Positions 1 through 64,000 of a DNA stretch of 64,000 bases are shown here, piece by piece. Each line of letters begins with the position of its first letter. Positions within the stretch are counted from its first letter, which is position 1. Below the pieces are notes generated by a model. That model made no database searches and was not told where the DNA came from. It saw nothing but the letters and a program-made list of their open reading frames with translations. Source of the stretch: Nemertoderma westbladi. Lineage: Eukaryota > Animalia > Xenacoelomorpha. The DNA lies in NCBI GenBank assembly GCA_032718475.1, contig JAUCBJ010001428.1, positions 854 through 64,853 on the forward strand. The letters run 5' to 3'. A program made the position numbers and the translations under genes.

Positions 1-3000
1 AAACATGTTGGGAGTGCAATAAAGTAACTGTAGTGAATAAAACATGTTGGGAGTGCAATAAAGTAGCTGAAGGGAATAAAACATGTTGGGAGTGCAATAA
101 AGTAACTGAAGGGAATAAAACATGTTGGGAGTGCAATAAAGTAACTGTAGTGAATAAAACATGTTGGGAGTGCAATAAAGTAGCTGAAGGGAATAAAACA
201 TGTTGGGAGTGCAATAAAGTAACTGTAGTGAATAAAACATGTTGGGAGTGCAATAAAGTAGCTGAAGGGAATAAAACATGTTGGGAGTGGAATAAAGTAA
301 CTGAAGTGAATAAAACATGTTGGGAGTGCAATAAAGTAACTGTAGTGAATAAAACATGTTGGGAGTGCAATAAAGTAGCTAAAGGGAATAAAACATGTTG
401 GGAGTGGAATAAAGTAACTGAAGTGAATAAAACATGTTGGGAGTGCAATAAAGTAACTGTAGTGAATAAAACATGTTGGGAGTGCAATAAAGTAGCTGAA
501 GGGAATCAAACATGTTGGGAGTGGAATAAAGTAACTGAAGTGAATAAAACATGTTGGGAGTGGAATAAAGTAACTGAAGTGAATAAAACATGTTGGGAGT
601 GCAATAAAGTAACTGTAGTGAATAAAACATGTTGGGAGTGCAATAAAGTAACTGTAGTGAATAAAACATGTTGGGAGTGCAATAAAGTAGCTGAAGGGAA
701 TAAAACATGTTGGGAGTGCAATAAAGTAACTGTAGTGAATAAAACATGTTGGGAGTGCAATAAAGTAACTGTAGTGAATAAAACATGTTGGGAGTGCAAT
801 AAAGTAGCTGAAGGGAATAAAACATGTTGGGAGTGCAATAAAGTAACTGTAGTGAATAAAACATGTTGGGAGTGCAATAAAGTAGCTGAAGGGAATAAAA
901 CATGTTGGGAGTGGAATAAAGTAACTGAAGTGAATAAAACATGTTGGGAGTGCAATAAAGTAACTGTAGTGAATAAAACATGTTGGGAGTGCAATAAAGT
1001 AGCTAAAGGGAATAAAACATGTTGGGAGTGGAATAAAGTAACTGAAGTGATTAAAACATGTTGGGAGTGCAATAAAGTAACTGTAGTGAATAAAACATGT
1101 TGGGAGTGCAATAAAGTAGCTGAAGGGAATAAAACATGTTGGGAGTGCAATAAAGTAACTGTAGTGAATAAAACATGTTGGGAGTGCAATAAAGTAGCTG
1201 TAGTGAATAAAACATGTTGGGAGTGCAATAAAGTAGCTGAAGGGAATAAAACATGTTGGGAGTGCAATAAAGTAACTGTAGTGAATAAAACATGTTGGGA
1301 GTGCAATAAAGTAGCTGAAGGGAATAAAACATGTTGGGAGTGGAATAAAGTAACTGAAGTGAATAAAACATGTTGGGAGTGGAATAAAGTAACTGAAGTG
1401 AATAAAACATGTTGGGAGTGCAATAAAGTAACTGTAGTGAATAAAACATGTTGGGAGTGCAATAAAGTAACTGTAGTGAATAAAACATGTTGGGAGTGCA
1501 ATAAAGTAGCTGAAGGGAATAAAACATGTTGGGAGTGCAATAAAGTAACTGTAGTGAATAAAACATGTTGGGAGTGCAATAAAGTAACTGTAGTGAATAA
1601 AACATGTTGGGAGTGGAATAAAGTAGCTGAAGGGAATAAAACATGTTGGGAGTGCAATAAAGTAACTGTAGTGAATAAAACATGTTGGGAGAGCAATAAA
1701 GTAGCTGAAGGGAATAAAACATGTTGGGAGTGCAATAAAGTATCTGTAGTGAATAAAACATGTTGGGAGTGCAATAAAGTAGCTGAAGGGAATAAAACAT
1801 GTTGGCAGTGCAATAAAGTAGCTGAAGGGAATAAAACATGTTGGGAGTGCAATAAAGTAACTGTAGTGAATAAAACATGTTGGGAGTGCAATAAAGTAGC
1901 TGAAGGGAATAAAACATGTTGGGAGTGGAATAAAGTAACTGAAGTGAATAAAACATGTTGGGAGTGCAATAAAGTAACTGTAGTGAATAAAACATGTTGG
2001 GAGTGCAATAAAGTAACTGTAGTGAATAAAACATGTTGGGAGTGCAATAAAGTAACTGTAGTGAATAAAACATGTTGGGAGTGCAATAAAGTAGCTGAAG
2101 GGAATAAAACATGTTGGGAGTGCAATAAAGTAACTGAAGGGAATAAAACATGTTGGGAGTGCAATAAAGTAACTGTAGTGAATAAAACATGTTGGGAGTG
2201 CAATAAAGTAGCTGAAGGGAATAAAACATGTTGGGAGTGCAATAAAGTAACTGTAGTGAATAAAACATGTTGGGAGTGCAATAAAGTAGCTGAAGGGAAT
2301 AAAACATGTTGGGAGTGGAATAAAGTAACTGAAGTGAATAAAACATGTTGGGAGTGCAATAAAGTAACTGTAGTGAATAAAACATGTTGGGAGTGCAATA
2401 AAGTAGCTAAAGGGAATAAAACATGTTGGGAGTGGAATAAAGTAACTGAAGTGAATAAAACATGTTGGGAGTGCAATAAAGTAACTGTAGTGAATAAAAC
2501 ATGTTGGGAGTGCAATAAAGTAGCTGAAGGGAATAAAACATGTTGGGAGTGGAATAAAGTAACTGAAGTGAATAAAACATGTTGGGAGTGGAATAAAGTA
2601 ACTGAAGTGAATAAAACATGTTGGGAGTGCAATAAAGTAACTGTAGTGAATAAAACATGTTGGGAGTGCAATAAAGTAACTGTAGTGAATAAAACATGTT
2701 GGGAGTGCAATAAAGTAGCTGAAGGGAATAAAACATGTTGGGAGTGCAATAAAGTAACTGTAGTGAATAAAACATGTTGGGAGTGCAATAAAGTAACTGT
2801 AGTGAATAAAACATGTTGGGAGTGCAATAAAGTAGCTGAAGGGAATAAAACATGTTGGGAGTGCAATAAAGTAACTGTAGTGAATAAAACATGTTGGGAG
2901 TGCAATAAAGTAGCTGAAGGGAATAAAACATGTTGGGAGTGGAATAAAGTAACTGAAGTGAATAAAACATGTTGGGAGTGCAATAAAGTAACTGTAGTGA

Positions 3001-5398
3001 ATAAAACATGTTGGGAGTGCAATAAAGTAGCTAAAGGGAATAAAACATGTTGGGAGTGGAATAAAGTAACTGAAGTGATTAAAACATGTTGGGAGTGCAA
3101 TAAAGTAACTGTAGTGAATAAAACATGTTGGGAGTGCAATAAAGTAGCTGAAGGGAATAAAACATGTTGGGAGTGGAATAAAGTAACTGAAGTGAATAAA
3201 ACATGTTGGGAGTGGAATAAAGTAACTGAAGTGAATAAAACATGTTGGGAGTGCAATAAAGTAACTGTAGTGAATAAAACATGTTGGGAGTGCAATAAAG
3301 TAACTGTAGTGAATAAAACATGTTGGGAGTGCAATAAAGTAGCTGAAGGGAATAAAACATGTTGGGAGTGCAATAAAGTAACTGTAGTGAATAAAACATG
3401 TTGGGAGTGCAATAAAGTAGCTGAAGGGAATAAAACATGTTGGGAGTGGAATAAAGTAACTGAAGTGAATAAAACATGTTGGGAGTGGAATAAAGTAACT
3501 GAAGTGAATAAAACATGTTGGGAGTGCAATAAAGTAACTGTAGTGAATAAAACATGTTGGGAGTGCAATAAAGTAACTGTAGTGAATAAAACATGTTGGG
3601 AGTGCAATAAAGTAGCTGAAGGGAATAAAACATGTTGGGAGTGCAATAAAGTAACTGTAGTGAATAAAACATGTTGGGAGTGCAATAAAGTAACTGTAGT
3701 GAATAAAACATGTTGGGAGTGGAATAAAGTAGCTGAAGGGAATAAAACATGTTGGGAGTGCAATAAAGTAACTGTAGTGAATAAAACATGTTGGGAGAGC
3801 AATAAAGTAGCTGAAGGGAATAAAACATGTTGGGAGTGCAATAAAGTATCTGTAGTGAATAAAACATGTTGGGAGTGCAATAAAGTAGCTGAAGGGAATA
3901 AAACATGTTGGCAGTGCAATAAAGTAGCTGAAGGGAATAAAACATGTTGGGAGTGCAATAAAGTAACTGTAGTGAATAAAACATGTTGGGAGTGCAATAA
4001 AGTAGCTGAAGGGAATAAAACATGTTGGGAGTGGAATAAAGTAACTGAAGTGAATAAAACATGTTGGGAGTGCAATAAAGTAACTGTAGTGAATAAAACA
4101 TGTTGGGAGTGCAATAAAGTAACTGTAGTGAATAAAACATGTTGGGAGTGCAATAAAGTAACTGTAGTGAATAAAACATGTTGGGAGTGCAATAAAGTAG
4201 CTGAAGGGAATAAAACATGTTGGGAGTGCAATAAAGTAACTGAAGGGAATAAAACATGTTGGGAGTGCAATAAAGTAACTGTAGTGAATAAAACATGTTG
4301 GGAGTGCAATAAAGTAGCTGAAGGGAATAAAACATGTTGGGAGTGCAATAAAGTAACTGTAGTGAATAAAACATGTTGGGAGTGCAATAAAGTAGCTGAA
4401 GGGAATAAAACATGTTGGGAGTGGAATAAAGTAACTGAAGTGAATAAAACATGTTGGGAGTGCAATAAAGTAACTGTAGTGAATAAAACATGTTGGGAGT
4501 GCAATAAAGTAGCTAAAGGGAATAAAACATGTTGGGAGTGGAATAAAGTAACTGAAGTGAATAAAACATGTTGGGAGTGCAATAAAGTAACTGTAGTGAA
4601 TAAAACATGTTGGGAGTGCAATAAAGTAGCTGAAGGGAATCAAACATGTTGGGAGTGGAATAAAGTAACTGAAGTGAATAAAACATGTTGGGAGTGGAAT
4701 AAAGTAACTGAAGTGAATAAAACATGTTGGGAGTGCAATAAAGTAACTGTAGTGAATAAAACATGTTGGGAGTGCAATAAAGTAACTGTAGTGAATAAAA
4801 CATGTTGGGAGTGCAATAAAGTAGCTGAAGGGAATAAAACATGTTGGGAGTGCAATAAAGTAACTGTAGTGAATAAAACATGTTGGGAGTGCAATAAAGT
4901 AACTGTAGTGAATAAAACATGTTGGGAGTGCAATAAAGTAGCTGAAGGGAATAAAACATGTTGGGAGTGCAATAAAGTAACTGTAGTGAATAAAACATGT
5001 TGGGAGTGCAATAAAGTAGCTGAAGGGAATAAAACATGTTGGGAGTGGAATAAAGTAACTGAAGTGAATAAAACATGTTGGGAGTGCAATAAAGTAACTG
5101 TAGTGAATAAAACATGTTGGGAGTGCAATAAAGTAGCTAAAGGGAATAAAACATGTTGGGAGTGGAATAAAGTAACTGAAGTGATTAAAACATGTTGGGA
5201 GTGCAATAAAGTAACTGTAGTGAATAAAACATGTTGGGAGTGCAATAAAGTAGCTGAAGGGAATAAAACATGTTGGGAGTGGAATAAAGTAACTGAAGTG
5301 AATAAAACATGTTGGGAGTGGAATAAAGTAACTGAAGTGAATAAAACATGTTGGGAGTGCAATAAAGTAACTGTAGTGAATAAAACATGTTGGGAGTG
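1..5398. repeat. 39-bp tandem satellite, left arm (~138 units; continues beyond window start)
   Basis: Unit AAACATGTTGGGAGTGCAATAAAGTAACTGTAGTGAATA repeated head-to-tail with recurrent variants (GCTGAAGG, GTGGAA, CTGAAGTG). Confidence 0.99.
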
Positions 5399-5656
5399 TG
5401 TTGAAGATATATAAACAGTTATAGATAATCCAGTAACTCAATAATATAGTATAATAGCTGACAGTCAAGTTACAGAACTGCACACAGACCTAACACAACT
5501 GACAACTGCACAACCTCCTACCTACCGTACCTGTCCAACCGGTAGGCCTACACCTGATACAGCAACACTAGTACTGTACTGTAGTTTTTCCTTTCTTGTA
5601 CTACCGTACTATCCCAGTGGCATGGCCTACTATATGTCTCACACAATTTCCCAACA
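5399..5656 (-). repeat. 3' LTR of Gypsy element
   Basis: TGTTGAAG...CCCAACA on the + strand; identical by eye to 9712-9969. Confidence 0.97.
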
Positions 5657-5664
5657 CCTCCCAC
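5657..5664 (-). other. Polypurine tract of Gypsy element
   Basis: Minus strand GTGGGAGG directly precedes the TG of the 3' LTR. Confidence 0.7.
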
Positions 5665-5679
5665 AGTTTTATAAACTTT

Positions 5680-8600
5680 TTAGTTTTCAAATCCATATCG
5701 CTTTGGGGGCCTAGACATTCGGCCTGAACGCGTAACGACCGTGGGTGGAGCAACCCCTATTGGTATCTCATCTTCATCATCTGTAGGGTCTATTTCATCG
5801 TATGATGTTTCATCATCTGTACTATCAACCTCCGTTTCCGATTCGATATCAATTACCCTTTCAATTTCATTATTCGTATTTAATGCTGACTCAACCTGAT
5901 TTTCTGCATGCGAAACTTTCATCGACTTTCTAACATCTTGAAGGTGTCGGCGTATTCCTTTCACTATCACTGAACGTTCCTGTACTTGATCGACTCTATG
6001 AGGTCCCTTCCATCTCACGGTGCATTTCACATGTGAATCTGGTTTCACGAATACGTAGTCCCCAACTTTTATATTTCCGCTTGACCTACAATCGACATCT
6101 TCTTTGGGTTGCGATATTTCTGTCACACTAGGTAGCTTCATCTTTCGTTTTGACAATCCACCAAAGAGCTTCTGAGCTGGAGTTTGCTCTTCACTCCTTC
6201 CACAAGTGTTATTGTACCAGAAACAGGATTGTTCCAATTCTTTTCCGGATCTTGCCGACCATCGTTTGATTGTCCGATGCATGCGTTCTACAGGATTCCC
6301 TTTCGGACGGTAGGCGCATGAAGGGATCCGTTTCACTTCCCATTTTCGTAAAAATATATCGAATTCAGTGCTTCTAAAAGCAGGACCATTATCACAGAGA
6401 ACTTCATGGGGTGGTCCCATCTCGCAAAAAATCTGTTGAAGTTGTGCAATTACAGTTGCAGCCGTTTCATCCTTAGCCCCACGACACAATGCATAATTTG
6501 ACCCACAGTCCAGTATTGTTAAGTATTTTCGTTGATTATACTCTGTGAAGTCAATCGAATTTCTATACCAGGGTTCGTCAACTTTCGTGGTCCCTTTTTC
6601 TACAAAAACAGGATTAGGGTCTATGCTATTGCATTGATCACATTCTGTGCATATTTCATTCACTAACTTCTTTGGCACAGTTCTAGAATTTAATTCTCTA
6701 TCAACGTTACATAACTGCATGGTTCTGTCTACACCTTGGTGCGCTAATTTGTGTAAATATGTAACACGCTGACGATTGTTTACATTCAATTCCTGTATAT
6801 CTCCCATTGCAGCGAATGCATCATTATTGGTTTCTTTTACATCCTTATCACGGCCAAATTTCAACCAATGTGATGGAATTCTAGTTAACGTGTCCGATAA
6901 ATTTTTCGCTGATTCAACCCGATGCGGTCGGATTTTTAATTTATATTCTACTATGATCTCGCTCAGTATATCCAATCGACGCTCAATGAGCTTTCTCGCC
7001 TGACCTTTAGTTCGAATTCTGTGTGTGTCGAAAATAACAGCATTCACCCAGCTATACACGGTTGATGAATCAATAAAGAGATTAACTACTTTTATGTTCC
7101 AATCCACTGCCATGTTAATTCCCTCAATAACCGCATCTAGTTCTGATACATTTATGTGTTGGTTGTCACTTTCTTTGCGAAGCCATGATCTGTCTTCAAC
7201 TACAACTCCGTCTATCTTTATCAATGCTCCCTTTGCAATTGAGCTGGCGTCAGTCCATATATCTGCGTGATCTGTAGTACGAACAACCCACTCTCCTTTT
7301 ACAGGATCATTGTGACATACATTATCGATCGTTTCATTAACCAATTGTTGTAAACCATCGCCTATATAACTGTCCCATGTTACGCCCGCACTACAGTGTT
7401 GTAACCATGCACATGCTGGTCTTAACCATCCTCCCACAGGATAGTGTCCCCGAAGCTGTCCACATATCGAATGTAACTCTCTCCTAGTGGTTTTTTCTGG
7501 AACTTCTGGTAACTTTTGACTCCGTCTCCAATACAATTTATTGTTTTGTTCATTTCCACAAATTTCTAGACCGAGAACCTTACATCCATTTATTACTGGT
7601 TCAGCGTCTTTTGAAATTAACCCATAATCTTTCAGGTGACCCCTTACAGCCTCTGTAGGTATTTTATTCGTGTTTACATATACATCGTCTCTGAAGTTAT
7701 CTGTGGAACTTTGAACCTTTTCATCTTTCTTTAAAACTCCTTCAACAATACGGTCCATAATCTTTGGACCAGGACCCAACCCAAATCCCATCCTAGTAAC
7801 GACATATCGCTTTCCTTCATATACAACAGTTTGGTATGATCGTAGTTCTTCTTTAATATGAATTTGCATATATGCCCAACGAAGATCGATTACAGCGGTT
7901 TGTTCTCCCATCCTCCGCCAGACTCTTAATTTTTCATTGCAGGCAGCAGCTTCACGACCAGGTGCATTGACGACATGAGAATTCAGTTCTCTATAATCTA
8001 AGATCGGCCTTATTCGTTGTTTTTTCTCCTCATATTTTGCCATGATTGGGATGGTTCCCTTGACTTCTCCATGAATTTCCGGAGAGTATGGAACTATCCA
8101 TTCTCGCTCGATCCACTCTTCCATAGCAGCTTTATATAATTCGGTGTGCTCTGGTCGTATGCGATACTCAGTCATTCGATTATTAAGCTGAGGTGGCGTT
8201 CCGTCTTTCCACTTCCACTCTGCAGTCCAATTTTTTCCATCATATACTACGCGAAAGTCTGAATCTTCTATAATAATATCGGACTGATTGGGTGCTATTT
8301 TCTTAGTTAGTGATACTTCGATATTGACTTGTTCCTTCTCTTCAATATCTAGCTGTTTAACCTCAGCCCCTACACAACCAAATATGATTGGAGACAACGT
8401 TTCAGATCCAATATGTCGGACCACATCGATTCCTAACATTACTGCCCCTTCACCCAACAATTTTTCTACCACCAATACTGGCCATGTAAAAAGGAATTCA
8501 ATTGAATTAATGGCAACGAATGTTAATTCAACCTCTCCTATCACTCCACAATGCGATTCACCGTCTAACATCGTAATTTCAGATGATCTAATACATTTTT

Positions 8601-8793
8601 TCACTTCTATTCCATTTTGTTGACACCATAGTTTTGACACTAAACATCTCGAGCAGCCAGTGTCAACCAATGCGGGAATGACTATATTCATTCCTTCAAG
8701 TTGAATGCCAACTAATGGGAGATTCCCATTGTGGGGGAAACATCCATTGGCTGCGATGAATCCCCCATTCCGTTTCCCGAAGGTTGCCGCCAC
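5680..8793 (-). CDS. pol: Gypsy Pol (aspartic protease, RT, RNase H, integrase), probably expressed by -1 frameshift
   Basis: LVDTGCS (PR); RPILDYRELN, IDLRWAYMQI, RMGFGL, FRDD (RT); WTDAS, HINVSEL, FIDS, NLSDTLTR (RH); HKLAH..CTECDQC, SIDF, CDNG, VERMHR (IN); C-terminal TRSGR..PPKRY. Confidence 0.96.
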   Translation of the reverse strand: MAATFGKRNGGFIAANGCFPHNGNLPLVGIQLEGMNIVIPALVDTGCSRCLVSKLWCQQNGIEVKKCIRSSEITMLDGESHCGVIGEVELTFVAINSIEFLFTWPVLVVEKLLGEGAVMLGIDVVRHIGSETLSPIIFGCVGAEVKQLDIEEKEQVNIEVSLTKKIAPNQSDIIIEDSDFRVVYDGKNWTAEWKWKDGTPPQLNNRMTEYRIRPEHTELYKAAMEEWIEREWIVPYSPEIHGEVKGTIPIMAKYEEKKQRIRPILDYRELNSHVVNAPGREAAACNEKLRVWRRMGEQTAVIDLRWAYMQIHIKEELRSYQTVVYEGKRYVVTRMGFGLGPGPKIMDRIVEGVLKKDEKVQSSTDNFRDDVYVNTNKIPTEAVRGHLKDYGLISKDAEPVINGCKVLGLEICGNEQNNKLYWRRSQKLPEVPEKTTRRELHSICGQLRGHYPVGGWLRPACAWLQHCSAGVTWDSYIGDGLQQLVNETIDNVCHNDPVKGEWVVRTTDHADIWTDASSIAKGALIKIDGVVVEDRSWLRKESDNQHINVSELDAVIEGINMAVDWNIKVVNLFIDSSTVYSWVNAVIFDTHRIRTKGQARKLIERRLDILSEIIVEYKLKIRPHRVESAKNLSDTLTRIPSHWLKFGRDKDVKETNNDAFAAMGDIQELNVNNRQRVTYLHKLAHQGVDRTMQLCNVDRELNSRTVPKKLVNEICTECDQCNSIDPNPVFVEKGTTKVDEPWYRNSIDFTEYNQRKYLTILDCGSNYALCRGAKDETAATVIAQLQQIFCEMGPPHEVLCDNGPAFRSTEFDIFLRKWEVKRIPSCAYRPKGNPVERMHRTIKRWSARSGKELEQSCFWYNNTCGRSEEQTPAQKLFGGLSKRKMKLPSVTEISQPKEDVDCRSSGNIKVGDYVFVKPDSHVKCTVRWKGPHRVDQVQERSVIVKGIRRHLQDVRKSMKVSHAENQVESALNTNNEIERVIDIESETEVDSTDDETSYDEIDPTDDEDEIPIGVAPPTVVTRSGRMSRPPKRYGFEN

Positions 8794-9668
8794 GATGATG
8801 CCGCCAAAGCATTATTGCTACCGGAGACCGCATTCGTATACCCTTGTCTCGTACTGTTACGGCATCCTCTCGCAATATGACCCTCCATTCCACAGTTGTG
8901 ACACCTGATGACATTTCCACTATTTCTAGCTTGAAAACCATCATAACGATCATTACCGGTGCCACCTCTATCAGCTACTGAACAATTCCGAGCCAAGTGG
9001 CCCCACGTTCCACAACGGTAACACTGAACATTACTACCAACACCACCGCTATTTACAATGGGACGAAATCCCCTTCCCCTGTGTGGCCCACCACGAAAAC
9101 CAGCAGCTCCAATCCCAAAACCGGCAGCTCCAATCCCAATCCCATCTCTTCCACTTCCGGCTCTCTCTGACAGTATACGCCGAGCTTGTTGCAATAAATC
9201 CGTCCAATTTCTCCTGCTCGCCATTGCTTTAACTTCTGACCTAACGCTCTCAGGTAAACCATTCGCAAACTGAGCCGTTAACATATCCTGTGCACATTGA
9301 CTATCTATATCCTTTGTAATTAGTGATAGCAACCTCCGCAAATCTGCTAGAAACGCATCAGCAGACTCATCACTCTTTAATATCCGACTTTTAAACTTAT
9401 CGTACGCTAGATACGGATTGTCAGCAAACGCCTCGATCAATCGGTCACGAACTTCATCGTAGTTATTCTTTTGCTCGTCGTCCAGCTGATTTATAACATC
9501 ATGAGCTGCTCCCGTCAGCGATAGACGAAAATATGTAACTCGACTCTCTTCCGTTAGTTTAGATTCCGTTTTGAGAATATTGAAAGTATCGTCAAACGTT
9601 GCAATCCACGAGCAGGGATCACCAGTTCCATCATACTTAACGACGTAATCCGATAATTTTGGCGCCAT
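8712..9668 (-). CDS. gag: Gypsy Gag with two CCHC zinc knuckles
   Basis: YDGTGD..W N-terminal motif; FANGLP; CYRCGTWGHLARNC and CHNCGMEGHIARGC. Confidence 0.95.
   Translation of the reverse strand: MAPKLSDYVVKYDGTGDPCSWIATFDDTFNILKTESKLTEESRVTYFRLSLTGAAHDVINQLDDEQKNNYDEVRDRLIEAFADNPYLAYDKFKSRILKSDESADAFLADLRRLLSLITKDIDSQCAQDMLTAQFANGLPESVRSEVKAMASRRNWTDLLQQARRILSERAGSGRDGIGIGAAGFGIGAAGFRGGPHRGRGFRPIVNSGGVGSNVQCYRCGTWGHLARNCSVADRGGTGNDRYDGFQARNSGNVIRCHNCGMEGHIARGCRNSTRQGYTNAVSGSNNALAASSWRQPSGNGMGDSSQPMDVSPTMGISH
8772..8778 (-). promoter_or_regulatory. -1 ribosomal frameshift slippery heptamer G GGA AAC
   Basis: In the gag/pol overlap, gag reads TCG GGA AAC and pol reads TTC GGG AAA CGG; downstream GGGGGA...TCCCCC and ATGGGA..TCCCAT can form stems. 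Confidence 0.85.
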
Positions 9669-9699
9669 AACGATTTAGGTTAAACAATAGATCAGTATA

Positions 9700-9711
9700 G
9701 CCCGGTTAGCT
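9700..9711 (-). other. Non-canonical primer-binding site AGCTAACCGGGC
   Basis: Abuts the 5' LTR, lacks the TGG of a 3'-CCA PBS; complement GCCCGGTTAGCT resembles nt 1-12 of tRNA-Lys. Confidence 0.6.
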
Positions 9712-9969
9712 TGTTGAAGATATATAAACAGTTATAGATAATCCAGTAACTCAATAATATAGTATAATAGCTGACAGTCAAGTTACAGAACTGCACACAG
9801 ACCTAACACAACTGACAACTGCACAACCTCCTACCTACCGTACCTGTCCAACCGGTAGGCCTACACCTGATACAGCAACACTAGTACTGTACTGTAGTTT
9901 TTCCTTTCTTGTACTACCGTACTATCCCAGTGGCATGGCCTACTATATGTCTCACACAATTTCCCAACA
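9712..9969 (-). repeat. 5' LTR of Gypsy element
   Basis: 258 bp, identical by eye to 5399-5656. Confidence 0.97.
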
Positions 9970-12900
9970 GAGTGCAATAAAGTAACTGTAGTGAATAAAA
10001 CATGTTGGGAGTGCAATAAAGTAGCTGAAGGGAATAAAACATGTTGGGAGTGCAATAAAGTAACTGTAGTGAATAAGACATGTTGGGAGTGCAATAAAGT
10101 AGCTGAAGGGAATAAAACATGTTGGGAGTGGAATAAAGTAACTGAAGTGAATAAAACATGTTGGGAGTGGAATAAAGTAACTGAAGTGAATAAAACATGT
10201 TGGGAGTGCAATAAAGTAACTGTAGTGAATAAAACATGTTGGGAGTGCAATAAAGTAACTGTAGTGAATAAAACATGTTGGGAGTGCAATAAAGTAGCTG
10301 AAGGGAATAAAACATGTTGGGAGTGCAATAAAGTAACTGTAGTGAATAAAACATGTTGGGAGTGCAATAAAGTAACTGTAGTGAATAAAACATGTTGGGA
10401 GTGGAATAAAGTAGCTGAAGGGAATAAAACATGTTGGGAGTGCAATAAAGTAACTGTAGTGAATAAAACATGTTGGGAGAGCAATAAAGTAGCTGAAGGG
10501 AATAAAACATGTTGGGAGTGCAATAAAGTATCTGTAGTGAATAAAACATGTTGGGAGTGCAATAAAGTAGCTGAAGGGAATAAAACATGTTGGCAGTGCA
10601 ATAAAGTAGCTGAAGGGAATAAAACATGTTGGGAGTGGAATAAAGTAACTGAAGTGAATAAAACATGTTGGGAGTGCAATAAAGTAACTGTAGTGAATAA
10701 AACATGTTGGGAGTGCAATAAAGTAACTGTAGTGAATAAAACATGTTGGGAGTGCAATAAAGTAACTGTAGTGAATAAAACATGTTGGGAGTGCAATAAA
10801 GTAACTGTAGTGAATAAAACATGTTGGGAGTGCAATAAAGTAACTGTAGTGAATAAAACATGTTGGGAGTGCAATAAAGTAACTGTAGTGAATAAAACAT
10901 GTTGGGAGTGCAATAAAGTAACTGTAGTGAATAAAACATGTTGGGAGTGCAATAAAGTAGCTGAAGGGATTAAAACATGTTGGGAGTGCAATAAAGTAAC
11001 TGAAGGGATAAAACATGTTGAGAGTGCAATAAAGTAACTGAAGGGATAAAACATGTTGGGAGTGCAATAAAGTAACTGTAGTGAATAAAACATGTTGGGA
11101 GTGCAATAAAGTAGCTGAAGGGAATAAAACATGTTGGGAGTGGAATAAAGTAACTGTAGTGAATAAAACATGTTGGGAGTGCAATAAAGTAGCTGAAGGG
11201 AATAAAACATGTTGGGAGTGCAATAAAGTAACTGTAGTGAAAAAAACATGTTGGGAGTGCAATAAAGTAACTGTAGTGAATAAAACATGTTGGGAGTGCA
11301 ATAAAGTATCTGTAGTGAATAAAACATGTTGGGAGTGCAATAAAGTAACTGTAGTGAATAAAACATGTTGGGAGTGCAATAAAGTAGCTGAAGGGAATAA
11401 AACATGTTGGGAGTGGAATAAAGTAACTGAAGTGAATAAAACATGTTGGGAGTGCAATAAAGTAACTGTAGTGAATAAAACATGTTGGGAGTGCAATAAA
11501 GTAACTGTAGTGAATAAAACATGTTGGGAGTGCAATAAAGTAACTGTAGTGAATAAAACATGTTGGGAGTGCAATAAAGTAGCTGAAGGGAATAAAACAT
11601 GTTGGGAGTGCAATAAAGTAACTGAAGGGAATAAAACATGTTGGGAGTGCAATAAAGTAACTGTAGTGAATAAAACATGTTGGGAGTGCAATAAAGTAGC
11701 TGAAGGGAATAAAACATGTTGGGAGTGGAATAAAGTAACTGAAGTGAATAAAACATGTTGGGAGTGCAATAAAGTAACTGTAGTGGATAAAACATGTTTG
11801 GAGTGCAATAAAGTAACTGAAGGGATAAAACATGTTGGGAGTGGAATAAAGTAACTGAAGGGAATAAAACATGTTGGGAGTGCAATAAAGTAACTGAAGG
11901 GATAAAACATGTTGGGAGTGGAATAAAGTAACTGTAGTAAATAAAACATGTTGGGAGTGCAATAAAGTAACTGTAGTGAATAAACCATGTTGGGAGTGCA
12001 ATAAAGTAGCTGAAGGGAATAAAACATGTTGGGAGTGGAATAAAGTAACTGAAGTGAATAAAACATGTTGGGAGTGCAATAAAGTAACTGTAGTGAATAA
12101 AACATGTTGGGAGTGCAATAAAGTAGCTGAAGGGAATAAAACATGTTGGGAGTGGAATAAAGTAACTGAAGTGAATAAAACATGTTGGGAGTGCAATAAA
12201 GTAACTGTAGTGAATAAAACATGTTGGGAGTGCAATAAAGTAACTGAAGGGATAAAACATGTTGGGAGTGGAATAAAGTAACTGAAGGTAATAAAACATG
12301 TTGGGAGTGCAATAAAGTAACTGAAGGGATAAAACATGTTGGGAGTGGAATAAAGTAACTGAAGTGAATAAAACATGTTGGGAGTGCAATAAAGTAACTG
12401 TAGTGAATAAAACATGTTGGGAGTGCAATAAAGTAACTGTAGTGAATAAAACATGTTGGGAGTGCAATAAAGTAACTGAAGGGATAAAACATGTTGGGAG
12501 TGGAATAAAGTAACTGAAGGGAATAAAACATGTTGGGAGTGCAATAAAGTAACTGAAGTGAATAAAACATGATGGGAGTGCAATAAAGTAACTGAAGGGA
12601 TAAAACATGTTGGGAGTGCAATAAAGTAACTGAAGTGAATAAAATATGTTGGGAGTGCAATAAAGTAACTGAAGGGATAAAACATGTTGGGAGTGGAATA
12701 AAGTAACTGAAGGGAATAAAACATGTTGGGAGTGCAATAAAGTAACTGAAGTGAATAAAACATGTTGGGAGTGCAATAAAGTAACTGAAGGGAATAAAAC
12801 ATGTTGGGAGTGCAATAAAGTAAATGAAGGAAATAAACCATGTTGAGAGTGCAATAAAGTAACTGAAGGGAATAAAACATGTTGGGAGTGCAATAAAGTA

Positions 12901-13071
12901 ACTGTAGTGAATAAAACATGTTGGGAGTGCAATAAAGTAACTGTAGTGAATAAAACATGTTGGGAGTGCAATAAAGTAACTGAAGTGAATAAAACATGTT
13001 GGGAGTGCAATAAAGTAACTGAAGTGAATAAAACATGTTGGGAGTGCAATAAAGTAACTGTAGTGAATAAA
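9970..13071. repeat. 39-bp satellite, right arm; more divergent distally with 38-bp deletion units
   Basis: Same unit resumes at the TSD; GAAGGGATAAAA (1-bp deletion) units accumulate after ~11000; array ends at GTGAATAAA ~13071. Confidence 0.99.
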
Positions 13072-13095
13072 TTAAATATAAAGATGGAGGCGCAC

Positions 13096-13529
13096 CTGGT
13101 AGTGATTGTGAAGTTGATTGCTGGGGAGTCGACGAAATATTCGGGTTACAGATTTGAGGAACTGATTCGTAAATTCGATATAAAATGGAGTCGGTCGATG
13201 GACTTATTATATCTGAGTTTCCTTCTATATTAGAGAGATTCAAGTCGGAGTCCCCCGACGGTGGGAGTTGGTTAGGAGGTAAAGAACAGTCGATATTCAT
13301 CGGTTCGATAGGCGGAATGGAACATTCCGATTGGATCTCTTCCTTAATGATAACTTCAGGAGCACCGCTAGGGGGAGACCTTGTAATTGGAGACGTTACA
13401 GTTACAGTTAGTGGAGGGGCCACAGACTGGCTAGGGGGCCCCGCTGACGGGTGGGAAATAAACTGGGGTTGATTTATCGGGCGCCCCCTACCGCCTCTCT
13501 GTAGAACAGTCGATCCTCTTCCTAAAAAC
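13096..13529 (-). CDS. Putative coding exon 2 of an unknown spliced gene (Pro/Ser-rich)
   Basis: Acceptor TTTTTATAG|G at 13530/13529; open frame FLGRGS...VIIKEE...QSLP; possible donor CAG|GTGCGC at 13096/13095; more GC-rich than flanks. Confidence 0.5.
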
Positions 13530-14240
13530 CTATAAAAATATAATATATACCGGTAACAGAAATCCAACTAAATAATTATTATTTGAAAAGGAAAATATCT
13601 TATATTGGAAGTATCACTAATGTTAGGCCCTATAATATTTAATATTCTTATATTATTTAATATTCTTTTATTATTTAATATGCTTAGATTATTTAACATT
13701 CTAATATTATTAGATTATTATTATTATTAGAATATTATGTATTCCCAGACCAGCTAGTGTGAATGACAGAATGAACTCCATTCAGGAGCCTTTCTTCTAC
13801 ATCTTCTGTTTGTTTTAGTTTATTGTTTTGGTTAAAATATCGTGCCACTGTAACCTGCTCCTCTCCCTAAATTGAGAATTTAACATTGAGGCGGGATATT
13901 AATTCGCCAAGGTGGAGAATTATCTGAGACTAATAGGTCAGAGAGTACATTACTAAGTTAAATTATATAACCATGCAATAGTAAATAATGAGTAAAGAAT
14001 ATGGCTGTGTTTAATTGATTATCTGTGAAATTTACACCTGGCAGAAATTAAGGCTTGCCTGACTGACTGAAGGACTGGAACTGACCCTAAACATTTAAAA
14101 CAAAATGTAATGCTGTAATAGGGAGAGGCTCCCACAAAGTTATGGCCTGTGCTGCTGTGGTCTCCCACTCCCACAACCTAAATCCTGAATTCCGCCCTGG
14201 GTTGTGTCTTCCAGTATCAACCTGTCCCACCTAGACCTAC

Positions 14241-14668
14241 CTGTATCTTCCAGTTCTACCACTCATGAAGGGTGATCCGGTATTCCTGTGCCGTAAACTC
14301 GAATAAGGTAATCTTTCAATGTAGGACGATTGTTGCGTCCCGCCTCTTGGTAGCGATGGAATGTTTGGCACGGTGTCTAAGGCCCCACTGGTAGAGTTAT
14401 CCTGTAAACTGTTCCATGATGTTGGTTGTAGTTCGCTGTCTAGCCTTCCAGTATCGTTGCCTAGCAACTTCTGTAACCAGACTGTTATTTGTCCAGCTGT
14501 ACAATTAGTCGTTACAAAATCGTCTAAGAAACTCGAATCATTCTTAAGATAATCTATAAGAAAGGACCTCATAAACGCGCCGTTCTCCAAACAGATGTTT
14601 ATAAAAGTTGATTTGGATATTAGAAACGCTGATGTTAAATCCACAGGAAGGACTGGTCCCTGAACCAT
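14241..14668 (-). CDS. Putative coding exon 1 of the same unknown gene
   Basis: ATG at 14668; 428 nt to donor CAG|GTAGGT; the phase-2 end (AG+G = Arg) joins exon 2 in its open frame. Confidence 0.5.
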
Positions 14669-15104
14669 CGTAGTACAATGTTAGTTGATGTGTATGTCTG
14701 GATATACAGATATAGGTAGGCCTAATCCTGCTTCAATCTGTCAATGCGGGGTACTGGCAGACTGGGATATAGGATCAGGCTGTCAGAGCTCAGAGGGTAG
14801 GCCTAGGTAATCCAGTAGGCCTACAGCAGTACGATAATCAAACTGCAATAGCAACCGACTGACCGATCGGGATGGTAGGCAAATTGAGCAATGACTGAAA
14901 CTGCATGAGCAACGATGAATGACAGAACAGAGTACCGGTACAAGCTGGTTCATGGAGTACAGTAGGCCTACTATAGCGGGATATCACTTGTTTCAGTATC
15001 TACTCTACAGTAGCTAGACCTACGATCTGTACTATACCAATTAAGTGAGAAATATATATCATGGCCTAGTATAATGTAACTGTAACAAACTGTAATAACA
15101 TTCT

Positions 15105-15430
15105 TATAGTCGAGTCAATCTAGCAAAAAACCCATAAGTATTTCGCAATCAATCCGTACCACATATTTTGGATTCTATATTACCTTATTAATGACCAAAA
15201 AAAAGTCTACAAAATTTTATTTTGCGGATCATATGTTTATTCAGGGAAATTCTGCGTAAATTTGCATAACACAAGCCAAACAAAAGGAACAGTAGGGAAA
15301 AGTAAGTAGCAAATTGGTGATGTTCCAGAATAATTTAATTAATTTCACAATAAGCTGTGATTCAATGGGAAATTAGTAATATTTACACTGGCGTGTTACA
15401 CATTAATTGCTATATCTCGGAAACTAGAAG
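15105..15430. repeat. Dispersed repeat, diverged homologue of 31755-32010
   Basis: Shared blocks GTCGAGTC, GCAATCAATCCG, TATTTTGCGGATC, AAGCCAA, AGAATAATTTAATTAA in the same order. Confidence 0.75.
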
Positions 15431-17610
15431 TCGCATCAAATTTTTAAATATATCAAAAACTTCACGATATATTAAGCTAACTGTTGTAAAAAAATTATAC
15501 AATTCCACTGCAAGGAAATTTCATAATTTCCATTAATGTTAGTGAAGATTTTTCACATACTTAAATTGTGATTGCTCTATTGATTTTAGGTGTAATTTAT
15601 TTATTTGTTTTAGTTTAGAAACCACAATAGTTTATCATATAACAAATAAATTTTTTGGGGATAAGGGTTTTTGAGGTCGATAAATCCGATGGGCGAGGTT
15701 ACATCCACCCGTTTAGTAGAGAAGTTGTGTAAATAAGCTCCCTGTATTGTACCAGCAAAATTGGTATTAAAAATGGTTAAATTATTAGACAAATTTCCGT
15801 TGCTCTGGAAACTAAATTGGTAACTATATAGAAGTGCATACTTCTGTCAATCGATAGTCATTAGAGTAAAGTTTGTCTGTACCAAATTTGGAGAAAATCC
15901 CACCAATAGACCCCTTGTTGCTATGTAAAATCCATGTTGCTAAGGAAAGAAACAGGAAATTGAAGGTGATCCGCATAATATATTTTTATAGACTTTTTTG
16001 GGGGTATTAACAAGGCAATGTAGAATAGTTGTTTGGATGAATTGCGAATTTGTTATGGGTTGACCCCCTTTTTCGGCTAGATTGACTCGCCTATTAGGTG
16101 AAAGCCAAAGCTGATTAGTGATTTTCATCGGCAGGGCGGTACTGTTATGAGATATAAGTAAATTTCTACCATGTAGGGTGTAATGCGCTTAACAAATTCA
16201 TCATCCTATTGATACGCCATTTAATTGTAATAGTAGTTTTAATAGTTTTAAGAAAGGTGTGGATTGGATAGTTGTTATGAAGTGTTCAACCTTAGGAGTT
16301 TAGTGACGCCCACGCTGCCTTCGGTAACAGCCAAAAACGACGAGCCTTCATGTTTCGTGTTTAACAAGTTAACTGATCACTTTCAAATTACTTTGTAAAC
16401 TTGGACAGTGTTGTTAGAACTGTTTTCACCCAGCCGCAGCCATGGAATACCTGGGTGATTGTGGTGGCTCTGAGCGGCCAGTTTTGTAATCTTATTTTTG
16501 TTTCTCCGACTTTTTCGAACTCATTCGAACGACTTTACAAAACTAAAGGAAGACAAACGTTTTTTTTTATTTTTTTTTGTTCTCCCGACTTTTGCAAACT
16601 CGTTTGAACAAACACTCAGGAAAACAAAAAAACTTGCAAGGCCAACGCTCGCTCAACGCTCCACCAACTTCGCCAATACGCCATATGAAGCTTTATTACT
16701 AAAACCTAACAGGAAAAATTAACAACAACAATAAAAACAACAACGTAGTGATAGTAAATACTAGAGGTCTCGCTGCGCGGATCTAAAAATAAATACCCCC
16801 AGCTCCAATCTGCCAGTAGTGCGTAGTGGTACTAAAACTATAACTAATAATTTAGTTAAAACTATAACAAAACACAATGCGACTAGATTATTACTCAGTA
16901 TTACTGGTATGACGTGACATAAGGTAAGGTTTCAAATACAATATTTAGATATTAAGGACAGAATGTAGCCGAGAATATATATGTAGGCTCAAGGCGTACT
17001 AATATCTTATAAAATAATTAAAGGGTTTGACTAAAGTCCGCATTCGTATTCTACGATAACTATAAAATAATTCTTATTACATAGGAAAAGTGGAACTTTT
17101 TTCATTATTCTTGAGGGATCTCGTCAGCGAGTGAATAAAGGGTTGAGAGTATTGAAAACAAATGTTCTACTGTAGTTTTTTTATTATTTTTTTTTACTGC
17201 TGCAAATTTTTTATACTTTAAGTAGATCATTTAGTACGCCTATGTTTGGGGGGGGGGGGGGGGGGGGGTAGGTTTATATTTGTATGCAGTACTGTATCTT
17301 CTTAATCTGATCTTACATAGTTCTAATAAATACAGTCGACTTCTATTGTATTACATCCGGTTATTATTATTGTATACTGAAGTGGTTTCGTGACTATAAG
17401 CTGGAATGAAAGTTCATTGTTGTTATTGCTTTATAGTTTACTTCGGAATTTCGTACACTATCTTTAACTTAGTAATTCCTTTTGTCCGATAAATAATGCA
17501 TATTTTTAGTAAGTAAATTCGCTTCTTCATTTACCATCCTCAACTAGATGATTTCTTAAATCCCACAAATAATTTCAATTACAGTATATATAATTGCATT
17601 TTGGGGTGAT

Positions 17611-17997
17611 TCATTGGTGGTAGAATGCTTTAGTGAGTTTCTGTAGATATTCAGCACTTATCTCCATGTAATTTATCAGACCAACCACCCAATTTTCTTG
17701 GGTATCTCTATCTGCGAACCAGATGTAGCATTCTTTATGTGCTTCTAGATGACGGGAAATGGCAGGCAGATGTAAGTAAGCTTTTTTCTTAGCTTCCTTT
17801 GATTTCTTCTTTATTTTTATCCCATATTGTCTTGTTGTAGAACACCTCTTGCCTTGCACTGCTTCAAAATAATACTTATCCAAGTTGAACACCCTCTGAA
17901 ACTTTTTCGTTGCCTTTGTCTTTTTTGTTTCCATTCCTCGATATCTCAGCTTCCTATATCGGAATAATATCAGCTGTGGGGTTTCATATAGATTCAA
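17611..17997 (-). CDS. Short Lys-rich orphan ORF (128 aa), unknown
   Basis: Only an open frame in AT-rich DNA; no recognised motif. Confidence 0.2.
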   Translation of the reverse strand: MNLYETPQLILFRYRKLRYRGMETKKTKATKKFQRVFNLDKYYFEAVQGKRCSTTRQYGIKIKKKSKEAKKKAYLHLPAISRHLEAHKECYIWFADRDTQENWVVGLINYMEISAEYLQKLTKAFYHQ

Positions 17998-18245
17998 TTG
18001 TCCCCAAAATGATTTATCTTTCTCTTTATCCTGATATGCGTATATTATATCTTCTTCATCAAATACCTAAGTTAATAATAAATATAATTAAACTAATCTA
18101 TATAAAATTCTCTAAAAAATATAAATAAATTAAATTAAATACTTTATTACGTATTTCTACTGTATATACTGTAATACTTTTATTCCGCAGACATAGGCTA
18201 CTTTATGAAGACCAGTTGAATTACTAATAACTGTGAACAAAACTT

Positions 18246-21157
18246 AGGAGTAGCGCCGCCCCTACCCTCGGGTAGCAGATAGCAGTAGCGCCCACCCCTA
18301 CCTTCAGGTAGCAGATAGGAGTAGCGCCCATCCCTACCTTCGGGTAGCAGATAGGAGTAGCGACCACCCCCACCTTCGGGTAACATAGCAGATAGGAGTA
18401 GCGCCCACACCTACCCTCGGGTAGCAGATAGGAGTAGCGCCCACCCTTACCTTCTGGTAGCAGATAGGAGTAGCGCCCACCCCTACCTTCGGATAGCAGA
18501 TAGGAGTAGCGCCCACCCCTACCTTCAGGTAGCAGATAGGAGTAGCGCCCATCCCTACCTTCGGGTAGCAGATAGGAGTAGCGACCACCCCTACCTTCGG
18601 GTAGCAGATATGAGTAGCGCCCACCCCTACCTTCGGGTAGCAGATAGGAGTAGTGCCCACCCCTACTTTCGGGCAGCAGATAGGAGTAGCGCCCACCCCT
18701 ACCTTGGGGTAGCAGATAGGAGTAGCGCCCACCCCTACCATCGGATAGCAGATAGGAGTAGCGCCTACCCATACCTCCGGGTAGCAGATAGGAGTAGTGC
18801 CACCCCTACCTTCGGGTAGCAGATATCAGTAGCGCCTATCCCCACCTTCGGGTAGCAGATAGGAGTAGCACCCACCCCTACCTTCTGGTAGCAGATAAGA
18901 GTAGCGCCCACCCCTACCTTCGTGTAGCTGATATGAGTAGCGCCCACCCCTACCTTCGGGTAGCAGATAGGAGTAACGCCCACCCCTACCTTCGGGTAGC
19001 AGATAGGAGTAGCGCCCACCACTACCCTCGGGTAGCTGATAGGAGTAGCGCCCACCCCTACCTTCGGGTATGAGATAGGAGCAGCGCCCGCCCCTACCTT
19101 CGGGTGGCTAATAGGAGTAGCGCCCGCCCCTACCTTCGGGTAGCAGATAGGAGTAGCATCAACCCCTACCTTCGGGTAGCAGATAGGAGTAGCGGCCGCC
19201 CCTACCTTCGGGTAGCAGATAGGAGTAGCGCCCGCCCCTACCTTCGGGTGGCAGATAGGAGTAGCGCCCACCCCTACCTTCTGGTTGCAGATAGGAGTAG
19301 GGCCCACCCCTACCTTCAGGTAGCAGATAGGAGTAGCGCCAACCCCTACCTTCTGGTTGCAGATAGGAGTAGGGCCCACCCCTACCTTGGGGTAGCAGAT
19401 TGGAGTAGCGCCCACCCCTACCATCGGATAGCAGATAGGAGTAGCGCCCACCCCTACCTTCGGGTAGCATATAGGAGTAGGGCCCACCCCTACCTTCGGG
19501 TAGCAGATAGGAGTAGCGCCCACCCCTACCTTCGGGTAGCATATAGGAGTAGCGCCCACCCCTACCTTCGGGTAGTAGATAGGAGTAGCATCAACCCCTA
19601 CCTTCGGGTAGCAGATAGGAGTAGCGGCCGCCCATACCTTCGGGTAGCAAATAGGAGTAGTGCCACCCCTACCTTCGGGTAGCAGATATCAGTAGCGCCT
19701 ATCCCCACCTTCGGGTAGCAGATAGGAGTAGCGCCTACCCCTACCTTCTGGTAGCAGATAGGAGTAGAGCCCACCCCTACCTTCGGATAGCAGATAGGAG
19801 TAACGCCCACCCCTGCCTTCGGGTAGCAGATAGGAGTAGCGCCCACCCCTACCTTCGGGTAGCTGATAGGAGTAGCGCCCACCCCTACCTTCAGGTATGA
19901 GATAGGAGTAGCGCCCGCCCCTACCTTCGGGTGGCTAATAGGAGTAGCGCCCGCCCCTACCTTCGGGTAGCAGATAGGAGTAGCATCAACCCCTACCTTT
20001 GGGTAGCAGATAGGAGTAGCGGCCGCCCCTACCTTCGGGTAGCAGATAGGAGTAGCGCCCGCCCCTACCTTCGGGTGGCAGATAAGAGTAGCGCCCACCC
20101 CTACCTTCTGGTTGCAGATAGGAGTAGGGCCCACCCCTCCCTTCAGGTTGCAGATAGGAGTAGCGCCCACCCCCACCTTCGGGTAGCAGATAGGAGTAGT
20201 AGCGCCCATCCCTACCTTCGGGTAGCAGATAGGTGTAGCGCCCGCCCCTACCCTCCCTCGGGTAGCAGATAGGAGTAGCGCACACCCCTACCTTCGGGTA
20301 GTATATAGGAGTAGCGTCCACCCCTACCTTCGGGTAGCAGATATGAGTAGCGCCCACCCCTACCTTCGGGTAGCATATAGGAGTAGGGCCCACCCCTACC
20401 TTCGGGTAACAGATAGGAGTAGCGCCCACCCCTACCTTCGGGTAGCAGATAGGAGTAGCGCCCACCCCTACCTTCGGGTAGCAGATAGGAGTAGCACCAA
20501 CCCCTACCTTCGGGTAGCAGATAGGAGTAGTAGCGCCCATCCCTACCTTCGGGTAGCAGATAGGTGTAGCGCCCGCCCCTACCCTCCCTCGGGTAGCAGA
20601 TAGGAGTAGCGCACACCCCTACCTTCGGGTAGTATATAGGAGTAGCGTCCACCCCTACCTTCGGGTAGCAGATATGAGTAGCGCCCACCCCTACCTTCGG
20701 GTAGCATATAGGAGTAGGGCCCACCCCTACCTTCGGGTAACAGATAGGAGTAGCGCCCACCCCTACCTTCGGGTAGCAGATAGGAGTAGCGCCCACCCCT
20801 ACCTTCGGGTAGCAGATAGGAGTAGCACCAACCCCTACCTTCGCGTAGCAGATAGGAGTAGGGCCCACCCCTACCTTCAGGTAGCAGGTAGGAGTAGCGC
20901 CAACCCCTATTTTCTGGTTGCAGATAGGAGTAGGGCCCACCCCTACCTTCGGGTAGCAGATATAGGAGTAGCGCCCACCCCTACCCTTGTGTAGCAGATA
21001 GGAGTAGCGCTCACCCCTACCTTCGGGTAGCAGATAGGAGTAGCGCTCACCCCTACCTTCGGGTAGCAGATAGGAGTAACGCCCACACATACATTCGGGT
21101 TGCAGATAGGAGTAGCGCCCATCCCTACATTCGGGTTGCAGATAGTAGTAGCGCCCA
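18246..21157. repeat. 36-bp GC-rich minisatellite (~80 units)
   Basis: Unit GATAGGAGTAGCGCCCACCCCTACCTTCGGGTAGCA; internal 331-bp block duplication around 20190-20850. Confidence 0.98.
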
Positions 21158-21389
21158 TCGCTATCTTCTGGTTGGTTGCAGCTATCAAAAGAGGAGCCTT
21201 CGGGTCGCCTCCACTTCGACTCACTGTTTGCTTTTTACTTTAGTATATTATATATTATATACATGAAAAATATGATAAAACTAAATAATAAGTCAATTCA
21301 ACATTCAGCTTTAGGCCCCGGCGGCTTTAATTGGTAACATTGTCAGACATATATAAGAATATAGGAAGCATAATATATATTATATTATC

Positions 21390-21760
21390 ACTAGAGCTCT
21401 GCTTGAGAGTTCCTGCAGCTATTATTAGTTTGTTTGTTTGTTTGTGGCTGTGTGTGTGGCAGGAATATTTGAATCCAAATAAGTTGGTCAATCATGGATG
21501 AAATGGAACCAAACTTGGTACACATGTAGCCTATCAAAAGTTTAGAAATCTACACACAGACAGACTTCTATAGCCCCTCTGTCTGCCGCTAGGGGGCGAA
21601 TTGACAGAAACGTAAAAGTAGGCCTAGCTTTAATTAAAGAACCAACCATCAGATTCATATGAAATTAGGTAGTAGTAACCTACGAGCATTGCTTAATAAT
21701 TAGAAATTCTACACACCGACAGACAGACTTTTACAGTTCCTAGGGGGCGAATTGTCAGAG
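21390..21760. mobile_element. Possible non-autonomous Helentron/DINE-like remnant
   Basis: (GTTT)n microsatellite followed by ACCAAACTTGGTACACATGTAG; internal duplication of CTAGGGGGCGAATTG; related CCAAATTTGGTACATATGTAG at ~26505. Confidence 0.35.
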
Positions 21761-21946
21761 TTCCAGTTCATCGTGCTTAGCACGGTTTAATATCCATAAT
21801 ATACAGTACATAAATGAAGATGCACATAAGGTAGATAAATATAAAAAATACAAGTAGTCTGGCAAAGTCTTGAACCGAAAAATGACACCCATGTATAATA
21901 AAAGGTTGGGCGAGGATATATCATATATAAAATGGTTGCGCCTAAA

Positions 21947-22142
21947 TAAAATAGTCGGGCATAAAATGGTCGGACATAAAATGGTTGGACGTAAAATGGT
22001 CGGACATAAAATGGTCGGACGTAAAATGGTTAGACGTAAAATGGTCGGACGTACAATGGTCGGACGTAAAATGGTCGGACTAAAATGGTTGGACGTAAAA
22101 TGGTTGGACGTAAAATGGTCGGACGTAAAATTGTCGGGCATA
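21947..22142. repeat. 15-bp minisatellite (AAAATGGTCGGACGT)n, ~13 units
   Basis: Direct tandem repetition. Confidence 0.95.
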
Positions 22143-22373
22143 GAATAGAAAATGTATACACATTAATATGACACCCAATATGTACAAAGAATAGATAGTA
22201 GACTCTCTACTATTTCAAACATCAAACTATAATGTATATGAAGAATGTAGCCCAAAAAAAATAAATTGTACTGAATATTATAGAAATCAAACTGGGGAAT
22301 TGGGAGACAGTGGAAACATTCTTTATTTATTATACTAGTGGAGATTTGTTACATAATAATATTACCCCGGCTA

Positions 22374-22675
22374 GAGCCCCGTTCACATCCAACGGTGCGT
22401 GAGCGGTAAAGTACGTAGTCTGGCGGTATTGAAGTGGTAAGCCAGCGGTACACTACCCGGAGCCCGTTCACACCCAACGGTACCGTTGCGATAACTGATT
22501 GTCTATCTATCGACTGTTAATTCAACAGGAAATTACATTAATTGTTTAAATGGGCTGCGGTCAACAGCGTGGTTTAGCGCACAACTACCTGTTCGGTCGT
22601 TCACAGTCAGCGGTGTACCGCTGGCCCTGCGGTTCACCGCGCGGTGTACCGTTCCGTTGGATGTGAACGGGCCTT
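22374..22675. mobile_element. MITE, PIF/Harbinger-like
   Basis: Inverted termini CCCGTTCACATCCAACGG / CCGTTGGATGTGAACGGG; extra internal TIR-like copy at ~22460. Confidence 0.75.
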
Positions 22676-23897
22676 TAGATTAATAATTTATCGTGTACGG
22701 CCATAGAGATTCTTTGGTGAGTTTACATTTTACATGACGTAATGCAAGTTGGTTGTGTAAAACCCAACAAGCTTCGACCATTGCCGTGACGGCATGTCAA
22801 ATCGCTTCTCATTGGTTGTTAAATCTAGTTAAACATACATCCTACAGACTCAGAACTGGTTCCAGTCTCGTGATTCATAGCTATTGGTTGGATATTAATT
22901 TCGCAATGTTGGTGTGAATTGTTATTTTGACACAAAATCCAATGTATTTAATTTGTTTATTATTAATTCCTGAGTCGCGAAATTAAAGTTACTTTTGCTG
23001 GATGCTGGTACCAGTTTTTATTGTTGTAAAATCTTTGATTTGTGAATTTGCTTTTGTTTTTACGTTAAATTTCAACGGTTTTACTGTTAAAATACCGTAG
23101 CTTTGTTGCAAATATGCATGACTGTTAATTAATTATGAATATGTAATATGTTACTATCAAGACTATGTTATTCTTACTGCAATACATGTATAGCAGTACA
23201 CCGGCTCACCGGTAGCATTCCTTGGTTTACATGATGGAGTAGAAAGAACCAGAGAACTGGGACGTATCCGCCGAGCGCGCGGGGTTTTTACATGGAGGAT
23301 GACAGGAGGCAGGTGTTTGCACTCATAGAGGGAAGTACGGGGCCGTTTTTCAGGAGCACTATTCAATCGGGACTACAGTGTTATTGGGGGTCCTAATTCA
23401 TTTCGGGTTTTGGTATCAACTTTACACTGTTGACAGACCGGAAACACCATAGATATTTTGGTCCAAATGTTTTAGTCCAGATTTGGTAACCAAATTAGAT
23501 AACCAAAATTTGTTTAGCCCATTTCGGCATTCAAGTACTAACGTTTTAGTCAGACTAGGCCTATACAAACTGTTTGTGCTTTAGTTTAATAATTAGAACT
23601 TGTGCACCAGCTATCCAACTCAAAATAAATGAGTAGTACTCACTGCCCTAATCACTGCACTTAATTTGCCGAATTAGGAACCATTGGGATTTAATTTCTT
23701 TCATTTATTTTATTTTAGCACATAACTTGATTGGAAAGAAACCTTCAGTACTATTTTTTGCGGAGAAAAATATTAGCTAGGACGTTATCATTCGTTTTAT
23801 TTGATTAACTGATTGCAGGAGGTTGAACTATACGTTTGGAACTGAAACCTAGGTATTCCGGTCCGGTACGATTGGTCAGCTGTTTTAACCCGAATGA

Positions 23898-24381
23898 CAA
23901 CCATGCAGCCATGGGACGTTTTGAAATTATGCGGACTTAAGACAGACTGACATTGTCAGGTTGTACCAGCTGACCTTTATTCCATGTTCCGGTATCCATG
24001 CTACTGCACTAGGTACCCCAACAGCCCAATACTGCAATACCAAGCAACGTTTTGGAATTGTACCGGTTACTCAAATAACTCGCCATCAAGGCTACCGCTT
24101 CTGTCTGTCGCAGTGTCGTTGGCGACCTCGACTTTTGGTATCGCTACTGCGCTAGCGCTACGGGCAAACTGGACTAACCGATGAGCGAGACCCGAGAACT
24201 GAAGAATGCATTGAATTTTTTGAGTAGTTTGACTGTGGACTTCTATGACATCGATGCCAAGCTGTTAATGCGAGAGTTTTTATTTAAGTTATTGTTTGGT
24301 TAAATTTTCTTAATTATTTATTTAAATTTCGTAAGTACCGATTTTGGGATAGAATTGCTCAATTTTAATCTGTATCTAATA
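23898..24381 (+). repeat. ~480-bp direct repeat, copy 1
   Basis: Colinear with 27187-27667 with scattered substitutions and indels. Confidence 0.92.
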
Positions 24382-24711
24382 GGCCTACGAGTCAAGTGAA
24401 AGCTTTATGTTCTGTCCGATAAATTAGTCTGAGGGTAGCCAGGTGTACAGTACAAGCAATTTTATACACAGCTTATTCAAACTATAATTATGTCTGTTCA
24501 CCGCAAAATTCAATTTCTCCGCTATCAACAGTACAGTAGAGGCCTAACCTATAGTAATGGATATTCGCTATATTCGATTCTAGCAGTTGTAAGTATAATC
24601 TATACAAGAGTAATCTATACTACCCCCAAGAGCGGTTTTTGCTCTAGGTCAGCAGTAGTCAGACAGTAGTCTGTCAGAATTTTTTCTTACAGTAAACAAG
24701 TATTACGACTT

Positions 24712-25232
24712 GCTAATTAGGGTAACGGTTTCGTATGCCGCTACACTTTTTAAACATAAATCAATGTTTACTACACACCTATGGAAACCACGGCAACATA
24801 TAAATGTTATTTAACTATTCTAGAACATAAATAAAATAAATTATAATGTTCCAGAACATATAGCTAGTAATTTTTAAAATTCAAAACAGCTAGTATTTAA
24901 AAAAAATTCAGGTTTAATTTCAGGTAGCTAGTAAATTTTACGATAGCCAGTATTTTTTGTGGCAGCTAATAAAAAATAAATAAATATTAAAAATTGTAAA
25001 TATTGCAAAAATTGTTAAAAGTCGAAATCTGAGTTTGTTTAAAATTACTACCTAATTTAAAATTAGAAAATAACAAGTTACATGTTCTAGAACATCATAT
25101 TTTGTATTTTATCTATGTTCTAGAATAGTTAAATAACATTTATATGGGGTTCTATAACTACTATTGTATCCATAGTAACAATGATTAAGGTTTAAAAAGT
25201 GAATTTGAATACGGAACCGTAGCCAAAATTAG
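24712..25232. mobile_element. Foldback/MITE with long imperfect inverted arms (~150 bp)
   Basis: TAAATGTTATTTAACTATTCTAGAACATA (~24801) is the reverse complement of TATGTTCTAGAATAGTTAAATAACATTTA (~25114); CACTTTTTAAAC / GTTTAAAAAGTG and the outer ends also pair. Confidence 0.8.
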
Positions 25233-25404
25233 TACCGGTAGTTGAGACCGCATTAAGAAAGGCTCGAGTTATTAGACCTTCGAAGCCCTGGATTACAGTT
25301 CATCCAGCGAAGTATTACTCGAGATCCAGAGTGAGAACATTTGTAGATTCGGTTCCCATTTTCTACAAGCACCACATCACGCCTTGCATCGAAAGACCCT
25401 CCCT

Positions 25405-26085
25405 CTATTTAGGTTTAACACAAAACACAGTAATACTAACCCTCAAAGATGTCATTTTTATAGAACCATTAATCGTTTTGTATTCCTGAATACATTGAAA
25501 CAGTGTTACGATATCGCTATGGACAGATGCATGTATGGTCATTCTTTTATTTGGGTCATTTATATTTCCGCCAAAATAGATTGTCATTCCTCCACCATCA
25601 TTAATTTGTTGTTTTTCATCTTCGTCATCTTTTTGTTTGGAAGTTATTAATGAATATTCGTAGGGCAATTGTCGCGTACGATAAATTGTATCCACTTTTT
25701 CCAATCTCGTATCAGATGCTAACCATTTAATGAAATCATCACTGTGAATAAATTTGTATATCGAAATTGCTTTTTTTCTTATTGATTTTTCACTTGTTAT
25801 TAAATTCTTCGAATCCAACCGCATTTCATCACGAACATCATCTTCTCGATACTTCTTGTCCTGCTCCATGAAATATTTGAAAAGTCTGTAGTCAATAACC
25901 CAAAAATATTGACTTGTTAAGTCCTTCCTTAGATTTCGCCTGAACATATCATCCTTTGTGAGTCGTTCAGATGGTAAGAGAACGTCGATGTCTGTCCAAT
26001 CATCGCTCGTCCATTCCCCAGAGTATTCGCCAGAGTAATCATCGGATCCCCCTTCACATTTGTCATTTTCTTCTTGTTGAGACAT
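25405..26085 (-). CDS. Orphan intronless ORF, 226 aa, acidic N-terminus
   Basis: 681-nt open frame in AT-rich DNA with protein-like composition; no recognised motif. Confidence 0.4.
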   Translation of the reverse strand: MSQQEENDKCEGGSDDYSGEYSGEWTSDDWTDIDVLLPSERLTKDDMFRRNLRKDLTSQYFWVIDYRLFKYFMEQDKKYREDDVRDEMRLDSKNLITSEKSIRKKAISIYKFIHSDDFIKWLASDTRLEKVDTIYRTRQLPYEYSLITSKQKDDEDEKQQINDGGGMTIYFGGNINDPNKRMTIHASVHSDIVTLFQCIQEYKTINGSIKMTSLRVSITVFCVKPK

Positions 26086-26353
26086 TACTATTTACAGTAA
26101 TTTTATGTTTCAATGTTAATATGTATGTATATTAGTAATGCAGTAGTACAACATAACGACACTATCTCGTATACTATCTAGTTTTGCTATATTTATATGT
26201 TCTATACTATTTACAGTAATTTTATGTTTCAATGTTAATATGCATGTAGTAATGCAGTAGTACAACATAACGACACTATCTCGTATACTATCTACTGTAG
26301 TTTTGCTATTTTTATATGTTCTATACTATTTACAGTAATTATATGTTTCAATG
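26086..26353. repeat. ~120-bp tandem repeat (2+ units); further copies at 27700-27910
   Basis: TACTATTTACAGTAATTTTATGTTTCAATG...GCAGTAGTACAACATAACGACACTATCTCG repeated. Confidence 0.9.
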
Positions 26354-27186
26354 TGGGGCGAGCGACGAAAGTAAGCGAGCTTAGCATACAGGTACCACTA
26401 ACTCAATCGGAGTGTCTGTTGATCTGTTGTTATGTTGCTCTGTTGATCTGTTGTGTACAATTTTAAACGTTAATAACTCAGCCAAATCTCGATAAAATAT
26501 ATCCAAATTTGGTACATATGTAGTCTGGCAAAAGTTTAGAAATTTTACAAAATGAATTTGCGTGGGGTCTTTGTACAGCATCTGTGTAACTGTCTTGCAG
26601 TAATAAATTTATCTATCCATAAATTATTAGGTTTGGCATCAGCTGGTTGCTAGGAGACTGCAGGATATATCAGGTGGGTTTGAAATTCAGCAATACCGGT
26701 GGTACAATGCAGCAATAATGTGGCCTTGGGAAGTGTGGTAGGCCTATTTCACTTTCAGCCATTCCAGCATTTCCAGATTGCAGAGTTCAGAGTACGACAC
26801 CGGTACCATGAGATACCTGTACTCAGTACCAGTACTGTTCACCACTGTTGCTGTATGTTGTAGGCCTAGCTTTCTAGGCTGGTTGTCAGTCTGTCAGTGC
26901 AGCAGTGTGGTACTGCTACTGCATTATCTGAGTATTGGTACCAGTACGTGCGGTAGGGTGGGGAGTCCTGCAATTGCCTGAGTGATGTCTGAATTGCGAT
27001 AATGCGACTGTTCAACCATATCATGTAGGCCTACCGGTACGTTACGGTACCTTAATCTTATTAAACATATGTTTTGCAGTACGGGGTACGGTTACCGGTA
27101 CTGTTACTGTGTTACAGTGGTACAGAGTTACTACCGGTACCGTCTTCAGGTCGTTGGCGCCACCCACCAATCATGCTCGGCAACGG

Positions 27187-27667
27187 CAACCATGCAGCCA
27201 TGGGAGTTTTGAAATTATGCTGACTTAAGACAGACTGACATATTGTCAGGTTGTACCAGCTGACCTTTATTTCATGTTCCGGTATCCACTACTGCACTAG
27301 GTACCCCAACAGCCCAATACTACAATACACAGCAACGTTTTGGAATTGTACCGGTACTCAAACAACTCGCCATCAAGGCAACCGCCTCTGTCCGTCGTTG
27401 CCGTGACCTCGACTTTTGGTATCGCTACTGCGCTAGCGCTATGGGCAAACTGGACTAACCGATGAGTGAGACCCGAGGACTGAAGAATGCATTGATTTTT
27501 TTGAGTAGTTCGACTGTGGACTTCTATGACATCGATGCCAAGCTGCCAATGTGAAAGTTTTTTTTAAAGTACGGTAAAGGTTTGGTTAAATTTTCTTAAT
27601 TATTAATTTAAATTTCTTAAGTACCGATTTTGGGATAGAATTGCTCAATTTTAATCTGTATCTAATA
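27187..27667 (+). repeat. ~480-bp direct repeat, copy 2
   Basis: Colinear with 23898-24381. Confidence 0.92.
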
Positions 27668-29483
27668 ACTGACCCTCGTCCTGCGCGATGGCACCACGAA
27701 TGTGTTAATATGTATGTTTATTGGTGATGCAGTAGTACAACATAACGACACTATCTCGTATACTATCTAGTTTTGCTATTTTTATATGTTCTATACTATT
27801 TGCAGTAATTTTATGTTTCAATGTTAATATGTATGTTTATTGGTAATGCAGTAGTACAACATACTATCTACAGTAGTATACTATCTAGTTTTGTTATTTT
27901 TATATGTTCTAGAATCTCTGTGATGATAGTTACAGACTTACAGTATTTAAAGAATAAAGTTAAAGAATGGGTTACAAAACTCCTATATACTGTACTAAGA
28001 TGTGGCTTTGTCACTATTGTTTATTAAGAGTACCAACCATTCCTCTTTAGAGGAATATTAGATAAATTATTAGAGGAATATTAGAGGATTTAATTAATTA
28101 ATAAGGGGTTTATAATGATGATAATGCTGTAATGGGGTTGTCAATCAGGCACCACCAGGCACATTGAGGCTTGAATAAAAAGCTGGCAGATTACCTTGCC
28201 AGGTTCTGGTGTACAAATCAAGTAAATATTTACCGGTTACAATATTTTCCATGGAATAATATAATTGCAGTCAGGCAATGAGATTCCTCCCGCCTCACCT
28301 GTCTGGATTGATAATTATGATAATTATGGATTATGATCAGTCTGTTCTTCCCATGTAGGGCCCTACCACTATCTCCATAATTATAAACGTTCGCAGGAAA
28401 TACGCCCATCAGTCATCAGAGTAATTCCTTCATATATAGAAAGTGAAACAACATTACCGGTTAGGACATATCGAATATAGAACTCAAGGTTAAAAGCTCC
28501 ATGAAAACTTTTATCAGATGTAAAATGTATCAGGGGGAAGCAGAATCCCATGAATTCCCCCCCCCCCCCCCCCCCCCTTGACAGTTGGACAGAAGGGGGG
28601 GGGGGGGGGGGGGGGGGGACGCAAAAAAATCATCCCTCACCAGGGGAAATTGGACGCAAATAAAAGCTGATTACTCTCAAGAATAAAACTGTAACCTGTT
28701 CTATTGTGTTTAGTTTATTATTTAGTTGAGAATTTAACATTGAGGCGGGATATTAATTCGCCAAGGTGGGTTTTGCCTCCAGCCCCCCCTGTCTCAGCGT
28801 AATATTATATAGTGTCATTTTCTGATGACACGGACCCCACTTTCTAGAAATCTTTATCATATTGCTTGAAATTTGAAACACAACTACTGTCAGACTGTAC
28901 TGTAGTTCAACTCTCCGTGGTTGTTTGTTATGTTACCGTGAAGCCGTAATTTTAGATTTTTCTAAATTTTTTATATGCGTTTTATAAAGTGCCTTTTTTG
29001 AAATCGCAACCTTTTTGCATCATGAATTCCAACCTTGGTGGCGTGGTTGGTAGCTGAAATTTGGTTGTTGTTTAACTGTGTTTGGCAAAATGTGCGTCAG
29101 CCGTTTCCGTAATTATTGTAGGTGATTCATATGAAGGTAATCATATATAAGTTGTGAATTATTTTCTTGTTATATGATATAAGTATATGTTTACGTTACC
29201 TCTCGTACAGATTCAATGTAGCAAGTAGTTTTCTTTTTTAGCACTTGTATAAATACGGTATCTCCACCATATGAAACGTTTATTGTTGTTTATTATTATT
29301 GAGTAATGTTATGTTAGGATTGTACTTACAGGTGAATAAATAAATAACTAAATAATAGGCCTAATGCCATAATGAATGTCTGATGTCAATATGTAGGCAT
29401 ATTACTGTATTAATATTGCAGTATAGACTGATTGAATAGTGGAATACGGAATAGTTTGAATACCTTAATTTTGTAACTGCTAA

Positions 29484-31418
29484 ATGACTCTCCGCCCTAT
29501 ACAACTGTTAGTAGCGATGATTTCCGCGCTTACGGTCCTTTGCTACGTATTGTCGTTAACTTATTCCTTGGCTACGACGGACCACGACACATTTTACTCG
29601 CCGTCAACGAAACATCCGCAACCTTTATTCTCCGGGGGTACCGTCAACGAGGATCACCTAGGGCGGTGGGGACGACTTCTCCTCGACTCACTCCCCTCCA
29701 GTTCCACCCCGGTCTCATTGATACTCGCCTACGCTCCCTGGTGTGCCCGCTCGCTAGACGCAGTCTCCCACGTAACTCGCGTTAGCGAAATATTCGCGAA
29801 CACCGTGAACGTATTTGCGATAAACTGTTTCTACAACTCTGAAGGCAGTTGTTTCAAAGCGGAAGGCCATGAATTCTTCTATTTCCCGCGACTTTTCGCG
29901 AAAGTTCGTTCGTTTAAAGGCAACTTGGAGTACAAAGGAGCTCTAAACACCGACTCTATAACGAGATGGGTCACCATGATTACCAACCCAGTCATTCATA
30001 TAACATCTCCAGACCACTGCCATCAATTTATATTCTCCTCCGACAACTCTGTGCTCATTTATTTAAACACTTCCGCGAGCGCAAACGATTTATTGTTCGA
30101 ACGGTACATTGTGGCTGCGTTGCGAGCCATAGAATCAGACTATTTGCGCCCAATTACTTTCGGTTTAGTTACTAACTCTCATATAGCTTCCCTTATAGGC
30201 CTCCAGACAGACGGATCTGGTCTTCTACTCCGTTTATTAGACAACCATCTGCCTTTCTCTCTCCGTAGTTTCAAAGACGGTAACTCCTTATGGTTGTGGG
30301 TTAAACCCCTGGTTTCGTCGCTAACGCAACCGCTCGCTAATTCCAATTCATACCGCTACGAGGCGCATCGTCCTGTCCTCTTCGCGTTCCCTAACTCCCC
30401 TCGACTTCCCTTGGTACTTAGACGAGTAGCTCTCGACTATTTCGACTGCGACCGCTCCCACAAACTCTCTCTAGTCAAACAGTTCCTAGACTCCCCTAAC
30501 CGGGGCTGTCAATCATTCACATTCTCCCCGGACTATTACTACAACCGGAGTTCCTGTAGTGTCTGTCTCGATCTGTCCCGCCCCGAACCTTCCTGCCACA
30601 ACCCCAGCCTATCGCAACCCCTCAACCCCCCTAGAACAACCCGTTTATTCCCCACCGCTCGCGATCCACTAGCTGATCCCTGCTGCGAAGTGTTCCCGTC
30701 TTCCAACGCGGATTGCAACCCGAAACTCTGCCGAACCTTACGACTTTTTGTCTCGAACGACTCCGACCCACACCGGAAGTACGCTACTATCAGCGAATTA
30801 ACTCGCTTATCTTGCCACCCGAAAAACAGCAATAAATCATTGACGATTTATTTAGTCGACTCTAATTTACGCTCATCGGTTGAACAACATCTGGGAGTCG
30901 ATAACGTAGGCCTGGCTATCCTAGACAACATCACAGAACGAGTCTACGTACTGGGCAGCGCAATAACAGTTGCGTCAGTAACCGAGTTCCTAACGAACTA
31001 CACACGAGCGGTAGATCTAACTCCGTTCCTCCGTACGGAACGTAGGAACAGTAAATCCAGCCACGTTGTAGAGGTAGTTAGTTCCGACTTTAACGCGGTC
31101 GTGTTAGACCCTGGTAAGGACGTGTTCCTCATGCACTACGGCAGACATTGCGGCTTCTGTCAACCAGTCAGCCACACACTGCACCGACTGGCTAACACAT
31201 ACCGCGACACCGCCCCCAATCTAACAGTTAGCCGTATAGAAGGCGACTCGAACCATCTCCCTTTGGAGTACTCCGTCTCTATCTACCCTTCCTTGGTACT
31301 TTATCCCGCTTTCCGTAAGAACCACTCTGTATTTTATCCTCCCGAAGTCCCTAAAACTTTGCCTTATTTCGTTAAATTCCTTCAGATTTTTGGTTCCTAT
31401 GTTATTGGAGGTAGTTGA
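29484..31418 (+). CDS. TXNDC11: Thioredoxin domain-containing protein 11-like (PDI family), single exon
   Basis: N-terminal hydrophobic anchor; first Trx domain YAPWCARS (CxxS) with AINC and YFP; second Trx domain KDVFLMHYGRHCGFC..N.LP.EY.V..YP; this CxxS plus CGFC architecture is characteristic of TXNDC11/EFP1. Confidence 0.85.
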   Translation: MTLRPIQLLVAMISALTVLCYVLSLTYSLATTDHDTFYSPSTKHPQPLFSGGTVNEDHLGRWGRLLLDSLPSSSTPVSLILAYAPWCARSLDAVSHVTRVSEIFANTVNVFAINCFYNSEGSCFKAEGHEFFYFPRLFAKVRSFKGNLEYKGALNTDSITRWVTMITNPVIHITSPDHCHQFIFSSDNSVLIYLNTSASANDLLFERYIVAALRAIESDYLRPITFGLVTNSHIASLIGLQTDGSGLLLRLLDNHLPFSLRSFKDGNSLWLWVKPLVSSLTQPLANSNSYRYEAHRPVLFAFPNSPRLPLVLRRVALDYFDCDRSHKLSLVKQFLDSPNRGCQSFTFSPDYYYNRSSCSVCLDLSRPEPSCHNPSLSQPLNPPRTTRLFPTARDPLADPCCEVFPSSNADCNPKLCRTLRLFVSNDSDPHRKYATISELTRLSCHPKNSNKSLTIYLVDSNLRSSVEQHLGVDNVGLAILDNITERVYVLGSAITVASVTEFLTNYTRAVDLTPFLRTERRNSKSSHVVEVVSSDFNAVVLDPGKDVFLMHYGRHCGFCQPVSHTLHRLANTYRDTAPNLTVSRIEGDSNHLPLEYSVSIYPSLVLYPAFRKNHSVFYPPEVPKTLPYFVKFLQIFGSYVIGGS

Positions 31419-32677
31419 TATATTATTAGTTAAATTATAATTCATTTATTTTATTTTATTCAACTCGCGGTGCAATATTTACTCTATTATTAGTCAATCG
31501 CAAATAATTAGGGCCCAATGTAAATTTGCCACAATTAAAATCATAAGAATATAGAAAATTATACACTAATTCCATATTTTTTGGTAAGTTGTGATGTTTC
31601 TGGTTGCTGTTGGGATTACCGGTTCACGTATTTTATATAATATTCCCATATATTTATAGTGAGTTGAGTATTAAACTAAAAAATTTATCGTAAATCGAAT
31701 TTCTGTTTGGGTACGGAATACGGCTGTTGTAACTCTGCACACTCGTTAATTAAAGTAGTCGAGTCTATCTGGCATAAAGTGATTTGCAATCAATCCGAAC
31801 CGCAGTTTTGGATATATTCACAAAAAATATGCAACATTTATTTTGCGGATCGTATATTTATTCATGGAAATTCTACGTATATCGGCATAAAATAAGCCAA
31901 TCAAAATAAACAGTTGGGAAGAGTAAGTATTTAATTAGTGGTGTTCTAGAATAATTTAATTAACTGTACACTGGCCTATCGCACGTAAATTGTTAAATCT
32001 CGGTATCTATCAGGGCGCATCCAATTTGTATTTAAGGAGGGGGAGGGTCACTAATTGACTAGAAAATGTATCCTCTTTTTTAGGAGATTGCATTATATCC
32101 CGATTGATGTTTGCACGTATGTACCGTATTATACAATAGGTTGGTAAAAACTTTCAAAATTTATTTAAATTTATCCCAAATTAACATTATTTACGTAATT
32201 ATATTTATTAATGTATAAGATCTTAGTTGGATGGTCTTCAAATGCCCAAAATTTAATCATAAACCCATTGGCGTCATGAAACAACTGTATGATCAAAATT
32301 TTGATAAATGCTCGTTGCTCCTGTTCAAATATTACTTGAAAAGGAAACAATTTTTGCCACATTTTTTGACACATTTTACCATTTTGTACCTAAATTTGAC
32401 ACTTTTCACCTATATTTCAGTAACCACAAACAAAATGAATAAAGTAGTCATGGGAGGTGTTAAGCCCTAATTTAACCATTTAATGGCTTAATAATTTAAA
32501 TATAAGACAACAACTCTAGTCACAACCGTCATTAATTTATATATTTGGATCTTTTACATGTTCGTATATTTATAATGAAAGCAACATAAATTAAATTATG
32601 TTTTTCTCTAAAATAGTTTATCTTGGGATCCTCCCACGCACACAAGCAAACAGAAGGGTAGAGTAGATGTTCCATTA

Positions 32678-33035
32678 GGCCTGTGCTCCACTGGCAACAT
32701 GGGTCGTATGTCATAAGTCGTTTTCAGATTTTGTCTGAGTCCGTATCAATTTTTTCTTAAAAAATATAAGATGCGTCTCACATTTAATGGAACAATTGAA
32801 CATTTAATGGAACACTTGACTTGAACAATGGCTTGCTGCTACCCAAAGTAACCAATCACAGGCCTCTTGCCAGAAAGAACCCATCATGGGTCGTATGTTA
32901 AAAATGGGACATGGGACATATTCACTTCCGTCCCTGGGGTCGTAACAAACGACTTATGGCATGGAGCTGCTCCCATTAAAACCAATGTGTTCCATAATTT
33001 ATTTTGACTTATGACTTACCAGTGGAACCCGGGCC
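32678..33035. mobile_element. PIF/Harbinger-type MITE with TTA target duplication
   Basis: TTA|GGCCTGTGCTCCACTGG ... CCAGTGGAACCCGGGCC|TTA; subterminal GTCATAAGTC / GACTTATGAC inverted. Confidence 0.75.
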
Positions 33036-34129
33036 TTAATAGGTACTTGAGGGGGGGGGGGGGGGGGGGGGCTGATATTTGCATGGTGCGGTTTCACTTA
33101 GTACTGTATATTATTAAACAAATACACGAGCTCACCAATCAAATCAATCAGAAGCATCACCCAGTCATCATTTCATGTCAAATTTCACGTGAATTTGTTC
33201 ATATTTGGAAAAGCCTTTGAAATTTGAAATTTCTTAATTAATTGCTTTCGGTAGAAAATGCATTTAAAGATTATGGCTTGGGTAATTTATTTAAGTCTTA
33301 CCATTGAAATGTTAGAATTCACACAACCCAGCTAAAAATTTTGATGCAAGGGTTTTGCGGGTTGGGGAATTCATTTGCGAAGTCAGTTTACTAATTTGAC
33401 GGCATTATGTCTGTCTGAACTTGTCCGTCTGTCTTATGTATGTCTGTCCATCAAAATATAAGCGACAGCTGAACAGACTATGTGGATGCCGTCAAACATA
33501 AAAACTGACATCGGAAATGAAATCAGCGACCACGAAATCCCCATAAGCAAGGATGAATGGTTTTGTTATATTTCGACAGACAAACCGTCATAAATACACT
33601 TAAATGTGGTATGCCAATAGCACTGTTAAGTTGTGTTCAGCCAAAGTGGGGAAGGCCAAATAGTGTCTCTCTAGCTGTGAGTGGCGGAATTGAATATTTC
33701 ACTAAAAACCCTACTAGTCCAAATCAAATTTGTTGAAACCAACTTTTTTTGGACTCCGCATCTTCAAATCTGCTAAAACTCTAGGCCTACTGTAAAAAAA
33801 AACTGTAGGCCTACTGCAGTATAAAATGATAATTGATTACAATTATTGCAAAATGTCATGGTCAATGGTTGGCTTGGTGCGCTGGCGCGCTTTTCGTTTA
33901 ACCATATCCCGTGTGGCGCGCTTTTTGTCAGTATTCCATATATATGGCATACATTTGGTTTTAAATCCCCGCTACACTAAATCACGCGCAAAAACATTTA
34001 TTTCACCTCTAAAAGCGCACGGTTTTATTATTTACGGGATGTAATAATTCACAAATTGATTAATTTCTCCTCCTATTTTAGGGGATGATGTAAATGGACA
34101 CATTTATGTGATTTTATCTTCCCCCTTGG

Positions 34130-34990
34130 GATTGGCTGATATAGGAGGGAATTTAAATAAACAATTATATTGTATTAAATCCGCCCGCTAATGATTGGCT
34201 GATTTAGGGGAGAGTTTAAATACACAATTATGCTGTAATAAATCCCCCGCTAATGATTGGTTGATTTAGGGGAGAGTTTAAATACACAATTATGCTGTAT
34301 TAAATCCCCCGCTAATGATTGGTTGATTTAGGGGAGAGTTTAAATACACAATTATGCTGTATTAAATCCGCCCGCTAATGATTGGCTGATTTAGGGGAGA
34401 GTTTAAATACACAATTATGCTGTATTAAATCCGCCCGCTAATGATTGGCTGATTTAGGGGAGAGTTTAAATACACAATTATGCTGTAATAAATCCCCCGC
34501 TAATGATTGGTTGATTTAGGGGAGAGTTTAAATACACAATTATGCTGTATTAAATCCCCCGCTAATGATTGGCTGATTTAGGGGAGAATTTAAATACACA
34601 GTTATGCTGTATTAAATCCCCCGCTAATGATTGGTTGATTTAGGGGAGAGTTTAAATACACAATTATGCTGTATTAAATCCCCCGCTAATGATTGGCTGA
34701 TTTAGGGGAGAATTTAAATACACAGTTATGCTGTATTAAATCCCCCGCTAATGATTGTCTGATTTAGGGGAGAGTTTAAATACACAATTATGCTGTATTA
34801 AATCCCCGCTAATGATTGGCTGATATAGGTGGGAGTTTAAATACACAATTATGCTGTAATAAATCCCCCGCTAATGATTGGCTGATATAGGTGGGAGTTT
34901 AAATACACAATTATGCTGTAATAAATCCCCCGCTAATGATTGGTTGATTTTGGGGAGAGTTTAAATAAACAATTATGCTGTATTAAATCC
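34130..34990. repeat. 61-62-bp tandem repeat (~14 units)
   Basis: AAATCCCCCGCTAATGATTGGCTGATTTAGGGGAGAGTTTAAATACACAATTATGCTGTATT. Confidence 0.97.
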
Positions 34991-34999
34991 TAAATGTGC

Positions 35000-35490
35000 A
35001 AAAATTGGCAGTGAATCAGTTTCCTTGAAAATAATCACTATCATCGGAGTCAGCACCCTTGAAAACCTAAATGGAAACAAATTTGACTTTTTCTCTATGT
35101 ATTTTTAAAATTGGAAAATTTTTTGTTTATACTTGTAATTTTCATTGTTGAGGTTCTGCCAAAAATGGGCATTGGATCAGTGTCATTGAAAATAATCACT
35201 GCCATCAGAATCAGAACCCTTGAAAACCTAAATAGAAACAAATTTGACTTTTTCTCTAAGTATTTTTCAAATTTGTGAAATGTTTGTTTTACTTGTAATT
35301 TTCATTTTTGAGGTGCCGCCAAAAATTGGCATTGGATCAGTTTCATTGAAATAATCACTGCAATCGTAATCAGCACCCTTGAAAACCTAAATAGAAACAA
35401 ATTTGACTTTTTCTTTAATTTTTTTTTAAATTTGAAAATTTTTGGTTTACTTGTAATTTTCGTGTTTGGGGTGTCGCCAAAAATGTGACA
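35000..35490. repeat. ~160-bp tandem repeat (3 diverged units)
   Basis: GAAAATAATCACT..CAGCACCCTTGAAAACCTAAAT.GAAACAAATTTGACTTTTT occurs three times. Confidence 0.9.
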
Positions 35491-38039
35491 GAAAGAAATC
35501 AATTTTTTGAAATTTCCGTTATGGTGCAAATAGATTAAAATTATAGTTCAGAACGTTTCGGCCAAGTAGCTGCTCAAGATTTCGAGATACTGAGCATTAT
35601 ATTTGGTGGGGTAGATTTACCACCACCTACCCCCCCCCCCCCCCCCCCCCCCGTACAACAACCAAGGCGTACTATATACATAGTAGTATAAATATAGTAC
35701 GCCAACGTAAATTTTAAAGCCTGGTCGAAATAGGGTTAAAGCATTTTACTAAACAAGCCAATAGGAGGGTCAAAATGACTATTCAAATAGTAGTGGATTT
35801 TGATTGGTTGATGATGTATCCCATGCTGACTCCTTATGTGCCAGTCTGGGTTTCAGGATTCTGCCTTGCTATTGCAGCATTGCCTGAATACTGGATACAA
35901 CACTACAAGGTTGCCCACACCGTTATGCCTACTGCTCGAATACCGGTAGGCAATGAATAGGTAGGGGGCCTACCATTAGTTGCGTGTAATGTATTTTTGG
36001 CTAGGATTTTTAATTCAGTCGGCGAGAAGTTCAAGTTTCATAAAAATTTTACTTTAAAGTGCGAAGTGTAGGCCTACCAGTATATTCAACTTTAAAATGA
36101 CAGGTGGCCCAAAAGGCTCCCACAAGACTGCAAAAGCAAAACATAACAAAACAACAGAAGGAGTGTTTTAATTGATGTAACTAGGAAAATTAATCCCCAT
36201 TACCGGTACCGTACCGTACAATATTGTAGCCTATAATTGCCGAATTGTAATAAAACTTTTGACATTCACCTTTGGCTTTAGGCTGTTAGCAGGTTGGGCA
36301 GTTACCGGTAGGCCAATCTGCCAATACTACTGTTTTTTTATTGAATTGAAAAGAATAGGCCTAAGTTGAAATTTCGTCTCTGTCATATCACATATCGTAT
36401 GTTTACTATGCTATTTGATTATTATTAATAAAATTATAATTATTTTCAATACCAATACCAGTCTGCCAGTAATAATTAATTAAATCCTGATATGGCTGCA
36501 ACAAGTGTCAGAACATCAGATGAGGTTATATCAACTATAAATGTACAAGCATTGATAGTACATGTTGAAAGCTATCAAACTTTCAAACCCCATACTCTTA
36601 TTTATCTTCTGTAAGTATAACCTATATCTATATAAATTTTTATTAGCACTGGTATGAGCAGGAGCGCAGGCACAGCATTATAAGTTTGAAAGGAATGAAG
36701 GAATCTCAGCCCAGCCTAGGACATATTTCTGTTCAGGTAGGAAATGCGACATCTGTTCAAAATTATATAACATCACACAATCTGTATACTTCATATTGGC
36801 CAGGAAAGCAATGCTCTTATTTTTTTAGAAATCTACAAACTGGGGAGACATTTGCACATATGAATAAAAGTGCTAGTGAAAGCGACAAATGGTTTGTCAA
36901 TAAAAATGGTATAGGTGTCGGTTGCTTCGTTTCTCTACGACATATAACAATGGCGGAGAAGACTTTAGGCGGGATTCCTGTGGTAAAGTCATCGACCATC
37001 CCAATTCTGATTGATGCACCTACTGATGCACAATTACCAGGAATACATGCTATTGATCTACCTCAGGTTCATTGCTTTCGGATTCTATTATCGGAATTAA
37101 AAATTAGTATTGTAAGTTAATATTTTACATAGTTTACTACAATATATAAATTTAGAGTTATTGTGCGCAAAATTAACTCATTTTGAATGTTTATTATTTA
37201 TTTATATTTGAGTGAATTGTTGTTTCTTTTGATTCAGTCGCACGTTATTGTTATAGTCTTCTCTTCTATATGAATATAATATTGCAAGTAAAAAGAATTA
37301 TTGCATGAGGAAAATTTATAAATTTATCACCATAATATAATAATAATTTTATTTTTATTATTAACACAGTGACAATATTAAAGTTTATTTTTTATTTAAT
37401 AATCGTCCACCGCTTAATTTATTATCTCGCTTTCAATGAGATAAAGAATTTCAAAAATTTGTTAGCGCTTTCGACCTTCTTTCGACCCTTGTTTCCAACT
37501 ATTCATAACATACATACACTCATCTTTTCATACTATGATTAGATTATACGTCATAACCCGTAATATAGTGTCATTTTCTGATGACACGGACCCCTGAGAA
37601 ACAACTGAGAAATATGCGTTCAAAGAGAGTTGGTGGGCAACAGTGGTATGCGTATACATACAAAGTATAGTATACTTGTATGTATACGCATACCGCTTAT
37701 ATTGTATACTTAGTATACAATATCTCTATTACATAACTATTTAAACAAAATGTTTAGAGCATTGTATATGTATTAAATTCATTAAATGGCCTTCAGTCAA
37801 ATATACTGTACTTCTTGCTATTTTTTAATTTTTTAACACATATCTGATGTCACTCGCGAAATATTCAGACATTGTTACATATTTCGAATCTTTGCAACGC
37901 AAGTTTGTACATCATGTCGTGGAATGTATAATCGTTATTTTGTGGAATTACCGGACACAATCGGCCTCGCAGGCGTCAGTTATCTCCTGACCGGCTGCCT
38001 GTCTCACCCCCTACTGGAGAGAGAGCGGCCAACAATTCT

Positions 38040-41000
38040 TTGAGTCCCTTTCCTGATGACATTTCTGGCCCAAACCCTGGGTCACCAGGGAGGCCAGATT
38101 GTGAGGGGGAGAGGGATTCTGGAGTTGGAGGCTACTCTCATATTCCACCCCGACCAACAAAGCCATTGGTGAATCTGAGGCAAGTCACTAGACTAGCCTC
38201 AGTTAACACCCTAACACTCGGGTCCCCAATGCGACAAGGTGAGCTGACTGCCTTGGCAGATAGGCTTTCTCTTAGCGCAGTGGGTGTTCAAGAGCACCGA
38301 ATGCAGACTGGACAGACTGATGAGGTTCTGATTAAGGACATGGGGGGCGGTTGGCGACTCGCCCTCGCGTCAGCAGATGATAGTGGCAATGGTGGAATTG
38401 GTCTATTGATGAATCCAACTGCACATGCAGCATTGGACAAAATAGACCAAATCTCTAACTGCATCATCCGTTGCCACTTCTCATGTTCTGGAAGACTGGC
38501 TAAGAAGTTTCCTAAGGTGGTTCTGATTGTATGCTACTCTCCAACTAGTGTTGCCCCTGTAGAGGAGGTGGAAAATTTCTACCACAATCTACAAGCAGCT
38601 ACTGATGGAGTGGATCACATGCATTCTTAACATTCCTGGGAGACTTTAATGCAAGTCTGCATCAATCACCTACATCGCCCTGGGTCTATAGCAATAGTGT
38701 TAACCGAAATTCTGTCCATCTTCAGGATTTTATCTCTGGAAATGGATTGTTTTCGGCTGGAACCCAGTTCAAGAAGCGAACTGGAAAGCTATGGACTCAT
38801 AGTGGACCCAGTGGTCACAAGTCCCAGATAGACCATATTCTGTTTCGTAGGAAATACAGGAGCTCTATACAAGACTGTAATGCATTTACACTTCGACCCT
38901 TCTCCAGTGATCACTGCCTTATTGTGGCCAAGGTAAGACTTAGTCTGCGTGCTAGCAGAACAACGAAATCTGCCTTGCCGCGGCATGACTGGTCCTCTCT
39001 GTTGCAACAGCCAAGTGTGAGATCCAGCTTCACACTACAGCTGAGCAACAGATATGAGGTTCTTGCCTCTGAGGCGGCAGATCACTGCGAGGGCTATACT
39101 GCCTTCACAGAAGCAGTTAAATTAGCATCTGCAGAAACAGTTCCTGTATACCCTTGAAACAGGAAAAGGGCCCCCTGGACTAACAACATAATTCAGAAGT
39201 GCCGAAATGACCTCTATAAGGCGCAGAAAGAGTCCCGGCTCAAACAGACTACAGCGGACAAGAATGTACTTAAGGCTGCATCTAGGTCCCTGAACAGACA
39301 GTACTCTGTTAATCTACAGGAGCTAATAAACCAACAGGTTGATGCCATCAATCATGCTGACGACAGCAGGCAATCATCCCAGGCATGGAAATCGATCAAC
39401 TTGCTTACTGGGCGGAAAAGCCAACCAACCACCAAGGTTAAGGCTGAATCACCAGCCGATCGCCTCAACGGTTGGAAAGCCCACTTTGAAAAGCTCCTCA
39501 ATAATGACAGGGTATTGCCTGATAACTTTATAGAAGTAAAAGTGTCTGCAGTCTGTACTCCCAGATATTCCCATTGGCGAATCTCCTTTGCAGAAGTGAA
39601 GGCTGCTGCAAAGAGCATTAAGACCAATCGTGCCAGTGGAGTAGATGGTGTTCCTCCTGAGGTCTTTAAAATACCTGAGTGTTTAAAGCTCATCTATCCC
39701 ATCATAGTAGACATGTACCGAACAACAAGAGTCCCACAAGAAATAAACACAAATAAGTTGGTGCCAGTTCCCAAGAAGGGCAACCTAACACTCTATGGTT
39801 CTTTTCGGGGAATCTCATTGATCTCGATTGCTGCAAAGCTATACAATAGAATTATATTAAATCGCATCAGGGATCCCATTGAGAGACTGCTCCGTGGAAA
39901 TCAGAATGGGTTCCGTAAAGGTCGTGGGACCATGGAGCCCATTTTGGCACTTAGAAGGATAATTGAAGAGTTATCAAAAGAGAAAGACAGGCATCTGGCT
40001 GTTATCTTTGTTGACTTCTTCAAGGCCTTTGATTCAGTCTCTCGCTCACGTATGTTCAGCATACTTTCATTATATGGGATTCCTGATGAAATTATTGCAA
40101 GCAATCAGATCAGTATACGATGGTTCGACAACATTTGTGTCTACTGTTGACGGTGACACAGAACCATTTGAAGTGTTATGGGGCGTCCTCCAAGGAGACA
40201 CACTTGCACCATTCTTGTTCATTATTGTGGTTGACTATGTTCTACGCATGTCCTTAGATCATCATAATGATGATGGGGTGATGATAACTCCACCTACTGG
40301 CTCCAGAAGTCGAGGAAATCCTGCCAAGTACCTAACTGATCTAGACTTTGCTGATGACTTAGGAGTACTCTCAGAATCACTAGAGGGAGCCCAACGGCTC
40401 CTCAGCTCATTAGAACATGCTGCTTCTAGTGTTGGTCTTTTTATTAACTCCAGAAAGACCAAAATTCTGACAGTTAACTTTGAAAGTCCTCAGCAAGTCT
40501 CTGATCGGATGAGCATAAGCTCAAAGGATGGTATGCTTGAGCATGTGGACGACTTCTGTTACCTGGGATCATGGATCCGGAAGTCAGGTGAGGACCTTCG
40601 AATACGTAAGGGAAAGGCATGGGCAGCCTTGAATAGGCTTTCCAGGATTTGGAAGTCACCGAGAATTAATCGGAAACTTAAGGTCCGATTATTTAGAGCA
40701 GCAGTAGTTCTAGTACTCTATGGGAGTCCATGCTGGGCTCTAACTGCTGAGGACACCAAATCTCTGGATGGCACATTCACAAGAATGCTACGCCGGGTTC
40801 ATTGTGTCAAGTACAATGCACACATCTCCAACCAGACACTATATAACATTGGGGGTGTCTCATTGGTTCCCCCAAGCTTGACACTAGAACAAAGTCGCCT
40901 CCGCTTTGCAGGACATTGTTTTCGCCGTGAGGACCAGCCAGTGCATAATCTTGTGCTTTGGCAGCCTCATGGAGTGAATAAGCATGGAGTGGACAGCCAC

Positions 41001-41135
41001 AACCAATGACATTCTTGAGACGCATCTTAAAGGACACTGGCCTTGAAGATGCGGATGATCTAGCAAATGTCATGGGTGATAGGGAGTTGTGGCGGCGCAA
41101 TTTTGTCGACAAGCCGGCACAGCATTCTTAAAAAT
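38040..41135 (+). mobile_element. Decayed non-LTR retrotransposon (RTE-like; APE endonuclease plus RT), with stops and frameshifts
   Basis: EN motifs VGVQEHR, CYSPT, LGDFNA, SQIDHIL, SDHCLI; RT motifs QNGFRKGRGT, FVDFFKAFDSV, GVLQGDTLAPFLF, DFADDL, FCYLGS; C-terminal RLRFAGHCFR; split over at least four ORFs. Confidence 0.93.
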
Positions 41136-42709
41136 GCAGCTGCAATGCAGCATGCCGATCCTAGTAGTATTATTAGGGTAAACAATTACTGCATTAGCAT
41201 TAGACAGCGGCAATTTGAATTTTGTAGAAGTAGTTGTTACCGGTCTGCTGGTCAGCCGGTAGGCCAATACTACAACTGTACTACAGTATTGCTGTACTGC
41301 AGTAGCAGTACTGTTGGTTTACGGACTCCTATTGACATAAGTGACCACTATTGCGTATTGTTCTGATATAAGTAGGACCGTGAACCGGCCAGGCTTGCCA
41401 GCTTGTTTTTATACAAGCTAGTATGTTCGTCAACATGTTAGTTATTATTTTTATAATTATATTACATTTTTTAAAATAGTTCAAAATTAATATATTCGCT
41501 AGTTTTTGTTATTTTTAAATTGTTGTTCTGGAACATGTTTGCTGGTATATAAAAATGTTCCAGAATTTTGTTCTGTTACCTTTTTAAGAGGTCTAGAACA
41601 TAGTTCTGGAAATTTAGTATATATAGCGAAAATATTCATGAATCGTTAACAAAACATACAAATATAAGAAATTTCCAATATTATCTATTAAACATCTTGT
41701 TAAGTAATCCAGACTTTTAACAATAAGACAACATATTATATTGTGTATAAGGTGCCTTTATCTCTCTTCGGTCCCTCGTTTCAATATTTCACTCACTCGC
41801 TTCGCTCGTTTGTGTATATATTAACATTCGGGATCGGCGTGAGATAAAGTCCTACATTATACACAATATAATAAATAGTTAATTGTAAACAATTATTTTA
41901 GTAAAATAATGTAAGCCCGGTGTAAGCCCGGTGTAAGCCTGTACGCCTCAACCTACTTCATATTTTTTCATGAATCATGGGATACACTGGCAATATGTTA
42001 AGATATTTAATTTTACAATCATCCTGAGTTCCCGTAACAATTGCTAATTAACTAATACCTCAAAAATCACTTTGTAATTATCGTGATTACGCTTTTTAAT
42101 TACCTTCCCAGATCCTATAAATCCTAAATATTAACTTAAATCCGATTGTTATACCCCTTCCCGGATCCATTATATAACACTCGCTAATTAAATTATTGTT
42201 CCCGCGGTTTATACCACATCTTCTTTTTTAATTGCTTAGATAAATATTCCTCAAGTATGCGGAGGAAGTATTTGTGATGGTCTATATGGATTAACGAAAT
42301 GTCCATGTTTTAGACATAGCCTCATGGCGTGGGTTCTGAATGTTGCCGTAGATATTCCGGGATTAACTGATGACGAAGGGAAGCCTTTGTTAGCCCACCC
42401 TTTTCATTCGCAAAGATTCACTCGACTTTTCTTCAATGAGAGTTTCTGTTTCGTAAGTTAACGATGTTTAATGACAATTACAAGTATTTAGGTTCAATTT
42501 TAATACTTAATCTATAAGATTTTGTGGTTTGTGTTTTTTATCCACAATTGCTGATACATGAAAATGTAAATAAACAGAAGCAAGTAACTGCTACTGCTAT
42601 AATGAATATATACTTCATTGTAGCTGCATTTTGAGATGCTATTCCGCGTTATTAAAAATAATTTAGTCATCCCCATGCCATCCACAATTACCATGCCTCA
42701 ATGAAGCGT

Positions 42710-43053
42710 GCATTAAGAATGCTGTGCCGGCTTATCAACAAAGTTGCACCGCCACAACTCCCTATCCACCATGGCTTTCGCGAGATTATCCGCATCTTCA
42801 AGGATGGTGTCCTTTAAGAGGCGTGTCAAGAAAGTCATCGGCTGTGTCTGTCTGCCATGCTTATTTTCTCCATGGAACTGTCAAAGCAAGGGCACACCAC
42901 ACACACAGTCTGGTCCTCTCGTCTAAAGAAGTCCAGCAAAGCAGAGACATCTTGATTCAAATCTCAGAACTAATGAGACACTTCCAATGTTATATAGTGT
43001 TTGGTTGATCATGTGCATATTGTACTTGAACTTGACACAATTAACATGACGTG
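42710..43053 (-). mobile_element. 5'-truncated, diverged 3'-end copy of the same LINE family
   Basis: TAAGAATGCTGTGCCGGCTT...CGCCACAACTCCCTATC...ATCCGCATCTTCAAGG is the reverse complement of ~40790-41130. Confidence 0.85.
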
Positions 43054-43486
43054 ACCAAAAGGTTTGTTAACATAGGAGATTAGTCTTGTCTAGAGGCTCC
43101 TCCTTCGATCTACCAGAATCTTCGGATGGGCTTTTAAGTTAATATATACATAAAAAAAACCTCTTAGTCAGTATGTCGGTACATTCAAATGTGCACCAAT
43201 GATGTCATGTTATTTTTGACTATTTTCGACCACTGTCACAAATTTCATACCCCCCTCCCCCTTTGAACGTCACGTCACAAAAAATTAACAGTTTAGTTAA
43301 ATAATAAATGTTAAATTTTATATTATTATGTTAATACTAGTTCTGGTACCGGTATATTTAGTAATATCTTATTATAATATATATTTATATACAGTATTAG
43401 TATTATAAATATTATATTATAAAATAATATTTTTCTATTTATTATACCTATTACTGAAATAATTAAGTATGATATGAAATATTTAA

Positions 43487-45011
43487 CCCTTAAACTGGTA
43501 ACGATTTTTTCTAAAACGCCATCTCCACTTGGTGAAAACTCAAATATGAGTTTTGCGATTGTCAGTTCTACTTGGTGGGAATTATTGATGAAATCTATTC
43601 TGACTTGGTGTAAACTCAAATATGAGTTACAGTAAAACGGTTCTGACTTGGTTCCAACTCACATATTAGTTTCGGCTATACATTTGTTTATCAGCTCCCG
43701 GGAAGGTAGCATTGACTTTTCTGTCTACGTCACCAGGCCCATTGTATTGGGCTGTTGATGAGCTTTACAACCAACAGTAGTTGAATCGGCTACAGACGAT
43801 CAGTATACGCTAAACAACACGGTAGTAAATTGTGGGAATATTGTCAAAATTCAACTAATGGCCGTTTCATTATTATAAGTCACAGAAACAAACTGTTAGC
43901 ACCAGGTTGAAGGTCATTTTCTCATCCTTCAGCTGATAATATATAACGGCCTCTGAAGTTGAAAATTAAGCAGTCTATCGCTAATTTAATGTTTGAAGTA
44001 ATTCGACGCAGTTATTTTAAAATAATGAATCATATTCGATAAATAAAATACTGTTAAGATCCAGTTTTTGTCAACATTTTAATGCGCATAAATACATTTA
44101 TGCTGGAAGCTGGACTGGAAGATTTGGCAGATTTAAAGTACGAGCTAAGCGAATTCTAAAATCCCAACGAGTGCAAAACTCAATACACGATGGCAGAATA
44201 TCTTAATTTCGTACCTCCGAAACTAGTGACAAGGAGTTATCTGATTAATTTTTTTCGGATCTATTAAGCGTCAAAGATACATTATATTATGTATAATTTA
44301 CATTCATTGCATAATTATTATTTTAAAAATCTACGAAATTTCTGGATTTACCTTTTATGAATTTAAACTTTATAAATATAAGAAAAACTCTCACCAAGGG
44401 GGAATAGAGCAGAGAAATATAATCTCTACCAAGTCCAGACGATGGCTCATAAACTCATGAGTTTTCACCAAGTCCAGACGATGGCTCATAAACTCATGAG
44501 TTTTCACCAAGTCCAGACGATGGCTCATAAACTCATGAGTTTCACCAAGTCAACTAATTCTTCTTAAAAAAGATCCACCAAGAGGGAATACACTTGCGAG
44601 AACTCAAATATGAGTTCTAACCAAGTCAGATACTACCATTAAAAAAATTCCCACCAGGTAAATGTAAAGTAAAAATTCCCACCAGGTAAAAGTAAAGTCA
44701 ATTTTCTTCCGCCCCTAGGCCAGGGATTACGCACAAAGTCTGACGACTTATTTCCAGTGCGGTCCCCCCAGAACTTTACTCCCCAGAGGAAACTCTAGTA
44801 CTCATTTAGCTACCAGTTAAGGATGCAAGGCAGAGATGCGCTCTGGCTGTCCCATTAAAGCATTTGTGCCGAAACGAAAACTGCCTTGGCCCATGTGAGG
44901 ATCGAACCCACGACCTACGGGAGATGTGAATTCAATGCAACCACTACACCAAGGTCGAACATAGGTGGAATTGGCCGTCCCAAAACTCATGAGTTTTCAT
45001 CAGTTCAAGGA
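43487..45011. mobile_element. Non-autonomous piggyBac-like element
   Basis: TTAA|CCCTTAAACTGGT ... ATCAGTTCAAGGA|TTAA; many AAACTCA(AATA)TGAGTTT palindromes linked to ACTTGGT (left) or ACCAAGT (right); 41-bp tandem at 44428-44551. Confidence 0.65.
44690..44955 (-). mobile_element. tRNA-derived SINE nested in the piggyBac-like element
   Basis: Minus strand A box TGGTGTAGTGG and B box GGTTCGATCC ending TGGGCCA; central TAGCTAAATGAGTAC reminiscent of the Deu/Nin SINE core; TTTAC-type tail. Confidence 0.65.
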
Positions 45012-45412
45012 TTAAATTGATTAAATTTAAATATTATTATTAAATATTTACAACAACAGCTAACCCGCAATTTATATGATGTTTTTTTTTTAAATAATAC
45101 ATATTTATTTATTATATATATGTAATACTAATATGACAGTAAATACAAAAAAATAGTGTCAAAAACAATAATTAGGCCTACTTAGTAATAACTTTGTACT
45201 AACTTAGGCTAATTAGTAATAACTATAACGCAGTAGTATTCTTATAATTATTTTGTAAATTCTGTATAGGCCTACTATTTTGTTTATGCAGAAACCTATT
45301 AATGCAGTTAGTTTAAAACAAACAAGAGAACACGTCAAACAGGAGGTTTCGAAGTATGGGGGTGGATGGTTTATATCTGGTTGGACAAGGGGTACTGAAG
45401 TAGAATCAAACC

Positions 45413-46623
45413 TGTACGCGCTTTTGGAGACCTTTAGCAGTTTAACCTGCCAAAATTTATATGTCTTTAGTTGGTAAATTAACTTTATAAGATGACAAGA
45501 TTTAATACAAAATAAACACAACATTAGCCGAAACCAGCCTAGTGCGCGTTCATTCACCCGCTGGATATTCCCGGGAGACTGGATTCGTATGCTTAGATTT
45601 ATTGCAGTGAAGCCTACTTGTATTATTCGATTGATCACTAGTATATAATCTCTGGCAAATATTATTCACTTTCGGGAAATATTAGCAGTTCCTTTCGGAC
45701 GTGGCGTTCTATCTATGTAAACAAAGTTATGACTTACACCAAACACAACGATATGGCTTAGATTTCACGTATGAGACGCATTCTTTAGGAGATGCTTAGT
45801 TATCAGTCTCAATCACAATCATACACACTACCGGTACCGCACAATACTGCTCACTGGTTTGCCGACAGTCACTGACTTTGATCACGTATAAAGAGAATAG
45901 CACTTGACTCAAGTAGTGGCTACCAAATAGCATTATATTCACTACAAACCACTATAATATAAGTCGCAATCGTTGTATGTAAACTGTCTCTCTAACCTGT
46001 AGTGTATCAAGAAAATTGGGAACTTTGGGTTCTTTATATGTGTTCTCCAAATAATATTCAACCAAACAACAGTAAATAGCAGTATACTGATATATTGAAC
46101 CGATAATGTAAGAACTGATTAGAAAATAAGGTATGAAATATAATAAGAACTGTGATATGCACTGATAACAGTCATACGCTCTATAATCTAAGACTACTAA
46201 TGTTTCTTATAAAGTTATAAAAATACGTGATTCCAGAGCCGTTCTTCCTGGCTTAGAATCCTCAACAACACACTCGTGACTACTCCCTATACAAGGGTAC
46301 CAGCTACCCTTATTCCACGAAGCTCTCACCCACCACAGAGAATGAGCATACAGATAGGAAATTCAGTTCAGTAGATCTGTGATAGGTCAAAATCAAAACC
46401 AACTCAAACCCTATTGGCAGATACAGAAAGCAGGGCTATGGGGCAACCTTCCCAAGCTGGTTGGACGATCAAACATAGCCCAGATCCCTTCGCACAGCAA
46501 ATCAGCCAATCAGCCGGTAGCTTGCACTATTCGAGTTATAGATCCCTTTTGAGAGTATTCTAGCGCCAGGGGGGAACTGGTTAGCAAGGCGAACGAATCA
46601 GTTATCCCACAAAAGCTTTTACA
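45413..46623 (-). repeat. 3' LTR of BEL/Pao element (~1211 bp)
   Basis: TGTA...TACA termini; about 6 differences by eye from 62821-64000 over 1180 bp; right end inferred from the adjacent PPT. Confidence 0.92.
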
Positions 46624-46631
46624 CCGCTCCC
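46624..46631 (-). other. Polypurine tract of BEL/Pao element
   Basis: Minus strand GGGAGCGG immediately before TGTAAAAG. Confidence 0.65.
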
Positions 46632-46701
46632 AGAAAATGGGATTTAAGTCTATAAAATATACAAAATCACAGTTTCTAATATACATAAATACTCTAAACA
46701 G

Positions 46702-49700
46702 TTAGTCTTTCTTGCGCGGACGGCGTTTACGCAGTTTTTTAAAGCTAGCCAGAGTCTTTTTCTCTTTGGGGCGAGCCACTTTACAAGGAGGGCTATAACT
46801 CCTGGGTGAAGGGTGCAATATAATTGCATCAGAAGGTGCAGGATTGTGGTCGGTGTATCCGCCGGTTGAAGTGCCTGGTAGGTTGACATCAACTTCGGGG
46901 GACTGGGGTCTAACGGCTTTTAGAGCGCGTTTTAAGACGGCTGCTCTTACGGGTCCCTTACGCGTGGTCTGAACGAGAGCCGTGGGTGGACCATAGGCCG
47001 TTAGAAATTGCCTTGGTTTAATGGTTCTTTCCAACTCGCGTTCGCGGGCTCGATATTCGTAAGGCCGTCGATATACCTCTTGTAACTCAGGGTGTGAGTT
47101 AACGAATATTTCTCCATAATCAGGGTCGTGACGGATAAAATTAATTAAGTGATAGGAATGAATATCACTGGGATTAACCTGTCTGAGGAATTTGCGCACA
47201 AACTTAGTCGAAATGCATTCTCCGACGCGCTTCAGTAGCTCGTAACTCGGTATGCGTGCTTTCTGTTCGACAGAAGCGAATAGGTAAGGATGGAACGCAT
47301 AAACTCCTTCGTAAGCGCGTCCAGGGTAATAGCGGTGGCGTGAGTTACAATGCAAATCAGCGTTCGCTTCCCAAGCTCTAATATAACGGAGTGTAATCAA
47401 TTCATCTACACTTTCTAAATCTTTATTAAATGGACAATCAAAGCTGGCGTGTCCTTTTAGTTGACAATGGTGGCATTGCGTCATAAATTGAGGACAGACT
47501 GCAAAAATGTGCGAACTATTGAGTCGACAATAGGCACAGTAAATTTCCATCGACGGTTGTTCGCGGAAATAAGAACATGGGGCGTTCGTGTCCATGGGCG
47601 TAATATGGTCTCTAGATGCGCATAACCGACAACGCTGTCGATCAACATAGTTGGCATGACGATAATCGTACGCAGTGAGACACTGTGGACCTTGATACCA
47701 TTCTAGTATATAGTCGTTGTCGCTGTTCCGAGGCGTGGTAGGTTGAATCTCCTCGGATTCTAGACATATTGGTTCGTCTTCCCATTGCATAGCTGAGGTG
47801 GGCGTAACCGTCTCTTCCGGTGGACCTACTGTTTGCATTTCCACGACAGAGTAACCTGTGGTGATTCTAGGTCTTTGAATAACAGAAGAATGCAGATTCG
47901 ATATACAAATATCCTTAAAAATGGCAAATCCAGCACTATCTAACTTCTCAGCGGCGGAGTGTCTGAGGCTGAGTTTGGTCAACGCGCGGTCTTTAAATTG
48001 ACTATCCATGTTACGAAACGGTGTTAGGAATCGTCGGAAACATTCAAAGCGGATGAATTTATTATGTTCATCTAGCTTAGCGAGTTTGGTCCCAAGTACT
48101 AATGGATGGGCGCGTATAGTACGGCTGCACACATCGGCTAGCCAACCGGAAAGTGCGGTGTTTTCAAAGATCGTGTAGATAGCTAAGGAGGGACGTAGTG
48201 GGACACTCATGAAGCTATACACGGCGCCAGGTGCGGTCAATGGTCCGTCAAAGTATAATCGTGAATAATGGTCTCCATATATTTGTTGATAGTTTATGGG
48301 ATTTCCAACCTTGAAATTCCATCCGTATTCCTGAAAGGCCAGATGTCCGATGGAAGTTCGTTGAACTTTGGTAATGTCGCTAGACGTATTAGCATACATG
48401 GTGCGGAAGAAACCTCGGCCTTCTGCCCAGGGAGCAATTAACTGTGTATCCACGAAAGGATATGGTATATCCTCCATATTCCGAAAATCGTTTTGGAGAT
48501 CTCCATAAACAGCGGAACCGAGTTTAAGGATTCTTTCGTTGAACAACATCTCGAGGACGGGCTGTGGTAACATCGATCCATCAATACCCATGGCCGGTTT
48601 GCGTTCGGTGTCGATGACGTAACGCTGCGCAAGTGCGAATTGACCATGTCGGAGATTCTTTTGTGTTTCGGTGAGAGTTTCAAAAGAATAATCAATCACG
48701 TCGGAACACGCTCGAGTAAACACGTGAGTAGAACCGGCTAATCCGCGTATGTGGATCATGCGCGTAGTTCCTAATTCTCCGACCGGAACGCTGCCTTCAT
48801 TGTCGTAGGTGACGACTCCATACATCTCAATGATATTAAGAGTTTCATTCCACTCTTTCGTAGCGTTCTCGAGGGTCATCCCTACTGGATGCCACAAGGT
48901 GGCGCATTGGTTAGCGTCAGGGAGATCTCTATACCTCAGGGATTGCGTGTTACACGTCTCAATATTTCCCTGTCTTTGTATTCTTTCCTCCTCGAATAAT
49001 ACGTCGAGATTCCAATGGACTAATCGAGTTTTAATGAATCCATCGAGGTTATAGGGAGGTGTAGCATCATTCTCAATTCTAGAGATATTATATGGTTTTC
49101 TAAATGAGTTTACCTTTACTAACTGATCCAAATGTTTCTGTAATTGCTCGAGTTCGACAATGTCTAGAGGATTTATTAGCGGTAGAAACTTTAAGTTATG
49201 CGTCGGATCTTCCGGTTTTATCAGATAATATTGAGTCAGATTAACGTAATAAGGGTGGTCTTTAATCCCATAAAACGAGTTCGTTAAAGGTCTAGCGCGT
49301 ATGTTGACATCGTGTACCATACGACGGACAAGATCCGCTCGATCGTCCGGAGGTTCAACGAGTATACCGTCAACACGAGCAGCTTCGATTGGCGGACGCT
49401 GTAACATGGGGGCGTCGGCGATAAGATCACGTGATCTTATACTAATATCAACCGGCTGGGGTTGTGCCGTCGCGAAGAGTTTGTCTCCGAAATGGGGAAT
49501 CATCGAGGGGTGACGGATGGTTTTAGAGTAGAGATCCGTCATAAGGATTTGGGCTTCGGGTTGGGCTAAAGCGGCTTCTTCCCTCTCGTCCATTTCCGTA
49601 TGCTTCTTTTCGAGTTGATTCTCCTCCACTTGTTGTTGTAGACGCTCGTCCAAAAACTCCTGTAGGGAATACGTGCGTCCAAGCTCGATATCTTCCTCTA

Positions 49701-50955
49701 GATTTTGGATTTCTCGATCAAACTGTGGTAAGGCTAACTCTTTCACTGCTTGGACTTGTTGCTGTAATTTACGTTTCTCTAAGCAATCCTGTGTTCCCTT
49801 CCCGATTTTCTGTCGAATAGCGTCTAAAGCATTTCTTATAACGCTCTCCTCGACTTCCGTGGCAGGTTGTATAGGGGTTAATCCTGGCCGATTGTAAGGA
49901 TTAAATGGCGATGTTAGATGCCCGCGTCCCAATCCGGCTAAATAGGATGGTCGAATATCTAACGAACCCACTGCTGGAGCACCACCAATTAACTGCTCGG
50001 GTAACACCAAATCTTTGAACAAAGAATATAGTTCGGGAGGATCAGTGATACTGTTAGGATCAAGAGTTTGAGGTCTCACCGGGGAATGAGGAGGCCTGAC
50101 CGAGTATTCCGGAACTCTGATCATGGGTTTATTTAGTGACCGTTTGAGGCGAGCGATCGTGGGTGATACATCGAACAGGTTTCGCTCGAAACTCCCGTAC
50201 GTATAACGCGTAAAACTGTGTTTAGCGCAACGTCTCCGCGGATGTTTATGTCTTTCCGTTTGTTGGTTGGGTCTAGGGCATTCGTCACAATAATACCAAA
50301 GACGTACGTCCTGTAGGGGAAACGCGGGTGATCGTTCTCCAGTTTTACAATATTCCTCCATTTGTTCGAAGCTATCGGGAACAACGGGTAGTGGACGATC
50401 GGCGGTGAGATACATCATAGTGAAATAGAGTCTTTTGAGCTCTACTATAGGGTCATGATGTATACCTTGAGGATATCGAGTCTCTAGGTTCTGTTGACTG
50501 GCAATATTGAGATAGGTTTCTCTCAAAAATTCTAGGTAATCGTTGAAGTCGATACGTTTATCTGGTTCCTCAACGTTTTCTCTTTCAAGTCGGTTACGAA
50601 TAGAGTTCTCGTGGTCTATTCTCGGTTTATCGTTACGACTCCGCTGGGTATGATACTTAAATAAAACCATTTCCCTTTCGGTGTCTACATCGTCAGTATC
50701 ATGTAAGTCGGTAGGGTGGCCGGTAGTTAGGAAGTCCATATACGTACCATTACGATGTGTATAGCGCGCCGTGAATTTTCTATAGTCCAATTCACGCGTG
50801 AGTTGCTCTTGAGACATCGGCGGTTCGATATAACGACCATCGTCTTCCGTAGTAGTGGGATCGGGTTCACCACTTATCAAGCTATCCACAAACGCTTGTA
50901 AAGGTAGAGTATATCGCTCCCTGATACCAAGATCATCTTCTATCAGCTCCGTCAT
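46702..50955 (-). CDS. Accessory ORF2 (1417 aa): DEDDy-type 3'-5' exonuclease-like domain plus three CCHC zinc knuckles and basic C-terminus
   Basis: VVTYDNEG (ExoI), LPQPVLEMLFNERILKLGSAVYGDL (ExoII), FVDTQ, SIGHLA, PLRPSLAIYTIFE (ExoIII-like); CRLC..H..C, CAYC..H..C, CHHCQLKGHASFDC; KKLRKRRPRKK; no signal peptide or TM segment. Confidence 0.85.
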   Translation of the reverse strand: MTELIEDDLGIRERYTLPLQAFVDSLISGEPDPTTTEDDGRYIEPPMSQEQLTRELDYRKFTARYTHRNGTYMDFLTTGHPTDLHDTDDVDTEREMVLFKYHTQRSRNDKPRIDHENSIRNRLERENVEEPDKRIDFNDYLEFLRETYLNIASQQNLETRYPQGIHHDPIVELKRLYFTMMYLTADRPLPVVPDSFEQMEEYCKTGERSPAFPLQDVRLWYYCDECPRPNQQTERHKHPRRRCAKHSFTRYTYGSFERNLFDVSPTIARLKRSLNKPMIRVPEYSVRPPHSPVRPQTLDPNSITDPPELYSLFKDLVLPEQLIGGAPAVGSLDIRPSYLAGLGRGHLTSPFNPYNRPGLTPIQPATEVEESVIRNALDAIRQKIGKGTQDCLEKRKLQQQVQAVKELALPQFDREIQNLEEDIELGRTYSLQEFLDERLQQQVEENQLEKKHTEMDEREEAALAQPEAQILMTDLYSKTIRHPSMIPHFGDKLFATAQPQPVDISIRSRDLIADAPMLQRPPIEAARVDGILVEPPDDRADLVRRMVHDVNIRARPLTNSFYGIKDHPYYVNLTQYYLIKPEDPTHNLKFLPLINPLDIVELEQLQKHLDQLVKVNSFRKPYNISRIENDATPPYNLDGFIKTRLVHWNLDVLFEEERIQRQGNIETCNTQSLRYRDLPDANQCATLWHPVGMTLENATKEWNETLNIIEMYGVVTYDNEGSVPVGELGTTRMIHIRGLAGSTHVFTRACSDVIDYSFETLTETQKNLRHGQFALAQRYVIDTERKPAMGIDGSMLPQPVLEMLFNERILKLGSAVYGDLQNDFRNMEDIPYPFVDTQLIAPWAEGRGFFRTMYANTSSDITKVQRTSIGHLAFQEYGWNFKVGNPINYQQIYGDHYSRLYFDGPLTAPGAVYSFMSVPLRPSLAIYTIFENTALSGWLADVCSRTIRAHPLVLGTKLAKLDEHNKFIRFECFRRFLTPFRNMDSQFKDRALTKLSLRHSAAEKLDSAGFAIFKDICISNLHSSVIQRPRITTGYSVVEMQTVGPPEETVTPTSAMQWEDEPICLESEEIQPTTPRNSDNDYILEWYQGPQCLTAYDYRHANYVDRQRCRLCASRDHITPMDTNAPCSYFREQPSMEIYCAYCRLNSSHIFAVCPQFMTQCHHCQLKGHASFDCPFNKDLESVDELITLRYIRAWEANADLHCNSRHRYYPGRAYEGVYAFHPYLFASVEQKARIPSYELLKRVGECISTKFVRKFLRQVNPSDIHSYHLINFIRHDPDYGEIFVNSHPELQEVYRRPYEYRARERELERTIKPRQFLTAYGPPTALVQTTRKGPVRAAVLKRALKAVRPQSPEVDVNLPGTSTGGYTDHNPAPSDAIILHPSPRSYSPPCKVARPKEKKTLASFKKLRKRRPRKKD

Positions 50956-51178
50956 ATCTGCTATTGGAGTTTATTAATGTTACAACGAGTTTATATTGTA
51001 TATTTTAGGCGAGCGGGCGTCGCTGCCTAACACTCTCGGCCCCCCGGACAGTGGGATCCTCAGCGCCGATGTACCGTTGTCGCAGTGTTTACGCCAACGT
51101 TGTAGCAACAGCACGACAACGATAACCGGCACAAGTCACTCCACTGTCCGTCCCAAAGGCTTGGATCCACTTGAGGTT

Positions 51179-51186
51179 CTTATATA
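51179..51186 (-). promoter_or_regulatory. Candidate TATA box of an internal promoter for ORF2
   Basis: Minus strand TATATAAG ~225 nt upstream of the ORF2 ATG, inside the 1.46-kb spacer after pol. Confidence 0.35.
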
Positions 51187-52420
51187 GGAGAGTTAGGTTT
51201 ACTTTACGATTGCGACTAGCTACTGTAAACACACTTTAGTAGCAACATTCACCTACAAACGCACAAATTCCACACAAATGTCACCAATTATAAGCATACA
51301 GGCCATTTGTCCGTTAGTCAGTGCCTTCCAGAATGTCACGTTGTTATTGCGTATCCTTGGATACTAAACAGTGCTACGTAATCTCTATACTAGGCAATGG
51401 GGCAAGCTTTCTATTGTTCCTTTAACTCGTTTCTAATTCTAGCGTGGGTGTTGCCATGGTGACATTATGGAAAGCTAGCGGTAGAATTAGGGTAATTCTC
51501 ATGCATACAGATCTGGGATGCTATTTAATAGTAATTCTTTAATTGTCAATATCCTCTCTATGCATGATTTTATTAATTTTATCGGCTATTGACTATATGT
51601 TGGAGATTTTCACACTCTAACACACTCAAGGGGATGAATCTCCGCTCCCATGATCTATTAATTAATGGAATTTTGGGAATGTTGTAAATTGCATAAAATG
51701 ACAATTTATTAAATTCATTTAAAGATATGAATTCAAATTTATTCCCGTGAATTTTATTATTTGATGGTAAAATTGACATAATTTTATTCCAGAGCTTATC
51801 TGGGGACGTTAACCACTGATTCTAGAATTTGTCTTTCAAGTATATCGGTGGGTGCCGCGATATCTTAATCGACTAGAATTACAGATGGTCAAAGGTGTAA
51901 CAGATTTATTTGCGATTTACGCTACTGTTAGAGGGACATCACGCTACTATATGTATTATTTAATATAAGGTAGAAGAGCAATATCGCACGAAGCAATGTC
52001 AGTGTGAAGAGGCAAGTCGTTTCCAAGGTCTACCCAGAGCTTGGTTTAGCCGAGACACGAGGATCTGAACTTTGCATTCCTAATACTCTGCCTACCAATA
52101 ATACTTAAATATAGTAGTGGCTTTATTGTACTTTAATAAGTACGGACATTTCATCTTACTGTAGTCACGTATTTATAATATGATACGGACAGTAAGGAAA
52201 GAGAAAAAATTATTTCTCGCCGTCGCACTAAATATATATTATAAGTAATTACGTACGTAATAAACACTAATATATTGCACTAATCTACTAAATAATACTA
52301 AAATAACATTCTACTAAATAAAATTAAATAAAACGATTATAATAAAGTACATAATAATATTTACATATAAAATGTAATAAAATAGATAAATAATATAGAC
52401 ATACACCCACTCCAGACGTA

Positions 52421-55400
52421 CTACGTTGAGGAGCCCCTAGATGTTTGAGGGATTAGGGAGGTGGTCGTGGGAAGAGTTTCTTGCTTTCCATAGTTTCCGG
52501 AGAGTTCCCGGTCTCTTTCCAGCAAACATAAACGACCAACTGGGCGATTGAGTTGTTGCGTCTCAAAGATTATGCCGGGTTTCTTGAAGTTACGTCGCAT
52601 GACGACGAGTTCTACTGAGCGCACTAAACCATCCTCCGAGATGTGCGTCTCAATGATACGACCTGTCTGCCACCGTCTGCGTGGAAGGTCCGGATCTACA
52701 ATAAGCACCATGTCTCCGGCGCTGACATTTTCCTGCTGCGCAAACCACTTAGTTCGAAGTTGTAGCGTGGGCAGATAATGTTTCTCAAAATGGTCAGCGA
52801 AACGACGGGATAGCAACTGCATAAGCTGCCAAGTTCGACGGCAGTATTCATCTCCGTCGGCAATCTCGGATTGTGGGAGCATGGCTACAGGTTTCTTAAG
52901 TAGGAAGTGAGCGGGGGTTAGCGCTTCCAGGGAATCGGGACTCGATGAGACTGGCATAAGCGGTCTCTCGTTAAGATAGGCAGCGATTTCCTCCATTAAC
53001 GTCCGCAGAAGTTCGTCAGTGAGATATGCGCGGCACGGCACTATAAAGTGAAATGCGGTTTTGACACTTCGAATTAATCTCTCCCAACTTCCTCCCCACC
53101 AAGGGGCGTCGGCGGCGTTAAAAGTCCAGCTAGACGCTGTTATCCGTAGCTGGTCGTCCACCTGTCTTTGATTCCAGTCCTTTACGTAAGCCTGAATTTC
53201 GTTGTTGGCACCAATGAAGTTCGTTCCCTTGTCCGATCGCATGGTATGACTAGTTCCGAAGCGAGCGATCTGTCGTCGTAAACTTAAGACGAAGCTGTTA
53301 GTAGATAGATCGTTCACCATATCAAGATGGATGGCTCTACAAGTCATACATACGAAGATGACACACCATCTCTTGACTATAGTCCTAGCGCGATATACTT
53401 CAATAGGGCCAAATAAATCTACACCAGTATTAGTGAAGGGTGGTTCATAAAAGCTTACTCGTTCCCTAGGTAATTCTGCCTCTCGCTGTGTTAAAGGCCT
53501 ACTGAATGCTTTCCTACAGGGTATGCAGTTCCTAAGAACTTGGTTCAGAGCTCTACGTGGTTTATAGAAATAATAGCGAGTTCGAATTTCGCTAAGAACT
53601 CGTTCTCTACCAGCATGATAAAGTTTACTGTGAACATCTACAATCATCTTGATTTGTACTTCAAGATTCCTAATGAGTATGGGGAATTTAGTGTCAAAAG
53701 ATAATGGCGCATTAGTTAGCCTTCCTCCAACACGTATTAACCCATCTATCATTGTGCTAGAGAAGCGATCCCTTAAGCGCATCTGTGGATTTCTTAACAA
53801 CAGGAAATACTTGTCGGAATCCTCGTAGCATTGCAGGAGTCGCAGTATCTGTTTATTGGCTTCTTCATGCTCCTGGTAACTGATCTTTTCTTTTAGAAAC
53901 CGATCGGGTATTTTATATTTAGGTAAATCTTTAATAGCATGAACTTGGACCGATGTTAATGGAGCAGTATCATTAGTGGTCGTCTTCGTCTTGGAATAAC
54001 GATGATGAAAACATCGCTTTAAATATGCGACGGCCTTACAGAGCCGATTCCAGGAACTGTAATGATGTATTGCTCGCTGCAGCAGGGGTGAGATTCCTTG
54101 CGAGACGTCTGGTATTCCAGATTTCCAATCTCTATCCTTAATTTCCACAACAGACTTGTTTGTGACGAGGGATTGTGGATCCGCAGCATCATTTCCGGAA
54201 GCATGTAATACAGATAGATCGATTGTCGGTTTAAATAACTTCGATTTGCTCGCTCGGGTTTTAGGTTTGACCTTTTCCGCTCCCTTGGCTTGTCTGATCT
54301 CTGCCGTAGTAAGGTGAGGAGGCCATTCATCTTCTTCCTTGCTCAGGAAGTCGGGTCCACTCAACCAGTCTGGAGTATCTATCAGTTCCTGTGGAGTGGC
54401 TCCTCTGGAGGCGATGTCAGCTGGATTAATCGTACCAGGGCAGTGTCTCCATTGATCTATTGTTGTTCGACTAAGGATAATGGCCACTCTGTTGGTAACA
54501 AAGACGCTGAACTGACAGACTTCATTGGTTATATACTCCAATACGAGCAAAGCGTCGGTCCAATAAACCGTTTTCTCCAGTGGATAATCGATCTGTTCCG
54601 TGACATTCCGTCCGATGGCTGTAGCGTAGAGAGCCGCTTTTAACTCCACTCGAGGAACCTTCAACTTGTTGTTAATCAATGCCTTAGAGGTGACCAAGGC
54701 GACTTTGATTCCATCCGGGGTTTCGACTCGAAGGTATGCTACTATTCCTATTCCCATATCGCTAGCGTCTCCAAACACATGGAGTTGATAGGAATATGTA
54801 GGGAGAACATGACCAAAATATGAACGGGGAATTATAAAATTCTCGATGGCAGGTAGGGAATCTTCCCATTTCATCCATTTCTTTAACAGTTCTCCCGTAA
54901 GTGGATCGTCCCATGAGTGGTTTTCAAGCCACATTTGTTGTACTAAACTCCGAGCAATCAATATGACTGGGCTAATAAATCCCAATGGATCGAAATAAGT
55001 GCTCAGGATACTTAGACAAATCCGTTTGGTCCGAACTGGATTCTCTCGCTGTTTTAGCTGAAAAAACAGGATATCTCTCTCCGTGTCCCACTTCAAGCCA
55101 AGCGTCTTGGTTTCTGGAAGATCATCTTTTATTAGGTCGAGGTCTTTTGTTCCTCGGTCTTCTACTGGTATCGCTTCCAGAAACTCACGGGAGTTACTGG
55201 TGAATTTCGTCAGTCGAAATCCACCTCTTTTCAAACACTCTACCGTTCCTTTCGCGACATCAATGGCTTCTTTTACCGATGGAAGGGACTTTAAATTGTC
55301 GTCCATGTATATGTCCTTTTTGATGTTGTCAATTACCTCTTTTGAGAAGGCGTCTCGGTTGTCATCCGCAGTGGTCCGTACCACGGAGCAAGCGTTTGAA

Positions 55401-58400
55401 GGACTGGATATGATCCCAAAAGCCTGGATGGTCATCCAGTACTCCACTGGTTTCTGTTTGAGGTCGCCTTCAGGCCACCATAGAAACCTTAGACTGTCTC
55501 TATCTCTATCTAACGCCTTGACCTGTAAGAACATGCCTTCTATATCGGAAGCAAACGCGATGGAATATTGTCTTAATCTGAGAAGTATTCCCAACAAGGA
55601 TTGTAGCAAGTTGGGTCCTGGTAACAACTCGGAATTGAGAGATTGACCCATATATAGAGCGGAGCCATCGAATACAACTCGTACTTCATGTGGTTTACCG
55701 GGTTTGGGAACGTAATGATGCGTTAGATAGTACGTTCTCTCTGTTATGGGTGTTTCTTCCGGTACTCGTTCCGCATAACCTTTGCTGATAAATTTCTTCA
55801 ACTGCGTTTGGTACATTTCTTTAGCTGAAGCATTTGCTGTAAGGCGTCGATGTAATTGAGCGATTCTTTTCTCTGCCAATGGTCGGTTGTTTATAAATCT
55901 AGGTTCTCGTTTTCGAAAGGGTAGACCGATTTCATATCTCCCTTGTTCTTTTAGAAAACGTGTAGTTGTCTCCTGGATTTGCTTGGCTCTTTCCTCTTCT
56001 ATTGATAGAGCCTTATCGTACGAATTGGGTTCTACCAACTCTTGTGTAAAGAATCGTACGGCGAGTTCGTCCCGGGTTCTAGCGTTGTAACGCTCTATTT
56101 CGTCATTGAGTTCATCATTGTAGTCAATGGGTCCCGACGGGCGAATCAGTTGACACAAAGTTCGCTGATCATTCCACAATTTATTTTCGGTTAGTAGGTC
56201 GATTGTGTTCTCTTCCTCGAAGAGTTGATATATGTCGTCATTATCTGAGGAGTATGGTGTTCCCTCAGTGGGTTCGTCCACTTCACTGCTCTCCTCTTCC
56301 CAATCCTTTACTTGAAGTAGCCGGTCTTGTGGCAATCTTTCTTCAAGAGTTCTGCGGGAAGGGCCAGTAAAGTACCAACCTACTCTAGTTCTTACCGCAT
56401 AAGTTTGTAATGGCTGCGGTTGAGCAGGCCGTTTCTCCAATGTCTCGAGCGCCTCATGCGCGTTTTGGCCGATGAGGATTTGCACTCCAGGATAATCTGT
56501 CTGGAATCGAGGTATCTTAAGATGTTGGATGCTCTCATCCTCGTCCCAATTATAAAGGTCTGCTTGGGTAGTAGCGAAGTTCTTTATAGCCACCATTTTT
56601 ACTGACCTTATACTTTGTTCTCCTAATTTATCCTGTGGGGTGGACAACGCACCTACATAGTAATCTGCCGTTATGGTAGATTTCCAAACCTGCATAATTC
56701 CGGACATATTCAACTTAGTTCGGAATTTGGGTTGTCCAGCAAAGATATCCTCGGCTAATTCTTTGTCGATGAATGTTCCGGTGCTTCCGGAGTCAAGGAG
56801 GGCGTTCACTATGTAACTTTTGTTAGGACCGTGAACTCTTACCTGTACTACCGGAAATTCTCGTATTCCTACGTTGGAGGTTGGAGCTTTCCAAGATGGT
56901 TGTCTGTCAAAGGTGGTTAGGGGGAACTCCGTGTCGGTGTCCTTTTCATATGTAAGTGCTCTATACACTGTGGTATTTATTAGATAACAGGATTCGTTGG
57001 CATCGGAGAATTCGTCCGTATAGAATCCTTCCCACTCAGAACCTTGGTCAGTGTCGTTCACATCACTGAATTGGACATGTAGTTCTGGCTCACTCACCTG
57101 ACTCGGGTGGTTTCGTTCGAATTCACTGTGTAACAAGACGTGATGTTTCGCACCGCACTTTGCACACTTTATGTCAGAGTAACAGTTTCGCCGTTGGTGT
57201 CCTGGTCTGAGGCAATTATAACACAACCGCTTATCCCACACTACTTCTCGTCTGGCTACTAGGAATTTCTTAAAGAATTCAGTACACGCACTCAAACGGT
57301 GGGGCCCGTCGCACAGCACACAGTTTGGCTTGATGTTGCTCACTTTACCTTGGGTAATGTTATGTACTTTCGCTCGTTCTTCGGGCTTTCTTACCTGAAT
57401 TCGGTTGGGAGACTGAGGAGGGGTCTTGGTAGCCTTGTCTCTCCTATCATTTGTTCGCGGCTTGTATTTACTTACATCTCTAGGGGTCTTGTTAACATAG
57501 TAAGAGTGGTCAGTGTCTTTCCCGCTGTCCTCTTCTTGAGACGCTTGGCTTTCGCCGTCGTCAGTATAACATACTGGGTTTACCCTTCTCCTAGTAACTG
57601 GTTTCTCACTTACCTTATTTTCCGATGTTTTTTCTCTGGACTGTTTTATGAGTTGTAGTTTGACCTCACCGTCTAGGAATAACATGAGATCAGCCATGGT
57701 AGGGCTCCGTCGTTGTTGCTCCATCATATACAACACTTTCTTGTCCCAGCGAGTACATACTCCACCCTTTGGTAAAGTTGAGACTATGGCTCCAATAACC
57801 ATAGAACTCTGATATTCATGAGACTTACCTAACCAATCCAATTGTCGGCAGATCTCTTGAATCTCATCGGAAAATTCTATAATCTCGTTACTAAGGAACT
57901 TTCGGGGAGCTACTAATTTTGCATACAAATACTTAGCTATGTTATCCTTATTACCATACCTGGTGTTTAATGTATCCCAAACTTGTCTTAATCCATTTGG
58001 ATGTCCAATAAACTTCAACGCCATTAACTTGGGAGGTCCTTCCAAACATTTGATGAGGAATCTCAGTTTCTCTCCGCTAGATAGTACAGAGTTCTGTATG
58101 CTATCTTCATAATATTCATTAAACGGTAACCATTTCATTTCATCTCCATTGAATTTGACGATTTCTCCCACTTTGACCGCTTGGCGGGCTTCTGTTCTAG
58201 CCATCTGACGCATAAAGCTTTCTTGGGCCATCGTGTTATTTAATATCGAATTATCGGTATATAAATTTCTCGGATTATTATCAGGTCTATAGGGAATATC
58301 ATTACAAACAGGTTTATAATCACCCTTAATAGGGTTTGCTATAGGAGTTTCTACTTCGCTAGCAGTATAGATGCGTGTAGGCTCCACACCTTGCGCATGA

Positions 58401-60601
58401 AATACTTCAGGCCTAACAGGTTGACACATTGTTACAGGGGGTGTTGGTATGCCCCTTTTTACATTTACTAATTTATCGCGTTCTAGCGCGATACTTTGCT
58501 GCACTTCTTGTAGCTCTAACCTACTTTCCCTGACAGTTCCCTTGAACTGGTGGACCGTCTCCCGCATCTGTCCGAGCAGGACATTCATCCCTTTCCGTCC
58601 CTCCTCCACCCACTCGACCGCCGAAGCGGGAGTCGCCAACGTTGTGGCGGGCGGGCGAGGGACTACGGGCGACCAATCCATACGCTCGGAGTCCATGACA
58701 GGAACCATTTCAGGGGCTGTTCTACTAGGCACTGATAGTTTCGTGCTGTGTAAAGGGAATTTAGAGGTTGCTCCCTGGAATACAGGTGTCTCTAGCACCG
58801 AAGTGGTGGCTTCGAGAACAGGCCTAATTATTTCAGGTTCATCTGTTATAGTAGGGAGTCTACTTACAGTAACAATCCGGTCTGTGTGTTCTGTACTCGC
58901 TACGGCTGTGCTAGCTAGTTGTCTTCTAACAGCTGGAGGTAAATCAGGCAATTTCTGACGGGGAGACGTTCTTTTACGCCTACTTAGACGAGATCTATTT
59001 CCTCCACCTTCAGGGTCGGTGGTATCTCCTTCATCAGAGGAGGTAAATCCCTGTCGTTTGGAAGTAGATCGACTCATCATCTGCATTCGACTATCCGTTA
59101 ACCGTTTATTTATACTATCTTGACTTTCCTGAATATTTTCCAACGCTAGCTGGGCGATCTCGTCAGACGCTCTCCTTTCTGCTTCTGCCAATGCCTCCGC
59201 CGCTTTTCTTTCTGCCTCTGCCACTGCAGTCTTTCTTTCTGCCTCTGCCGCCTTTCTTGCTGCTTCTGCCTCTGCCTCTGCTGCCTTTCTTTCTGCCTCT
59301 GCCACTGCAGTCTTTCTTTCTGCCTCTGCCGCCTTTCTTTCGGCTTCTGCCTCCTTTCTTTCTGCTTCTGCCTCCGCTGCCCTTTTTGCCGCTTCCACTG
59401 CCGCTGCCGCTTTTGCCGCTGCTTCTGCCTTTCGGTCCTCTATCTGTTTTTTCTTGACTTGTTCTTCCTGGGCTCTAGCGATGCGGAGTTGTTCATCAAA
59501 TTTAGCTTGGTTTGCAGCTAACATTTCCGTATCAATTGCGTCCAACACATGCTTGGTTCCTTCACTATTAGGGGAAAGTCCAGCCAGCCTTCTTCTCAAC
59601 TCCTCGTCTCCTAGGAATCTCTGATAGTCTGACAGATAGATATCAATGTCGTCTCTCGGTCGCGGTCCCTCTGCTGTCACTTCACTTTCCACTTGAGAAA
59701 AGGTGGCATCGGTTGATTCTTCGTAGGTTGGTCGCTCAGCCAACCGGGATTTCCACTGGGCTGTTTCTTGAACTTTGAGTCCTACCCGCTGGAACCAAGT
59801 CTTGACAGCAACTTGCAGAGACGTGTCCTGCCTTCTTTTGGAAGTTTCCTCAAAGGCCGATAGGATCAGTCTAATACGTAGAGTTCTTTCACGTACTTGA
59901 TAAAGCAGCTCTTCCTGCTCTTGAGGTCGTTTTGGTTGTCGAAACAGTTGTTCTTCTAGTCTCTCTAAAGAGCCGAAGAATCCCTGCACATATCCTGCTG
60001 CCGACCTCTTCCAAACAGCTGGATCCATAGTATCTTTAGTCACTCCCATCCGGTATATGTCTTCCCAAGTAGCTTCTGACAAATCTAACGGGAATCCGAG
60101 TCCGGGAAAATTCCATTGTGACTCGACAATAGACATCAATTCTTCCCTTGCGTAGCCCGCATAACTATCCTGGGTCGATCGCTTATTTCTCGCCCAATCG
60201 CCTTGGTGTTCCTCCACCGCAATCAAGATCGTAGTTAGTACCGCGGCTGGAAGAGTAAGAAGGGGATCCGAGTAAGCTGTACCCACCATCTTCACTCCGC
60301 GTTCGGGGGTCAGCTCTACAGTATCCGAACCACTGGAGCTATCGGGTCTCTGGGGAGTAGGTTCTTGACCAAGATGTTGCTGCGATAGAACAGCTGCCTC
60401 TTGGTTCCGTTTGACCTGGGCCCGAGTGCCTATGATAGACCTATGGTGGATTAGCCTAGGGTCTGATACTACGGGAGGGATGACCTTTCTTTTAGTAGGA
60501 GGTGAACTAAACTCTTCTCTTAATCGTTCCACACTCCTATCTTTGTCACAGATGGTGACATCGAGTAGACTATCCGACAGGTTTTGTTGTGTGTCAGACA
60601 T
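52421..60601 (-). CDS. gag-pol: BEL/Pao Gag-Pol polyprotein (2726 aa) with long N-terminal extension
   Basis: FNGD..KW..F Gag motif; triple knuckle CVLC..H..C, CYNC..GH..C, CAKC..HH.LLH; LLDSGS (PR); YLTHH, RVVFDGS, DIEGMFLQV, YMDD (RT); FGDAS, PRVEL, WTD, NPADIASRG (RH); H..H..CIPC, GVDLFGP, SDKGTNF, WERLI (IN). Confidence 0.98.
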   Translation of the reverse strand: MSDTQQNLSDSLLDVTICDKDRSVERLREEFSSPPTKRKVIPPVVSDPRLIHHRSIIGTRAQVKRNQEAAVLSQQHLGQEPTPQRPDSSSGSDTVELTPERGVKMVGTAYSDPLLTLPAAVLTTILIAVEEHQGDWARNKRSTQDSYAGYAREELMSIVESQWNFPGLGFPLDLSEATWEDIYRMGVTKDTMDPAVWKRSAAGYVQGFFGSLERLEEQLFRQPKRPQEQEELLYQVRERTLRIRLILSAFEETSKRRQDTSLQVAVKTWFQRVGLKVQETAQWKSRLAERPTYEESTDATFSQVESEVTAEGPRPRDDIDIYLSDYQRFLGDEELRRRLAGLSPNSEGTKHVLDAIDTEMLAANQAKFDEQLRIARAQEEQVKKKQIEDRKAEAAAKAAAAVEAAKRAAEAEAERKEAEAERKAAEAERKTAVAEAERKAAEAEAEAARKAAEAERKTAVAEAERKAAEALAEAERRASDEIAQLALENIQESQDSINKRLTDSRMQMMSRSTSKRQGFTSSDEGDTTDPEGGGNRSRLSRRKRTSPRQKLPDLPPAVRRQLASTAVASTEHTDRIVTVSRLPTITDEPEIIRPVLEATTSVLETPVFQGATSKFPLHSTKLSVPSRTAPEMVPVMDSERMDWSPVVPRPPATTLATPASAVEWVEEGRKGMNVLLGQMRETVHQFKGTVRESRLELQEVQQSIALERDKLVNVKRGIPTPPVTMCQPVRPEVFHAQGVEPTRIYTASEVETPIANPIKGDYKPVCNDIPYRPDNNPRNLYTDNSILNNTMAQESFMRQMARTEARQAVKVGEIVKFNGDEMKWLPFNEYYEDSIQNSVLSSGEKLRFLIKCLEGPPKLMALKFIGHPNGLRQVWDTLNTRYGNKDNIAKYLYAKLVAPRKFLSNEIIEFSDEIQEICRQLDWLGKSHEYQSSMVIGAIVSTLPKGGVCTRWDKKVLYMMEQQRRSPTMADLMLFLDGEVKLQLIKQSREKTSENKVSEKPVTRRRVNPVCYTDDGESQASQEEDSGKDTDHSYYVNKTPRDVSKYKPRTNDRRDKATKTPPQSPNRIQVRKPEERAKVHNITQGKVSNIKPNCVLCDGPHRLSACTEFFKKFLVARREVVWDKRLCYNCLRPGHQRRNCYSDIKCAKCGAKHHVLLHSEFERNHPSQVSEPELHVQFSDVNDTDQGSEWEGFYTDEFSDANESCYLINTTVYRALTYEKDTDTEFPLTTFDRQPSWKAPTSNVGIREFPVVQVRVHGPNKSYIVNALLDSGSTGTFIDKELAEDIFAGQPKFRTKLNMSGIMQVWKSTITADYYVGALSTPQDKLGEQSIRSVKMVAIKNFATTQADLYNWDEDESIQHLKIPRFQTDYPGVQILIGQNAHEALETLEKRPAQPQPLQTYAVRTRVGWYFTGPSRRTLEERLPQDRLLQVKDWEEESSEVDEPTEGTPYSSDNDDIYQLFEEENTIDLLTENKLWNDQRTLCQLIRPSGPIDYNDELNDEIERYNARTRDELAVRFFTQELVEPNSYDKALSIEEERAKQIQETTTRFLKEQGRYEIGLPFRKREPRFINNRPLAEKRIAQLHRRLTANASAKEMYQTQLKKFISKGYAERVPEETPITERTYYLTHHYVPKPGKPHEVRVVFDGSALYMGQSLNSELLPGPNLLQSLLGILLRLRQYSIAFASDIEGMFLQVKALDRDRDSLRFLWWPEGDLKQKPVEYWMTIQAFGIISSPSNACSVVRTTADDNRDAFSKEVIDNIKKDIYMDDNLKSLPSVKEAIDVAKGTVECLKRGGFRLTKFTSNSREFLEAIPVEDRGTKDLDLIKDDLPETKTLGLKWDTERDILFFQLKQRENPVRTKRICLSILSTYFDPLGFISPVILIARSLVQQMWLENHSWDDPLTGELLKKWMKWEDSLPAIENFIIPRSYFGHVLPTYSYQLHVFGDASDMGIGIVAYLRVETPDGIKVALVTSKALINNKLKVPRVELKAALYATAIGRNVTEQIDYPLEKTVYWTDALLVLEYITNEVCQFSVFVTNRVAIILSRTTIDQWRHCPGTINPADIASRGATPQELIDTPDWLSGPDFLSKEEDEWPPHLTTAEIRQAKGAEKVKPKTRASKSKLFKPTIDLSVLHASGNDAADPQSLVTNKSVVEIKDRDWKSGIPDVSQGISPLLQRAIHHYSSWNRLCKAVAYLKRCFHHRYSKTKTTTNDTAPLTSVQVHAIKDLPKYKIPDRFLKEKISYQEHEEANKQILRLLQCYEDSDKYFLLLRNPQMRLRDRFSSTMIDGLIRVGGRLTNAPLSFDTKFPILIRNLEVQIKMIVDVHSKLYHAGRERVLSEIRTRYYFYKPRRALNQVLRNCIPCRKAFSRPLTQREAELPRERVSFYEPPFTNTGVDLFGPIEVYRARTIVKRWCVIFVCMTCRAIHLDMVNDLSTNSFVLSLRRQIARFGTSHTMRSDKGTNFIGANNEIQAYVKDWNQRQVDDQLRITASSWTFNAADAPWWGGSWERLIRSVKTAFHFIVPCRAYLTDELLRTLMEEIAAYLNERPLMPVSSSPDSLEALTPAHFLLKKPVAMLPQSEIADGDEYCRRTWQLMQLLSRRFADHFEKHYLPTLQLRTKWFAQQENVSAGDMVLIVDPDLPRRRWQTGRIIETHISEDGLVRSVELVVMRRNFKKPGIIFETQQLNRPVGRLCLLERDRELSGNYGKQETLPTTTSLIPQTSRGSST
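59170..59432 (-). repeat. Coding repeat AEAERKA(A) (coiled coil) in the Gag N-terminal extension
   Basis: TTTCTTTCTGCCTCTGCC-type units in frame. Confidence 0.85.
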
Positions 60602-61884
60602 ATTTAGTTATACAGTTGAATGCCTACTGCTATAGTTACAGTTAAAGCAAGTCCAGTAATTCAGTAGGACTGCTGGCCTAGTACCGGTAATTAATTACAA
60701 TATATTAGGATACCGGTATACACTTATAATATATATAAGTATTGTAAACTAGTTTTGTCACAGAGTACCGGTATATAAATTTAGCACAAATATATAAATA
60801 TATAATAGGCCTATCGTGAATACCGGTATACAGTTTACACTGATAGTATATATAAGTATAATTATGGACTAGAATTAATTACAGAGTACCGGTATGATTT
60901 CCGCTCAAATTTATAGAAATAAATATAATAAGCCTATCGTAAATACCGGTATGTCAATTATTTTAGAATAATTGAATTTCTGAATATTTTAGGGTTACTT
61001 GGTTACTTTAACTTACTTTGTTACCGTTATTTAAGCAGTAGTCCAACTGATATTGAGACCTAGTTGTTGTATGACAGACCTACTAGTTTATAAATCTTTT
61101 AAGTTGATTTATAATATATATATATATACCCTGATAAGGGGTTTTGTTACAATACTGAAATAGATGTTACTATTTCTGGGAAATAATCACTACACAGAAG
61201 CTGTGCGCTCTCAGTGAAGTGCTACTTATTAGACACTAAAACGAATAATTCTACTGGCCTACGTTACTTATCTATTAATTACTTACAATATTGTTGAGAT
61301 TACAATCTCTAATAAACTCACGAAAAGACTATACGTACGAAATTTTTAGGGCAATTTAACAGGGAAACTACAAACCAGTCTAACAAAGGGTTAGAACTTC
61401 TGGTTATTACAACGGATAGGATACTACAGTATTTGAAAATAATAAGCAGAAGTAAATATACTGCGTTGTCCAGATAGGAAAATACCACCGCCTGACGACC
61501 TACAGCCGTATCGCTATAGGTACTACGTTATGTATCACGGAGTGTTCCTACCTAGAGGTTAATAGAACAAACGTGCCTATGAACCACTTTACAACACAAA
61601 TATAATGCCTACACTAATTACTTTCGGAAAGCACTGTACACTAAACCCTAAGTTAGGTACAAGTACTTGTAAAACAAATAACCTGCAGTTAAATATACTT
61701 GAACAGTTAAAAGAACCACAGCATCTGCTGGAGTGACCGGGGCACAAAGTCACCAGTCTTTACCTACGCCAAGCAGCCCGTGTAGTACCGGGGTTAATTT
61801 AACTATAACGGTATGTATAACAAACACAATTACTGTAGGAATAAACTTGGGGACATGAATGTTGCGAGTAATCGCATAAACTCT

Positions 61885-62450
61885 GAATAATAAATATTAC
61901 GCTACCCGTACAGAATACTCAAATAAAATACAAACTAAAATGCTGGCGGACTACTATCAAGCCTAAACAAACTACAGTATGTGCAGATTCTGAAATTGTT
62001 AGTTAGTATGCGTGCTAATACGGTAGTACGACTTATTCTTTAAGAGGGGGTTGACCTTACAACTACGAGTTGCCCCAACTTACTAACTGGCACTTTATCA
62101 GACTTACTCTACACACGCAGCAATTCCTTCAGACCCAACAACAGCCAGACAACAATCCAGCCTACAAAATATCTGAATAATATTACGGTACCTGAACAGA
62201 CTATACAAACAATACAGGATAAACGCTGACGGACTACTATCAAGCCTAAATAAACCACAGTATATGCAGATTCTGAAATTGTTAGTTAGTATGCGTGCTA
62301 ATACAGTAGTACGACTTATTCTTTAAGAGGGGGTTGACCTTACAACTACGAGTTGCCCCAACTTACTAACTGGCACTCTATCAGACCTACTCTACACACG
62401 CTGTAATCTTCAAGCCTAACAACAGTCAGACAACAGTCCAGCCTACAATG
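61885..62450. repeat. 283-bp tandem duplication in the BEL 5' leader
   Basis: CGGACTACTATCAAGCCTAAA...TAAGAGGGGGTTGACC... occurs twice at offset 283 (62041 and 62324). Confidence 0.92.
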
Positions 62451-62809
62451 ATCTGAACAATCTGAGCAGACTTACACGTCTTCAGCTCAATATTAACTTA
62501 CTAGGAAATAAAACCGACAGAAATAAGTAGAATCTCAATAAAAAATCAGGGCTGCAGTCCCTGATTAAGTACTAAGGCCTACCGGTATACAATAATCAAA
62601 ATCGAATAATACTAATGTACTTATACAGCAGTACTGGTTATGACAGTTGGGCCTACTGACCTACAGAAGTACCGGTTCTGACAGTTGGACCTACGGACCT
62701 ACAGCAGTGCCGGTTCTGGCAGTTGGGCCTACTGACCTACGGAAGTACCGGTTCAGGTTTACCGATCGACCGGTGCTTAGCAACCTTATTGCTTACTGCA
62801 ATAAGATCA

Positions 62810-62820
62810 ATGACTGTTAT
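62810..62820 (-). other. 11-nt PBS ATAACAGTCAT complementary to the element's own LTR (63574-63584)
   Basis: + strand ATGACTGTTAT abuts the LTR; its reverse complement ATAACAGTCAT is at 63574-63584 and 46165-46175. Confidence 0.8.
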
Positions 62821-64000
62821 TGTACGCGCTTTTGGAGACCTTTAGCAGTTTAACCTGCCAAAATTTATATGTCTTTAGTTGGTAAATTAACTTTATAAGA
62901 TGACAAGATTTAATACAAAATAAACACAACATTAGCCGAAACCAGCCTAGTGCGCGTTCATTCACCCGCTGGATATTCCCGGGAGACTGGATTCGTATGC
63001 TTAGATTTATTGCAGTGAAGCCTACTTGTATTATTCGATTGATCACTAGTATATAATCTCTGGCAAATATTATTCACTTTCGGGAAATATTAGCAGTTCC
63101 TTTCGGACGTGGCGTTCTATCTATGTAAACAAAGTTATGACTTACACCAAACACAACGATATGGCTTAGATTTCACGTATGAGACGCATTCTTTAGGAGA
63201 TGCTTAGTTATCAGTCTCAATCACAATCATACACACTACCGGTACCACACAATACTGCTCACTGGTTTGCCGACAGTCACTGACTTTGATCACGTATAAA
63301 GAGAATAGCGCTTGACTCAAGTAGTGGCTACCAAATAGCATTATATTCACTACAAACCACTATAATATAAGTCGCAATCGTTGTATGTAAACTGTCTCTC
63401 TAACCTGTAGTGTATCAAGAAAATTGGGAACTTTGGGTTCTTTATATGTGTTCTCCAAATAATATTCAACCAAACAACAGTAAAATAGCAGTATAATGAT
63501 ATATTGAACCGATAATGTAAGAACTGATTAGAAAATAAGGTATGAAATATGATAAGAACTGTGATATGCACTGATAACAGTCATACGCTCTATAATCTAA
63601 GACTACTAATGTTTCTTATAAAGTTATAAAAATACGTGATTCCAGAGCCGTTCTTCCTGGCTTAGAATCCTCAACAACACACTCGTGACTACTCCCTATA
63701 CAAGGGTACCAGCTACCCTTATTCCACGAAGCTCTCACCCACCACAGAGAATGAGCATACAGATAGGAAATTCAGTTCAGTAGATCTGTGATAGGTCAAA
63801 ATCAAAACCAACTCAAATCCTATTGGCAGATACAGAAAGCAGGGCTATGGGGCAACCTTCCCAAGCTGGTTGGACGATCAAACATAGCCCAGATCCCTTC
63901 GCACAGCAAATCAGCCAATCAGCCGGTAGCTTGCACTATTCGAGTTATAGATCCCTTTTGAGAGTATTCTAGCGCCAGGGGGGAACTGGTTAGCAAGGCG
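62821..64000 (-). repeat. 5' LTR of BEL/Pao element (truncated by window end)
   Basis: Near-identical to 45413-46591; minus-strand TATAAGAA at ~63613-63620 and AATAAA at 63006-63011. Confidence 0.97.

Follow-up and report, generated by a model that had tools for sequence, protein, structure and literature searches.

An intact accessory gene with a likely exonuclease domain and a zinc-knuckle module in a BEL/Pao retrotransposon of Nemertoderma westbladi

Exonuclease genes carried by mobile elements

Retroelements have been known since 2017 to carry exonuclease genes as cargo, with putative functions. In bdelloid rotifers, ORF3 of the LTR retrotransposons Juno and Vesta encodes an RNase D-like DEDDy domain, and DEDDy reading frames are also found in Athena/Terminon elements (PMC5408684, PMC6431247). 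Our study concerns ORF2, an accessory gene of a retrotransposon in a 64,000-nucleotide window of the Nemertoderma westbladi genome (contig JAUCBJ010001428.1; all positions below are those of the window). Compared by published description, ORF2 resembles ORF3 of Juno and Vesta in being a separate reading frame that follows pol and replaces env, in its likely RNase D-like DEDDy character and, in the favoured register, in the change of one acidic residue from Asp to Glu. Novelty does not lie in the placement of a DEDDy reading frame here (PMC5408684); a preliminary description of the locus had already said that the novelty of the domain alone needed checking. However, the rotifer elements are gypsy-like, whereas the present one is BEL/Pao; the acidic pattern is D-E-E-D in the rotifer proteins and probably D-E-D-E in ORF2; and ORF2, with 1417 residues, differs from rotifer ORF3 in having a zinc-knuckle module and an unassigned N-terminal part of about 700 residues.

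A transposon-borne DEDDy domain is shared by the Dada DNA transposons of Laccaria and Ectocarpus (PMC3706591), where, unlike in ORF2, it sits inside a DDE transposase and is thought to act on DNA ends. Our literature search, which had older nematode papers outside its scope, found no report of a DEDDy reading frame in this position for BEL/Pao. The Cer elements of nematodes, which belong to BEL/Pao, reportedly have a 3'-5' exonuclease domain after the integrase, within a polyprotein beside env; literature searches did not confirm this domain.

The element and its accessory gene

The host element of ORF2 is a young BEL/Pao LTR retrotransposon with the following parts.

45413..46623, minus strand: 3' LTR, 1211 bp, ends TG...CA
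46624..46631, minus strand: short purine-rich tract before the 3' LTR, a weak polypurine tract
46702..50955, minus strand: ORF2, the accessory gene, 1417 aa with no internal stop
52421..60601, minus strand: BEL/Pao gag-pol, 2726 aa in one single frame
62821..64000, minus strand: 5' LTR, truncated by about 31 nt at the edge of the window

The LTR pair, spaced 17.4 kb apart, is 99.5% alike, with 5 substitutions and 1 indel over 1180 columns, and has the TG...CA termini of BEL/Pao elements. The gag-pol protein contains the BEL/Pao-specific Pfam domains Peptidase_A17 (1e-36), DUF5641 (2e-19) and DUF1759 (1e-12), and its motifs follow the order Gag-PR-RT-RH-IN, as in BEL/Pao (Belpaoviridae). Its Gag portion displays a triple Cys-His box (aa 1094, 1127 and 1146), a trait by which BEL/Pao Gag has been defined (PMC554778).

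ORF2 begins 1465 nt past the gag-pol stop and ends 78 nt ahead of the 3' LTR. It is an intact reading frame in the env position, as the preliminary description had it. The absence of a signal peptide and of a membrane helix claimed there agrees with a simple hydropathy scan, in which the 19-residue maximum is 1.1 and the N-terminus reaches 0.46; by this measure ORF2 is not env-like. The unassigned N-terminal part is followed by a nuclease-like region and then by the knuckles.

46705..46779, minus strand: basic tail, a possible nuclear localisation signal
47281..47388, minus strand: conserved segment behind the knuckles, aa ~1190-1225, common to five related modules
47434..47631, minus strand: three Cys/His knuckles, aa 1109-1174
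48121..48858, minus strand: likely 3'-5' exonuclease domain of the DEDDy/RNase D type, spanning aa ~700-945, with candidate residues D718, E720, D819, Y927 and E931
50218..50349, minus strand: N-terminal Cys/His cluster, aa 203-246 (C223, C226, C243 and nearby His)
50956..51245, minus strand: possible internal promoter and leader of ORF2, with a TATA-like box at 51186

Both the N-terminal cluster and the NLS-like tail had been noticed before, and both are present; the cluster has no Pfam match (ORF2 pieces, E<=10), and Lys or Arg makes up 13 of the final 25 residues. The putative leader is free of ATG over its last ~290 nt and has a GC content of 0.49-0.50.

The preliminary description made its reading depend on the upkeep of ORF2 in other copies, and this is borne out: contigs of the family cover the gene end to end in 4 of 4 runs, and the nuclease domain is under strong purifying selection. 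Among the common family variants listed for the nuclease region, 35 of 40 are synonymous where 11.1 would be expected (P about 5e-15), the crude dN/dS of the domain is 0.055, and the five candidate residues are unchanged among the variants listed. Together, 1417 open codons and the excess of synonymous variants are more than chance. The study of the rotifer elements sequenced only env-like and GDSL reading frames and saw neutral variation (PMC5408684), in contrast to the selection seen for ORF2.

The nuclease-like region of ORF2

All four motifs of the preliminary description were located: YDNE at 48807 (D718, E720), ILKLGSAVYGDL at 48531 (D819), FVDTQ at 48456 and LAIYTIFE at 48186 (Y927, E931). 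They correspond to the ExoI D-x-E, the ExoII Asp, the DTQ and, in the register favoured below, the ExoIII Y-x3-acid of cellular DEDDy nucleases (RNase D, NrnC, WRN exo, EXD2, MUT-7/Nibbler, EXD1 and Rrp6); EXD2 likewise has the layout D-x-E, D, Y-x3-D (PMC6648332). Unlike these nucleases, ORF2 has long insertions, probably a Glu as its fourth acid, and zinc knuckles on the same polypeptide, and Pfam detects neither an HRDC nor a MUT7-C domain in it.

In an NCBIfam search the two best of three matches to ORF2 are RNase D (E 0.007 and 0.016), and language-model (Atlas) feature matches to the region fall in PF01612 clusters in 25 of 30 cases at 0.92, with the best family matches agreeing in 10 of 10, at scores (>=0.9) that 4-10% of shuffled proteins also reach. 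D819 aligns with D85 of E. coli RNase D (E 0.001), which places it as the ExoII Asp, and hhalign puts it there as well (63%, E 7e-5, 77 columns), as does a joint MAFFT alignment. A search of 1.84 billion proteins recovered a distant homolog, P0003 (E 1.9e-7), which at 28% identity retains D-x-E, D, DTQ, Y and E. P0003 matches PF01612 weakly (E 0.2). Against a bacterial DEDDy profile it reaches 12.1 bits, and none of 200 shuffles exceeds 2.2; ORF2 alone scores -0.6 bits, attained by 7 of 200 shuffles. ExoI is assigned through this homolog: D718/E720 pair with its D62/E64, themselves aligned with the DTE of RNase D and NrnC, while the ExoI of ORF2 itself is misaligned in the joint alignment and lies outside the spans matched by NCBIfam, RNase D and hhalign. 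Since three kinds of search agree and P0003 conserves precisely the motif residues, aa ~700-945 is likely a DEDDy exonuclease domain of the PF01612/RNase D group. The WRN/Mut-7-like label first proposed is therefore kept only as to the DEDDy type, the best matches being RNase D or the broad PF01612 and not WRN or Mut-7. According to the available part of PMC11347159, MUT-7/Nibbler is marked by the MUT7-C domain, which Pfam does not find in ORF2 (E<=1 whole, E<=10 pieces); an HRDC domain after the nuclease, as in RNase D and Rrp6 proper, has no Pfam match either.

The direct similarities of ORF2 are all weak (E 1e-3 to 1e-2). Pfam gave no exonuclease match and no PF01612 (whole, E<=1; pieces, E<=10), and ORF2 reaches 15.6 bits against the 299-bit equivalog cut-off of TIGR01388 (NCBIfam). 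NCBIfam searches with P0003 or P0005, another accessory protein, returned nothing; two bacterial proteins, one of them of NrnC type, showed no significant similarity when compared pairwise; and PDB sequence searches matched no nuclease. Word-index protein searches for relatives kept 0 of 2993, 0 of 675 and 1 of 7989 candidates, the last being the query itself. Viral contigs held no match for ORF2, pol, P0005 or P0003, a metagenome scan with ORF2 alone found 0 of 51 stretches, and tblastn against phages and plasmids gave E=6 at best or nothing. P0004, one of three representative matches, was discarded as a repeat-rich chance match. As for the RNase H-like fold proposed earlier, AlphaFold models have pLDDT values of 29.7 (one sequence) and 28.4 (two sequences), too low to read a fold, and Foldseek, given a model too poor to be used (pLDDT below 30), returned 0 matches at E<=0.001.

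The Glu that the preliminary description placed at the last acidic position is found there in the register set by P0003 (Y927-x3-E931), with neighbouring 'YAA' residues that are not small, but a joint MAFFT alignment picks an alternative ExoIII register, Y913-x3-S917, with Ser at the fourth site. We set aside Ser917, and with it a pseudo-nuclease reading, although that alignment still favours it: P0003 has both adjacent segments, and its W-x-x-P-L..Q..Y...E aligns with Y927/E931.

The knuckle module and the possible role of ORF2

Of the three CCHC knuckles announced earlier, all are present as Cys/His knuckles but only the third is canonical (CX2CX4HX4C), the first reading CX2CX4HX9C and the second CX2CX5HX4C. 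Pfam zf-CCHC_3 matches ORF2 pieces at E 0.001, under the cut-off, and the knuckle profile matches nucleocapsid (E 4e-5) and Lin28 knuckles (E 0.08); the ORF2 knuckles thus resemble RNA-binding knuckles of these proteins. In the segment that follows them, E, A, R and G are invariant in 6 of 6 aligned rows. The module recurs in other accessory reading frames, once behind another BEL/Pao pol and there without a nuclease. The knuckle module and basic tail are kept in P0005, where the nuclease is degenerate, and in L008 and L010, where it is absent. By these comparisons the module is the constant part of a gene family in which the nuclease is optional, an arrangement more in keeping with an accessory role than with a core step of replication.

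We tentatively propose that ORF2 encodes a DEDDy/RNase D-group exoribonuclease, guided to RNA by its knuckles, that acts as a counter-defence factor against host silencing RNAs. The TATA-like box and ATG-free leader suggest that a short transcript separate from that of gag-pol would serve for its translation, and the basic tail would take the protein into the nucleus. The knuckles may bind single-stranded RNA, which the two-metal 3'-5' nuclease would trim back from its 3' terminus. As targets, host RNAs that silence the element seem most likely, either small RNAs or the antisense or cut transcripts that feed them, and ORF2 would work outside the copying machinery; as a separate reading frame it is not carried into particles as part of Gag-Pol. 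Fast evolution might be expected of a silencing antagonist, yet the domain is very constrained.

A less probable, though serious, alternative is that ORF2 is an RNA-binding adaptor that exports, transports or protects the unspliced genome RNA of ~17.4 kb; its nuclease fold would bind RNA but have little or no cutting activity, as in EXD1, Maelstrom and Egalitarian. The degenerate nuclease of P0005 and its absence from L008 and L010 imply that catalysis may be dispensable while module and tail persist, and the Glu at the fourth site and the second possible register with Ser point the same way. Inactive DEDD derivatives that retain RNA binding have been named (PMC5408684), and the available part of PMC10309623 describes a retrotransposon export protein in Cer1. 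The conservation of four acids and the Tyr between ORF2 and P0003, and their constancy among the listed family variants, argue against an adaptor without catalysis.

A role inside reverse transcription has to be weighed with the priming signals of the element.

62810..62820, minus strand: primer-binding site (PBS), the first 11 nt past the 5' LTR
63574..63584, minus strand: candidate self-primer at LTR positions 449-459, complementary to the PBS over all 11 nt, with a copy at 46165-46175

Self-priming is recognised by an LTR complement of at least 10 nt that begins 0-5 nt after the 5' LTR (PMC6317226); here 11 of 11 nt are complementary at offset 0, equalled by 10 of 16047 control positions, and the two strands pair in both the MFE and the centroid fold. 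No tRNA 3'-end PBS is present, the first TGG occurring only at nt 381 past the 5' LTR. The signature is real, its priming function putative. As in Tf1/Tj1 (PMC4600332, PMC6317226), the PBS directly follows the LTR, is complementary to an LTR-internal stretch and is not of tRNA type; unlike Tf1/Tj1, the element is BEL/Pao and not Ty3/gypsy, and its R-U5 would be about 760 nt. The pairing of ORF2 with self-priming, stressed in the preliminary description, holds to the extent that both occur in the element, but within one family only, and nothing in the analysis ties the self-primer to ORF2.

It is improbable that ORF2 trims the 3' end of the self-primer or other intermediates, or proofreads the cDNA of an unusually long genome, although the self-primer, the 17.4-kb LTR spacing and nucleocapsid-like knuckles that could bring ORF2 into particles would suit such a role. 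In the available parts of the sources, the Tf1 primer end is made by RNase H, self-priming is described for the Tf1/sushi, Tcn1 and TAR groups with no exonuclease mentioned, and the rotifer elements with DEDDy reading frames are not described as self-priming; moreover, ORF2 is not fused to Pol. Less probable still is the specific form in which this BEL/Pao element, self-priming and with a genome RNA of 17.4 kb or more, has evolved an editing nuclease of its own. In that case the knuckles would load ORF2 on packaged RNA, and the DEDE domain would trim the primer or proofread cDNA. ORF2 would then be the retroelement counterpart of nidovirus ExoN, which proofreads long genomes according to the available part of PMC7968707.

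We consider it similarly doubtful that ORF2 processes the 3' ends of the element's own RNA or limits its own expression, leaving host small RNAs untouched. This has been suggested for the rotifer DEDDy reading frames (PMC5408684, PMC6431247), and enzymes of the RNase D group trim structured RNA ends, but no element RNA feature that needs trimming was identified and Rfam found 0 families in 36000-64000. It is very unlikely that the resemblance to exonucleases arose by chance or is a relic and that ORF2 has a different function: weak direct similarities and low-confidence models would allow it, but three search kinds converge on one family and P0003 shares the motif residues.

ORF2 extends exonuclease cargo genes to BEL/Pao and adds sequence evidence of strong selection on such a gene, and it suggests that a broader set of accessory genes shares the knuckle module as its defining part, with or without a nuclease attached. 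The family is intact, young and of high copy number, which opens the question of function to experiment. If ORF2 edits intermediates of reverse transcription, it would represent a new step of retroelement replication; if its substrates are silencing RNAs, it would be an animal case of a counter-defence nuclease encoded by a transposon.

The ORF2 gene and its element

The accessory gene, ORF2, is carried by a BEL/Pao LTR retrotransposon, the relevant parts of which are:

45413-46623, minus strand: 3' LTR, 1211 bp, TG...CA
46702-50955, minus strand: ORF2, 1417 aa
From 62821 past the window edge, minus strand: 5' LTR

The LTRs mismatch at only 6 of 1180 columns, and the insertion is thus young. 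As the preliminary description had claimed, ORF2 is intact, its frame being open over all 1417 aa, on the strand of pol and 1465 nt 3' of it; the motifs quoted there were all found in place. The reported lack of a signal peptide or transmembrane helix also held in a simple hydropathy scan, and because the profile peaks at 1.1, ORF2 is not an envelope protein. The claim of three CCHC knuckles stood in part: there are three Cys/His knuckles, but only the third is canonical. The 290 nt upstream of the start codon contain no ATG, have a higher GC content than the remaining spacer, and a TATA-like box lies among them at 51186; we infer from sequence that ORF2 may have an internal promoter, to which a splice acceptor directly 5' of the ATG may be an alternative. 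Family contigs from two runs diverge at 51178-51181, adjoining this box.

Around 800 residues (58200-60601) lie N-terminal to the DUF1759 Gag core, including an Ala/Glu/Arg/Lys-rich 21-27-nt repeat at 59163-59450. The 2.2-kb leader (60602-62820) holds just three ATGs. Its repeats are a direct one of 187 nt (61938, 62221) and a tandem one of 38 nt (62624-62754), and a tight hairpin follows directly on the PBS. Elsewhere the window contains:

5680-9674: small LTR-type element with overlapping open gag and pol frames, Ty3/gypsy by the look of its motifs, inside a 39-bp satellite (1-5398, 9970-13071)
24713-25232: MITE-like inverted repeats, 49-56 nt
29484-31418: intronless frame of 644 codons, two motifs of which are thioredoxin-like and which we take to resemble TXNDC11
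37932-41009: frameshifted non-LTR retrotransposon with endonuclease and RT remnants; partial inverted copy near 42713-43029
44900-44960, minus strand: A- and B-box-like motifs by eye, possibly a tRNA-derived SINE; ARAGORN found no tRNA

A putative DEDDy exonuclease domain

Distant sequence comparisons indicate that the domain at aa ~700-945 is very probably of DEDDy type, and overall ORF2 is probably a nuclease. Direct similarity is weak: searches of Pfam and of PDB sequences with ORF2 gave no nuclease match, and no HRDC domain was found. With the domain alone, two of three NCBIfam matches were RNase D (E 0.007 and 0.016, residues 798-844); in a separate comparison D819 aligned to D85 of E. 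coli RNase D. In the ESM Atlas, PF01612 clusters made up 25 of 30 feature matches at 0.92 (the best row, 0.94, has no name), against a background in which 4-10% of shuffled proteins score 0.9. A HMMER scan of 1.84 billion proteins returned three matches, among them P0003 (648 aa), which by sequence is a genuine relative, matching the domain at 28% over 187 residues and also possessing the knuckles and basic tail. P0003 matches PF01612 weakly and, against a profile built from 11 bacterial DEDDy domains, reaches 12.1 bits, exceeding 200 of 200 shuffles; ORF2 alone scores -0.6 bits, equalled by 7 of 200. A two-sequence profile matched eight bacterial RNase D/NrnC-type proteins with 63% probability (E 7e-5) in the ExoII region only, and two AlphaFold predictions yielded no usable fold.

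Two ORF2 segments fit the spacing of the ExoIII motif, and P0003 has a counterpart of each. The canonical-looking W-x-x-P-L..Q..Y...E of P0003 aligns with Y927/E931, with E-N-T identical, and we therefore prefer the originally proposed register, with Glu as the last acidic residue. The predicted site is D718-E720-D819-E931 with Y927, held with some doubt because a joint MAFFT alignment took the other register. EXD2 has D108-E110-D171-Y242-D246 (PMC6648332), whereas the fourth acid predicted here is Glu (E931); rotifer DEDDy ORFs likewise show one D-to-E change. At 48165-48260 two tandem 14-residue segments, each with the ExoIII P-L-x6-Y spacing, are possibly an old internal duplication.

Selection and the knuckle-module family

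ORF2 is under selection. Its absence or decay in the family had been named as grounds for refutation, and the family contigs do not bear this out. Those of four runs, each from a different study, leave no bin of the element uncovered, and this holds for ORF2 too; one run (X1) is possibly the window's own sample. Among 40 variants listed (of 4332), 17 fall in ORF2 (10 synonymous) and 15 in gag-pol (10 synonymous), and none of 12 indels listed (of 321) is in ORF2. Decayed copies exist, since the 15 joints listed (of 152) include six deletions in ORF2 and nine in gag-pol. Within the nuclease domain, at 48150-48830, variants with a share of at least 25% were taken from runs X1 and X3. Of these, 35 of 40 listed (of 43) are synonymous vs 11.1 expected (binomial P ~5e-15), giving a crude dN/dS of 0.055 that treats sites as independent, mixes copies with alleles and draws on contigs at least 80% alike. 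No listed indel or joint lies in this stretch, and no listed variant changes codons 718, 720, 819 or 913-917, or those of Y927 and E931, both close to its edge.

Against the PDB, a profile of ORF2, P0003 and a further relative, P0005, matched retroviral nucleocapsid at E 4e-5 and, more weakly, the knuckles of Lin28 (E 0.08). A metagenome scan with this three-protein alignment confirmed four loci of 140 pattern matches:

L007 (P0005), 124-2022: degenerate nuclease-like N-terminus (ExoI D-x-K), then two knuckle-module copies
L008, 2-8212: BEL/Pao pol, then, 1.7 kb on, a separate same-strand 929-codon frame with the knuckle module
L009, 198-2241: decayed knuckle module 1.3 kb 3' of an RNase H remnant (RT_RNaseH_2, E 7e-6), gypsy-type by the look of its sequence
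L010, 615-3329: relative of the L008 frame, 25% over ~780 aa

Outside the window, element context is visible at L008 only, where pol is 28% identical to ours; L009 suggests that the knuckle accessory gene rides on other LTR groups as well. Fourteen columns, some in a segment 3' of the knuckles, are invariant across all six modules. The ORF2/P0003 nuclease profile found nothing in L008-L010 and was not significant on P0005, whose nuclease-like part gave a weak pairwise match to P0003 (E 3e-4) as its sole signal. The nuclease is thus present in two of five full frames, degenerate in one and absent in two, which makes the knuckle module the constant part of the family.

Candidate roles of ORF2

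We tentatively propose that ORF2 would act as an RNA-binding exoribonuclease directed against the host RNA-silencing response, a role favoured indirectly by its separate gene, RNA-binding knuckles and basic tail, and by the optional nature of the nuclease within the family. That it is an RNA adaptor that does not cut is possible but doubtful.

A function in reverse transcription is unlikely. Directly behind the 5' LTR, a stretch of 11 nt is the exact complement of LTR positions 449-459, equalled at 10 of 16047 internal control positions; no TGG occurs before nt 381, and the PBS/LTR pair forms in the MFE and centroid structures (z -2.0, 0 of 20 shuffles). This is the signature of self-priming as defined in PMC6317226, in the same arrangement as in Tf1/Tj1 (PMC4600332); we found no report of it for BEL/Pao elements in the literature searched. 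The signature says nothing about the role of ORF2: a single family cannot reveal dependence between the two, and the L008 locus is missing its 5' end. That ORF2 processes RNA ends of the element itself is more improbable still, and a chance likeness to exonucleases is very unlikely.

The ORF2 observation is real. An exonuclease domain is reportedly present in nematode Cer elements. The bdelloid rotifer elements Juno, Vesta and Athena carry DEDDy ORF3s, with a proposed role in RNA 3' processing or silencing (PMC5408684, restated in the reviews PMC6431247, PMC6338049 and PMC5718144), and Dada transposons have a DEDDy domain on board (PMC3706591). No report of an exonuclease gene in BEL/Pao was found in the literature searched, from which subscription papers were largely out of reach; the word "exonuclease" does not occur in PMC3118150, PMC554778, PMC9094657 or PMC13524379, and its use in PMC11662393 is unrelated. 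What is new is the BEL/Pao setting, the predicted D-E-D-E site, the evidence that the gene is selected, and a gene family with the knuckle module in common.

Follow-up and report, generated by a model that had tools for sequence, protein, structure and literature searches.

A BEL/Pao Retrotransposon of Nemertoderma westbladi with a Candidate Self-Priming Site Complementary to Its Own LTR

Organization of the Locus

The window analyzed here, the whole 64,000-nt stretch of Nemertoderma westbladi DNA, contains on its minus strand a BEL/Pao element that spans positions 45413–64000, at least 18.6 kb within the window, and that would measure about 23 kb in total if its LTR is 5.6 kb long (Table 1). 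In the Gag part of its gag-pol protein (P0002), DUF1759 is identified by Pfam (PF03564, E = 1e-12), and a motif scan locates three Cys-His knuckles at residues 1096, 1129, and 1148; the Pol part matches PF05380 (E = 1e-36), PF17921, and PF18701. Protease, RT (YMDD), RNase H, and integrase motifs are intact and follow one another in the order PR-RT-RH-IN. The acidic motifs of RNase H are present in the motif scan.

The families found in the element proteins are all of BEL/Pao type, and no chromodomain was detected in them at E = 0.001 (Pfam). PF05380 occurs in 120 of the 120 database matches listed for gag-pol, and the closest database relatives among the matches listed share 34%–42% identity in Pol. 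In a 60-row Pol tree, made by a quick method from rows without named BEL/Pao superfamily references, the window element forms a long branch, with RT-RNase H identity to its relatives of 45% or less. By its proteins the element is thus BEL/Pao-type, and it is filed as a variant rather than a typical member because its primer binding site (PBS) is not of the tRNA type. Membership of the Tf1/sushi group was considered and ruled out, a Ty3/gypsy chromovirus Pol with a chromodomain being absent. A pattern-based screen of viral contigs gave 73 matches, none of which was a relative.

Table 1. Positions of the element's features within the window
Feature	Position	Strand	Remarks
3' LTR	45413..51032	-	CA end at 45413 observed; start at 51032 (5,620 nt) probable
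ORF2	46702..50955	-	1,417 aa; lead for a DEDDy-like 3'-5' exonuclease region; zinc knuckles at the C terminus
Polypurine tract, candidate	51033..51045	-	TGT follows at 51032
Second TATA-like box, TATATAAGAA	51177..51186	-	upstream of ORF2; putative function
gag-pol ORF	52421..60601	-	single intact frame, 2,726 aa: DUF1759, knuckles, protease, RT, RNase H, integrase, DUF5641
Leader stretch after PBS	62790..62809	-	pairs with 63022-63003 or forms local 11-bp hairpin (62808-62782)
PBS, 11 nt, non-tRNA type	62810..62820	-	flush with terminal CA of 5' LTR
5' LTR, visible part	62821..64000	-	runs past window end
LTR partner of leader	63003..63022	-	covers AATAAA poly(A)-like signal, 63012-63007
Candidate self-primer	63574..63584	-	exact 11-nt complement of PBS within 5' LTR
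TATA-like box of LTR	63613..63622	-	36-38 nt upstream of candidate primer; putative function

The 2.2-kb leader of the element carries a 290-nt duplication (87%; 62461–61882, minus strand) and a 55-nt repeat (91%; 62754–62624, minus strand). Elsewhere in the window, tandem arrays occupy 1–13600, 18245–21172, and 34077–34990; they comprise at least 208 copies spaced 39 nt apart, in which either strand has long open frames, and others with periods of about 36 and 62 nt. An uninterrupted 644-aa ORF on the plus strand (29484–31418) has a signal-like N terminus and a C-terminal thioredoxin domain, and no homologue of it was found at E = 1e-20. Two overlapping plus-strand frames with RVT_1 matches (39158–41009) are probably a broken non-LTR retroelement.

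LTRs and Element Boundaries

Comparison of the visible 5' LTR (62821–64000) with 46591–45413 revealed 99.5% identity (1,180 aligned columns, of which 6 differ); the element is apparently young. Both copies terminate in CA (at 62821 and 45413), and the similarity stops after this dinucleotide. The sequence-only reading had assumed a 1.2-kb LTR; this figure must be corrected, as it describes only the portion within the window, the 5' LTR passing position 64000. The full length is probably 5,620 nt, with the LTR starting at 51032 and ORF2 lying in U3, because the sole family-type polypurine tract (PPT) in the window is located upstream of ORF2. The PPT motif of the relatives, which was seen in 21 of 45 relative clusters, has a single match in the window when both strands are considered (51043). 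Alternative starts of the 3' LTR lie near 46700 and 52400.

A second purine-rich stretch (52413–52399, minus strand), followed by TGT, is present directly after the gag-pol stop, and an AT-rich region with several AATAAA motifs lies downstream of it; it is possibly an older PPT and LTR start. Near the second TATA-like box, a 9-nt stretch (51149–51141, minus strand) starts 35 nt below the TATAAG of the box (51186), an offset similar to the one that separates the LTR primer from its own box, and the complement of this stretch (51054–51046) directly precedes the PPT. The R-U5 region has a consensus splice donor, GTAAGT, at 63145 (minus strand), 133 nt above AATAAA, and a CAG acceptor-like site is found at 50958 (minus strand), two bases before the ORF2 ATG.

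ORF2

No Pfam family was assigned to ORF2 at E = 0.001, and no homologues were found among proteins of near length. A language-model atlas relates it to 3'-5' exonuclease clusters (scores 0.90–0.93), which can serve as a lead only. A phmmer search returned four weak matches, two of which (P0125 and P0127) have the same layout of an exonuclease-like region and zinc knuckles; the other two (P0124 and P0126) look like low-complexity noise and were set aside. A three-row ORF2 profile matches the knuckles of retroviral nucleocapsids (E = 4e-4). In sequence searches of the PDB, the exonuclease part alone retrieved nothing and the three-row profile only EXD2, at E = 1.2; two single-sequence folds were uninformative (pLDDT 31 and 32). 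As a lead, the middle region of ORF2 may be a 3'-5' exonuclease. A DEDDy exonuclease, ORF3, is described in the LTR elements Juno and Vesta of bdelloid rotifers (PMC5408684, in excerpt), which, like the window element, are LTR retrotransposons whose additional 3' ORF shows DEDDy-like motifs. They differ from it in that here the element is BEL/Pao and the exonuclease-like region is fused to zinc knuckles in a protein of 1,417 aa, encoded probably inside U3.

The Primer Binding Site and Its Complement in the LTR

The sequence-only reading placed directly after the 5' LTR a PBS without TGG, and proposed that an exact 11-nt complement of it within the LTR serves as primer. The letters in question are borne out by our analysis. 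The PBS reads ATAACAGTCAT (62820–62810, minus strand). Beyond the LTR no TGG is met before 62440, which leaves 380 nt without one. The complement of the PBS, ATGACTGTTAT, is found once per LTR (63584–63574 and 46175–46165); the pairing is exactly 11 nt, sharp at both ends, and G:U pairs add nothing to it. The complement lies, as had been claimed, below a TATA-like box and above the AATAAA of the LTR: TATAAGAA starts at 63620, 36 nt upstream of the primer, TTTATAAG starts at 63622, and AATAAA starts at 63012. An initiator-like motif, TCAGT, starts at 63574 and overlaps the last base of the candidate primer. The canonical distance from a TATA box to the transcription start is about 30 nt, which the 36–38 nt observed here would slightly exceed if transcription began exactly at 63584; the usual spacing would put the start 5–8 nt above this position. 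A primer spanning a splice junction was also considered for the window element and rejected: with any GT-AG intron the best match is 10 nt, one less than the contiguous match, and uses a weak donor that lies within the primer itself, and with GT[AG]AG donors none was found.

The estimate that such a match would arise by chance with a probability of about 1e-3 or less holds for the LTR length on which it was based. For a 1,288-nt LTR the expected number of chance matches is 0.0002–0.0011 (order 0–2 models), and 13 of 16,110 internal 11-mers (PBS included) have an LTR match of this kind; at the probable LTR length of 5,620 nt the expectation rises to 0.002, and a match exists for 23 of the 11,776 other 11-mers of the internal region. 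We considered that the complementarity might be a chance match, or a one-off accident of reverse transcription in a single copy. The analysis does rest on one copy, and very many elements have been screened, so that an event of probability 0.001–0.002 will arise somewhere. The nearby TATA-like box, the intact ORFs, the LTR identity of 99.5%, and the second duplex described below all argue against an accident, as does the recurrence of an own-LTR signature in 11 of 16 relatives, and we regard this explanation as very unlikely.

A further candidate primer is a host small RNA, in particular a fragment of an Asn-like tRNA ending in the anticodon loop, with the LTR match being a remnant or fortuitous. 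On visual inspection, the spacing of the primer and its flanks around GTT resembles that of the anticodon and T arm in a tRNA, and some copia lineages are primed by half-tRNAs (PMC6317226, in excerpt). The would-be tRNA stems, however, do not pair on inspection; ARAGORN reports 0 tRNAs in the window, and Rfam gives no tRNA match in 60600–64000 or in 63480–63660. Moreover, priming by a host RNA predicts neither an exact complement in the element's own LTR nor the family-specific letters seen in the relatives. A host primer thus appears quite improbable.

Predicted Folding of the RNA around the PBS

In predicted folds of RNAs extending to 62700 from 63584 (885 nt) or 63591 (892 nt), the PBS duplex is part of the minimum free energy structure with all 11 pairs, at pair probabilities of 0.66–1.0. 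When the RNA begins at 63600, the minimum free energy structure no longer contains the duplex (probability 0.61–0.77), and with the same start and a candidate intron removed its probability falls to about 0.1.

Tf1 requires, besides the central duplex, two further duplexes in which PBS-adjacent sequence pairs with LTR sequence (bioRxiv 10.1101/2022.12.06.519325, in excerpt). The central PBS duplex of the window element was reached in 0 of 300 shuffles. The 20-nt duplex between the leader and the LTR has an energy of -19.1 kcal/mol, reached in 0 of 300 dinucleotide shuffles, a test that is post hoc because the pairing was first spotted by eye; its longest exact match, 10 nt, was reached in 11 of 1,000 shuffles. 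By analogy, this pairing may be regarded as resembling the second duplex of the Tf1 pretzel. A U5-end duplex, the third of the pretzel, is not beyond chance in the window element (114 of 300 shuffles), and among the relatives the lowest shuffle counts for it are 3 and 8 of 100. The leader duplex is significant in 0 of the 16 relatives, the best value being 19 of 100 shuffles.

The leader-LTR duplex competes with a local leader hairpin (-11.3 kcal/mol) and covers AATAAA, and for these reasons the region looks like a switch. Because the leader exists only beside the 5' LTR, its pairing could, in the folding model, hide the poly(A) signal of that copy alone. The same features suit an alternative in which the PBS pairing is conserved as an RNA structure, acting in poly(A) masking, packaging, or a dimer switch, while the real primer is another one, for example an element RNA that is spliced or trimmed and acts in trans, or binds at an unrecognised site; the lack of significance of the third pretzel duplex also fits this alternative. 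A purely structural role would, however, leave the placement of the 11-mer unaccounted for, which is exactly where the 3' end of a primer is expected, 0 nt from the CA (0–4 nt in the relatives); no TGG site lies within 380 nt. Nor would it explain why the relatives match a splice junction over a fixed short length. We judge this alternative unlikely.

Distant BEL Relatives

The sequence-only reading had suggested looking for covariation of PBS and LTR in related BEL families. Relatives were taken from one metagenome scan, from which the best 80 of 618 confirmed loci were grouped into 53 clusters. The LTR end was fixed by comparison of the 5' and 3' copies in 16 clusters and set by eye in 4 more; the other 33 of the 53 are contigs without an LTR end or a full LTR and were left out. 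A match was defined as a complement of the PBS with a spacer of 0–4 nt, either contiguous or across a GT[AG]AG..YAG intron of 50–600 nt.

By this rule, 11 of the 16 testable families (from the best 80 of 618 loci) have an own-LTR complement of the PBS of 10–15 nt. The longest pairing runs across a splice junction in 10 of the 11, and is contiguous in L059. In the cross-family control, which excludes sister pairs as grouped by eye, 1 of 444 pairs reaches 10 nt; in a looser control, with any GT-AG intron and sisters kept, 20 of 272 pairs do so. Three of the four families with the LTR end set by eye also match their own LTR. The letters of PBS and LTR both differ between families, including within the clade of L031, L045, and L060.

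The five families missed by the strict test are L013 and L070, which have TGG-type sites, L016, L062/L024, and L073. L062/L024 (14 nt) and L073 (10 nt) match only through non-consensus donors, and L016 has a change at the junction in each LTR copy. L034, which was added by eye, also has a TGG-type site. In L062 (82–100), with L024, the PBS begins with TGG and pairs over 14 nt with the splice junction of its own LTR (GTAGGC donor); TGG-starting sites of this kind could be mislabelled as tRNA sites.

An own-LTR match is common, and its letters are family-specific. The families compared are distant (RT-RNase H identity of 45% or less), and several are mutual sisters; the comparison is not a covariation test for the window element's own family, of which no sister was found among the relatives examined. 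On the tree, the splice-type label requires three changes, a value equalled in 37 of 500 shuffles, and we therefore make no claim on the origins of splice-type priming.

In the L045 record, which may be RNA or DNA, comparison of 1–214 with 6935–7265 reveals that what is missing at the 5' end and kept in the 3' LTR is exactly the 117-nt LTR intron across whose junction the PBS complement runs. The spliced form reaches 79 nt above the paired stretch, an argument that the primer need not consist of the first RNA bases; in the relatives the paired stretch mostly spans a splice junction and may lie elsewhere in the RNA. For an intron spliced from the 5' end to survive in the LTR, either copying would have to end below the intron or the primer would have to act in trans, and a cut at the 3' end of the primer would allow such persistence.

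A Model for Self-Priming

We consider it likely that a piece of the element's own RNA serves as the primer for minus-strand DNA synthesis. For the stricter form of this proposal, in which the RNA would contribute its very first 11 bases as primer, the sequence leaves the chances about even. Transcription would start at or a few bases above 63584, and bases 63584–63574 would pair with the PBS, looping out 753 nt of R-U5. The leader after the PBS would pair with 63022–63003, both bracing the duplex in the manner of the Tf1 pretzel and masking the poly(A) signal of the 5' LTR. By analogy with Tf1, cleavage after 63574 by the RNase H of the element would give a 3'-OH flush with the CA of the LTR, and RT would copy from 62821 to 63573 and then jump to the 3' R. 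Copying of the primer during plus-strand synthesis would rewrite the PBS in every cycle, and it is this rewriting that would keep the PBS complementary to the LTR. The earlier proposal of self-priming in BEL/Pao has thus gained the second duplex (0 of 300 shuffles) and the own-LTR match (11 of 16 families versus 1 of 444 control pairs); the trait is not peculiar to one lineage. The window primer is contiguous, with a 0-nt spacer, whereas the primers of the relatives mostly span a splice and have spacers of 0–4 nt.

Comparison with Known Systems

Self-priming is proven for Tf1 (PMC7175516, in excerpt), which primes with the first 11 bases of its own RNA after RNase H cleavage (same excerpt); the cleavage step of the model above follows Tf1 (also PMC5341516, in excerpt). 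Tf1/sushi elements are described as self-primed, and the same is predicted of Tcn1 and of the copia TAR lineage (PMC6317226, PMC2864245, and PMC6934838, in excerpts). The window element shares with Tf1/Tf2 of Schizosaccharomyces pombe, Tf1/sushi, and Tcn1 an 11-nt PBS matching its own LTR and a PBS-adjacent leader whose LTR partner lies downstream of the primer. It differs from Tf1/sushi in its BEL/Pao proteins, in the 753-nt looped R-U5, and in that only two of the three pretzel duplexes are supported; its start site and primer cleavage are predicted ones. The Tf1 PBS begins with ATAAC (PMC11042837, in excerpt), and the window PBS begins with the same five letters, a post hoc observation that may reflect chance or a common cleavage preference. 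In the plant Ty1/copia TAR lineage (Houba, Osr-1), self-priming is likewise predicted from PBS-LTR complementarity (PMC6317226, in excerpt), in another superfamily and another host kingdom.

The description of BEL/Pao elements as generally tRNA-primed agrees with the ICTV profile of the Belpaoviridae (PMC8742986), which gives host tRNA priming as characteristic and calls replication poorly understood. For the Belpaoviridae (Semotivirus) this profile lists an 18-nt tRNA-Arg/Gly PBS, LTRs of 0.2–1.2 kb, and genomes of 4.2–10 kb (PMC8742986). The window element conforms in its DUF1759 Gag, three knuckles, single PR-RT-RH-IN ORF, DUF5641, CA end, and probable family-type PPT; it departs from the profile in having no tRNA-type PBS, a length of at least 18.6 kb (the size range of the profile being descriptive), and an exonuclease-like extra ORF. 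No report of self-priming or splice-junction priming in BEL/Pao was found in a literature search of titles and abstract openings. Term look-up found neither the PBS nor tRNAs discussed in PMC3118150 and PMC554778, excerpts of PMC3601003, PMC8220671, and PMC13524379 contain nothing on BEL/Pao self-priming, and the PBS and primer letters had 0 matches in seven supplementary files of PMC13524379. From the sequence, the best reading would be a known self-priming mechanism that is new in a superfamily described as tRNA-primed.

A broader proposal, possible but doubtful in our view, is that a large part of BEL/Pao is self-primed in two forms, one using a splice junction created when an LTR intron is removed, as in most of the relatives sampled, and the other contiguous and Tf1-like, as in this element and L059. 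The lineage of the window element would then have converged on the full Tf1 design, with a single RNA switch linking the formation of the primer to the masking of the poly(A) signal, and the ORF2 exonuclease/zinc-knuckle protein encoded in the 5.6-kb LTR would trim or protect the primer end.

The self-priming model predicts that transcription begins near 63584, that the RNA is cut after 63574, and that strong-stop DNA carries an 11-nt RNA derived from the element. If it is correct, self-priming would reach a third LTR superfamily, and the missing PBS calls for many such elements in tRNA-based annotation would be explained. Such elements would also escape control by tRNA fragments. The splice-junction form in the relatives would tie priming to host splicing and may explain how an intron persists in the LTR.
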